Below, piece by piece: positions 1 to 37,388 of a stretch of 37,388 nucleotides of DNA. This DNA is from a virus. Taxonomy: Duplodnaviria > Heunggongvirae > Uroviricota > Caudoviricetes. The stretch lies in IMG/VR virus record IMGVR_UViG_2778261448_000003; one strand, given 5' to 3'. The notes beneath the pieces are model-generated. The model saw only the letters and a list, made by a program, of their open reading frames with translations. It had not been told where the DNA came from and made no database searches. The position numbers and the translations under genes are program-made. Numbering within the stretch: the stretch's first letter is position 1; each line of letters opens with the position of its first letter.

Positions 1-524
1 CAGGTGCAGGTGTTGGCCAGCATGATACGTCCCGGAAAAACAGCGCCGTCCGTTTCCGTCGGCGTGGACAGTACAAAGGAGGCACTCACCGCGCTCAGTT
101 CGCTGCACTGCTCGATGCGCCAGCGGCTGATCACCTCCTGCTCCGGATCGGCGTCACTGTTTCCGTTGACGAAGTTCACCGCATCCAGAAAACGGGCGTA
201 AACCTTACGCCGGACCACCGTTCCGCCGACCAGACTCTGCAGATCTTCCGCCATCCCGGTGACCATACCGTACAGGTTAGAAACCGTCAGCGTGGGGCGC
301 GTACTGGTGCCTTTGCCATTCAGTTCAAAACCACTCCCCTGAATGGGATACGGCTGATACTGTCGCCCCTGCCAGGTGACCGGCTCACCTTTTTCGTTCT
401 GCTCATTACAGAAAAAATAACGTTCTCCACCGACCTCTGTCAGATCGATTTCCCAGAGCTCGACCAGCGCGGATTGCTCCGATTTTGTACACTCATTCTG
501 TGTTTCCTGCTGTATATCCTGCAT
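1..524 (-). CDS. L: Minor tail protein L (N-terminal part; gene runs off the window start)
   Basis: Own reverse-complement translation from ATG at 522-524 reads MQDIQQETQNECTKSEQSALVELWEIDLTEV..., closely matching lambda gpL; position immediately downstream of M as in lambda. Confidence 0.85.
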   Translation of the reverse strand, partial: MQDIQQETQNECTKSEQSALVELWEIDLTEVGGERYFFCNEQNEKGEPVTWQGRQYQPYPIQGSGFELNGKGTSTRPTLTVSNLYGMVTGMAEDLQSLVGGTVVRRKVYARFLDAVNFVNGNSDADPEQEVISRWRIEQCSELSAVSASFVLSTPTETDGAVFPGRIMLANTCT

Positions 525-853
525 CAGTTTACCACCTGCTCAAAATCTGCCGTTACAGTTACCCATAACGCACCAACGCTTGCCGACCATTTACGACAAA
601 CCACCCTGACAGGTTTCCAGCCATAAGGTGGTGTCCACTGAAACGCTCTGACACCGCCATGTCGCACCAGAAAATCCTCCAGCGACTGATGTTCTCCTTT
701 ACGTATCCGGATAGTCACACTGTAAACGGGCAATACATTATTCAGCCCTGCCGGTCGCCGCTGCTCATAGCCATCCCCCAGCTTTACCGTCAACACCTTC
801 GGTTCCGATGCCACAGTCATATCAGGGCGAATTTTCCAGTGAAAAGTTTCCAT
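524..853 (-). CDS. M: Minor tail protein M
   Basis: 109 aa ORF METFHWKIRPDM...FEQVVN, same length and conserved C-terminus as lambda gpM; stop overlaps L start. Confidence 0.9.
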   Translation of the reverse strand: METFHWKIRPDMTVASEPKVLTVKLGDGYEQRRPAGLNNVLPVYSVTIRIRKGEHQSLEDFLVRHGGVRAFQWTPPYGWKPVRVVCRKWSASVGALWVTVTADFEQVVN

Positions 854-3800
854 TACCGATATGCTCCGCTTAACTGACCACCATCACGGGACTGCTGTTG
901 CATAAAGTCCGCTGCTGCTTTTTTTCCGAGGTCATAAACCACCTTCAGGGCAGCCGGACCTATCTGCCCGTTCGTACCATCGTTATTGATCTCGATGTTG
1001 TACTGCGGGGCAAACATCACCATACCTGAACCACCAATATCCGCCACAACACCCAGCTTGCCATCAGCACCACGACGCAATGGCAGAATGGCTTCAGGCC
1101 CCGCTTCTCCCATCACACCCGCGCCTTTTGCAAAAGCAAAAAACGTCGGACGGTTAACCACCGTGCCACTGTAGCGACTCAAATCAGCAGACTGATAAAC
1201 ACCACCATCAGCATTGGGCGTCACACTGGCAGTTGCTGCACTCCCCCAGCCAAACGCCGAACCAATCCCCTTAACTGCCTGCATCATGGCCATCTGCGAC
1301 ATGATTTTTGCCAGATCAGAAAGGAGCGAGGCGGTAAAAGATTTGAAGTTCAGTTTTCCGGTGGTACAGAACGTCGCCAGTGCATTACCTGCGCTGTTAA
1401 ATGCCGCTGTAAACATCTGCTCAGCGGTACCTGCCGCGTTATCCGCACTCTCTGTAAAATTCTGAAACGCCCGCATGGCACCGTTTTTCCAGTCTGCCTG
1501 CATCAGTTCCTGCTCCTGCCAGTAACGTCTGTTTTCGTTCAGTTGCCGGTTAAGACTGTCTGTCAGCATCTGCTCAGCATTCCGGTATTCATCTGTGCCA
1601 TATGTTCCTTTCTGCTTACTGTCACGCTCCAGCTGTTCCCGCTGCTGCTGATATTTTTGTTGCAGACTGAACTGTGCCTGGTATCGCTGACGCTGTTTAT
1701 CCCCCATCCCTGTCGTGGCGATATCCAGGTCATGTTGCTGACGCAGAGCCCGCTCCTCTTCCGCCAGCTGGCTGGAAAGCTGAATGGATTTTTTCTTCAA
1801 ATCATTCAGCGCCGTCTGCTTCTGCAGCTCCTGCTGTTTTGCATCCAGCAGCGTCAGTGCCTGAATCAGCTCATCCTTGTGAGCCAGCACACTCTTTTCA
1901 TCTGCCGTCAGTTTTTTCCCGTCCAGGTCGCTGATGCGCTGCTGCAGAGCCAGAAGCTGTTTATGCGCTTCTGTCATCCTTTCCGTGGCAATGCCTGCTG
2001 ACTGTCTGGCAGCAGCAATCTGTCCTTCCACCTGTGCCTGTAGCTGACTGTACTGCAGCAATAACCGGGTGGCCTCATCATTACGGGTGGCAGACGTTTT
2101 TTTCTTAATGGCTTTTTCGTAACGTTCATTTTCACGCTGTATCGCTGCGTCCCTGACCGCCTGATCGGCGTACTGCATGGCATTAATACGCGCAATTTCA
2201 CGCTGATGTCGTGCTGCTTCCGTTTCGTTCATCCGGTTCAGCGCGGCATTTTCAGCATTCCGGCGTTTCTGCTGCTCCTGATAATTTCGCTCAGCCTGCT
2301 CTTTTGCATCCTGCAAATCCTGCTGGCGTTTTCGCTCTTGCAGCGCATCCAGTTGTTGCTGATCGTATTCCCCCGTGGTGGACACCTTAGTCCACGGAAA
2401 TTTCTTCGCCCGCTGAATTTTTTCCTGCAGCGACGCAATCTGCGCATCAAGGGAATCTTCCCGACCAATGTTCATGGCCGCATCCCAGAACTGCTTCCAC
2501 CAGTCAGACAAGGTTTGCAGCGTACTGCCCAGCGCATTGAGGTTATTATCAATATCCGACGTACGTTTACCGGTTTCCTCTGCCAGTGCAGACATGGCTA
2601 TCCGGGCGGCGTCACTGGTGCGCCCCTGCTCTCCGAGCACACGGATCTGTTCAAGCTGGGTGGCTGTCAGAAAATGCAGTTCATCATCCAGCGCCTTCGC
2701 AGCACTGACCGGATCATCCTTCAGCCGTTTAAACTGACTGATGGTGTCACTGACAGACTGCCCTACCGAGCGTTCCATCTGTGCGGCAGCTTTCGCCACC
2801 ATACCAATATCGTTACCGTGAAATGCACCGCTCCCCACTACCTGCGCCAGTGACCCCGCCATGGCATGTTGCGTGATGCCATTACCGGAAAGATTTTTAC
2901 TGAGCGCCCACAACTGCCCGGCTGTCACACCGGCATAGTGTCCGGTGAGCTCAAGCTGCCGGTTAAAGGCTTCGCCTTCTTCCCGCCCCTCCATCCAGGC
3001 TTTACCCAGACCAATAACCGCAGCAGTGATCCCTCCGATAACTCCCCCCACCGCCAGGCCTTTCGGAGTCATTAATTTATCAATCCAGCCGGCACGGTTA
3101 GCCAGGGTGATCCCGGAGCCACGAAGCGCACCGAAATTACCACGCGCCAGTTCACCAATCATGACCCCCAGCTCCCGACGGGCTGCCGCACTTTTCAGTT
3201 CCAGCGAATGTGTGGTGTTTCCAGCTTTCTCCATTTTACGGATGTACACCTCCGCGGCACTGCTGCACCCAAGTTGTGCCGCCTTTGCCCGAAGCAGTTC
3301 CGTCGTGGTCATTTTCTGGCGACTTGTCTGTTCTTTCAGCTGACGAATAAATGCGGTTTTCTGGCGGGTGGCCGTTTCCTCTGCCTGTGTCAGAACGCGG
3401 GTTTTCGCTGTCACCTCAGAAATCAGGGCCAGATAATCCTGCTGAGCAATCCCGCCACTGTTTCTGGCCTGTCGGATCTGCTGCTGAATACGCTGTAACT
3501 CCTGCAGCCCCGCGCTGGCCTGTTTTACGCTGTCGATCTGACGATAAAATGCGGCTGCCATCTTATCCTGCGCCGCAGCCAGCGCAGCCGCCTGAACCTG
3601 CTCCTCCCGCATCTGACGACTCAGGGCCTCCATCCGCAGGCGCGCCCTTTCCACATCTTCCGCCAGCGAAACATGCCCCTGCGCATGCTTCACCACGGCC
3701 TGAGTCTGTATCACCGTCGCGCTGGCAGCCTGTTTCTGACTTTCCTCAAACCGTTTCATACGGGCTTCGGCCCGCTCCGCCTCCCTTGCTGTACCATTCA

Positions 3801-3885
3801 GCAGATTTTTTACACGCGGAAGCTGCTCTTTAAAATCGGCGGTATCAATGCTTAAATCAATGACAAGGTCAGCAATCTGGTCCAA
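853..3885 (-). CDS. H: Tail tape measure protein H
   Basis: 1010 aa ORF, Gln/Ala-rich coiled-coil middle region, Gly-rich membrane-like segment; synteny between G/T and M. Confidence 0.9.
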   Translation of the reverse strand: MDQIADLVIDLSIDTADFKEQLPRVKNLLNGTAREAERAEARMKRFEESQKQAASATVIQTQAVVKHAQGHVSLAEDVERARLRMEALSRQMREEQVQAAALAAAQDKMAAAFYRQIDSVKQASAGLQELQRIQQQIRQARNSGGIAQQDYLALISEVTAKTRVLTQAEETATRQKTAFIRQLKEQTSRQKMTTTELLRAKAAQLGCSSAAEVYIRKMEKAGNTTHSLELKSAAARRELGVMIGELARGNFGALRGSGITLANRAGWIDKLMTPKGLAVGGVIGGITAAVIGLGKAWMEGREEGEAFNRQLELTGHYAGVTAGQLWALSKNLSGNGITQHAMAGSLAQVVGSGAFHGNDIGMVAKAAAQMERSVGQSVSDTISQFKRLKDDPVSAAKALDDELHFLTATQLEQIRVLGEQGRTSDAARIAMSALAEETGKRTSDIDNNLNALGSTLQTLSDWWKQFWDAAMNIGREDSLDAQIASLQEKIQRAKKFPWTKVSTTGEYDQQQLDALQERKRQQDLQDAKEQAERNYQEQQKRRNAENAALNRMNETEAARHQREIARINAMQYADQAVRDAAIQRENERYEKAIKKKTSATRNDEATRLLLQYSQLQAQVEGQIAAARQSAGIATERMTEAHKQLLALQQRISDLDGKKLTADEKSVLAHKDELIQALTLLDAKQQELQKQTALNDLKKKSIQLSSQLAEEERALRQQHDLDIATTGMGDKQRQRYQAQFSLQQKYQQQREQLERDSKQKGTYGTDEYRNAEQMLTDSLNRQLNENRRYWQEQELMQADWKNGAMRAFQNFTESADNAAGTAEQMFTAAFNSAGNALATFCTTGKLNFKSFTASLLSDLAKIMSQMAMMQAVKGIGSAFGWGSAATASVTPNADGGVYQSADLSRYSGTVVNRPTFFAFAKGAGVMGEAGPEAILPLRRGADGKLGVVADIGGSGMVMFAPQYNIEINNDGTNGQIGPAALKVVYDLGKKAAADFMQQQSRDGGQLSGAYR

Positions 3886-4183
3886 ATCTCATTCCTCCCG
3901 ATATACCTTCCCCCAGATGCATCAGCTCTTCATCCGTGCGTTCAGGGATCACCCTGTCATCCGTAACCAGACTGAAATCATCCGCCGGAATACGTTCACC
4001 GGACACCATCTGAACCATCAGCGACTTCAGTGTGGAAATCTGTGCATCCAGCCAGATATCCCCGAAACTCTGCTTCCGGAAGAAATCCCCCCATTCGCCC
4101 AGTTCTGACGCTGACATTTCTGATAACATCCGCCGCCAGTCTGCCCGCCGGAACTCACGGGCAAGCTGCATCACAAACTGCAT
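3869..4183 (-). CDS. T: Tail assembly chaperone T segment (expected to be made as a G-T fusion by -1 frameshift)
   Basis: ORF in the -1 frame relative to G, overlapping the G 3' end; lambda G/T architecture. Confidence 0.7.
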   Translation of the reverse strand: MQFVMQLAREFRRADWRRMLSEMSASELGEWGDFFRKQSFGDIWLDAQISTLKSLMVQMVSGERIPADDFSLVTDDRVIPERTDEELMHLGEGISGGMRFGPDC

Positions 4184-4191
4184 CTCCCGCG

Positions 4192-4581
4192 TCAGGACTT
4201 TTCCGGTGTCAGGGGAACCTGTTCACCGTTCTGAACATCACCGGTGGAGACCGGCATACCACTCAGGGATAAAACCAGACTGCCCCCGTCGCCAAGCGCG
4301 TCATAAGACCAGGTGTTTTTTACATCCTCATTCAGCGCATCCACATCCTGTGACGGGTCCGTATTCCACATTGACCGGGAAACCAGCCAGGCATTGATAT
4401 CCATCCCCATACGCAGAAATTCAATCTGACGATCCGCCACTGGCATGGCATCATCCAGGGCGTCAAACTCAGCTGTCCGTTTCTGGACAAACGCCAGATA
4501 CTCCACCCGCTGAAGTCCGGATAATTCCGTCAGTACCACAGACTGATTACCGTAGTTAAATGTGTCCTGTTTCAGAAACAT
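4192..4581 (-). CDS. G: Tail assembly chaperone G
   Basis: ORF 4192..4611; start placed at internal MFLKQD (lambda G begins MFLK), preceded by GGAGGGG RBS. Confidence 0.75.
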   Translation of the reverse strand: MFLKQDTFNYGNQSVVLTELSGLQRVEYLAFVQKRTAEFDALDDAMPVADRQIEFLRMGMDINAWLVSRSMWNTDPSQDVDALNEDVKNTWSYDALGDGGSLVLSLSGMPVSTGDVQNGEQVPLTPEKS

Positions 4582-4637
4582 GTCCCCTCCGTAAACAAAA
4601 AACCCCGGCATACCGGGGTAAAAAACAAACTGCTAGG

Positions 4638-5378
4638 TTAATCACCATTAACGGTAATACCGGCCACAGCAACCTGCGCACCACCCGCAGTCATCCCCAC
4701 AATCGAGGTGCTGCCCGCTTTCACACCTTTCACCGTGGCCACCATGCCACTCAGCGTAACCGTAGCGATATCAGGAGATGATGACGCCACACTCACCGTT
4801 TTATCAGAAGCATCTTCCGGTACTGTGCTGAATGTCAGCGTCGTCGTTGCCCCCACTCTGACACTGGCGGAAACCGGCATTACTGTCAGCCCGGTCACCC
4901 CCACAATTTCAGTCCCCTCCTCAGCCAGATACGGACGCCCCACACCGCTGATTTTAACCGTACGGGTCATCACATCTTTTGACGTAATGGTTTTACCCAG
5001 CGAACTCAGCCAGCCGCGGAACACATCAACGGTACCGTTAGGGTATTTAATGCGGAATGCACGAACTTCACCGGAATCAAACAACTGAATCAGTTTTTTC
5101 TGTCCGCTGTCACCCGGACGCCAGGCCAGCGTCGCGGATGTATCACCAACAGATTTTTGCCCCTGAGTTGTCGTTTTCCAGTCAGCATTTTCATCATCGA
5201 GATAATCGTCATCTTCCGCATCTGCAGTCATTTCCCCCGGCTGCAGATCCTTCACCATCGCGAGGCGCAGCCAGTCCGTATCTGACAAAGGATTCGCAAA
5301 TGCGTCGCCCTTGCCGGTATACATCCAGAACGTCGTCCCCGCCCCTTTCATTTTTTCAAGTGGATTCGGTGTCGTCAT
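4638..5378 (-). CDS. V: Major tail tube protein V
   Basis: MTTPNPLEKMKGAGTTFWMYTGKGD...FRGWLSSLGK matches lambda gpV, including the C-terminal Ig-like region; start chosen at MTTPNP inside the longer ORF. Confidence 0.9.
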   Translation of the reverse strand: MTTPNPLEKMKGAGTTFWMYTGKGDAFANPLSDTDWLRLAMVKDLQPGEMTADAEDDDYLDDENADWKTTTQGQKSVGDTSATLAWRPGDSGQKKLIQLFDSGEVRAFRIKYPNGTVDVFRGWLSSLGKTITSKDVMTRTVKISGVGRPYLAEEGTEIVGVTGLTVMPVSASVRVGATTTLTFSTVPEDASDKTVSVASSSPDIATVTLSGMVATVKGVKAGSTSIVGMTAGGAQVAVAGITVNGD

Positions 5379-5388
5379 TTCCCACCCC

Positions 5389-5790
5389 TTAATTTGTATA
5401 TGTGATTTGATACGTGATTTCCGCCATCGCCCATGTTGCCATATCGTTATCACGCTGATAGTTAAATCCCCGTGGGATCATGGTATCGATAAGGCCGTAA
5501 AGCGCCGGAATATCCTCCAGTGCCGGGTAAATAATGTTGTCCATCCACGTATCCAGATCAGAATCCGGTGCCTGTGCACGGATAAAGACGGCGACATGCA
5601 GAACTGCCAGCCAGTCATCCTCATCCGTCATTTTTCCGGTGTACTGTGCATCACTCAGCCACACCGCCACGGCAGGCAGCTCCTGCGCATCAATAAAGGC
5701 AGGAAGGCCGTCAAACAGGACGGTCTTCTCCCCGCACGTCGTTTTCAGGCGCGAAAGTACGGCCTGACGAATTTGTGTGTGTCGGTTCAT
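5389..5790 (-). CDS. U: Tail terminator protein U
   Basis: 133 aa, PAVAVWLSDAQYTG and DIPAL motifs as in lambda gpU. Confidence 0.85.
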   Translation of the reverse strand: MNRHTQIRQAVLSRLKTTCGEKTVLFDGLPAFIDAQELPAVAVWLSDAQYTGKMTDEDDWLAVLHVAVFIRAQAPDSDLDTWMDNIIYPALEDIPALYGLIDTMIPRGFNYQRDNDMATWAMAEITYQITYTN

Positions 5791-6377
5791 CGGGTCAGAT
5801 ATAACCTCAGTTGGTGTTTCAGGGCATACCCCAGCTGTTTCGGCATCTCGTTATCAATGACGCTTTTACGGGCATCCTCAAATGCCTGTGTCAGCGCTCC
5901 GGCCAGCGGGATTTTCACAACCTCCACAGGTAGACGATTTTTTTTCGGTCTGCCCTGATGGTCGCGCCCTGTTGCGAAACGCGCTTCAGGAAGACGTCTC
6001 AGAACATGCCAGCGACCATTCGCCAGTTGCCGGATAAACGCGCCACGGAAAAAATATTTCCCCACCCTCAGCCCGTCACCGGCACGCCGTCGCGTTGTGT
6101 TCAGTTTGATGGCGGGAAGGTTGCCACGGTTAATGCGGATCCTGGCATACATTTTTCCGGAAGGGCTGGCACTCAGCATCCTGACGCGCCCCCTGACCAG
6201 TTTCAGGGGGATCCCCTTCACCTGGTTATCACCGGCTACGGTATCGCGGGCAACCTGTCGGGTAGCCTGAGAAATGGCTTTCTGTGCCACACGATTTATT
6301 GCCCAGGCGCTGGCCTGTGGCACCATACGGGTATCAAGGATGTCCAGATTACGGATGGCGTTTTCAAGACCTTTCAT
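5787..6377 (-). CDS. Z: Tail completion protein Z
   Basis: MKGLENAI...GAFIRQLANGRWHV...VVKIP...LGYALKHQLRL matches lambda gpZ; start at internal MKGLEN. Confidence 0.85.
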   Translation of the reverse strand: MKGLENAIRNLDILDTRMVPQASAWAINRVAQKAISQATRQVARDTVAGDNQVKGIPLKLVRGRVRMLSASPSGKMYARIRINRGNLPAIKLNTTRRRAGDGLRVGKYFFRGAFIRQLANGRWHVLRRLPEARFATGRDHQGRPKKNRLPVEVVKIPLAGALTQAFEDARKSVIDNEMPKQLGYALKHQLRLYLTR

Positions 6378-6738
6378 AATATCGCCCCGTACTGATATCA
6401 CCCCGGGAACTGTCACACCGTTGCAGGCGGATATAACAGCATCCCCCGTCGTCCGGAGTAATGCGATCCACCCGAAAAAGATCCCCACCAATCTCCAGCG
6501 TATCCAGACGGCGCAGTCCCGTAATATCTGCTGTTTTCACAAACAAAGACGGTGAAGAATCTTCAAACCGTACTCCTCCGGCAACGAACGAAATTTTTTC
6601 AGGATCATCAAAAACACCCCTGAGTGTTTTTCCTTCAAGCTGACCGGACGTAATTACCGCCGTAATCCCCATATGACAAAGAATGACCTCGTCAGCCATG
6701 GCGACGGCGGCATCAAACGGATTATCGAAATCTGCCAC
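6364..6738 (-). CDS. FII: Head-tail connector protein FII
   Basis: MADFDNPFDAAVAMADE...RGVFDDPE...SSPSLFV...PDDGG matches lambda gpFII. Confidence 0.85.
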   Translation of the reverse strand: MADFDNPFDAAVAMADEVILCHMGITAVITSGQLEGKTLRGVFDDPEKISFVAGGVRFEDSSPSLFVKTADITGLRRLDTLEIGGDLFRVDRITPDDGGCCYIRLQRCDSSRGDISTGRYYERS

Positions 6739-6751
6739 CTTTCCCCCACAT

Positions 6752-7132
6752 TCAACACATTTTCACGAGGCCACTTTCTGCCATGCTGGCTGCCACCACA
6801 GCAGATACACGAAACACTTCTCCCGGACGTACAAATGCCACGGGGTTATCCCGTGTGGCGTGGAGTGCATTGACATGTAACATCACCACAGCTTTGACCA
6901 TGACCATATCCACAGAATTTCGGTTCTCACTCTCCCCACGTTCGGATCGTGTTTCGTTTTTTTGTTGTGGTTCTTCATCATCCTTATACAGGCCGTCTGA
7001 ACCATCACTTAATTCTTCTTCCCACTCCGCCAGACGTTGTTCAAGATCAGCTTTAGAGCCTGAAATATCGGCATCGCGCCCGAGTACTGCCGCCAGCTCC
7101 TGAAGACGCGCTGTTATTTCTTCTTTTGTCAT
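6752..7132 (-). CDS. FI: DNA packaging/head assembly protein FI
   Basis: MTKEEITARLQEL...LHATRDNPVAFVRPGEVFRVSAVVAASMAESGLVKM matches lambda gpFI; start at internal MTKEE. Confidence 0.8.
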   Translation of the reverse strand: MTKEEITARLQELAAVLGRDADISGSKADLEQRLAEWEEELSDGSDGLYKDDEEPQQKNETRSERGESENRNSVDMVMVKAVVMLHVNALHATRDNPVAFVRPGEVFRVSAVVAASMAESGLVKMC

Positions 7133-7182
7133 CACATCTCTCCTGTGCGATAAAGAAAAAGGCGGGAATATCCCGCCTGACC

Positions 7183-8211
7183 TTATTTCACCTGAACTAC
7201 CACAAACGCGTCCGGATCCGGCAACACCATCAACGGCGCAGACTGCGTCATGGTATATTCGCACCCCGGGTCCCCCACCTCTAACCAGTGTTTCGGATAA
7301 CGAATTGCAGAGGTGATCCCTTCACTCAGCGCCTGGTTATCCTGGATTGCGCCATAACAACGGACACCCTCCACCTGAGTGTTTCCAAGAATCAGTGTGC
7401 CTTCCGGCAGATAACGCTGCTCATCCCCGTTTTCATCAACATACGTTGTTTTCGCCACCATGATGGCCAGATCACCGTAATAACCTTTAAAAGAAACCAC
7501 GGAACCCAGATCTTTCAGCGCGGTTTCCAGTTCAGATTTTGAGCCACGGCGGGTATCCAGTTTTTCACGAAACAGCTTAAAACCGTTCAGCATACGCCAG
7601 ACAGTACCGTCCATAATCGCAATATTGATGGTACCGGAAGCAAAATCGCAGTACGCATCCAGATCATGCGTCGGATCAAAGGTGTCAGCATTCTGTTTTG
7701 ACCATTCGCGTCCCCCTGCCTGCGTAATGTTATTGGCGGCAGAACGACCAAAATCCACTTCCACCGTCTCAAACTGTTCACCGCTCATGGTGTACTTACC
7801 CTGCAGAACAGCGCTGACCGCCTGCATTTCTTCCACCTGCACAATCGCCTGCTCTTCCTGTTTCAGGTTGTCCGTCAGAATACGCAGGCGACGGTAGGCC
7901 GGGTCATTAAGACGGGCCGGATCTTCCCCCGGAAGACGCTCCACCGCCTGCTGATAATCCAGCCGGTGTTTTGGTTTAACATAGCCGGGGCGTAACACGC
8001 GGGTTTCACCACCACGACTGCGCAGTACCTTACCTGACACAACCGGAGACACATATGCCGCAACCGGTGTTTTTCCGGTGATTTTATCCAGCATCACTTC
8101 CTGAGTATGGAAAGTGACCGTACGACGAAAAAACAGCTCCAGAAACAGCGCACGGAATTTCACTTTCTGCTCGGTGTAGCCGAGCAACTGACGCGTGGTA
8201 AATAACCCCAT
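7183..8211 (-). CDS. E: Major capsid protein E
   Basis: YVSPVVSGKVLRSRGG, PGYVKPKH, VEEMQAVSAVLQGKYTM, KLDTRRGSKSELETALKDLG, TMTQSAPLMVLPDPD match lambda gpE; start MGLFTTRQLL preceded by AAGGAAAG RBS. Confidence 0.9.
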   Translation of the reverse strand: MGLFTTRQLLGYTEQKVKFRALFLELFFRRTVTFHTQEVMLDKITGKTPVAAYVSPVVSGKVLRSRGGETRVLRPGYVKPKHRLDYQQAVERLPGEDPARLNDPAYRRLRILTDNLKQEEQAIVQVEEMQAVSAVLQGKYTMSGEQFETVEVDFGRSAANNITQAGGREWSKQNADTFDPTHDLDAYCDFASGTINIAIMDGTVWRMLNGFKLFREKLDTRRGSKSELETALKDLGSVVSFKGYYGDLAIMVAKTTYVDENGDEQRYLPEGTLILGNTQVEGVRCYGAIQDNQALSEGITSAIRYPKHWLEVGDPGCEYTMTQSAPLMVLPDPDAFVVVQVK

Positions 8212-8280
8212 AATTGACTTTCCTTTAAAAACACAAACGGGCCGCATCACGACCCGTTTTTTCAGTTAATCACTTCACCA

Positions 8281-8616
8281 TCAGGCGTGGCTGATGGCAC
8301 TTCCCACAAACGCGTTGGCTTTTTTCACTGCATCCACCGAATCCGGCCAGACCAGCGATTCGGTGGCAAACGTACCGCTTTTGTAGTACGTCAGTGTGGG
8401 CTCGGTCCCGGCCAGCGCCAGTACCAGCACCCCCACAGCCGTTCCGGCTTTCTGACCATCCCATGCCACCAGTTTTCCGCTGGCGTCATCCAGCATCAGT
8501 GGCGTCAGTGAAGGCGTGGCAACACTGATACCACTGGTACCTGTTGCGGTATACACCGGATCGCTTCCGGCAAAAATGCGCCTGTCCGCGCGCTTTTCTG
8601 TGGTGGTTTTAATCAT
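8281..8616 (-). CDS. D: Head decoration protein D
   Basis: 111 aa; TPLMLD, KLVAWDG and YYKSGTF motifs as in lambda gpD. Confidence 0.85.
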   Translation of the reverse strand: MIKTTTEKRADRRIFAGSDPVYTATGTSGISVATPSLTPLMLDDASGKLVAWDGQKAGTAVGVLVLALAGTEPTLTYYKSGTFATESLVWPDSVDAVKKANAFVGSAISHA

Positions 8617-8653
8617 TTTCAGTCTCCTGATTTATCTGAATCACGGATAACGC

Positions 8654-10270
8654 TTACGGCATACTCATCAGCAGATCTTCTTCTCCGTGTCCGGCAGTTC
8701 CGCCTCCGGAAACCGCACTGGCAGCATGCTGTGCCATAAAGCGATCAAAAAGTGTTTCCTGTGACGGTTGCGATGCCGCCGGTGCGGCTGCCAGCAACGT
8801 TTTCGCCTGCGCCACCGTCATTCCCGGTTGTTCTGCCAGTGCCTGTGCAAGTTGCTTGCGCCCTTTCGCCTCCGGCAGCGCCATAATCTGATCGCCGACA
8901 CTTGCAGAACCGGCAACCGGTGCCGCCGCCAGTAACGTTTTTGCCTGGTCAACGGTCATTCCCGGCTGTTCAGCCAGCGCCTGCGCGAGTTGTTCACGCC
9001 CTTTAGCTTCCGGCAACGCCATAATCTGATCGCCTGTGCCTGCAGCACTGGCAGCAGGGGCTGCCGCCAGAAACGCTTTCGCCTGCTCCACCGTCATCCC
9101 AGGTTGACCTGCCAGCATCTGTGCCAGTTGCTCACGCCCCTTTGCTTCCGGCAGCGCCATAATCTGATCACCCGTGCTGTCAGTACCGGCAACCGGCGCA
9201 GCTGCAAGCAACGTTTTCGCCTGCTCAACCGTCATTCCAGGCTGACCTGCCAGCATTTGCGCCAGTTGCTCGCGCCCTTTCGCCTCCTGACAATTCAGGA
9301 TCCCCATCACGCGCTGATTTTCCTGGGCCACCGCTTCAGCAACGGTGAGATTTTTAACAGTCATTGCATTCTCCTTCGTAACAGAGTCATTCAGTGCAGA
9401 AACCATCACTTCAACGGCATCTGCAGCATTAATCAGTTGATCAGCCAGACCTGCATCAATGCCTGCCTGACCGTCATAAACGGCAGCCTCGGTATTCATC
9501 ACCGCCTCTGAACTCAGCCCCGTATAAAGCGCCACCTTGTCGACAAACATCCGGCGGGCCTCATCAATACGGCGCTGAAAATCTGCACGCACACCTGCCG
9601 GCAATGCCTGAATACTGTTGCCGTCAACCTTGTGCCGCCCGGAGTAAATCAGCGTGATGTCCACCCCTTCCTGTGCCAGTTGTTTCTCGTAACTGGTGTG
9701 CGCCATCATCACACCAATCGAACCAATTTTTGCCGTCTGCGTGACCAGCCGACGCGTACAGGCTGCCGCCAGCAACATGGCGGCTGAACAGGCCATGTCA
9801 TTGCACAGCGCCCACACGGGCTTCTGTTCCCGCAGGCGGTAAATCATGTCAGCACAGTCAAACGCCCCGGCAGCCTGACCGCCCGGGCTGTCGATATCCA
9901 GCAAAATGCCGCGCACATCCGGATCATTCACCGCCATCTGAAGACGGGCTGTCAGGCCGTCATAACCTGTCATGCCGGAGTAAGGGCGCAGGGTACCCAG
10001 TTTATGCACCAGCGTGCCGCTCACCGGCAGAATGGCGATGCCATTCTTCACCTGGTAACTCTTTGCCGGACGCTGACCACCCGCCATATAGTCAGTCACA
10101 GCCAGTTGCATACCATCAGCATCAAGCTGAACAGCCTGCTGAGGAACAGCAAGGCTGCCGGCCCCTATCTCCTTACCCAGCGCGCAAAAGAAAACCCGCG
10201 CATAGGCGGGTTCCAGTAAAAGCGGCTCATTAAATGCCATGGCGGCAATATGCGATAAATTACGACGCAT
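8654..10270 (-). CDS. C: Head maturation protease C (S49/ClpP-like) with in-frame scaffold (Nu3-like) C-terminal region containing four tandem ~45-aa repeats
   Basis: N-terminus NLSHIAAMAFNEPLLLEPAYARVFFCAL and VWALCNDMACSAA, SIGVMMAH, ILNCQEA motifs as in lambda gpC; repeat unit LPEAKGREQLAQ(M/A)LA(G/E)QPGMTV(E/D/A)QAK...GDQIMA seen four times. Confidence 0.9.
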   Translation of the reverse strand: MRRNLSHIAAMAFNEPLLLEPAYARVFFCALGKEIGAGSLAVPQQAVQLDADGMQLAVTDYMAGGQRPAKSYQVKNGIAILPVSGTLVHKLGTLRPYSGMTGYDGLTARLQMAVNDPDVRGILLDIDSPGGQAAGAFDCADMIYRLREQKPVWALCNDMACSAAMLLAAACTRRLVTQTAKIGSIGVMMAHTSYEKQLAQEGVDITLIYSGRHKVDGNSIQALPAGVRADFQRRIDEARRMFVDKVALYTGLSSEAVMNTEAAVYDGQAGIDAGLADQLINAADAVEVMVSALNDSVTKENAMTVKNLTVAEAVAQENQRVMGILNCQEAKGREQLAQMLAGQPGMTVEQAKTLLAAAPVAGTDSTGDQIMALPEAKGREQLAQMLAGQPGMTVEQAKAFLAAAPAASAAGTGDQIMALPEAKGREQLAQALAEQPGMTVDQAKTLLAAAPVAGSASVGDQIMALPEAKGRKQLAQALAEQPGMTVAQAKTLLAAAPAASQPSQETLFDRFMAQHAASAVSGGGTAGHGEEDLLMSMP

Positions 10271-11831
10271 CGCCTTTTCCTCCCGTTGTCTGTCGGATCT
10301 GCTGCTGAAACGTATCCTTTATCCAGATGGGGCGGGGAAGACCGGCAGCCTGTCGCTCCTGGCTTTCACGCAGTTGCTGGCGGAAAATCTCCTGATAGTC
10401 ATCTCCCATCAGGGCCAGCTCCTTCTCGTATGTACTCAGGCCACCTTCAATACGCATCACCGCCTCCTGCACCTCCTTAAGGCCATCAATCGCCATGCGG
10501 CCGGCACCAATCCACTCGGCACGACACCACCCGGAACGGGCCTCCCAGAATGAGAAACGGGATTTCGGCGGGCGGATCACACCGCGAATAAGGGCTTCCT
10601 CCAGCCAGCAGGCAAACATCTGTGACGCCAGTCGGCTGGCCACAAATTTTCGTTTCCCCATAAAATACCGCCACGACTCATTGGCGGATGCCCTGGCACT
10701 GGAATAACTGACCTGTGAATAATCACGGGAAAGCTGCTCATAGGACATGCCCAGCCCGGCAGCAATGTAACGTAACAGCGCCTTTTCCAGTTCAGAGAAA
10801 CCATTATCCGCATTCTGTGCTGTCTGCAGATTCAGTGAATCCCCCGGATAAAGATGCGGAATACGAACCCCACCCATCTTTACCGTATTGGTGGCGTAAT
10901 AGCGCGCATAGCCTTTCATGATGGTGTTCAGGGGATTTTTACCGCCATTTCCCACCCCGGCGATATATTCAAATGCTTTTTCCGAATCCAGTGTGGATTC
11001 AATCGTCGCGGCATACATCGCCCGCACCACCGCCGACTGCAGTTGCGTGGCCTGCAGTGTGTCGAGCATCTTGAGGCGCTCCATCACGGAATAAAACTGG
11101 TTGGCCCCGCGCGTCTGTCCGTCCTCCTGTGGCTGAAACACATGGATCATTCCCGGCCGCCCGGAGGGCAGCGTCGCCGCAATCCGTGTCCAGTTACTGA
11201 CACCGTAGCCAGGCCAGTCATCGTTCTGAACATGATAAGCCATCGCCTTTCCGTAACGGTTGATTTCCACTCCGGCACGCATAAAACGATCGCCGATGCC
11301 ATAACCGGGCGTGCTGACGCGCTTCGGACTGATGGTCTTGAATTTTGTTCTGAATAATGACGTGGATTCCGTATCCCATACGGGCTGGACAAAAATTTCA
11401 CCGTTAAACGTATGAACGCCCACCCCTTCACGAATAAATTCGGTAAACGAACGACGTCCCTCCACATCCATCGAACCAAACACAGGATCGCAATATTCCA
11501 TCCACGCCGCCTCCACATCTTCAATAAAGGCATGCGAATCAGCTTCCGACATCCCCAGCCAGCGCCAGTTGGGTCGATAGCTCAGGCGAAACATGTGGCC
11601 AACGATATGGTCTTTATGAATTTCCACAGCATTTGCGGCAATACCGTTGTTACGGACCAGATCATCCGCGCGGGCGTTACCCAGATGAATGGAAGGTAAG
11701 AGCGCCACGTCGGCACTTTCCGGTGCAGGCAGCCATTCTGCCATTTGCCCACCGAACCCGGAACCACCACCAGAATATCCCATGCTTTGCCGTAAAGGCT
11801 GCCCATGAATATCCACCAGTTCCCCGTTCAC
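10260..11831 (-). CDS. B: Portal protein B
   Basis: GYSGGGSGFGG, GNARADDLVRNNG, HVFQPQEDGQTRGANQFYSVMERLKMLDTLQ, LLRYIAAGLGMSYEQLSR match lambda gpB. Confidence 0.9.
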   Translation of the reverse strand: MNGELVDIHGQPLRQSMGYSGGGSGFGGQMAEWLPAPESADVALLPSIHLGNARADDLVRNNGIAANAVEIHKDHIVGHMFRLSYRPNWRWLGMSEADSHAFIEDVEAAWMEYCDPVFGSMDVEGRRSFTEFIREGVGVHTFNGEIFVQPVWDTESTSLFRTKFKTISPKRVSTPGYGIGDRFMRAGVEINRYGKAMAYHVQNDDWPGYGVSNWTRIAATLPSGRPGMIHVFQPQEDGQTRGANQFYSVMERLKMLDTLQATQLQSAVVRAMYAATIESTLDSEKAFEYIAGVGNGGKNPLNTIMKGYARYYATNTVKMGGVRIPHLYPGDSLNLQTAQNADNGFSELEKALLRYIAAGLGMSYEQLSRDYSQVSYSSARASANESWRYFMGKRKFVASRLASQMFACWLEEALIRGVIRPPKSRFSFWEARSGWCRAEWIGAGRMAIDGLKEVQEAVMRIEGGLSTYEKELALMGDDYQEIFRQQLRESQERQAAGLPRPIWIKDTFQQQIRQTTGGKGDAS

Positions 11832-12040
11832 AGCCCCACTCCTGCCGGGCCACGACGCCGTCCGGATACACCCAGCGCACTTTCCAGCTCTTCAATATAC
11901 TGACGCAGTTCACCAATTGTCGCCCGCGAATACTGAACCTGACGCCCGTCCTTGCTGACGGAAACCACAGCACGTCCGATCATCAGTTCATGTAACGCCC
12001 GGCGGGCATCGCATAGCATTTCATGCGTATAAATCATCAC
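11828..12040 (-). CDS. W: Head-tail joining protein W
   Basis: 70 aa; ARRALHELM, SVSKDGRQVQYS, RRRGPAG as in lambda gpW; position between A and B. Confidence 0.8.
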   Translation of the reverse strand: MMIYTHEMLCDARRALHELMIGRAVVSVSKDGRQVQYSRATIGELRQYIEELESALGVSGRRRGPAGVGL

Positions 12041-13960
12041 TTATCCTCCACTCAGAGCAGCCGCGATTTCTTCAATAGTCATTTCATCGTCGTCCTGTTC
12101 ATCTCTTCTGGCGCGGGCCAGTGCATCCAGATCCAGTTGCCACCGCTGAACGGAAATGCGCAGCGCTGCATAGGCATACACCAGACAGTCCAGAGCTTCA
12201 TTACGCCGTTTTCTGGCATCCCACTGGAGTTTCACCCGCCCGTTCACAACTTTTTCAACCAACTCTTCTGCCACAAGTTGTTTAGCTTCAACATCAGAAA
12301 AAATGTCCAGGTTATCCGGAAAACGGAAGGTATACGGTGCGACTTCACTGGCAGATACCACCGGCAGGGCAAAACGCGCATACAGCATTTCCTTGACGGT
12401 ATCGGAACCCACCTCACACAAAAACACCCCACGCTGGTTTCGCTTTTTTGGCATGGTGATCACCGGCTTGCCGTACACCGACGCCCCTTTGATGGGGAGC
12501 ACAAAAAAAGTGCCGTGTTTTCTGGATCGCTGATACACAATGTCCTGGTCAATACCACCGGTATCCCAGCAGACGCGGGAAATGGAAATTTCAGTGCCAT
12601 CTGCATGACGGTATTTTTTCCGGATCACGGCATCAACGCGTTTAAGGGTGTCCTCATCTTCCGGTCTCCCCATGATGATCTGCTTGTCAATCAGAAAAGC
12701 TTCTTCGCCAGGAGCCCAGCCCCAGACATAAATCTCATAACGGTTTTTCTGAGAGTCGATCCCTGCGGTCAGGTAAACCACCCGCAGGGGAACCTGCGCA
12801 TCATAGTGGCAGACTTTTTCCAGCAACAACTCAAAGCTCAGTTTTTCTGCCACAGCCTCTTCATAAGGCTCCCCCAGCGTGGTGTTAATGAACGTCTTGA
12901 CGCCATTCGGATCCTTCAGTGCATCAAGCCAGTCATAAACAATCTGTACCCAAGTGGTGAACGGGCTGTATGCCGTCCAGATGTGGTACGAGATTGAGCG
13001 CGGTGGCGGGATTTCCTCATCACCGGCGCTGTAAAATGTCAGACCGTCACGCGTCCACATCCTGGTATTGTCACAAATCCACCGCCCGTCGGTCTGGTCA
13101 AGTTCCGACTGACGGATCACGCAGCCATTATGTTCACACAGGTAATACACCGTCTCCGGCTTGCCCTTCTCCCATTTCAGGCCAAAGGTTGTCGCATCAT
13201 CGCCAAACTTCAGAGACTGGGCTTCACCACAATGAGGGCATGGCACATAAAACCGCATAAAATGTGCAGATTCGTTCGCGGCTTTTTCAATCTGGCAAAA
13301 ACCTTTAATTTTGGGCGTTGAGCCGCGTATGGATTTAGGCCATACCGAACCTTCGATACGCTTATCGCCAAGCAGAGTTGGTGAACCTTCTTTTTCCACA
13401 TCCGGTTCAAACGAGGAGAGTTCGTCATAGCAGACCACATCCACAGATTTTTCACGGTAGTTTTTGGCAGCAGCTCCGCCCAGACACCAGAATCCCACAC
13501 CGGAGGAGAAACGTTTCAGGGTAAGCGTGTTGTCCCGATGTTTTCTGCCAAACCACGGAGCCAGCTCCAGTAATACAGGAACGTCTCTTATCGTTGGTTC
13601 GACATGGGATTTCATAAAATCTTCTGCCGCAGAATCTGTCGGCTGAAAAAGCAGGCTGTTACGGGATTTGTGTTCAATAAAATAAGCCTCCACCCCCAAC
13701 AGCATTTTGGTGTAACCAACACGCGCCGATTTAATCAGATTAACGGTGCGGATCCGGTCATTCCCCATGCTGTTCATGATGGCAACCTGAAACGGCAGTG
13801 TTTCCCATTGCCCGGGAGTATATGAAGACTCTTTTGGCAGATAATAATGCTGATCAGCCCACTGAACTGTCGTCAGTGGTACCGGAATATTGAGAGATAC
13901 AAGCCCTGTTGCTATCGCACCGGCTGCATTAGCTGCCTTCTGTGCGTCTGAAATCATCAA
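12041..13960 (-). CDS. A: Terminase large subunit A
   Basis: 639 aa; [55 protein letters not shown] match lambda gpA throughout. Confidence 0.95.
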
Positions 13961-14477
13961 TCCACCCGCCTACGTTCTCACCAGCTTTAGCTGCAACGTT
14001 GGAGGCTTTTGCGATTTCAGTTTTCACCACATCAAGGTGTGACGGTGAAATATCCGGATACTTACGCTGTAATGTCAGCGGCACACGTACAAGTATCCCC
14101 GAAATCTCCTGTGCCACACGTTGCAGAATGAAGGTAAACAATTCCGTTTCCAGTACCAGCCCTTCTTCGCGGGCATTTTTCAGTTCCTGTGCATCAGCCT
14201 GTGCTTTTGTGAGTCGGTAGCGCTCATAGTCAATGGTGCCGGGTTGTAAATCTGATTCCGCAGCCGCACGCAAATCCTCGGTCTCTTTGCGGAGTTTTTC
14301 GTTTTCAATATCGGCTTCGCGCTGCGCATACCACTGAATTGCCATGGAGGTATCAAATACAGATTCAACGCCCTTACCACCTCCGGAGACGCAAGGGAGT
14401 CCCTGAGACTGCCAGCGTTCAATCGTTCGCGGATCCACGTTGAAAATTTCGGCAAGTTTCTTTTTATTAACCTTCAT
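13929..14477 (-). CDS. Nu1: Terminase small subunit Nu1
   Basis: [12 protein letters not shown]...[13 protein letters not shown]...[28 protein letters not shown] matches lambda Nu1; overlaps A start as in lambda. Confidence 0.9.
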
Positions 14478-14700
14478 GAAACGGTCTCACAACAAACACA
14501 AGGTCCGACATGAAAGTGCCCGAAAATGACTTTTTTAGGCGTTTTCATGTCGGACCTTTTACGGATTCGATATTAGAAAAAACAAATAGTTATGTTCGAG
14601 AAGTACCGACACGCTTTTTCCCGAAAAATTTTCATAAATAGCGAAAATCCGCGCCGCTGCCGCCCCGTGGCAGGCCACCCCACCGGAAGGACCCGCACAA
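14478..14700 (-). promoter_or_regulatory. cos region: cosN-like sequence (~14650-14670) plus cosB-like region with a 14-bp inverted repeat (14502-14515 / 14544-14557)
   Basis: Minus-strand reading GGGCGGCAGCGG-CGCGGATTTTCGCTATTTATGAAAATTTTTCGG is near-identical to the lambda left end (GGGCGGCGACCT-CGCGGGTTTTCGCTATTTATGAAAATTTTCCGG); lies ~177 bp upstream of Nu1. Confidence 0.8.
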
Positions 14701-15061
14701 ATGAGAGCGTTTATCATTAACATTTACAGATAAGATGACGTACATCATTGAAACGCCATTCAGCCATATACCGGCAGCATTCGTAGTTGCACTCCGTAAC
14801 TCTGCGACTAAGGTTAAAAACATGGCCCTCTTTTGCCACCGGCAAATCTTCAATGGATTTCCCCTGCCGGTTTTTTATTTTCGTCGATGCATAACATTGC
14901 ATTTACATCAATAGCGGCTATTGTCATTAGTATGTTGCATCAATGCATGGGTGGTATTGGCGGTCTTCGCCGGCCGCTTCTGTGTAGCTGCTCCCTGTGA
15001 CCGGTTTTTTATTTCTCACATTACAGCAACCCCTTAGAGTGAAGGGCTGCTGTAATGCCTG

Positions 15062-15358
15062 TTACTCAGCAACAACTGCGCCTTCCGGTAATTTCATACC
15101 GGCAAATACCGGACAACCAGGATGACAATCATCTTCTGTTGCTTCCAGCATTGACTCACCAAACCGCTCCGTCGTGGCGCGACCATCAGCTGCTTTGTAG
15201 TGGATCAAGTACTGGTTTTCGCCATCCGCATACTGCGCGCGGGCTTTAACCTCACCCCATTCATCACTGATGCGCATCTCCACCAGTTGAGACAACTCAA
15301 ACTTAAACGGAGCAGCATCAGCACCAATTACAATCGGTTTGTTTTCTGTTTTTTCCAT
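15062..15358 (-). CDS. Hypothetical protein (98 aa from MEKTENK; unknown function)
   Basis: ORF 15062..15409; internal ATG-ATG start preceded by AGGAGA RBS; no family recognised. Confidence 0.5.
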   Translation of the reverse strand: MEKTENKPIVIGADAAPFKFELSQLVEMRISDEWGEVKARAQYADGENQYLIHYKAADGRATTERFGESMLEATEDDCHPGCPVFAGMKLPEGAVVAE

Positions 15359-15532
15359 CATCGTCTCCTGATATCGAAGCCCGTCGCCGCACCGGGCACT
15401 GATCAACATTTGAGTATTCGCAGCGTCAGAAAGAATTTATTTTATTGAGTAGCCACAAACACAGAATTTCATGCTTTCCGGACACGCACGCATCCTTCAT
15501 TTTTCAGCAAAATATTCTGCTCTTACAGGCGA

Positions 15533-15715
15533 TCAGTTCTGCAGGCATTGCCGAACACTGTCGACAATTTCACAGACCTGAGAAGCTGTATCGAAAAGCT
15601 GGCGCGCTTTATCCAGGCTAACACATCCCACCAGGAAAAAAGGCACCAGTATCGCTACCAGTGCCCATTTCGCCGTCGTTCTCGGCATTCTGTGTGTCCA
15701 GTGTTTTCGGTTCAT
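15533..15715 (-). CDS. Small putative lipoprotein (60 aa; signal peptide with LVGC lipobox)
   Basis: Basic N-terminus, hydrophobic stretch WALVAILVPFFLVGC followed by Cys; located between lysis cassette and cos where lambdoid phages carry bor/spanin-type genes. Confidence 0.45.
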   Translation of the reverse strand: MNRKHWTHRMPRTTAKWALVAILVPFFLVGCVSLDKARQLFDTASQVCEIVDSVRQCLQN

Positions 15716-15886
15716 GTCACCACCAACGCACAGCCAAAATCAGAACAGCAATCGCCACAAGGCGAATTGCAAAAGCCACCGAACGAGTAAAATCTATGCT
15801 TACTGGAGTTTCCACGTCTATACTTTTCTGCTTTTCCGTGATAACAAAAAAGGCCACTTCTGTGGCCTTCAATTTATAAATATTAT

Positions 15887-16102
15887 TTACGAAGTATGGC
15901 ATTCCTTTGCACACCAGTAACAACCATTTGCCCGGGTATATCCCTTGGACTTTGCCTGTGTTACTGCCGAGGAACAATTACTATAGTAACCAAGATAATC
16001 ACGATTAGATACCTCAGGGAGATATGAACACCCCTCAGCATGCACTTCATGATCTCCATTGCTCTGAGCATTTTTATTTACATAATAGTGCTTAAAACTC
16101 AT
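15887..16102 (-). CDS. Hypothetical Cys-rich small protein (71 aa)
   Basis: ORF with GGAG RBS; Cys pattern GC...CSS...GCYWCAKEC suggests metal binding; no family recognised. Confidence 0.45.
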   Translation of the reverse strand: MSFKHYYVNKNAQSNGDHEVHAEGCSYLPEVSNRDYLGYYSNCSSAVTQAKSKGYTRANGCYWCAKECHTS

Positions 16103-16311
16103 TCATATAACTCCATGTTTACGCTGATTTTTTCAGCACTAAAATGCTATTCTATATCTAATTCAGACAAAAGATTGTCATATCAAATGGTTGATTGTGA
16201 TCACTTTCTGAACCGGAATTCATTGCAAATTCTAGCAACTTTACGTTCGATACTTACGTTCGATACTTCTATTCCTGACTGGCAATAAAAATTCCTTTTT
16301 GACGTATAAAA

Positions 16312-16355
16312 CCCCAGGCGGCTTTACCTCTGCCGGGGTTTTGACTTTTTATTTA
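16312..16355. terminator. Intrinsic terminator-like hairpin with flanking T/A runs
   Basis: CCCCAGGCGG-CTTTACCT-CTGCCGGGG followed by TTTTGACTTTTTATTT on plus and preceded by an A-run. Confidence 0.5.
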
Positions 16356-16630
16356 TCAGTAATGTTGCGACATTTTGCTATTTCATCCCGGGCTTTACTG
16401 TCGCCACGACAGATACAACGAACTGTGTCACCCGCCAGCGTGGTGATGTAGGCTTCATCCGTTTTTTCCACCGAAATGCATGGTACATTTCCATCCCGGC
16501 AATACTCCACTTGGGCAGCAAGGTGAGTGTTGCGCGGGTAAAATTCCAGGCGATACATATTCCCCAGAACATGCACTTCTTCAACCTGACGCCCATCTTC
16601 CGTTACCGTGATTTTTTTCAGTGCGTACAT
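16349..16630 (-). CDS. Hypothetical protein (93 aa, Cys-containing)
   Basis: ORF with strong GGAGGT RBS upstream of ATG; no family recognised. Confidence 0.5.
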   Translation of the reverse strand: MYALKKITVTEDGRQVEEVHVLGNMYRLEFYPRNTHLAAQVEYCRDGNVPCISVEKTDEAYITTLAGDTVRCICRGDSKARDEIAKCRNITDK

Positions 16631-16700
16631 ACGTACCTCCGTTCTTTCGTTTTTTGAGCAATAAAAAAGCCGCTCATGGCGGCCCTGTATGTTTTGCGAG

Positions 16701-17084
16701 CTATCGCTTCAATTGAAAATGTGGGCCGTCTTTAAGCGTCCGCCAGTCCCCGCCCCATTCGATGGCAGTTCCCAGCTCTGCGGCAGCCTGCTTAAATGCC
16801 TGCGCGATTTTCTCGTACAGAGGCCTGTCCCATGACACCTGGCTGCCAACCCAGGCAACAACATCCACCGCATCACCGGTCAGGTGGCGGCTGTTCATGG
16901 TCTGGCTTTTCCCTTCCGCGACCAGCTGTTTCTGGCGTTCTTTCGTGCGCAGCCCTTCCGTAATACCGAAATCAACCTCCGTCAATTCCAGCGCACGGCG
17001 AACGACAGCAACCAGCTGTGGTTTAACGCCCTCCAGATTCTTTTCGCTGCGACGACTAAATCTGAATTTACCCGACATATTCAC
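16701..17084 (-). CDS. Endolysin, peptidase M15-like (D-Ala-D-Ala carboxypeptidase / L-Ala-D-Glu peptidase type)
   Basis: 127 aa; motif pattern SRHLTGDAVDV...GGDW...DGPHFQL is typical of M15 zinc peptidase endolysins; directly downstream of the holin-like genes. Confidence 0.8.
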   Translation of the reverse strand: MNMSGKFRFSRRSEKNLEGVKPQLVAVVRRALELTEVDFGITEGLRTKERQKQLVAEGKSQTMNSRHLTGDAVDVVAWVGSQVSWDRPLYEKIAQAFKQAAAELGTAIEWGGDWRTLKDGPHFQLKR

Positions 17085-17356
17085 CTCATCAATGGAAAGA
17101 TTCTTGCGACGTTCCCGCGTGCGCGTATTACCAGCACGCAGAACAACAGATTAAAAAACACTTCCAGCCAGCCCGTTGCTAACGGGCGACCACACAGATA
17201 GCTGAGGGGCGCAAAGGCATACAGCAGCATCAGCAGCCAGGCCAGCCATGACATCAGCGGTTTATGTCTGGAATCACGGCGACGATAAAAAAAGAGCGTC
17301 AGCACGATAACCGTGCATAACGCCACATTCAGTAATCCGGGAAGGTTACTTAACAT
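17081..17356 (-). CDS. Holin/antiholin-like small membrane protein
   Basis: Start at MLSNLPGLL preceded by GGAGGAGG RBS; two hydrophobic helices; stop overlaps endolysin start. Confidence 0.6.
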   Translation of the reverse strand: MLSNLPGLLNVALCTVIVLTLFFYRRRDSRHKPLMSWLAWLLMLLYAFAPLSYLCGRPLATGWLEVFFNLLFCVLVIRARGNVARIFPLMR

Positions 17357-17738
17357 TGCCGCCTCCTCCCCCCCGCAGGCGGGAGAACACACCGGACACC
17401 AGCGATGCAATATCCTGCTGGTGGATGAACGAGAGAATCTTCACCGACACCACTGACACCAGCACTGCACACAGTGCGTCGACGGGTGCACCGTCAAACC
17501 CTGTATGCTTTATCAGCCAGGATGCCAGAACCTCTGCGCCCAGCACGCCGATAATGAACGACACCAGAAAATGCGCCGCCACACGCCAGGCTGAAAGCGC
17601 CTGCGGCATCGTTGCCACAAATAACGCCCCGGCGAACGCACCAAACACAATCCCGAAATCCGTTCCGGTAAACAGCCCGAATACCGTCGCCCCACCGAGC
17701 GCCGCAGCCGTGCCGGAACCGGATAAGGGTTCAGACAT
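17346..17738 (-). CDS. Putative holin (multi-pass membrane protein, 130 aa)
   Basis: Start at MSEPLSG preceded by AGGAGA RBS; three or four predicted TM segments; first gene of the lysis cassette. Confidence 0.65.
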   Translation of the reverse strand: MSEPLSGSGTAAALGGATVFGLFTGTDFGIVFGAFAGALFVATMPQALSAWRVAAHFLVSFIIGVLGAEVLASWLIKHTGFDGAPVDALCAVLVSVVSVKILSFIHQQDIASLVSGVFSRLRGGGGGNVK

Positions 17739-18221
17739 ACTTTTTCTCCTGTAAATAAAAAAGGGCCACCAGCGACCCATAAAAAACACCCCGTCAAAGG
17801 CACCCGCAGATGCCTTTTGTGTGGTGTTATTCAGATTTACGCAGTAAAGGCCGGAGCACGACCAGCGCCATCGCCACCAGCACACCATCTGCCAGCACCG
17901 ACATCAGTGACGTTTCCTTTTGGTGGATGAGCCTCCGCCCGGGGGGGCCAGCCCAAAGAAAAAGTCACACTGACCATGCTGTAAGCTCACCCCTGAAAGG
18001 CTCTGTGGTTTTTGATGTGCGCCGGGCGTGGCGCAAAGAAATGAAATAAGACTTACCTGAAATTAAGGTTAATCTGAGGATTTAAACCATTTTTAATGCT
18101 TAGTAATATAAATACGTCTCTCTGGAGGAGAGAGATGCTTATTCTTCTTCATGGACTTTGTCCCGCGGCTTTAATCCGACAGCCGCGCCCTTTTTTCGCC
18201 AATATAAACCGGGTTGAACTC

Positions 18222-18244
18222 ATACAAAAAGCTCGCCGAAGCGA
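18222..18244 (-). terminator. Intrinsic terminator (minus strand)
   Basis: GCTCGC-CGAA-GCGAGC hairpin with an A-run on plus (T-run on the minus transcript). Confidence 0.5.
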
Positions 18245-18300
18245 GCCTGTTAAAAGTATATTTACCGTTACAAATGGACCGTCACCGGGGACTCGAACCC

Positions 18301-19637
18301 ATAAGCGCTGACTTAAGGGTTGTGGTATTACGCCTGATATGATTTAACGTGCCGATGAATTACTCTCACGATAACTGGTCAGCAATTCTGGCCCATATTG
18401 GTAAGCCCGAAGAACTGGATACTTCGGCACGTAATGCCGGGGCTCTAACCCGCCGCCGCGAAATTCGTGATGCTGCAACTCTGCTACGTCTGGGGCTGGC
18501 TTACGGCCCCGGGGGGATGTCATTACGTGAAGTCACTGCATGGGCTCAGATCCATGACGTTGCAACATTATCTGACGTGGCTCTCCTGAAGCGGCTGCGG
18601 AATGCCGCCGACTGGTTTGGCATACTTGCCGCACAAACACTTGCTGTACGCGCCGCAGTTACGGGTTGTACAAGCGGAAAGAGATTGCGTCTTGTCGATG
18701 GAACAGCAATCAGTGCGCCCGGGGGCGGCAGCGCTGAATGGCGACTACATATGGGATATGATCCTCATACCTGTCAGTTCACTGATTTTGAGCTAACCGA
18801 CAGCAGAGACGCTGAACGGCTGGACCGATTTGCGCAAACGGCAGACGAGATACGCATTGCTGACCGGGGATTCGGTTCGCGTCCCGAATGTATCCGCTCA
18901 CTTGCTTTTGGAGAAGCTGATTATATCGTCCGGGTTCACTGGCGAGGATTGCGCTGGTTAACTGCAGAAGGAATGCGCTTTGACATGATGGGTTTTCTGC
19001 GCGGGCTGGATTGCGGTAAGAACGGTGAAACCACTGTAATGATAGGCAATTCAGGTAATAAAAAAGCCGGAGCTCCCTTTCCGGCACGTCTCATTGCCGT
19101 ATCACTTCCTCCCGAAAAAGCATTAATCAGTAAAACCCGACTGCTCAGCGAGAATCGTCGAAAAGGACGAGTAGTTCAGGCGGAAACGCTGGAAGCAGCG
19201 GGCCATGTGCTATTGCTAACATCATTACCGGAAGATGAATATTCAGCAGAGCAAGTGGCTGATTGTTACCGTCTGCGATGGCAAATTGAACTGGCTTTTA
19301 AGCGGCTCAAAAGTTTGCTGCACCTGGATGCTTTGCGTGCAAAGGAACCTGAACTCGCGAAAGCGTGGATATTTGCTAATCTACTCGCCGCATTTTTAAT
19401 TGACGACATAATCCAGCCATCGCTGGATTTCCCCCCCAGAAGTGCCGGATCCGAAAAGAAGAACTAACTCGTTGTGGAGAATAACAAAAATGGTCATCTG
19501 GAGCTTACAGGTGGCCATTCGTGGGACAGTATCCCTGACAGCCTACAAAACGCAATTGAAGAACGCGAGGCATCGTCTTAACGAGGCACCGAGGCGTCGC
19601 ATTCTTCAGATGGTTCAACCCTTAAGTTAGCGCTTAT
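18301..19637 (+). mobile_element. IS186 (IS4 family) insertion sequence, complete, with ~23-bp terminal inverted repeats and a ~13-bp target-site duplication GGGACTCGAACCC
   Basis: Ends CATAAGCGCTGACTTAAGGGTTG ... CAACCCTTAAGTTAGCGCTTATG; identical flanking GGGACTCGAACCC at 18288-18300 and 19638-19650; internal transposase ORF. Confidence 0.9.
18349..19467 (+). CDS. insL: IS186 transposase (DDE, IS4 family)
   Basis: 372 aa ORF MPMNYSHDNWSAILAHIGKPEELDTSARNAGALTRRREIRD... recognised as the IS186 transposase. Confidence 0.9.
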   Translation: MPMNYSHDNWSAILAHIGKPEELDTSARNAGALTRRREIRDAATLLRLGLAYGPGGMSLREVTAWAQIHDVATLSDVALLKRLRNAADWFGILAAQTLAVRAAVTGCTSGKRLRLVDGTAISAPGGGSAEWRLHMGYDPHTCQFTDFELTDSRDAERLDRFAQTADEIRIADRGFGSRPECIRSLAFGEADYIVRVHWRGLRWLTAEGMRFDMMGFLRGLDCGKNGETTVMIGNSGNKKAGAPFPARLIAVSLPPEKALISKTRLLSENRRKGRVVQAETLEAAGHVLLLTSLPEDEYSAEQVADCYRLRWQIELAFKRLKSLLHLDALRAKEPELAKAWIFANLLAAFLIDDIIQPSLDFPPRSAGSEKKN

Positions 19638-19757
19638 GGGACTCGAACCCCGCACCACAAAACAACAATACGTGTTATGCACTCTTACCCGATGAGTTAG
19701 TGACGGTTTTTTGTTCTGTGGGAATCCAGCCTGACGACAGAATTACTGGAACACCTT

Positions 19758-19790
19758 GCAAAAAAAGCCAGCCACCAGAGACTGGCTGGC
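19758..19790 (-). terminator. Intrinsic terminator (minus strand)
   Basis: GCCAGCCA-CCAGAGAC-TGGCTGGC hairpin preceded on plus by AAAAAAA. Confidence 0.55.
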
Positions 19791-19961
19791 AAATGACAGA
19801 GTTTAAATAATTCATCATACAATCGTCGTTACAGGGGAATCCTGCGGTGCAGCAAGATACAGAAATGTAAGCAAACTAACAATAAGCAAGCACAGCATAT
19901 TCGGAATTAGTTATAATTTTAACGATGCAGTGCTTATTCAGCATGCAATTCTGCAAATTAC

Positions 19962-19989
19962 CAAAAAAAAAACCGCCTGCTAAGGCGGT
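19962..19989 (-). terminator. Intrinsic terminator (minus strand)
   Basis: ACCGCC-TGCTAA-GGCGGT hairpin preceded on plus by a 10-nt A-run. Confidence 0.6.
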
Positions 19990-20351
19990 GGTCAAATCAG
20001 TAAGTGCTGAAGAGTATTATTATAATACAAGTGAGGTGTCGGGTGCCTCCCGAAATACCTGACATTCCATCAGATACTGTAGTTTCCCGGCTAAACTACT
20101 TAAACCACCCCGCACATGGAGTTCACCTCATTTTGTGATGTTAACAACATCGGGATAGTGCATAATCAGCCCCTGCCAGGAAATATCAAAAATCCCACCA
20201 ATAATGCACTATTCCGATAGCGTCAAAAAACACAGCACCGAAATCATAACTGGTCTCCGTTATAATTCGGGAGAGCGATAAAGGATATACGAGACCTTTC
20301 CCCCGCGAAAAAAACGCCAGTGCTGAAAAACCTATACCTCATTTGTTTTTC

Positions 20352-20426
<75 letters not shown>

Positions 20427-20429
20427 ATA

Positions 20430-20505
<76 letters not shown>

Positions 20506-20507
20506 AC

Positions 20508-20584
20508 TGGACCGCCACCGAGGACTCGAACCTCGCACACTCAACTTAAAGGGTTAACACTCTTTCTTGGTGAACTGGTGGCGG
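20508..20584 (-). tRNA. Atypical tRNA-like gene X (isotype uncertain; possible UUU anticodon with C33)
   Basis: CCGCCAC...CGAGG-TTCGAGT-CCTCG-GTGGCGG-T-CCA: perfect acceptor and T-arm, but D-loop lacks GG and anticodon loop is CCTTTAA; paralogous to tRNA-like Y. Confidence 0.45.
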
Positions 20585-20585
20585 T

Positions 20586-20661
20586 TGGTGGCCCTTGCTG
20601 GATTCGAACCAGCGACCTGGCGATTATGAGTCGCTCGCTCTCACCACTGAGCTAAAGGGCC
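20586..20661 (-). tRNA. tRNA-Ile2-like (anticodon CAU, ileX/ileZ type)
   Basis: GGCCCTTTAGCTCAGTGGTGAGAGCGAGCGACTCATAATCGCCAGGTCGCTGGTTCGAATCCAGCAAGGGCCACCA; closer to E. coli ileX than to elongator Met. Confidence 0.75.
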
Positions 20662-20687
20662 GGGCCGAAAATAATAATCAGATTAAA

Positions 20688-21401
20688 TCAAAAATCAAGC
20701 CCTTGCATAGATACATATCTGTCTGGCGGGAAGCCATAATAGCGGTGAAATACAGAGATAAAGTAGGATCTACTTGAATAACCGCATTTTTCTGCTACAG
20801 CCTGTCCATATCCATGCCGGGAGCATAACATATTTACAGCAACCCGCATCCGTTCCTCAAGTAACAAATTACTGAACCTGAGACCTTCATCCTTGAGTTT
20901 TTTCTTTAACAAGCTCTCACTCATATGCAACTGTAGAGCAATCGCACCAAGCGTCCAGCTTGCTGATATATCTGTTTGAATTATCGCTCTGACTTTGGCA
21001 CTTATACTGGATAAACATCCACTTAAAAATAATAACATCCGTTCATCTGATTCAAACAACGACAGGCAGGCCATCATAAGAAACATGTCCGTGGTCTCTC
21101 CGGAAAGTCTCTGGCTGGTAATTAAAGCCACAGCCAACGCAGGATTGTTGGGTTCCTGCGACAAGTAAAGCGGAATGTCAGTCAGAGGAGTTCTTGTCAG
21201 CTTATGCTGACTTTCCAGATATTGACTTACTATAGAATGGTTTATATCGACAATTTTAACTTTGCCATAATGCATAAGGAAAAGCTCCCTGATGCATTTG
21301 GTGGCCAAAACAACTGAGCCGGGCTTAAGTGACAACGTATCCTTTTCAAGAAAAATATTAATTGGGGAGCAAACCATGATAACTGAACAGACAACAGCCA
21401 T
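20688..21401 (-). CDS. AraC/XylS-family transcriptional regulator (AppY/PatE-like prophage regulator)
   Basis: C-terminal dual-HTH AraC signature (LGAIALQLHMSESLLKKKLKDEGLRFSNLLLEERMRVAVNML...AEKCGYSSRSYFISVFHRYYGFPP); start ambiguous between 21401 and 21377. Confidence 0.75.
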   Translation of the reverse strand: MAVVCSVIMVCSPINIFLEKDTLSLKPGSVVLATKCIRELFLMHYGKVKIVDINHSIVSQYLESQHKLTRTPLTDIPLYLSQEPNNPALAVALITSQRLSGETTDMFLMMACLSLFESDERMLLFLSGCLSSISAKVRAIIQTDISASWTLGAIALQLHMSESLLKKKLKDEGLRFSNLLLEERMRVAVNMLCSRHGYGQAVAEKCGYSSRSYFISVFHRYYGFPPDRYVSMQGLDF

Positions 21402-21814
21402 TATAATTTTACTCTAATTAGCAAAAGGTTAGCTCAATTATATCCCAAAGAGGTAAATTCTCATCAACACATAAGCAAATGACTGGCTGGTGCCGCTAAC
21501 ACCCACAAGCCGCCCATTTACCACAAATAAAAAGGATAACCTGCCATACCCACCATCACAAGCCGGGTCCGTATTAACTGGCAGCGTTCGCGTGAAAGGT
21601 AAGTATTCTGCGCAATTCCCCGACTGTCGCCGGTTCGGTGATGCTTAATTCATTAAATACCACTCTGGCGGTTTCGGCCATGTCCTACTGTTTTAGCATG
21701 CCTTTTCCCTGTTCTGGTTAACGTGACATACCAATAACTCTTGTCGAAAAAGCCAGCAAGCTGAAAGACCAGTATTCGCAACCACCAGCGTGTTTAATGT
21801 ACCGCTTTTCGGGC

Positions 21815-21845
21815 ATAAAAAAACCCGCTCGGAGGCGGGTTTTAT
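21815..21845 (-). terminator. Strong intrinsic terminator immediately downstream of the Q-like gene (tR'-like)
   Basis: AAAAAAACCCGCTCGGAGGCGGGTTTTAT: perfect GC hairpin with a T-run on the minus transcript. Confidence 0.75.
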
Positions 21846-21926
21846 ATTCTTTGCCATCGCGTACAAAATCAGCAAAATATCAAATATGCACGAAATATAT
21901 GCCTTTTAATCTACTTTTGCAATACT

Positions 21927-22601
21927 TTACAGTGAAAATGCCGCCTTTTGTTTTGAACGTGTTCTCGTCACGAACAATAAAGCCTCACTATCCAGCCGAT
22001 GAAAAGTGTGTTTCATTGCAACCCAGTGACCAGTAAATGTTTTGGACCAGTTTTTAGTTGTCACTCCCGCCAGTAATGCCAGCTCCTGGTATTCATAACC
22101 TTCCCCACCAAAAAGTTCTGCTTTTACTGCCTGCGCCGCCAGCCAGATTAATTTTTTCAGGCGTTCCTGCGTTTTCCCTGCAATTTTTCTGGTACCGGAT
22201 TGAGTATTAAATTCATTCCACGCCCACTGTGTTATCGCGATCTGATATTCCCAACAAATACTCCCGCTGTAACACCACAACAACCAGGCTTTATGATGTT
22301 CTTCAAGAGACAGAACAGCCCGCCGCCACGATGATGTCGAAAACTCAACCGGACTGACCAGAGGAATTGACGTCCCCTTCGCCAGCGATTGCTTTCCCGG
22401 GATTGGTGGATTATCCCGCGTTATCATTTTTCCAGTCACTTCATCGCGGTACCGGATTTTTTTTCGCCTGTAACGCCCTGTATCGAACATGGCATTCTCT
22501 TGCCAGGCTTCAAGCTGACCTTTTGTTGCCCCACTCAAATCAGCGGTGGCGATAATGAGCTGCTCACGCACAAACTGTAAATACTGGTTATTCATGCGCA
22601 C
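21927..22601 (-). CDS. Putative late-gene antitermination protein Q
   Basis: 224 aa ORF at the Q position (after RusA, before a tR'-like terminator, tRNAs and lysis genes); N-terminus recalled as a prophage Q-family protein, not verified. Confidence 0.6.
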   Translation of the reverse strand: MRMNNQYLQFVREQLIIATADLSGATKGQLEAWQENAMFDTGRYRRKKIRYRDEVTGKMITRDNPPIPGKQSLAKGTSIPLVSPVEFSTSSWRRAVLSLEEHHKAWLLWCYSGSICWEYQIAITQWAWNEFNTQSGTRKIAGKTQERLKKLIWLAAQAVKAELFGGEGYEYQELALLAGVTTKNWSKTFTGHWVAMKHTFHRLDSEALLFVTRTRSKQKAAFSL

Positions 22602-22957
22602 TCCAGTTCTGTGATTTTTATCCCCAGCCGCCCACCAGGAACGAGCTGACCGCGCACAATATTGATTTCATCAAACTGCTCGTCGTCTATAAGTAGTCCG
22701 GCATGCGTCAGCGCATCCAGTGGTGCCTTCAGGATATTGTCCAGGTCGCGGCGGCGCTTATCCGGTGGCTCCGCAATAATCTTTATCGCCAGCCTTCCGG
22801 ACAGGTTTAATTTCAACCGCTGCTGGCGAACAATTAGCGCCACATCATGGCGATAACGCTTTCCGGCCTCCGAGATGAAATACGTATTGCCATGACGTCG
22901 CCAGTAGGTATTCACCGTCGGCGGGTAAGGCAAAACAAATTCTATGCGTTCAGTCAT
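22592..22957 (-). CDS. rusA: Holliday junction resolvase RusA
   Basis: 121 aa; LPYPPTVNTYW ... PDKRRRDLDNILKAPLDALTHAGLLIDDEQ matches the RusA catalytic region. Confidence 0.9.
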   Translation of the reverse strand: MTERIEFVLPYPPTVNTYWRRHGNTYFISEAGKRYRHDVALIVRQQRLKLNLSGRLAIKIIAEPPDKRRRDLDNILKAPLDALTHAGLLIDDEQFDEINIVRGQLVPGGRLGIKITELECA

Positions 22958-24013
22958 TCATGCTTTCCACTTCAGGACACCCGAATTTCTCGCGTGCATT
23001 AAAAAACGAATCAGCAACAACAGCTGGCTGCCGTGTTTTTCTTCAAAATCTTTTACCCCGGCGTGCAGTTCGTTATGACATTTACGGCACAGCGGAATAA
23101 CAAACAAATCATCAGCCTTTGTTCCCATCCCTCCCAGTCCATGACCAATGATGTGATGCGGATCATCTGCCTGATTACCGCACGTCATGCATTTCTGCGT
23201 TTTTACCCAGCGCGTGTATACAGGCATCTCTTCCCGTTGTGGTTTCTGGCGCTGGAGATACTGAGCCGGTGACTCCGAATCAACGGCAATGCTTACCACC
23301 GTCTTTTCCTGTGGCGGGTTTTGCTGGTGGGCGTGAGGCAGCGGCGCAAGATTTTTTGTGCGCTGCTTCAGTATGCTGGTGGCGGTCTGCTCTCCCGGCA
23401 CGATGTCGCTTTCACGGTACATTGGGCGGATTTTTTCCGCACGCAACCCCAGCGAACGACGTAATACCGCTTCCGGTAGCGCGTCCGCCACCTGATTGCG
23501 GACCGCCCACCAGGATAATTCAGCCAGCGATAATTCCCGCTCCTGTGTGCCATTCATTGCGTGACGGATGACGTCAATCATCCATGCTGACAGGTTTTGT
23601 TGAGCAAGTTGCCCGAGTGACTCTGATGTCTGGTCGCGCAGCTGGTTGTCACAGTGCCAGCACAATACCATCGCGCCAGTACCGTAACGATGTATGACGG
23701 TTTCACTGTGATGGTAGTCACCATGAGGCCACTGGCAGGATTTAATATGACGCAGGAGCCAGTCAGACAATGCGCCTGCGCCGCCAGCAGCACGAATCAC
23801 CCGTTCGTCGCTGAAAAATGGCAGTAATGATTTATCTTCCATCAGTGGCTGGCGAACGGCAGGAACAATCCCGGATGGCAGACCGCGCATGCTTTTCGGT
23901 TCCGGCTCCACCAGCACTCGAGGGTTATGAAATACCTGCATGGATTCACGGCCCGGCTTTAGCACCACCAGCCCAAGTTCCGGTACCGGAACAGGTCGAA
24001 GTAATACCCGCAC
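22958..24013 (-). CDS. DUF968-type prophage protein with C-terminal HNH/zinc-finger-like motif
   Basis: 351 aa; C-terminal CMTCGN...DPHHIIGHG...CRKCHNELH; occupies the nin-region slot next to rusA as YdfU-type proteins do. Confidence 0.6.
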   Translation of the reverse strand: MRVLLRPVPVPELGLVVLKPGRESMQVFHNPRVLVEPEPKSMRGLPSGIVPAVRQPLMEDKSLLPFFSDERVIRAAGGAGALSDWLLRHIKSCQWPHGDYHHSETVIHRYGTGAMVLCWHCDNQLRDQTSESLGQLAQQNLSAWMIDVIRHAMNGTQERELSLAELSWWAVRNQVADALPEAVLRRSLGLRAEKIRPMYRESDIVPGEQTATSILKQRTKNLAPLPHAHQQNPPQEKTVVSIAVDSESPAQYLQRQKPQREEMPVYTRWVKTQKCMTCGNQADDPHHIIGHGLGGMGTKADDLFVIPLCRKCHNELHAGVKDFEEKHGSQLLLLIRFLMHARNSGVLKWKA

Positions 24014-24014
24014 G

Positions 24015-24293
24015 TTACCTCCAGATCCGTTGCTGGAATGTGCGGGACGGACGCGGTGGGCGTTCGGAGTAAGGAAGCCTGACGGAGATTATCCAGTGAC
24101 GATAATCGAGGCTGAGGGCTTTCTTAATCTCGTATCCGTGTCTGCGGTAGCACTGAATTAGCCATTCAGCTTGTTCTTCAGTACATGGGGGATGCTGGTA
24201 CCAATCAGATTTAAATGCGTGAGAGCGCCGCCCGTGCCTGCTGGCAAAGACGGCTGAATTATCAGAATTGTGTAATTTGGTATTGTGCGCCAT
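24015..24293 (-). CDS. Hypothetical nin-region protein (92 aa from MAHNTK)
   Basis: ORF 24015..24422 with a probable internal start; no family recognised. Confidence 0.4.
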   Translation of the reverse strand: MAHNTKLHNSDNSAVFASRHGRRSHAFKSDWYQHPPCTEEQAEWLIQCYRRHGYEIKKALSLDYRHWIISVRLPYSERPPRPSRTFQQRIWR

Positions 24294-24363
24294 CGGTTGT
24301 CTCTGCTGGCGCAGCAGGTGCCAGTTGTTCAGGCTGGCGTGCGAATTGTAAACCAGAATGCCA

Positions 24364-24392
24364 GGAAAAAACAAAACCCGCCGAAGCGGGTT
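24364..24392 (-). terminator. Intrinsic terminator downstream of hok (minus strand)
   Basis: CCCGC-CGAA-GCGGG hairpin followed on the minus strand by TTTTGTTTTTT. Confidence 0.7.
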
Positions 24393-24460
24393 AAGTGCGG
24401 GTGCGTTGAGGATGCCTGACACATCAGAGGTGGCGAGGGATTTCTCCCCCGCCTGGTCTC

Positions 24461-24616
24461 TTACTCCTCAGGTTCGTAAGCTGTGAAGACAGCGACCTCC
24501 GTCTGGCCGGTTCGGATTCGCACCTCGCAGAGGTCTTTCCTCGTTACCAGTGCCGTCACTATGACGGTTAAACAGATGACGATCAGGGCGATTAGCATCG
24601 CCTTTTGCTGCTTCAT
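24461..24616 (-). CDS. hok: Hok/Gef-family type I toxin (51 aa membrane peptide)
   Basis: Own translation: MKQQKAMLIALIVICLTVIVTALVTRKDLCEVRIRTGQTEVAVFTAYEPEE, matching HokD/RelF as recalled; absent from the ORF track because it is under 60 aa. Confidence 0.9.
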   Translation of the reverse strand: MKQQKAMLIALIVICLTVIVTALVTRKDLCEVRIRTGQTEVAVFTAYEPEE

Positions 24617-25249
24617 AGCCTGCTTCTCCTTGACCTTTCGGTCCGTAAGAGGCTAATCTCTATGTGTCGCATAGATATGGCCTCAGATTAATGTTAAGCG
24701 TCTTGCAGGACGCGTAATGTTAACTGGGGCTTTTCTCTATCTGCCGTTGGTGTTCATGCCCGAGGCAGATAGCCTCAAGCACCCACAGCCATTCTACTTA
24801 ACTACCGTTACCTCGCCAACATGAAATCAATCAGAAAGGCGAACCATAAGAACAATAACAACAATTAAATTCATTTTCTCAAATCCTGTTAACGACGCCC
24901 ATCCGACACTAACAACTTTCATTTATTATACTATTTCCCCATCGACGCTCTGCGTTGGCATAACACAAATCTGTCTGTCCGTTTGAGTAAAGAGCGGATA
25001 TCTGCAGTTTCAAAGAAACTGCGCATGCACACGAACTATCAAAGATAGTGATAACTGAGATAAAAACATATGGAAGCCTTCGGCATTTAAAAATAACAGC
25101 AAATCATATAAAAGGAAAGAGATAAGCAACATTTACATAACATGTATCACGATACGCCCCAGTGTTAATAAAAAGACTATCACTTTATTCTTTTATAATG
25201 TTAGTTTGCACTAGCAAGTGCCACTCCGAACAGAAAAAGGATACATGTA

Positions 25250-27061
25250 ATGAAGCTACAGCAATTTAATATTAAAAATTACAAGTCGATAAAAGATGAA
25301 ATAGAAGTATATATCGATGATATAGTTGTGCTAATTGGTCCAAATAACTCTGGAAAGTCAACAATATTAGATGCGTATGAAAAGTTTGCATCTTTAGGAT
25401 CAGCAAAAGGCCTGACTGCTCATGATTTTTATAACTCAGATATATCTATACCAATTGAAATGTGCGGAATTTTCACTGATATCACTGATGATGATATTCG
25501 TACATTAGGGGGAGAGAAATGGTTTTATAAAGATGATGCTCTTGACAGAAGAAATATGGCAAGAAAGTATGGGGGAGATTGGGAGAAAAATAATACACCA
25601 TTGGAAAGCAAACTCTATTATTGTGTTAAATGGGTTTGGTCACATCCAGAAAAAGCAGCCCAAAAACAATCCTATGGCCTTGATGATGCCTCTGGCAAAC
25701 GCATATTTATTGATGGGGGCTCTGGGGGACTTGACACACTACTACAAAGCCGAGTTCCTCAACCAATAAGAATAAGCCCAGATAAATCCATGGATGAAAC
25801 TAAAAAAATTATCATAAGTTTCTTAAAGGAAGATGCAAAAGATGAGTTACTGAAAACAGGGGAAAGTAAAGCTGATATAATACAGAAAATACAAGAGTTG
25901 ACAGACACTCTTATGAAAGATTCCAAATCAAAAATCGATGATCTTCTACAGCAGGTCTCCAAATCATCATCATCTGTTTTTCCTGGGCTAGAACTGGAAT
26001 TAAACATACTTTCCAAGGATCCCGTAGATGCGGATGTTATGGTTTCAGAATCTAACCTTACAGTGAAAATGGATGGGATAAATAGCTCTCTTCTCGAGAA
26101 CCAAGGTCACGGTGTTCGCCGCTCCGTTTTATGGTCTGCTTTGCAAATTTTGACTCACGAATCTCATGCACGAGATAAAATAAAAAAAGCGAAAGGTAAG
26201 CCTATCTCTGTTGAGAAAAAACAATATATTTTATTGATTGATGAGCCTGAATCATTTCTTCACCCTCCTATAATTAGAAGTGCGAGGGACTCGCTTTATG
26301 ATTTTGCAGCAAACAATGATAACTGGCAGGTGATGGCTACAACACACTCCCCTGTATTCATAGACTTATCCAAGAAGCACACGACTATAATTAGGATAGA
26401 AAAAGACAAATCTCTAAATAAAACAATATCTACAGATGAACTATCTTTTTCTGAAGAGGAAAAAGATAATATGAAAATGATAAGATTATGTAACCCAATG
26501 GTTAATGAGTTTTTCTTTTACGACAATATAATATTAGTTGAAGGACCAACTGAAAAAATCGTCATTAACAAAATATGTGATATTGTCGGAGTTGATTATC
26601 ATATCATTGACTGTTTAGGAAAAGGGAATATAAAAACATTTGCTAAAATATTAAATCAATTTAACGTTGAGTATATAGCAGTACATGACTCCGACATTCC
26701 AAAATGCTTAAAGCAAGGAAGCGTTTCAGGTAATGGAGCATGGGGTTCAAATGTATCCATAATGAACGAATGCTCTAAAAGTAAAAAACCAATGGTATTT
26801 ATTCAAATACCTCATTTCGAAGGACTGTTTTTTAAAAATTTCAATCCATCAAACAAAGTTGAAACAGTAACATCAGTTCTATCTAATAATTTAACACCAG
26901 AATACAAAGCAATATTTGATACATATAGCAGAATTTTAAACAAAGATCCTTCTGTTTTTATCAGCTCCAACGAAAAAATGATAGACATGTATCATGCATT
27001 TTATGCCAGTAATAAAAACCAAATTGAGACGCTAAAGAATCCTGAAATCTGGATCCTTTAA
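25250..27061 (+). CDS. OLD-family nuclease: N-terminal ABC-type ATPase fused to C-terminal Toprim domain (class-1, stand-alone)
   Basis: 603 aa; Walker A GPNNSGKST, Walker B/D-loop LLIDEPESFLHP, Toprim motifs LVEGPTE and HDSD; very AT-rich gene unlike the flanking prophage DNA. Confidence 0.8.
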   Translation: MKLQQFNIKNYKSIKDEIEVYIDDIVVLIGPNNSGKSTILDAYEKFASLGSAKGLTAHDFYNSDISIPIEMCGIFTDITDDDIRTLGGEKWFYKDDALDRRNMARKYGGDWEKNNTPLESKLYYCVKWVWSHPEKAAQKQSYGLDDASGKRIFIDGGSGGLDTLLQSRVPQPIRISPDKSMDETKKIIISFLKEDAKDELLKTGESKADIIQKIQELTDTLMKDSKSKIDDLLQQVSKSSSSVFPGLELELNILSKDPVDADVMVSESNLTVKMDGINSSLLENQGHGVRRSVLWSALQILTHESHARDKIKKAKGKPISVEKKQYILLIDEPESFLHPPIIRSARDSLYDFAANNDNWQVMATTHSPVFIDLSKKHTTIIRIEKDKSLNKTISTDELSFSEEEKDNMKMIRLCNPMVNEFFFYDNIILVEGPTEKIVINKICDIVGVDYHIIDCLGKGNIKTFAKILNQFNVEYIAVHDSDIPKCLKQGSVSGNGAWGSNVSIMNECSKSKKPMVFIQIPHFEGLFFKNFNPSNKVETVTSVLSNNLTPEYKAIFDTYSRILNKDPSVFISSNEKMIDMYHAFYASNKNQIETLKNPEIWIL

Positions 27062-27092
27062 TTTTTAATGTTGTAATAAATATTATTTAGTA

Positions 27093-27120
27093 ACAACCCT
27101 CTATTGAGGGTTGTTTTTAA
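27093..27120 (+). terminator. Intrinsic terminator after the OLD-family gene
   Basis: ACAACCCTC-TATTG-AGGGTTGT followed by TTTTT. Confidence 0.65.
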
Positions 27121-27233
27121 TCATAAGAAATCTGACACACTCTATCATACTAAAAATAACACAACATGCATACAAAGTGTTTATATGCATAGACATATTA
27201 CCTCACATCTGAGTCAATACACTTTAATTTCAT

Positions 27234-27656
27234 TTACCGAACCAATTTCTTATTACTGGTATGATAAAAGTTCAACACACGCCGCATAACATCGCTCTTC
27301 CGGCACTCGCGACAGATTATGTTTAGACGCCTGTCATAGCGACGTATTTCTCCGTCTGGTAATGACCAGATAAGGTCCGGATCAACCACAGATGGTTTCT
27401 TCAGCTTTGCCCTCGAGAGTTTTTTGCGGGCGTTTTGCCAGTCTTTACGTGCCTGCTCCGACGGGAATAACCCGTAGCCAGAGTTGTATACATAACCGCT
27501 CGCAACCAGCTCTCTGGCAAGAACGCTCATCAGATATCTTGTCGCACCTGTCTTGGCTTCCAGTTGACGTAACGTCTCGCGCCCACTCTGGCGTACAAGT
27601 TCAACAACCTGCCCTTTAATTTTTTCACGCTCTTCTTGTGTAAAAACTTTTGCCAC
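27234..27656 (-). CDS. Hypothetical HTH-containing protein downstream of the replication gene (140 aa, GTG start)
   Basis: ORF in the early-right operon after the O-like gene; probable HTH around TLRQLEAKTGATRYLMSVLAREL. Confidence 0.5.
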   Translation of the reverse strand: MAKVFTQEEREKIKGQVVELVRQSGRETLRQLEAKTGATRYLMSVLARELVASGYVYNSGYGLFPSEQARKDWQNARKKLSRAKLKKPSVVDPDLIWSLPDGEIRRYDRRLNIICRECRKSDVMRRVLNFYHTSNKKLVR

Positions 27657-27696
27657 AACTCCTCCTGATAATTACCTCATGAGCTGAAATAAACAC

Positions 27697-28773
27697 TTAC
27701 CCCCTGAAGCCCGGTGGAATTTCGGTATCCGGTTCAGAAATATGATTCACACAACGCTGGTTGTTCGTGCCGCTTACCTGGAGCAACCAGGGGTTTTCAA
27801 AATTCCGGTCCGGTCCAAAAAACGTCGTCGCCCGCTGAACAAATTCCGTTCCCGTTTTCCCGGTAACCGCTAGGTATCTTGCGTAACGCCTCACGCCATC
27901 CAGCATTGCCTCTGGTGGCACCCCCTCGCGTAATCTGGCCTTCCAGGCACTGAAAGCGGATTTCTTCGGGTTTGCCCCGGCACGCAACGGGTACTCCCGC
28001 CAGACCTGTTCGAACACATCCGGATAATCCACTCGTCCCACAGACTGCCCGGTGTTTTCCGGGACTACCCGATCGGCTTCCCGCTGAATGGCGGAATCGG
28101 CTTCAGGCTGCTGCAGTTGGTGTGATTGCTCCGGCCTTGCGGTCATCACCTGCTGCACAGCGCCCGAATCGGCTTTCAGCGCATACGCTGAATCGGCTTC
28201 CGGTGTCGTGCCTGCTGGCTGACCAAGATTGACGGTCTGAACATCCCCTGCCTGGTTCGTGGCGTTTTTTACGCCATGGACCATAGTGTTTTGATCTTCT
28301 TGATCTGTATCTTTATCTGTATCTTTATCTGTCGTGACTCGTCGTGACATGTGCGTGACATTTCGTGACGCGCCGTGACAATCGCCATTTTGTTCCCGCT
28401 TTCTTTCCCTCTCTCGCTGCGCCCTCTTGCGCTCTGCAGGAGATTTTGCGGTTTGCGAAATATTGCCGTTGTCCTCTTTAAGCACCTGGCGTTTTTCCCA
28501 TCCAGTGATTAAATCACCATCAAGTACCCGCCCCTGCATCGTCTGCAAAATTGAATCAATTACCTCTTCTGTCACGTCGAGCGCACTTGCCAAATCTTCT
28601 GTCGTGACATCAATGTGACCTCGCGTGACATTTCGTGACGCGCTCACCAGGAGGTGGATATACACTGCCATCACTGTTGCAATTGGCTGCCCTGACACCC
28701 TGGCAATTGTTCGCCACTTAGGGTCATTTGGCATGTCATGCCATAATCTGAGCCAGGCGTTAGCCATACTCAC
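27697..28773 (-). CDS. Replication initiation/replisome organiser protein (lambda O-like role), with internal iterons
   Basis: 358 aa; conserved phage replication-protein C-terminal region (VWREYPLRAG...FSAWKARLREGVPPEAMLDGVRRYARYLAVTGKTGTEFVQRATTFFGP); two iteron clusters inside the ORF. Confidence 0.7.
   Translation of the reverse strand: MSMANAWLRLWHDMPNDPKWRTIARVSGQPIATVMAVYIHLLVSASRNVTRGHIDVTTEDLASALDVTEEVIDSILQTMQGRVLDGDLITGWEKRQVLKEDNGNISQTAKSPAERKRAQRERERKREQNGDCHGASRNVTHMSRRVTTDKDTDKDTDQEDQNTMVHGVKNATNQAGDVQTVNLGQPAGTTPEADSAYALKADSGAVQQVMTARPEQSHQLQQPEADSAIQREADRVVPENTGQSVGRVDYPDVFEQVWREYPLRAGANPKKSAFSAWKARLREGVPPEAMLDGVRRYARYLAVTGKTGTEFVQRATTFFGPDRNFENPWLLQVSGTNNQRCVNHISEPDTEIPPGFRG
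28300..28640. repeat. Putative origin of replication: two clusters of CGTGAC iterons (28331-28380, five copies at ~10-bp spacing; 28600-28640, four copies) plus a tandem TGTATCTTTATC repeat
   Basis: Direct repeats visible in sequence, inside the O-like gene as lambda ori lies inside O. Confidence 0.65.
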
Positions 28774-28838
28774 CTCTTCTGATACCGAATCTTTTTACTC
28801 ACGAGTTGCCGGAAGCGATTCGATATGGCTATTGTCAT

Positions 28839-29264
28839 TCAATGTACTGCCACAGCATTTCCTGCCGGGCCACCACGGTTCATCTGATTGAAACCGGCGA
28901 TTGCCACTGCGACAAAATCATCAGCGTCTCTCACCAATCGCTCCCGCGTCTCCACCAGCTCCCGAAAATAAGCTGAACTGTGGCTGCGCATTCTGGCCAC
29001 CAGCAAAGGCGGCATTGCCTTTTCGATCGCTGGTAACAACGCCTGAATTTTTTCAACTGCATCAGGGGTGTCTTTCTCTACCCAGCGGAAAATTTTCTGG
29101 GTATTGCGAGCCAGGGCTTCCGGATGGCTGTCGTCATACAGTTCAGGAAACGTCATACCCAACTCAAAATAAGCCTGGGTTATTCCAGCTGCCGGAACTT
29201 TTTCACCATCCGGATGCGCCCAGGCATTCATCGCCATGCGGATGTGCTCATGTTTGATTTTCAT
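28839..29264 (-). CDS. YdaT-like protein (Rac-type; cII-position gene)
   Basis: 141 aa starting MKIKHEHI, recalled as the Rac YdaT N-terminus; immediately downstream of the Cro-like gene. Confidence 0.55.
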   Translation of the reverse strand: MKIKHEHIRMAMNAWAHPDGEKVPAAGITQAYFELGMTFPELYDDSHPEALARNTQKIFRWVEKDTPDAVEKIQALLPAIEKAMPPLLVARMRSHSSAYFRELVETRERLVRDADDFVAVAIAGFNQMNRGGPAGNAVAVH

Positions 29265-29563
29265 GAATCAACTCCATCAGATAAGCATGCACTACAATCA
29301 CCTTCAGCATGAACTACATGTGTTTGCCCCAAACGAATGCCGCTCGCATACTCAGGCCAAATAAGCTCCCAATCATGGGGTCGTAGCTCCGCCCTACTTA
29401 CTTGGCCTTCCGTCGCAGATTCGATCATAAGGGCACGGGTTGGAGATATAGCTGCTCGTCCAGACGCCATTTGCGATAAGTAAGATGGCGATACACCAAG
29501 TCTGGCCGCGAATTTCTTAGCATCACCAACCCTCAATGATTTAATAAACTCTTTTAATGTCAT
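29261..29563 (-). CDS. Cro/YdaS-like HTH transcriptional regulator
   Basis: 100 aa; HTH segment FAARLGVSPSYLSQMASGR; first gene of the rightward early operon, divergent from the repressor gene. Confidence 0.7.
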   Translation of the reverse strand: MTLKEFIKSLRVGDAKKFAARLGVSPSYLSQMASGRAAISPTRALMIESATEGQVSRAELRPHDWELIWPEYASGIRLGQTHVVHAEGDCSACLSDGVDS

Positions 29564-29660
29564 ACCTTCCTCGGTTTAGTGTTTTTTTGCGAGTTTAGTG
29601 TTTAATAAACCATTAAGTCAAGTATTTGCTTGTTTAGTGATTACTAAAGATAATTACCAC
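29564..29660. promoter_or_regulatory. OR-like operator/promoter region: three copies of GTTTAGTG(T/A)TT between the divergent cro-like and repressor genes; candidate pRM-like promoter (-35 TTGCTT, -10 GATAAT) that would give a leaderless repressor mRNA
   Basis: Repeats at ~29574, 29593 and 29632; promoter hexamers spaced 17 bp apart ending just before the ATG at 29661. Confidence 0.55.
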
Positions 29661-30032
29661 ATGCAAAAAAAAGAAATTCGCCGTTTACGTCTCAAGGAGT
29701 GGTTTAAAGATAAAACTCTGCCACCCAAAGAGAAGAGCTACCTATCTCAACTAATGAGTGGGAGAGCATCGTTTGGAGAAAAGGCTGCCAGAAGAATAGA
29801 GCAAACATACGGGATGCCGGAAGGGTATCTGGATGCGGAATACGCAGAACAACCGGAGGTTTCTCCACCACATGCAGGGTTAACGCCTAATCAACTGGAA
29901 TTATTGCAGATTTTTTCAGCCTTCCCTGAGGATGAGCAACGCCAGATAATCAGCGAGTTAAAGCAGAAAAAAGAATCAATGGAAGATCTCATAGCGAGAT
30001 GGATTGCGGCGCAAAAATGCCGCCGCGCCTGA
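29661..30032 (+). CDS. CI/RacR-like prophage repressor (HTH, no peptidase domain)
   Basis: ORF 29598..30032; start placed at MQKKEIRR; HTH around KSYLSQLMSGRASFGEKAARRIE; sits in the cI position. Confidence 0.6.
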   Translation: MQKKEIRRLRLKEWFKDKTLPPKEKSYLSQLMSGRASFGEKAARRIEQTYGMPEGYLDAEYAEQPEVSPPHAGLTPNQLELLQIFSAFPEDEQRQIISELKQKKESMEDLIARWIAAQKCRRA

Positions 30033-30052
30033 GTTATAAAACCGGAGGAAAC

Positions 30053-30244
30053 ATGAATAGAGCCCTTTCACCAATGGTTTCTGAATTTGAAACCATTGAA
30101 CAAGAAAACAGTTACAACGAATGGCTGCGTGCGAAAGTAGCAACGAGCCTTGCAGATCCGCGCCCAGCAATTCCCCATGACGAAGTTGAGCGCAGAATGG
30201 CAGAACGCTTTGCTAAAATGCGCAAGGAACGGAGCAAGCAGTAA
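30053..30244 (+). CDS. ParD/RHH-like antitoxin (63 aa)
   Basis: Start MNRALSP preceded by GGAGGA RBS; stop is 1 nt before the toxin ATG; sequence character of ParD-type antitoxins. Confidence 0.6.
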   Translation: MNRALSPMVSEFETIEQENSYNEWLRAKVATSLADPRPAIPHDEVERRMAERFAKMRKERSKQ

Positions 30245-30245
30245 A

Positions 30246-30524
30246 ATGTTACCCGTGTTATGGCTTGAAAGCGCAGATACCGACCTAGATGATATAACTA
30301 GTTATATTGCTCGTTTCGACATAGATGCGGCTGAACGCTTATGGCAGCGATTAAGGGGTTGTGTGCTGCCGTTATCCGAACATCCGTATTTATACCCACC
30401 AAGCGACAGAGTACCCGGCTTGCGTGAGATTGTAGCCCACCCTAACTATATAATTCTATACCGCGTAACAACATCAAGCGTTGAAGTAGTAAACGTGATC
30501 CACGCAAGACGCCAGTTTCCCTAA
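30246..30524 (+). CDS. ParE/RelE-family toxin (92 aa)
   Basis: Start MLPVLWLESADTDLDDITSYIARF...; C-terminal YIILYRVTTSSVEVVNVIHARR typical of ParE/RelE plasmid-stabilisation toxins. Confidence 0.65.
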   Translation: MLPVLWLESADTDLDDITSYIARFDIDAAERLWQRLRGCVLPLSEHPYLYPPSDRVPGLREIVAHPNYIILYRVTTSSVEVVNVIHARRQFP

Positions 30525-30589
30525 CTTTCACTACCAATAGAAACATAGCAACCGCAACGACTTTATCAAAAGCGTTGTGTTTGTTACGC

Positions 30590-30640
30590 TCCGTGGTTTA
30601 GTTTTTACTTGACTTAAGTTTAATGTTTATTAAACTAAAA
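30590..30640 (+). promoter_or_regulatory. OL/pL-like region: GTTTAGT operator-like repeats overlapping a sigma70-like promoter (-35 TTGACT, -10 TAAACT)
   Basis: TGGTTTAGTTTTTACTTGACTTAAGTTTAATGTTTATTAAACT; shares the repeat core with the OR region; precedes the plus-strand early-left genes. Confidence 0.5.
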
Positions 30641-30815
30641 ATACCAACCCACCCCGAGCCACAGAACGCCAGGCAATACTTCGAGTTATCCGGCAGTGGT
30701 CAGGGGATAAGTAGCCAGCCCGAGGCGTAAGAACATGACGGCAGGGTTCAACTTTAATAACTATGCAGCAGGTTTTTGTTCCGCTACCCCAGCGTTAAGG
30801 GGAAATGAGGTCAAC

Positions 30816-30971
30816 ATGGATACTATCGATCTTGGCAACAACGAATCTCTGGTGTGCGGCGTGTTTCCCAACCAGGACGGCACATTCACCGCGATGACGT
30901 ATACCAAAAGCAAAACGTTTAAAACCGAAAATGGTGCCCGTCGCTGGCTGGAAAGAAACTCAGGTGAGTGA
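30816..30971 (+). CDS. Small early-left protein (51 aa, YdaF-like)
   Basis: Start MDTIDLG with AAGGGGA RBS; first gene after the pL-like promoter. Confidence 0.5.
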   Translation: MDTIDLGNNESLVCGVFPNQDGTFTAMTYTKSKTFKTENGARRWLERNSGE

Positions 30972-30972
30972 T

Positions 30973-31101
30973 ATGGATTTCGACACAATCATGAAAAAGG
31001 CTTACGAAGAATACTTCGAAGGCCTTGCCGAAGGCGAAGAAGCTCTCAGCTTCAGTGAGTTTAAACAGGCGCTTTCCAGTTCGGCAAAATCTAACGGCTG
31101 A
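30973..31101 (+). CDS. Small early-left protein (42 aa, YdaG-like; not in ORF track)
   Basis: Own translation MDFDTIMKKAYEEYFEGLAEGEEALSFSEFKQALSSSAKSNG; start 2 nt after the upstream stop. Confidence 0.4.
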   Translation: MDFDTIMKKAYEEYFEGLAEGEEALSFSEFKQALSSSAKSNG

Positions 31102-31130
31102 TAAGCGAAACAGCACCGCGAGGAATCAGT

Positions 31131-31349
31131 ATGCAGAAACGAGAACCCGTCATCATCGCGCCAGACTATACCGATGATGAACTTTATGAGTGGATGCGCC
31201 AGAAAATTAAGGCAGCGCAGGATCTGAAATGGGCCAATGAAGCCAGGGCTAAGCAAGCTGAAAATCTGTCCGCTCTGGAGCAGGATATCACCAATCTGGA
31301 AAAAGCAGCGGCATTGAGCATTGCCAGAATGATTACATACCCGCGTTAA
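31131..31349 (+). CDS. Hypothetical early-left protein (72 aa)
   Basis: ORF in the pL operon; no family recognised. Confidence 0.45.
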   Translation: MQKREPVIIAPDYTDDELYEWMRQKIKAAQDLKWANEARAKQAENLSALEQDITNLEKAAALSIARMITYPR

Positions 31350-31371
31350 TAGCTAACCAACGAGGCTAATA

Positions 31372-31692
31372 ATGGAATTTAAAGATTTACCAATGCAATT
31401 CCAGGAAATGGCAGCGAATATAGTTCGTTCCCAACTGGCGACTCTTGACCTGAGTACCGTAGAAAAAGAAACCATCGATACTATATCCGGTAACGTGCGT
31501 CGTGCCTTTATCGGTCTGTACGAAGAGAAGCAGCTCTCTGATAACCAGGATTTACATGAAAAATACTTCCTGGATCTAATGGACATCATTGATAAGGGGT
31601 TTGGCTTGTTAATGAAAAAGAAAGGGATTCGAATAGACCCCCTTGAAAATTACTTTGCAACAAAAAGCATTAATTCTTTTGATTCAAAATAA
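31372..31692 (+). CDS. Hypothetical early-left protein (106 aa)
   Basis: ORF with AGGCTAATAATG context; no family recognised. Confidence 0.45.
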   Translation: MEFKDLPMQFQEMAANIVRSQLATLDLSTVEKETIDTISGNVRRAFIGLYEEKQLSDNQDLHEKYFLDLMDIIDKGFGLLMKKKGIRIDPLENYFATKSINSFDSK

Positions 31693-31945
31693 GAGAATTA
31701 ATTACAGACTTAACATGCTCTTTCTCATGATTGAAGCTCTCATGATTGAAAGTGCCGGGTTGAAGCGAGTCGATATAATCAACAAGACTCTGTCGTACGA
31801 CTTCATTTTTATCCATAACAGATGCAAGAAATGAAATTGCTAAAAGAGTTATATCACTACGCGCCGCAGCATGCTGCAATGCTTTATCAAAATTATTAAT
31901 CTGGCGTATCAGGGAGTTAATGATTTCATCATTTTCAGTCGACAT
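31670..31945 (-). CDS. Hypothetical AT-rich antisense-oriented small protein (91 aa from MSTENDEII)
   Basis: Start preceded by GGAGGG RBS; AT-rich composition contrasts with neighbours; convergent with the pL operon. Confidence 0.5.
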   Translation of the reverse strand: MSTENDEIINSLIRQINNFDKALQHAAARSDITLLAISFLASVMDKNEVVRQSLVDYIDSLQPGTFNHESFNHEKEHVKSVINSLILNQKN

Positions 31946-32506
31946 TTCACCCTCCTGAGGGTTGGTGATTAAGGAGTTCTCCACGGGTGAGGTGGAGTGC
32001 GTGCGCCGGACACGGGTGAGCATACGGCACTGACAGTTTACTGAAAGGATATTTCCCTGAAAAGTCAGACCATAACGCGAAAGCGCACGGCGAGGTAGCT
32101 GGTTCATAGATAGCCTGTCGTTAAATTTTCGTCGACCGTGCGCTTCCGGTTGTGGCACTCCGCGAAATGGCGCGACGGTAAGTATGGCGGGGTTATTCCT
32201 TCCCCGTTGAGGACACCGGGTTGTCAGGTTGACCATACGCTTAAGTGACAACCCCGCTACAACGCCCTCTGTTATCAATTTTCTGGTGACGTTTGGCGGT
32301 ATCAGTTTTACTCCGTGGCTGCTCTGCCGCCCTTTTTAAAGTGAATTTTGTGATGCGGTGAATGCGGCTAAGCGCACGCGGAACAGTTAAAACCAAAAAC
32401 AGTGTTATGGGTGGATTCTCTGTATCCGACGTTAATTGTTAACTGGTTAACGTCACCTGGAGGCACCAGGCACCGCATCACAAAATTCATTGTTGAGGAC
32501 GCGATA

Positions 32507-32695
32507 ATGGAAACGTTATTACCAAACGTTAATACGTCTGAAGGTTGTTTTGAAATTGGTGTCACTATCAGTAACCCTGTATTTACTGAAGATGCCATTA
32601 ACAAGAGAAAACACGAACGGGAGTTATTAAATAAAATATGCATTCTTTCAATGCTGGCCCGTTTACGTCCGATACAAAAAGGATGCTGGCAATGA
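32507..32695 (+). CDS. Hypothetical small protein (62 aa)
   Basis: Start METLLPNV; stop overlaps the start region of the next small gene. Confidence 0.4.
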   Translation: METLLPNVNTSEGCFEIGVTISNPVFTEDAINKRKHERELLNKICILSMLARLRPIQKGCWQ

Positions 32696-32883
32696 ATACA
32701 GCATTTGCACTTGTTCTGACAGTTTTTCTTGTTTCCGGAGAGCCAGTTGATATTGCAGTCAGTGTTCACAGAACAATGCAGGAATGTATGGCAGCAGCAA
32801 CCGAACAGAAAATTCCCGGTAACTGTTACCCGGTCGATAAAGTTATTCACCAGGATAGTAACGAAATCCCGGCAGGTCTTTAA
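32683..32883 (+). CDS. Small secreted or membrane-anchored protein (66 aa; N-terminal signal peptide, two Cys)
   Basis: MLAMNTAFALVLTVFLVSGEP hydrophobic leader then a hydrophilic domain. Confidence 0.45.
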   Translation: MLAMNTAFALVLTVFLVSGEPVDIAVSVHRTMQECMAAATEQKIPGNCYPVDKVIHQDSNEIPAGL

Positions 32884-32975
32884 AACAGTTCCGTAATAAA
32901 CATCCGATTTCATTCTTATATGCCAGCAATGGCAGGGATTTGTTCACCATTAAATCTGTAATGAGGTAAAACAAA

Positions 32976-35447
32976 ATGAGTAAAGTCTTTATTTGCGCCG
33001 CCATTCCGGACGAACAGGCAATAAAGGAAGAAGGTGCAGTCGCTGTAGCTACTGCCATTGAAGCCGGTGATGAACGTCGCGCCCGCGCAAAATTTCACTG
33101 GCAATTCCTGGAACATTATCCGGCTGCTCAGGACTGCGCTTATAAATTTCTTGTCTGCGAGGATAAACCCGGTATACCCCGCCCTGCCCTCGATTCCTGG
33201 GATGCTGAATATATGCAGGAAAACCGCTGGGATGAGGAGTCTGCTTCCTTTGTCCCGGTTGAGACTGAATCAGATCCGATGAACGTCACTTTTGACAAGC
33301 TGGCCCCTGAAGTACAGAACGCTGTCATGGTTAAGTTCGACACATGTGAAAACATCACTGTTGATATGGTGATTAGCGCACAGGAATTGTTGCAGGAAGA
33401 CATGGCAACATTCGACGGCCATATCGTTGAAGCGTTGATGAAAATGCCAGAAGTAAACGCCATGTATCCGGAGCTTAAGCTGCATGCCATCGGGTGGGTT
33501 AAGCATAAATGTAAGCCTGGTGCCAAATGGCCCGAAATTCAGGCAGAGATGTGCATCTGGAAAAAACGTCGCGAAGGTGAACGCAAGGAAACCGGAAAAT
33601 ACACGTCTGTTGTTGATCTCGCCCGCGCCAGACCCAATCAACAGAACACTGAAAATTCAACAGGAAAAATCAACCCGGTCATTGCTGCCACTCATCGCGA
33701 ATACAAGCAGACATGGAAAACACTGGATGACGAACTGGCCTACGCTCTCTGGCCTGGTGATGTGGATGCCGGAAACATTGACGGCAGCATCCATCGCTGG
33801 GCAAAAAATGAAGTTATCGACAACGACCGCGAAGACTGGAAGCGTATCTCGGCATCAATGCGCAAACAGCCTGATGCCCTTCGCTACGACCGCCAGACTA
33901 TTTTTGGCCTTGTCCGTGAACGTCCGATCGACATTCACAAAGACCCTGTGGCACTGAACAAATACATTACTGAATACCTGACTACAAAGGGCGTGTTTGA
34001 AGATGAAGGAAGAAATCAGAGCGCAACTGATACTCTCTCGTCGCCAGTACCAGAAACTGATGCAGTGGAAACGGCAATTCCGGACAACGAAAAAACCGAA
34101 TGCAAAGTGGAAGTCGAACCATCTGTAGAGCGTGAGGGGCCGTTCTACTTCCTCTTCACCGACAAGAATGGCGAAAAATACGGTCGCGCAAACAAACTTT
34201 CTGGTCTGGATAAGGCGCTGGCTGCCGGGGCTACTGAAATCACGAAAGAAGAATATTTCGCCCGCAAAAACGGTACATACTCAGGTTCACAACAAAATAC
34301 TGGTGCATCTGACACGACCGCACAACCAGAGCCGGTAAAAGTTACCGCTGACGAAGTAAACAAAATTATGCAGGCAGCCAATATCAGCCGGCCTGACGCC
34401 GATGAACTGCTTGCAGTATCACGTGGTGAATTTGTTGCAGGGATTAGCGATCCGAATGATCCGAAATGGGTGAAGGGGATTGAAACCCGCGATTCTGTGA
34501 ACCAGAACCAGCAAGAAACGGAACAGAACGACCAGAAAGCGGAACAAAACAGCCCAAATGCGTTACAAAATGAGCCAGAAACGAAACAATCCGAACCAGT
34601 AGCGCAACAGGAACCGGAAAAAGTCTGCACCGCCTGCGGTCAGAGCGGTGGCGGCAACTGCCCTGATTGTGGCGCGGTGATGGGCGACGCAACATACCAG
34701 GAAACATTCGATGAAGAGAATCAGGTTGAAGTTCAGGAAAATGATCCGGAGGAAATGGAAGGCGCTGAACATCCACACAAGGAGAACCCTGGCGGCAATC
34801 AGCATCACGCCAGCGATAATAAAACTGGCGAGGCGACAGATCCCTTAATTAAGGTGAATGGTCATTATAAGCTCACATCCACCAGCAGAGCGGGGATTCA
34901 TCTGATGATCGACCTTGAAACAATGGGAAAAAATCCCGATGCCCCGATTATCTCAATAGGCGCAATATTTTTCGATCCACAAACCGGAGAGATGGGGCCG
35001 GAATTTAGCAAGACCATCGATCTGGATACGGCTGGCGGAGTCATTGATCGTGACGTCATTAAATGGTGGCTGAAGCAATCACGTGAAGCGCAGTCTGCCA
35101 TTATGACCGATGAAATCCCGTTAGATGATGCACTACTGCAATTGCGGGAATTTATCGACGAAAACTCCGGTGAATTTTTTGTTCAGGTCTGGGGTAATGG
35201 GGCCAACTTCGACAACGTGATTTTACGCCGTTCATACGAACGACAGGGTATCCCCTGCCCGTGGCGCTACTGCAACGATCGCGATGTACGCACAATCGTT
35301 GAGCTGGGGAAAGCCATAGACTTCGATGCCAGAACTGCTATCCCATTCGAAGGTGAGCGCCATAATGCACTTGATGACGCTCGTTACCAGGCAAAATACG
35401 TTTCAGCTATCTGGCAAAAACTGATCCCGAGTCAGGCTGATTTTTAA
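32976..35447 (+). CDS. RecE (exodeoxyribonuclease VIII)-like early protein with C-terminal DEDD-type 3'-5' exonuclease domain
   Basis: 823 aa; central LLAVSRGEFVAGISDPNDPKWVKGIETRD segment recalled from Rac RecE; C-terminal DLETMG...NGANFD...HNALDDARY is a DnaQ-like DEDDh signature; Cys4 motif CTACG...CPDCG. Confidence 0.6.
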   Translation: MSKVFICAAIPDEQAIKEEGAVAVATAIEAGDERRARAKFHWQFLEHYPAAQDCAYKFLVCEDKPGIPRPALDSWDAEYMQENRWDEESASFVPVETESDPMNVTFDKLAPEVQNAVMVKFDTCENITVDMVISAQELLQEDMATFDGHIVEALMKMPEVNAMYPELKLHAIGWVKHKCKPGAKWPEIQAEMCIWKKRREGERKETGKYTSVVDLARARPNQQNTENSTGKINPVIAATHREYKQTWKTLDDELAYALWPGDVDAGNIDGSIHRWAKNEVIDNDREDWKRISASMRKQPDALRYDRQTIFGLVRERPIDIHKDPVALNKYITEYLTTKGVFEDEGRNQSATDTLSSPVPETDAVETAIPDNEKTECKVEVEPSVEREGPFYFLFTDKNGEKYGRANKLSGLDKALAAGATEITKEEYFARKNGTYSGSQQNTGASDTTAQPEPVKVTADEVNKIMQAANISRPDADELLAVSRGEFVAGISDPNDPKWVKGIETRDSVNQNQQETEQNDQKAEQNSPNALQNEPETKQSEPVAQQEPEKVCTACGQSGGGNCPDCGAVMGDATYQETFDEENQVEVQENDPEEMEGAEHPHKENPGGNQHHASDNKTGEATDPLIKVNGHYKLTSTSRAGIHLMIDLETMGKNPDAPIISIGAIFFDPQTGEMGPEFSKTIDLDTAGGVIDRDVIKWWLKQSREAQSAIMTDEIPLDDALLQLREFIDENSGEFFVQVWGNGANFDNVILRRSYERQGIPCPWRYCNDRDVRTIVELGKAIDFDARTAIPFEGERHNALDDARYQAKYVSAIWQKLIPSQADF

Positions 35448-35508
35448 TGTTCAACTGTCGCCAGTTGTCGTTGGTATTCTGCAACTGGCGCGTTCCGGAG
35501 TGATAGCC

Positions 35509-35778
35509 ATGAGCGAACAGTACCTGATAACGCTCGATGAGTGGAAGCCAAAACGGTTCAGTCTCCCAATAACAAACACTACCCTGGTGAAATACGGAAA
35601 ACTAGGATACATCGTTCCAAGACCACAAAAAATTCGTGGGCGTTGGCTGATAGATCGCCGGGCAGTATTTGTTGGACCTGGTGAAACGGGAATTGCGCCG
35701 GAAATTCATACTGGCGATGATGATGCACTGAAGGAGATTTTAACTCATGTCACCGAGGCCACGAAAAAACAGCACTGA
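35509..35778 (+). CDS. xis: Excisionase-like DNA-binding protein (Xis)
   Basis: Small basic protein immediately upstream of and overlapping int, in the lambda xis position. Confidence 0.6.
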   Translation: MSEQYLITLDEWKPKRFSLPITNTTLVKYGKLGYIVPRPQKIRGRWLIDRRAVFVGPGETGIAPEIHTGDDDALKEILTHVTEATKKQH

Positions 35779-36865
35779 CGTAACCGGTCTTTACGAAAAG
35801 TTTGATCGCAGAACTGGCAGGGTTTACTACCAGTATAAAAACCCTGTGACTGGAAAATTTCACGGTCTCGGAACAGACAAAGGCAAAGCAGAAAAAATCG
35901 CTTCCACAGCCAATCAGCGAATAGCTGCAGCAGAAGCTGAATATTTCATGCGCAAAATTGATGAAAGTCCGTCAGCAACAAAACGTCGGGGTATCAGATT
36001 AAAGGCATGGGTTGATCGATATCTGAAAATACAGGACGCGCGACTGAAAAATGGAGATATTGCAGCAACAACTCACAAAGAAAAAGCCCGAATGGCTGCA
36101 TACCTGGTTTCCCGTCTGGGAAACCACCCATTGAAAGAACTGGAAGTAAGAGACTTTGCATTAATACTGGATGAGTGGCTGGATAAAGACATGGTCAGCA
36201 CAGCGAGAGTAAATCGTGGATTATGGGTTGATATTTATAAAGAAGCACAGCATGCAGGGGAAGTTCCTCCTGGATGGAATCCTCCGGAGGCTACCCGTAA
36301 ACCGATCCCTAAAGTAACCAGAGCCAGACTCACCCTGGAGGACTGGCAAAAAATTTACAATTCAACACCAGAAAAACACTTTATCCGTAACGCAATGCTT
36401 CTTGCGATTGTTACTGGTCAGCGCCGTGATGACATTTGCCACATGCGTTTTTCAGATGTGTGGAACGAACACTTGCATATCACCCAGGGAAAAACCGGAA
36501 TGCGTCTGGCGTTACCGCTTACGCTACGCTGTGATGCCATTGGAATATCGCTAAAAGAAGTGATTGATGGATGCAAGGACAGAATATTGAGTCCATACCT
36601 GATTCATAGTCGGCACCAGAAACAACCAAAACCAATGAGTAAAGATAACCTGAGCGACTACTTTGCTAAAGCGCGGGATCTGGCAGGAATAACTCCACCA
36701 GCAGGAAAAACACCACCAACATTTCATGAACAACGCTCCCTGTCAGAACGACTGTACCGCGCACAGGGTATCGATACAAAAACATTACTGGGACATAAAG
36801 TCCAAGCAACCACCGATCGTTATAACGATACTCGTGGTCAGGAATGGGTTAAATTGGTTGTTTGA
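35747..36865 (+). CDS. int: Tyrosine integrase (lambda Int family)
   Basis: 372 aa; C-terminal catalytic region LAIVTGQRRDD...HEQRSLSERLY...LLGHK...TTDRYNDTRGQEW aligns with lambda Int R-H-R-Y active-site segments. Confidence 0.9.
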   Translation: MSPRPRKNSTDVTGLYEKFDRRTGRVYYQYKNPVTGKFHGLGTDKGKAEKIASTANQRIAAAEAEYFMRKIDESPSATKRRGIRLKAWVDRYLKIQDARLKNGDIAATTHKEKARMAAYLVSRLGNHPLKELEVRDFALILDEWLDKDMVSTARVNRGLWVDIYKEAQHAGEVPPGWNPPEATRKPIPKVTRARLTLEDWQKIYNSTPEKHFIRNAMLLAIVTGQRRDDICHMRFSDVWNEHLHITQGKTGMRLALPLTLRCDAIGISLKEVIDGCKDRILSPYLIHSRHQKQPKPMSKDNLSDYFAKARDLAGITPPAGKTPPTFHEQRSLSERLYRAQGIDTKTLLGHKVQATTDRYNDTRGQEWVKLVV

Positions 36866-36938
36866 CGAAATAAATACAGCTGTAACGTTGCCAGTAATTA
36901 ACAACCGATAAAAATGTTGATATTGCTTTACTGATGTA

Positions 36939-37388
36939 GGTAATGACTCTAACTTATTGATAGTGTTTTATGTTCAGATAATGCCCGATGACTTTGTCAT
37001 GCAGCTCCACCGATTTTGAAAACGACAGCGACTTCCGTCCCAGCCGTGCCAGGTGCTGCCTCAGATTCAGGTTATGCCGCTCAATTCGCTGCGTATATCG
37101 CTTGCTGATTACGTGCAGCTTTCCCTTCAGGCGGGATTCATACAGCGGCCAGCCATCCGTCATCCATATCACCACGTCAAAGGGTGACAGCAGGCTCATA
37201 AGACGCCCCAGCGTCGCCATCGTGCGTTCACCGAATACGTGCGCAACAACCGTCTTCCGGAGACTGTCATACGCGTAAAACAGCCAGCGCTGGCGCGATT
37301 TAGCCCCGACATAGCCCCACTGTTCGTCCATTTCCGCGCAGACGATGACGTCACTGCCCGGCTGTATGCGCGAGGTTACCGACTGCGG
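36939..37388 (-). mobile_element. IS1 (partial; right end at ~36939, continues beyond the window)
   Basis: Terminal sequence GGTAATGACTC(T)AACTTATTGATAGTGTTTTATGTTCAGATAATGCCCG matches the IS1 end as recalled; contains an insB-type ORF. Confidence 0.85.
36954..37331 (-). CDS. insB: IS1 transposase InsB segment
   Basis: 125 aa [48 protein letters not shown]... recognised as IS1 InsB. Confidence 0.85.

Follow-up and report, generated by a model that had tools for sequence, protein, structure and literature searches.

A conserved pseudoknotted RNA domain between DicF and dicB of a Qin-like prophage operon is closed by a long helix that is a candidate RNase III site

The long inverted repeat upstream of dicB in the window, by which we mean the whole 37,388-nt stretch of phage DNA studied here, is the closing helix (P1) of a conserved structured RNA domain located in the transcript between the small RNA DicF and dicB. 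The helix and its domain, their conservation and covariation among relatives, the strand on which they are read, and the identities of DicF and dicB are results of the present analysis; that the 190-nt and 72-nt DicF species depend on RNase III is taken from the literature. From the two together we infer cuts in the two long helices that flank DicF, release of the domain and an effect on dicB. In this account, which we regard as probable as a whole, RNase III would cut P1, thereby giving the 72-nt form of DicF, freeing the domain and uncoupling the DicB mRNA. The dicF-dicB locus is already known, and the identity of the enclosed domain is a modest addition to it. The features of the region are as follows.

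32070-32095 with 32130-32155, + strand: upstream long stem-loop of 23 bp (minimum free energy fold; repeat search)
32160-32256, + strand: conserved precursor segment with two hairpins (32186-32208 and 32218-32254)
32280-32332, + strand: DicF sRNA, 53-nt form (Rfam RF00039)
32295-32331 and 32333-32337, + strand: hairpin and U-tract of the DicF terminator (predicted terminator-like site, 32315-32337)
32340-32360, + strand: 5' arm of P1 (repeat search and fold)
32471-32491, + strand: 3' arm of P1 (repeat search and fold)
32495-32499, + strand: ribosome-binding site GAGGA of dicB, 5' of the ATG at 32507
32507-32695, + strand: dicB (ATG at 32507, stop at 32693-32695; Pfam DicB PF05358, 127 bits, residues 1-62 of 62)
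32692-32883, + strand: ydfD homologue of 63 aa (Pfam DUF1482, 88 bits)

The segment belongs to a dicBF operon of the early-left type in a Qin-like lambdoid prophage, of which it forms the dicF-dicB portion, and it is read on the + strand. Positions 31960-32520 are 97% identical to E. coli K-12 between ydfC and dicB, and the dicF-dicB region was found in 4643 of 5426 complete E. coli genomes, whose RefSeq annotation provides the name dicB. The region is bordered by ydfA- and ydfD-like ORFs, and the stop codon of dicB overlaps the start of ydfD in an ATGA, an arrangement also present in K-12 dicB-ydfD. [quoted passage not shown] It differs from K-12 upstream of 31960, where ydfB/ydfC give way to other small ORFs together with one of 91 aa on the minus strand, and in its downstream exonuclease gene, which is intact (823 aa) whereas the K-12 copy is a pseudogene. 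The 91-aa ORF (31673-31945), the only credible part of a minus-strand ORF of 202 aa, has no Pfam match.

A first, sequence-only reading had described about 550 bp without a credible gene ahead of two small genes. The two genes are dicB and ydfD. As to protein genes the description holds, since 31950-32506 contains no Pfam match and no conserved ORF; a known RNA gene, however, is present. The covariance model RF00039 scores 75 bits at 32281-32332 (gathering score 48) and is matched over positions 1-52 of 52. The first 36 nt of this DicF equal those of K-12 DicF, with identity throughout the single-stranded 5' seed that pairs with ftsZ and manX in K-12. The sRNA that the same reading had considered an option thus exists, but it is the known DicF and is located upstream of the inverted repeat rather than inside it. 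DicF is unannotated in the window.

Two further complementary segments noted upstream are real as well, and they are explained by the known RNase III and RNase E maturation of DicF. One of them (32078-32090 with 32136-32148; 13 nt, 92%) sits within the 23-bp helix 32070-32155, and the other (32218-32226 with 32246-32254) within a 13-bp hairpin of the precursor segment (32218-32254). A 190-nt RNA ending at the DicF terminator (32332-32337) would start at about 32143-32148, that is, in the 3' arm of the 23-bp stem. In K-12, the 190-nt DicF precursor owes its 5' end to RNase III (bioRxiv 10.1101/2023.04.14.536235), and it is probable that the stem is the RNase III site at which this end is made. 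The precursor segment that follows is common to the leader of the ban operon of phages P1 and P7 and to Stx2c and cdtI phages: its identity is 81% to P7 71044-71141, directly after the Op(ban) operator, 76.5% to phage P1 68739-68833, where it overlaps the 'dicF-like region' feature of the record (68791-892), and 89% to Stx2c phages.

The inverted repeat itself consists of two 19-nt arms, 32342-32360 (TGAATTTTGTGATGCGGTG) and 32471-32489 (CACCGCATCACAAAATTCA), which are 100% complementary and 110 nt apart; the near-perfect 19-bp repeat initially placed at 32341-32360 and 32469-32488 around 108 bp is real, with coordinates off by 1-2 nt. No other inverted repeat in the entire 37-kb window with a loop of up to 200 nt is as long. 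Since the longest repeats in 100 dinucleotide-preserving shuffles measured 10-14 nt, it is not a product of chance. When A-U and G·U pairs are included, P1 comprises 21 uninterrupted bp (32340-32360 with 32471-32491), starting 3 nt past the U-tract of the DicF terminator, and in RNAfold it grows to 27 bp past a 1-nt bulge.

In relatives, the substitutions in P1 are compensatory or lead to G·U pairs, so that they fit an RNA of the + strand only. K-12 carries one C>U change per arm, giving two G·U pairs in place of the all Watson-Crick P1 of the window; U·G replaces U-A in Rac-type copies; and fully compensatory changes are present in two further relatives (two in L064, one in L057) and in the copy of P7 (two pairs). 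A Citrobacter copy (L129) has an uninterrupted 21-bp P1 with a different outer sequence, and two Enterobacter copies (L141, L143) have an 11-bp A/U extension of P1 with yet another sequence, while P1 measures just 4-10 bp in the free-standing relatives. Because the long helix is kept with other sequences in Citrobacter and Enterobacter and is short in the free-standing relatives, we conclude that the long P1 is selected as a structure. The strand is set by a covariance model built solely from the subfamily of the window (R1), which scores 140.9 bits on the + strand versus 14.1 bits on the - strand; thermodynamic folding gives no strand discrimination (z = -6.0 for + and -6.4 for -).

These same data bear on two readings in which the repeat functions as DNA. 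Its perfect palindromic arms could bind dimeric proteins, as could a second, internal palindrome (GACGTTAA...TTAACGTC, 32428-32454), and the repeat might accordingly be an operator, a recombination site or a cruciform-forming palindrome. We judge this very improbable: in the K-12 and Rac types, C>U changes facing G and A>G changes facing U break the DNA symmetry and keep the RNA pairing, the covariance-model score is strand-specific, the interior of the unit contains a covarying pseudoknot, and a distance of 110 bp between the arms would be unusual for an operator. Yet more improbable is a remnant of a MITE-like or other mobile element with terminal inverted repeats, a possibility raised by the sequence-only reading. 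A near-perfect repeat around some 110 bp, in an element present in many genomes and with the whole region found at 2 places in the median E. coli genome and at 9 at most, would fit such an origin. Against it, the window contains a single copy with these arms, the other family member in it having different ones, and the relatives are always found in the same operon position and orientation rather than as dispersed further copies. There is no target-site duplication, the flanks TTAAAG and TTGTTG (...TTTTTAAAG and TTGTTGAGG) having no direct repeat in common; the interior of the domain is more conserved than the sequence of the outer arms; and changes in the arms covary or become G·U, which retains RNA pairing and not DNA symmetry.

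What P1 encloses is a compact domain with the following elements.

32361-32470, + strand: STnc100-like core domain of 110 nt (sub-threshold RF02076 match and covariation)
32361-32363, + strand: junction AAU of the core domain
32364-32379, + strand: P2 of the core domain, with a bulged A and the loop UAAGC
32380-32382 with 32425-32427, + strand: closing pairs of P3 of the core domain
32384-32390 with 32439-32445, + strand: pseudoknot CAGUUAA/UUAACUG (covariation)
32428-32435 with 32447-32454, + strand: P4 of the core domain
32456-32470, + strand: P5 hairpin CCUGG-AGGCA-CCAGG (family form CCNGG-AGGCA-CCNGG invariant)

By its covariance-model scores and motifs, the domain is classed as a divergent, sub-threshold relative of STnc100 (RF02076). 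The Rfam model scores 38.1 bits here, below the gathering score of 47 (E 1.9e-6 in a 1.2-kb search), and 43.8 and 43.0 bits in the copies of Rac and P7. Reciprocally, R1 finds Rfam-grade STnc100 copies with 43-71 bits (E 1e-9 to 1e-17). Folding and an Rfam scan, the checks proposed along with the first reading, have yielded a P1 of 21-27 bp, DicF and this sub-threshold match; the structure is also conserved in related prophages, as the core recurs in Qin, Rac and P1/P7 copies and its paired positions covary. In our alignment A2, 88% of the pairs are formed versus 78% after shuffling, a value reached in none of 500 shuffles, and 16 pairs have changed on both sides. For the pseudoknot, fixed-column counts on A2 fail in five sequences, whose loop lengths shift the register, and we consequently compared cognate with permuted partners; 0 of 10000 permutations scored as high. 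The window carries two STnc100-like RNAs that standard thresholds miss, the second of which has different arms.

STnc100 and PasD share with the subfamily of the window a P1 ending in GGUG/CACC, the AAU junction, the P2 hairpin, a variable arm, the P4 hairpin, and a CCNGG-AGGCA-CCNGG hairpin adjoining the 3' strand of P1; the window copy has the common motifs CACCNGGAGGCACNNGGCACC and GGUGAAU along with the P2 hairpin. Both groups reside in temperate phages of Enterobacteriaceae. They differ in P2 (GCGGC...GC-A-CGC in the window, CCCCC...GG-A-GGG(G) in STnc100/PasD), in the length of P1 (at least 21 bp versus 4-10 bp), and in that the window copy lies embedded, with an sRNA before it and an ORF behind it, and has neither a promoter nor a terminator of its own. 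For STnc100 and PasD, Hfq binding and trans targets are known from co-IP and RIL-seq (bioRxiv 10.64898/2026.05.13.724894).

Given this kinship, one might propose an sRNA gene in its own right, Hfq-dependent and of the STnc100/PasD type, that is transcribed from a separate promoter between dicF and dicB. The sub-threshold match is that of a clear homologue, in many relatives a TTGACA-type promoter immediately precedes P1 and a terminator follows beyond a spacer, and an earlier study, as cited in later work (bioRxiv 10.1101/2023.04.14.536235), had postulated a promoter ahead of dicB. Nevertheless, we consider the proposal improbable for the window: the + strand of 32281-32507 contains no promoter-like site, no terminator separates the unit from dicB, P1 starts directly behind the DicF U-tract, the copy scores below the Rfam gathering threshold, and primer extension in K-12 found no additional operon promoter (bioRxiv 10.1101/2023.04.14.536235).

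A more serious contender, although still an unlikely one in our estimation, is a cis-acting leader of dicB in the manner of a translational operator, a thermosensor or a riboswitch-like element, where the helix or fold gates ribosome access and any RNase III cut is incidental. Among the options of the sequence-only reading, a regulatory leader came closest to the truth, in that the repeat closes a conserved RNA domain between DicF and dicB. The 27-bp version of P1 pairs the GAGG of dicB with the U-tract downstream of DicF; a covarying pseudoknot and invariant loops are typical of RNAs that bind ligands or proteins; and the same core precedes a variety of toxic or regulatory ORFs, namely dicB (Qin), kilR (Rac), terB/tciA (P7, P1), other small ORFs and, in an Enterobacter copy, a LuxR-type gene. 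However, a helix of at least 21 bp is too stable for switching, and many family members have no ORF behind them but a terminator. Among the leader-type copies the spacing between P1 and the Shine-Dalgarno sequence ranges from 3 to ~24 nt, and the predicted accessibility of that sequence is hardly altered by the presence or absence of the domain. Sequestration of the Shine-Dalgarno sequence was consequently dropped as a conserved role of P1, given the variable spacing and the lack of a clear answer on accessibility from folding.

Several other candidate functions were discarded. The domain has no conserved complementarity to the start regions of dicB or kilR, ribosome-binding sites included. 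The DicF seed is complementary both to the unit (32285-32293 with 32449-32457) and to codons 5-7 of dicB (32289-32296 with 32522-32529), but this putative pairing is not conserved at Rac-type loci, where the sRNA upstream carries another seed. The notion of a put-like processive antiterminator RNA was rejected on the argument that many family members directly precede their own working terminator. The idea that the anti-sRNAs AgvB and AsxR are 3' tails of such units is unsupported, as Tree et al. describe these two as short primary transcripts arranged in convergent pairs.

The c4 antisense RNA of phage P1, which precedes icd and is matured by RNase P, led us to consider a kinship with P1 c4 and P4 CI RNA. 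In the immI system of P1/P7 (c4 from the icd/ant leader), as here, a small structured RNA is cut from a transcript that encodes a cell-division inhibitor downstream, and P1 and P7 also carry the domain of the window, upstream of tciA/terB in the ban operon. However, c4 belongs to a separate Rfam family: the C4 covariance model, which scores 69.6 bits on P7 c4, gave no match in 31600-32800 at E up to 10, and the kinship was rejected.

We return to cleavage of P1 by RNase III. It is known that RNase III generates the 72-nt DicF from the full-length dicBF RNA (PMC5069750, PMC9438474). Counted from the 5' end of DicF, the 72-nt form would end at 32280 + 71 = 32351, which is position 10 of the 19-nt arm; this position rests on two secondary sources and may be off by a few nt. 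P1, with 21 bp (27 with one bulge), and the upstream stem, with 23 bp, both have the ~20-22-bp helix length characteristic of RNase III sites, the enzyme accommodating ~22 bp of double-stranded RNA (PMC6212723). P1 is thus, with high probability, where RNase III makes its published cut immediately downstream of DicF, the location of the cut being predicted from the product length.

The resulting model can be described as follows. Transcription from the DicA-repressed promoter upstream of ydfA would proceed through the 23-bp stem, a presumed target of RNase III, then across the conserved precursor segment, and then through DicF with its intrinsic terminator. Read-through of the terminator would enter the 110-nt pseudoknotted, STnc100-related domain closed by P1. 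As an RNase III substrate, P1 is predicted to undergo a double cut near 32351/32352 and 32481/32482, the partner position following from the 2-nt 3'-overhang rule of the enzyme (PMC6212723). This double cut would yield the published 72-nt DicF, free a domain of ~130 nt with a 9-bp P1, a size as in free-standing family members, and shorten the leader of the mRNA for the toxin DicB, a division inhibitor, to ~25 nt with a 5' monophosphate. Since it would separate DicF, the domain and the dicB mRNA from each other, the sRNA and the toxin message would be uncoupled.

Stems cut by RNase III bracket RNAs in the precursors of 16S and 23S rRNA, at the inter-cistronic sites of phage T7 and in the N leader of lambda. 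The likeness lies in a long-range helix of ~22 bp formed from both sides of a structured RNA, whose staggered double cut would free the enclosed RNA and split the flanking transcripts (PMC6212723); here, by contrast, the helix encloses a phage domain of 110 nt, and cleavage of P1 is deduced from a published product length.

Published transcript data relate to this model in several ways. Table S1 of Gordon et al. 2017 is only suggestive: K-12 site 1649470 ('dicF-dicB intergenic'), entered there as RNase III-dependent in coverage, has 0 and 0 reads in the wild type versus 26 in the rnc mutant, these being low, unstranded counts. The site maps ~8 nt inside the domain, at a coarse resolution of 400 bp and within a very long list, and the corresponding entry for Rac (1418510) maps outside the domain, ahead of the DicF-like RNA. 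Because wild-type coverage inside the domain is 0, these data argue against a stable excised RNA in exponential-phase K-12. The small-RNA deep-sequencing tables of Shinhara 2011 contain no candidate in the dicF-dicB spacer. Ragunathan et al. 2023 described RNase III only on the 5' side, for the 190-nt species, and detected no transcript including dicB (bioRxiv 10.1101/2023.04.14.536235). RNase III excision is, moreover, not a property of the whole family, given that P1 is only 9-10 bp long in phage P1, P7 and one Escherichia copy.

A wider view of the domain, which we put forward as a speculation that is more doubtful than persuasive at present, would make the core a member of a large, under-described class of pseudoknotted and possibly tRNA-shaped RNA domains in temperate phages of enterobacteria (the STnc100/PasD superfamily) that are modular and bind a conserved host factor. 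Hints of a tRNA-like shape are the stacking of P1 on the 5-bp P5, in the manner of acceptor and T arms, and a GC dinucleotide that is invariant in the loops of both P2 and P5, from which an 'elbow' might form. If this were true, the domain would be placed either before an sRNA seed and terminator or before host-killing ORFs (dicB, kilR, tciA), and its embedded form would be excised by RNase III by means of the added long helix. The domain, and not the helix, would then time the production of the division inhibitor, or would act in trans once released.

DicF and DicB are textbook examples of prophage-encoded cell-division inhibitors, and the way in which the toxic dicB message is separated and silenced is still being worked out. 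At the minimum, the outcome of our work is a correctly identified known locus with its unannotated DicF and its two threshold-missed STnc100-like RNAs. Beyond this, placing both published RNase III events in the two ~22-bp helices flanking DicF would provide a simple and testable processing map. With the 175 nt between dicF and dicB recognised as a pseudoknotted domain that is STnc100-like but divergent, several loci are tied into one RNA family: those of Qin and Rac in K-12, the ban operons of P1 and P7, and the prophage sRNAs of EHEC, EPEC and Salmonella that are abundant and bound by Hfq.

The region at 31960-32520 represents the dicF-dicB portion of an early-left operon of the dicBF type, which runs on the + strand, as follows from the matches to DicF, DicB, YdfD and YdfA and from its 97% identity to the Escherichia coli K-12 stretch from ydfC to dicB. 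Of 5426 complete E. coli genomes, 4643 carry this region, frequently in several copies, and Qin-like phages, mEp460 and Tritos among them, have it as well. The features of the locus are:

30150-30524, + strand: ORF, ParE-toxin domain (Pfam, 59.6 bits), directly upstream of the following site
30609-30636: promoter-like site, putative dicB-operon promoter region
30735-30971: YdfA-like ORF (DUF1391)
31372-31692, + strand: ORF, no Pfam match
31673-31945, - strand: ORF of 91 aa, no Pfam match, on the opposite strand within the operon
32281-32332, + strand: DicF (Rfam at gathering thresholds, 75 bits vs 48)
32507-32695, + strand: DicB, the ORF beginning METLLPNV (Pfam, 127 bits, full length)
32692-32883, + strand: YdfD family ORF (DUF1482)
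From 32976: intact exonuclease gene (823 aa)

The two ORFs lacking a Pfam match occupy the slot of K-12 ydfB/ydfC, and homology to K-12 picks up again at 31960.

The near-perfect 19-bp inverted repeat that the sequence-only reading had noticed ahead of dicB proved by sequence inspection and repeat search to be perfect, its coordinates having been one to two bases off: the 19-nt arms lie at 32342-32360 (TGAATTTTGTGATGCGGTG) and 32471-32489 (CACCGCATCACAAAATTCA), with 110 nt between them. Among inverted repeats with loops of up to 200 nt in the 37-kb window it is the longest, and the longest in 100 dinucleotide-preserving shuffled windows measured 10-14 nt. With A-U and G.U pairs, the arms form a helix, P1, of 21 uninterrupted bp (32340-32360 / 32471-32491), which in RNAfold grows to 27 bp beyond a one-base bulge. 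A permissive Rfam scan yielded a full-length, sub-threshold match to STnc100 (RF02076) at 32330-32539 (38.1 bits vs 47, E 1.9e-6), and the closing helix of this match is the inverted repeat. Our covariance model R1, trained only on the window's subfamily, in turn detects Rfam-grade STnc100 copies at 43-71 bits, so that the kinship is reciprocal, though the window copy misses the Rfam threshold. The architecture common to the family, in window coordinates on the + strand, is:

32340-32360 / 32471-32491: P1, inner pairs GGUG/CACC, then an AAU junction
32364-32379: P2, 5-bp stem, one bulged A, loop UNNGC
32384-32390: 5' segment of a pseudoknot, pairing with the P4 loop at 32439-32445
32380-32382 / 32425-32427: closing pairs of P3, variable
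32428-32454: P4
32456-32470: P5, CCNGG-AGGCA-CCNGG, then the 3' strand of P1

In A2, a 15-sequence alignment of the same subfamily, 88% of cells pair, compared with 78% after shuffling and 32-43% with slid partners; pairs altered on both sides numbered 16, and the observed values were reached by none of 500 shuffles. The pseudoknot sequence is fully replaced between subgroups (CAGUUAA/UUAACUG, AAGGUUG/CAACCUU, GAACUGGCA/UGCCAGUUC, AGACUGACAAA/UUUGUCAGUCU), and its cognate partners score 17.2 versus 12.97 +/- 0.38 for permuted ones, a value matched by 0 of 10000 permutations. Within the long P1, K-12 carries one C>U change per arm, giving G.U pairs, and full compensation is seen at two pairs in L064 (A:U>G:C and U:A>C:G) and at one in L057 (U:A>G:C), while in Rac-type copies U.G replaces U:A and a bulged A follows the tenth pair; single mismatches occur in three variants (A·C in L117/L123 and L043, U·U in L057). 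These data speak against a palindrome that acts at the level of DNA, as the changes to G.U would be A.C mismatches if read on the opposite strand and the R1 score of the window unit is strand-specific (140.9 bits on the + strand vs 14.1 on the - strand). The suggestion of a MITE-like remnant can be dismissed: the window holds a single copy with these arms, its context and orientation are fixed, a target duplication is absent, and the covariation is of the RNA type.

Hosts of the domain are Enterobacteriaceae (Escherichia, Shigella, Citrobacter, Enterobacter). Its 110-nt core is nearly identical ahead of dicB (K-12 Qin), kilR (Rac) and terB/tciA (phage P7), where it sits after two tRNA genes; phage P1 carries the domain too (92 bits with R1). 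Between the tRNA-Thr gene and the domain of the P7 ban operon, we noticed a near-threshold tRNA-Sec-like match (L002 2304-2388, 46.6 bits vs 47) that the P7 record leaves unannotated. At least 120 IMG/VR contigs contain the motif CACCNGGAGGCACNNGGCACC, and many of the copies are Rfam-grade STnc100, often in arrays of 2-4 beside tRNA genes; many have a TTGACA-type promoter directly ahead of P1 and a terminator past a 25-60-nt spacer. Downstream of the domain lies either a spacer with a terminator or else an ORF, and in one subgroup the domain tail is a Rac-type DicF-like sRNA.

The window holds a second, divergent STnc100-like RNA that R1 detects and Rfam at its gathering threshold does not. 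It and other RNA genes of the window are:

20027-20135, - strand: second STnc100-like RNA (R1, 33.4 bits, E about 1e-7), P1 UGAGGUG/CACCUCA, P5 UCGGG-AGGCA-CCCGA
20352-20661, - strand: three tRNA genes (Met-CAT, Thr-TGT, Gly-TCC)
24614-24784, - strand: sok-type antitoxin RNA (Rfam RF01794, 101 bits)

As its spacer and intrinsic terminator reach to about 19962, this RNA looks free-standing. It lies directly downstream of the tRNA cluster, and a tRNA vicinity is usual for STnc100-type RNAs in related phages. Given the sok RNA, the prophage should also hold a hok/sok-like toxin-antitoxin locus.

An sRNA had also been proposed for the repeat region, and there is one, DicF, upstream of the repeat; for the repeat-bounded unit as an sRNA gene of its own, we detected neither promoter nor terminator signals, and primer extension in K-12 gave no internal promoter (bioRxiv 10.1101/2023.04.14.536235). 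P1 measures 19-27 bp in the embedded Qin and Rac copies and 4-10 bp in free-standing STnc100-type relatives. Among species representatives, Citrobacter has 21 uninterrupted bp with an outer half of different sequence (CAGGCUUUAAGG...) and Enterobacter an A/U extension of 11 bp, again with a sequence of its own; upstream of both, a DicF-like RNA is absent. The long P1 extension is thus a trait of embedded copies, maintained through selection on pairing. The Enterobacter copies (L141 4822-4946, - strand; L143 742-863, + strand), with their A/U-rich extended P1, are followed after about 30 nt by a 186-aa ORF that resembles a LuxR-type regulator, and their neighbors appear chromosomal, with ORFs resembling cytochrome b561 and an oxidoreductase. 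To judge from these resemblances, they probably represent a leader form used outside phage.

In Rac-type prophages there is a DicF-like sRNA, below threshold and with a different seed (38-43 bits vs 48; L003 2490-2544, L127 about 895-967 on the - strand, also L064 and L068). It immediately precedes the STnc100-like domain and kilR; a module of sRNA, domain and kil gene is thus common to Qin and Rac. In L068, an IMG/VR prophage, a DicF-like RNA, the STnc100-like domain, a small ORF, an isrK-like RNA and a C4 antisense RNA follow in this order (5482-5964, - strand); hence, a dicF-type module is joined there to a phage P1 immI-type module. Comparison with phage P1 c4 revealed no kinship.

In K-12, DicF is excised from a polycistronic transcript; the 5' end of the 53-nt form stems from RNase E and that of a 190-nt species from RNase III (bioRxiv 10.1101/2023.04.14.536235). 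Both pairs of complementary segments previously seen upstream of DicF are present: a 23-bp helix (32070-32095 / 32130-32155) has 32078-32090 / 32136-32148 as its core, and a 13-bp hairpin has 32218-32226 / 32246-32254. A 190-nt species ending at the DicF terminator (32332-32337) would begin at 32143-32148, in the 23-bp helix, on its 3' arm; an RNase III cut there would account for the first pair. The 13-bp hairpin belongs to a two-hairpin element of about 100 nt (32160-32256), upstream of DicF, that is 81% identical to the ban operon of P7 (L002 1092-1189) and 76.5% to that of phage P1 (L128 340-434), in each case in the first 100-200 nt of the transcript. The phage P1 match partly overlaps the record's 'dicF-like region' feature (L128 392-493), and Stx2c phages and phage cdtI share the element.

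The most likely working of the locus is a double cut by RNase III in P1. This enzyme holds about 22 bp of double-stranded RNA and makes staggered cuts with 2-nt 3' overhangs (PMC6212723); the 190-nt and 72-nt DicF species depend on it according to the literature (for the latter, PMC5069750, PMC9438474). Because DicF starts at 32280, the 72-nt form ends, by arithmetic, at about 32351, ten bases into the 19-nt 5' arm. RNase III would thus cut P1 near 32351 and, in the 3' arm, near 32481/32482, yielding three RNAs: DicF extended by a tail of 19 nt; the domain, now about 130 nt long, with a 9-bp P1 left (GAUGCGGUG/CACCGCAUC), the P1 length of free-standing and P7 copies; and a dicB mRNA whose leader, about 25 nt long, starts with a 5'-monophosphate. 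The 'dicF-dicB intergenic' site 1649470 of Gordon et al. (0 and 0 reads in the wild type, 26 in the rnc mutant; low-count, unstranded) maps by coordinate transfer to P2, 8 nt inside the helix at a source resolution of 400 bp, and is weakly suggestive of such processing. For DicB synthesis, the short monophosphorylated leader would favor decay, whereas translation could be favored once a helix extending to the GAGG in the ribosome-binding site is lost; folding predictions did not separate the two effects. A translational or ligand-sensing leader is possible and compatible with processing, but variable Shine-Dalgarno spacing and the high stability of the helix argue against this as the chief role of P1.

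The DicF seed (32285-32296) shows complementarity to two downstream segments: 9 nt where P4 meets P5 in the domain (32449-32457, AACGUCACC) and 8 nt within dicB codons 6-8 (32522-32529, CCAAACGU). Through this complementarity, DicF could act on the mRNA of its own operon; it is not kept in Rac-type loci, where the DicF-like RNA has the seed GCUGUGUGUAGUC.

[quoted passage not shown] In the literature searched, we did not find the dicF-dicB spacer or the kilR and tciA leaders assigned to the STnc100 family, a covarying pseudoknot described for this family, or the long P1 linked to the 72-nt DicF cut. The prophage sRNAs STnc100 and PasD associate with Hfq, and no function is established for them. 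The window domain is a divergent, embedded STnc100-type member, and the invariant loops, the bulged A and the covarying pseudoknot of this domain point to a specific partner.

Follow-up and report, generated by a model that had tools for sequence, protein, structure and literature searches.

A widespread ydfE-type prophage exonuclease with a swapped DEDDh head, and its possible part in DNA-end processing

RecE of the Rac prophage (exonuclease VIII) combines an N-terminal PF06630 domain with a 5'-3' nuclease head of the PD-(D/E)XK type (PF12684), and has RecT as its partner. Among DEDDh nucleases, T4 DexA (exonuclease A, PDB 8KEL/8KEN) is a stand-alone protein of 227 aa from a virulent phage, and EcD, its E. 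coli homologue (HREX/EcD; PMC12153337), belongs to the same domain family and, known here by its termini alone, appears to be a stand-alone head as well. Stand-alone DnaQ-like exonucleases of 182–190 aa that carry no scaffold are also encoded by lambdoid phages (mEp235, epsilon34 and Sf6 type; phiSTEC1575), and that of mEp235 lies inside a Rad52-SSB-Exo-Abc2 module, with an annealase as neighbour. Rv2179c of M. tuberculosis, the founder of Pfam family PF16473, is a stand-alone cellular exoribonuclease with neither phage context nor scaffold. Its biochemistry as an RNase was reportedly described by Abendroth et al. in J Biol Chem in 2014. DnaQ-like nucleases have been reported as members of lambdoid recombination (Rec) modules, among which a 'Tritos' type was distinguished that is nuclease-only, annealase-less, inhibitor-less and Chi-rich (Genome Res 2025, PMC12315714). 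The authors of that study termed one- and two-gene Rec modules 'somewhat suspect', and they note that recombination is as a rule hindered by 3'-5' ssDNA exonucleases instead of being helped (PMC12315714), so that for a protein such as the one described here a part in promoting recombination is not obvious. Finally, the dicBF transcript takes in ydfDE and is repressed by DicA (PMC10448788).

We analysed a 37,388-nucleotide stretch of DNA from a tailed phage of the Caudoviricetes (IMG/VR record IMGVR_UViG_2778261448_000003), hereafter the window, which represents a partial prophage. The genes of interest were as follows:

32281–32332, plus strand: DicF sRNA, upstream in the early-left operon (Rfam RF00039, 75 bits)
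32507–32695, plus strand: dicB, upstream cistron (Pfam DicB, E=5.8e-37; annotation of the near-identical ETEC1749 prophage)
32692–32883, plus strand: ydfD (DUF1482), the cistron directly upstream (Pfam DUF1482, E=7.2e-25)
32976–35447, plus strand: ydfE-type exonuclease gene, full length, 823-aa ORF (ORF list; PHROG 2082)
35500–35778, plus strand: excisionase gene, directly downstream (Pfam Exc, E=7.8e-5; ETEC1749 annotation)
35747–36865, plus strand: lambda-type integrase gene (Pfam Arm-DNA-bind_1 and Phage_integrase; ETEC1749 annotation)

The exonuclease ORF begins with ATG, 9 nt downstream of a GAGG at 32963–32966. It is the last cistron of a repressor-controlled early-left operon of the dicBF type, before xis-int, and the gene order around DicF is the same in K-12 Qin and in Tritos. 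A promoter and terminator scan of the region before the gene gave counts no higher than in shuffled sequences, and no promoter-like site beyond what chance would give. The K-12 Qin gene ydfE (b1577) shares dicF-dicB-ydfD upstream and int downstream with the window locus, and its product is 96% identical to the window N-terminal scaffold across 255 aa, but it is a pseudogene cut by IS2E that has lost the linker and nuclease head, whereas the window copy is complete. By sequence and synteny, the window gene is the intact form of this Qin-type prophage gene. Purifying selection acts on the intact ORF, with dN/dS of 0.20–0.24 for the whole gene (two pairwise comparisons), 0.06–0.21 for the folded domains and 0.12–0.21 for the head.

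Any rarity or novelty that might be read into the preliminary description was not supported. The gene is already catalogued and very common: PHROG 2082 covers residues 1–823 of 823, precomputed Pfam matches to YdfE_N (PF27430) and YdfE_C (PF27432) exist on homologues 93–95% identical to the window protein, and the Tritos module is published (PMC12315714). RefSeq labels proteins of this type as exonuclease or as 3'-5' exoribonuclease-domain protein, and the RefSeq 'exonuclease' gene of ETEC1749 has 99.9% nucleotide identity to the window gene. The viable phages mEp460, Evi, Tritos, HannyBb and PhiR42_1 all carry it, and its junction was found in 4070 of 5426 complete E. coli genomes (∼75%), at up to 9 copies per genome.

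The protein could be divided into the following parts:

32976–34394, plus strand: N-terminal scaffold of YdfE_N type, aa 1–473 (Pfam on 95%-identical homologues)
34395–34850, plus strand: RecE-like central linker of YdfE_C type, aa 474–625 (similarity to Rac-SA53 RecE)
34626–34670, plus strand: Cys4 motif CTACGQSGGGNCPDC, a putative zinc knuckle in the linker, aa 551–565 (sequence)
34849–34850, no strand: mosaic junction at codon ∼625 (end of DNA homology with the PD-(D/E)XK + recT allele)
34899–35414, plus strand: DEDDh 3'-5' exonuclease head of predicted DnaQ/DexA type, aa 642–813 (Pfam Rv2179c-like)
34911–34928, plus strand: Exo I motif DLETMG (D646, E648), aa 646–651 (alignment with DexA)
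35196–35213, plus strand: Exo II motif NGANFD (D746) (alignment with DexA)
35361–35387, plus strand: Exo III motif HNALDDARY (H796, D801), aa 796–804 (alignment with DexA)

The motifs DLETMG and HNALDDARY, which had been read as DEDDh signatures at the C-terminus, were located there, and all five catalytic residues of the head (D646, E648, D746, H796 and D801) aligned with those of T4 DexA (D7, E9, D119, H186 and D191). Pfam assigned aa 642–813 to PF16473 (Rv2179c-like) with E=2.6e-66 and 223.1 bits against a cutoff of 27, over model positions 2–177 of 177. In the AlphaFold2 model, aa 634–823 had pLDDT values of 82–97, and the top PDB folds in Foldseek were T4 DexA structures (8ken/8kel, E=2e-9, target-normalised TM 0.62–0.69), followed by RNase T, the Cas2 DnaQ domain and Orn (E ≤ 1e-6), while Rv2179c was absent from the top 50 fold matches although it shares the Pfam family of the head. 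DexA was also the only phmmer match in the PDB (E=1.4e-5), and is thus the best solved relative by sequence and fold, despite its extra loops and an identity of 26%. Closer sequences are the stand-alone lambdoid exonucleases, which keep the same catalytic residues and are 58–61% identical to aa 638–823; that of mEp235 differs from the window gene in having an annealase neighbour. Homology and predicted structure together indicate that the C-terminal head is a DEDDh exonuclease of the RNase H-like DnaQ fold. Its probable substrate (DNA or RNA), polarity and biological role are read from homology and genomic context.

Outside the head, AlphaFold2 was less confident (mean pLDDT of the model 67.8), with three confidently predicted folded pieces in the scaffold (aa 1–97, 240–340 and 390–432). 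A structure search with the scaffold returned no informative relative and no recognisable DNA-binding or partner-binding fold; distant relatives of it are found within RecE proteins of Gifsy-1/2, HK225 and Klebsiella phages. The linker is acidic, Q-rich and mostly predicted to be disordered, with a net charge of −9 to −11 per segment. Within it, the Cys4 motif anticipated by the preliminary description was present (C551, C554, C562 and C565), at pLDDT 67–76 with short strands, between flanks below 50. It was kept in 119 of 120 close homologues and is common to Rac-SA53 RecE and the E. coli allele L007, but was missing from the Gifsy-2, Klebsiella, ZF40 and BUCT708 relatives.

The resemblance to Rac RecE that had been proposed for the central region was real and confined to non-catalytic parts of the protein. 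Residues 474–624 were 74% identical to aa 471–614 of Rac-SA53 RecE, Cys4 included (∼150 aa), with weaker similarity at aa 262–336, and this linker was also the sole region matching the NCBIfam RecE model (aa 444–626 against model positions 437–603). By contrast, the protein scored 283.5 bits against the RecE equivalog NF007259, below its cutoff of 1269, and a Pfam scan detected neither the PF06630 Exonuc_VIII N-terminal domain, present in RecE of Rac-SA53, Gifsy-2 and Klebsiella, nor the PF12684/DUF3799 PD-(D/E)XK nuclease domain, present in these three and in L007. Where Rac RecE has a 5'-3' head, the window protein has a DEDDh head presumed to act 3'-5', and it has no RecT partner. RecE-like as a statement of family membership was rejected, as three defining RecE features were tested and none was found.

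Comparison with L007 suggests how this arrangement arose. Blastn aligned window positions 31960–34849 to L007 at 96.4% identity and found no similarity past 34849, and protein identity fell from ∼0.9 before aa ∼625 to below 0.2 after it. Beyond codon ∼625, L007 has a PD-(D/E)XK RecE-type head followed by recT-lar-ydaC-xis-int, and tblastn of this head against the window returned nothing. The domain swap suspected in the preliminary description is a literal one: the DEDDh head is a swapped module, with recombination at codon ∼625 separating the window allele from the L007-type allele. Each scaffold type (YdfE_N or PF06630) occurs with each head type (PF12684 or PF16473), and DEDDh-headed forms fell into at least 10 clusters at 50% identity on two different scaffolds.

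As the preliminary description had noted, there is no annealase gene between the ORF and xis; the xis ORF, at 35500, follows after a gap of only 52 bases. Neither annealase queries (four RecT, lambda Bet and Rad52/Sak-type) nor SSB, Abc2, Gam, lambda Exo, Gp157 and the RecE nuclease head gave a tblastn match in the window better than E=0.05, the RecBCD-inhibitor queries being Abc2 and Gam. Pfam and PHROG scans of the early-left ORFs likewise showed no annealase, Erf-type included, and no SSB or RecBCD inhibitor. The C-terminus does not have the RecE PD-(D/E)XK fold, nor does a recT or bet homologue lie nearby, either of which would have spoken against the earlier reading. The same pairing recurred elsewhere. 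DEDDh-headed genes led directly to xis/int, and had no annealase in their neighbourhood, in ETEC1749, mEp460, Tritos, six P0060 loci and the P0363, P0366, P0374 and P0373 loci, and the complete Tritos genome gave no annealase match. RecT came next after the PD-(D/E)XK-headed genes of Rac-SA53, L007, Gifsy-2 and a Klebsiella phage, and among the 1741 genomes that gave any match, 1731 kept the nuclease-recT junction intact. Without exception, a DEDDh head went with the lack of an annealase and a PD-(D/E)XK head with RecT, in a sample of ∼15 DEDDh and 4 PD-(D/E)XK contexts (∼19) plus the junction counts rather than a full census.

The window contained 12 Chi sites against 1.39 expected, a number reached in none of 100 shuffles. 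Nine lay on the presumed active strand, which is 'top' in the lambda map, and three on the other, and all fell within 17417–36702, the non-structural half of lower GC content (0.467 vs 0.525 in the remainder). With a nuclease only, many Chi sites, and no annealase, SSB or RecBCD inhibitor found, the window fits the published Tritos recombination-module type, and Tritos itself carries the gene at 91.6% nucleotide identity in the dicB-ydfD-exo-xis-int order of the window. The paper that defined this type makes no mention, in its main text, of the scaffold-plus-DEDDh architecture or of a swap of heads, and it counts only 4 Tritos-type phages (PMC12315714), while the gene occurs in about three-quarters of complete E. 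coli genomes.

The place of the gene in its operon, its RecE-type scaffold and the abundance of Chi in the genome speak for a role in DNA-end metabolism. We tentatively prefer, with not quite even confidence, the reading that this intact ydfE with its swapped DEDDh head encodes an annealase-independent 3'-5' accessory for DNA ends in a phage reliant on RecBCD, Chi and RecA. After induction or infection, the protein would be a Mg2+-dependent exonuclease that attacks DNA at 3' ends and proceeds 3'-to-5', its DEDDh head being brought to these ends by the scaffold that otherwise carries the 5'-3' nuclease of RecE. It would need no phage annealase, and could process ends, for instance by cutting back 3' tails or flaps or by making ends blunt. 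The phage itself would have no annealing system of the Red/RecET type and no RecBCD inhibitor, and would depend on host RecBCD-Chi-RecA recombination for packageable concatemers.

Several other roles have to be weighed against DNA-end processing. If produced early after induction, the DEDDh head could destroy a nucleic acid of host immunity, be it a signalling oligonucleotide, retron msDNA or a guide RNA, or break down host DNA as a source of nucleotides, with the scaffold as a mere carrier. Such an anti-defence or host-takeover nuclease would suit an early-left operon rich in host-manipulating products (DicF, DicB and YdfD; PMC10448788), the action of the DEDDh folds Orn, RNase T and the Cas2 DnaQ domain on small oligonucleotides, the scavenging of host DNA by T4 DexA (PMC12153337) and a missing annealase, which fits a role outside recombination. 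We nevertheless consider it unlikely, given that PADLOC returned a weak, generic DEDDh match (E=1e-4), that the scaffold is 96% DNA-identical to that of a bona fide RecE/RecT recombination allele and that stand-alone homologues sit in recombination modules; no result suggests a specific target or points specifically to an anti-defence role. The position of those homologues, between SSB and Abc2, likewise speaks against a 3'-5' exoribonuclease that trims or degrades phage or host transcripts, such as the processed dicBF mRNA, instead of DNA. This activity is what the naming of PF16473, founded on and named after the RNase Rv2179c, the frequent RefSeq name '3'-5' exoribonuclease' and the close folds of RNase T and Orn would lead one to expect, but the RefSeq names are automatic transfers of the Pfam name, no solved structure comes closer, in sequence or in fold, than that of the DNase DexA, and both the scaffold and the location of the gene match RecE, which acts on DNA; this makes action on RNA distinctly unlikely.

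DexA also provides the model for a prophage exclusion nuclease of the HREX/EcD kind, which would protect the lysogen by digesting incoming 5hmC DNA of T-even phages. EcD digested T4 DNA in vitro, plasmid-borne EcD protected cells from T4, and Escherichia is reported as the source of most bacterial DexA homologues (PMC12153337); the window head keeps the catalytic residues, and the same prophage has other defence cargo, including an OLD nuclease, while DicB is known to block some phages. However, the window head lacks the residues to which 5hmC recognition has been ascribed (DexA W152 is C766 and D169 is A780 here, in an alignment at 26% identity with uncertain loops), the position equivalent to W152 is variable in the family (H, W, Y or C), and the tetramer residue D90, Ala in EcD, is Asp718 in the window protein. 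The primer-derived termini of EcD (HAK9828821.1) resemble those of the window head (N-terminal MIDTET matches LMIDLET, and C-terminal ..IPETYD resembles ..LIPSQADF) and had no match among the examined loci or 360 proteins, and its reverse-primer 20-mer gave one match in the genome contigs, a chance match in a Firmicute. The gene is moreover the distal cistron of a DicA-type operon that lysogens keep repressed, which speaks against constitutive expression, and it shows no promoter-like site in front of it. We regard exclusion as very unlikely. Least credible, to the point of being nearly discounted, is the idea of a chimera that has no function, left over from illegitimate or homologous exchange between prophages and retained only for its place between useful genes. 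The mosaic origin, the many copies in defective prophages, the IS2-cut K-12 pseudogene and the suspicion voiced about minimal Rec modules (PMC12315714) would be explained by it, but the ORF is intact, dN/dS in the folded domains is low, all catalytic residues are kept, viable phages carry the gene, and the architecture has been maintained across the diverged clusters and both scaffolds.

A broader reading, possible but rather doubtful, is that RecE-type scaffolds (YdfE_N/PF06630) are platforms for interchangeable heads, of which the DEDDh form would represent an unrecognised, annealase-independent way of handling DNA ends. This could take the form of cooperation with host RecBCD, Chi and RecA, such as making 3' tails blunt to let RecBCD load, or that of an early anti-defence nuclease. 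If true, the platform reading would give a function to an enzyme found in about three-quarters of E. coli genomes and would account for the pairing of heads with RecT in the sampled contexts. The gene often bears the wrong label 'exodeoxyribonuclease VIII/RecE', despite having no RecE nuclease and no RecT partner, and a correct label would prevent wrong inferences on prophage recombination capacity, as in EHEC prophage pools or the mining of recombineering systems. The natural head swap on an otherwise identical scaffold offers a ready-made experiment on the function of the RecE N-terminal scaffold, and could also show how DNA ends are processed in Chi-rich lambdoid phages that have no annealase.

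One of the Chi sites lies inside the exonuclease gene itself:

34879–34886, minus strand: Chi octamer within TSTS codons, in the orientation taken as active, 30 nt past the mosaic junction

We considered this site as a cause of the junction and rejected it, given that the site lies in the allele-specific part and that Chi stimulates exchange on the far side. It occurs at an identical gene offset in mEp460, Tritos and the P0060 loci.

The exonuclease gene (32976-35447, + strand) is an intact 823-aa ORF that starts with ATG and has GAGG 9 nt upstream, and all the motifs named in the preliminary description were found in it.

Motifs of the exonuclease ORF
aa 551-565, Cys4 string CTACGQSGGGNCPDC
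aa 646-651, DLETMG motif
aa 741-746, NGANFD motif
aa 796-804, HNALDDARY motif

Pfam PF16473, the Rv2179c-like 3'-5' exoribonuclease domain, was assigned to aa 642-813 (E=2.6e-66), and T4 DexA was the sole solved relative recovered by sequence. When the two were aligned, the DEDDh residues D646, E648, D746, H796, and D801 matched those of DexA one to one, and the active site is complete. The best PDB folds for an AlphaFold2 model of aa 435-823, in which the head had a pLDDT of 82-97, were DexA (E=2e-9), followed by RNase T, a Cas2 DnaQ domain, and Orn. On the strength of the Pfam match, the DexA-aligned residues, and these folds, the C-terminus is a fold of the DnaQ type, as the preliminary description had held, and not a RecE PD-(D/E)XK fold. 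Two pairwise comparisons gave dN/dS values of 0.20-0.24 overall, 0.12-0.21 for the head, and 0.06 for aa 1-97, and the enzyme appears to be intact and under constraint.

The gene is the intact form of the K-12 Qin pseudogene ydfE, which shares 96% identity with it across the 255 aa left after an IS2 insertion; dicF-dicB-ydfD lie upstream, as in K-12 Qin. In homologues at 93-95% identity, the newer Pfam models YdfE_N and YdfE_C are present alongside Rv2179c-like, and PHROG 2082 spans the exonuclease end to end. The K-12 dicBF transcript begins ahead of ydfA, takes in ydfDE, and has the CI-like DicA as its repressor (PMC10448788). Together with this transcript, the finding of no promoter-like sites above chance in front of the exonuclease gene makes it the distal cistron of the early-left operon, probably expressed upon induction or infection. 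The gene is common: in 4070 of the 5426 complete E. coli genomes, a 1-kb probe spanning the linker-DEDDh junction had a coverage of 80% or more (median 2 and maximum 9 places per genome), and the whole gene reached this coverage in 3533 genomes. A RefSeq 'exonuclease' gene of strain ETEC1749, which has a near-identical prophage, is 99.9% identical, and the gene also occurs in phages mEp460, Evi, Tritos, HannyBb, PhiR42_1, and the PPompW group.

A search with aa 1-640 recovered 900-aa E. coli proteins with a scaffold 93-95% identical to that of the window but with a PF12684 PD-(D/E)XK head. At one such locus (L007), the same upstream operon as in the window is followed by the 900-aa gene and then recT-lar-ydaC-xis-int, at ttcA. 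Window and L007 DNA were 96.4% identical over 31960-34849, and this similarity ended abruptly at codon ~625, directly before the differing nuclease heads. The domain swap proposed from the sequence is literal: the exonuclease and a RecET-type allele have interchangeable scaffolds. An exhaustive representative search found the PF06630 RecE-type N-terminus joined to a Rv2179c-like head in at least 10 clusters at 50% identity (641-901 aa), and scaffold type and head type therefore occur in each of the four possible pairings.

Head type was associated with the neighbouring genes. RecT followed the PD-(D/E)XK-headed gene in 4/4 cases examined (Rac-SA53, L007, Gifsy-2, and Klebsiella phi12.4), and of the 1741 genomes with any match to the nuclease-recT junction, 1731 had it intact. 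In every DEDDh-headed case examined, xis/int came directly next, with no annealase inside the 4-12 kb flanks.

Genes with a DEDDh head, xis/int next, and no annealase
Window
ETEC1749
mEp460
Tritos
Homologous protein P0060, six contexts
Homologous proteins P0363, P0366, P0374, and P0373 (diverged)

The complete Tritos genome had no match to an annealase. Neither the annealases used as tblastn queries (four RecTs, Bet, and one of Rad52 type) nor SSB, Abc2, Gam, lambda Exo, Gp157, or the RecE head had a match in the window, and Pfam and PHROG scans found no annealase among its early ORFs, in agreement with the missing RecT/Bet partner noted earlier.

A recent classification of lambdoid recombination modules (Genome Research, 2025; PMC12315714) reported DnaQ-like 3'-5' nucleases as module members and defined a 'Tritos' type, with a nuclease and many Chi sites but without annealase, SSB, or RecBCD inhibitor. 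Its authors proposed that phages without an anti-RecBCD function make packageable concatemers via Chi and host RecBCD (PMC12315714). The window fits this type, having the nuclease only and being Chi-rich, with no recognisable RecBCD inhibitor. It holds 12 Chi octamers (GCTGGTGG) against 1.39 expected, a count reached in 0 of 100 shuffles; nine are on the minus strand, which is 'top' in lambda-map orientation, and Tritos has nine on the top and two on the bottom strand. All window sites lie within 17417-36702, which is the lower-GC, non-structural half; the 17 kb that hold the head and tail genes have none. One (34879-34886, - strand) is inside the exonuclease gene, in the linker's TSTS codons, 30 nt beyond the mosaic junction and at an identical gene offset in the mEp460, Tritos, and P0060 loci; diverged DEDDh-headed genes likewise have a Chi shortly ahead of the head.

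We tentatively favour, at somewhat less than even confidence, an exonuclease that would strip DNA 3' ends of nucleotides, assisting host RecBCD/RecA recombination by processing ends, and would not serve as half of a single-strand-annealing pair. Stand-alone homologues, 58-61% identical, were found within the Rad52-SSB-Exo-Abc2 module of mEp235. A role as an anti-defence or host-takeover nuclease is unlikely, and an enzyme acting as a true RNase is distinctly so. An exclusion nuclease resembling HREX/EcD is very unlikely, because the proposed 5hmC-recognition residues of DexA align with C766 and A780 and because the exonuclease operon is repressed in lysogens. That the gene is a functionless chimera is highly improbable, being contradicted by selection and by its presence in viable phages.

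The preliminary observation is confirmed and its interpretation partly supported, in that the swap and the missing partner hold, but the finding is not novel: catalogues already contain both the gene family and its arrangement without an annealase. What our analysis adds is a junction placed at codon ~625, with 96% identity in the flank, a two-by-two modularity in which scaffolds and heads combine, and the association of head type with annealase across ~19 contexts.

More distant YdfE_N-scaffold proteins were seen in Stenotrophomonas phage BUCT708 (710 aa) and Pectobacterium phage ZF40 (721 aa) (loci L008 3974-6672 and L011 3974-6651). Given that Pfam recognised no nuclease domain in either and that a Sipho_Gp157 gene is next after each, they may correspond to the 'RecE-2' proteins, which lack a nuclease, of PMC12315714. 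Proteins labelled Klebsiella pneumoniae (P0121-P0143) shared ~90% identity with the BUCT708 protein at its N-terminus, unexpectedly close across hosts; contamination or a wrong host label may be the cause.

Other features of the window
18349-19467 (+), DDE_Tnp_1 (IS4/IS5-type) transposase ORF, an insertion separating the lysis genes from the tRNA cluster
20355-20661 (-), three tRNA genes upstream of the Q antiterminator region; tRNA-Arg and tRNA-Ile are annotated at the matching place in ETEC1749
24614-24784 (-), sok antitoxin RNA (Rfam RF01794, 101 bits), marking a hok/sok module in the nin region
25250-27061 (+), OLD-family nuclease, 603 aa, with AAA_15 ATPase and OLD-like TOPRIM (PADLOC Old, E=3.4e-73)
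29999-30524 (+), PaaA2/RelB-type antitoxin and ParE/RelE-type toxin, heading the early-left operon immediately downstream of the repressor gene; pair also in L007 and another compared locus, L014
31393-31942, ~550 bp without a match in the ETEC1749 early region, elsewhere 98-99.7% identical; overlaps a 106-aa ORF (PHROG 6937) and a 202-aa minus-strand ORF without a family match
36939-37388, IS1 segment adjoining the prophage end, directly after int

The OLD-family gene looks like defence cargo; it lies in a 33-35% GC island, with nin-type genes on one side and replication genes on the other, and the ETEC1749 prophage, otherwise similar, lacks it. The ETEC1749 counterpart of the IS1 is inverted and ~4 kb further along, suggesting that IS1 mediated a rearrangement where the prophage borders potCD.
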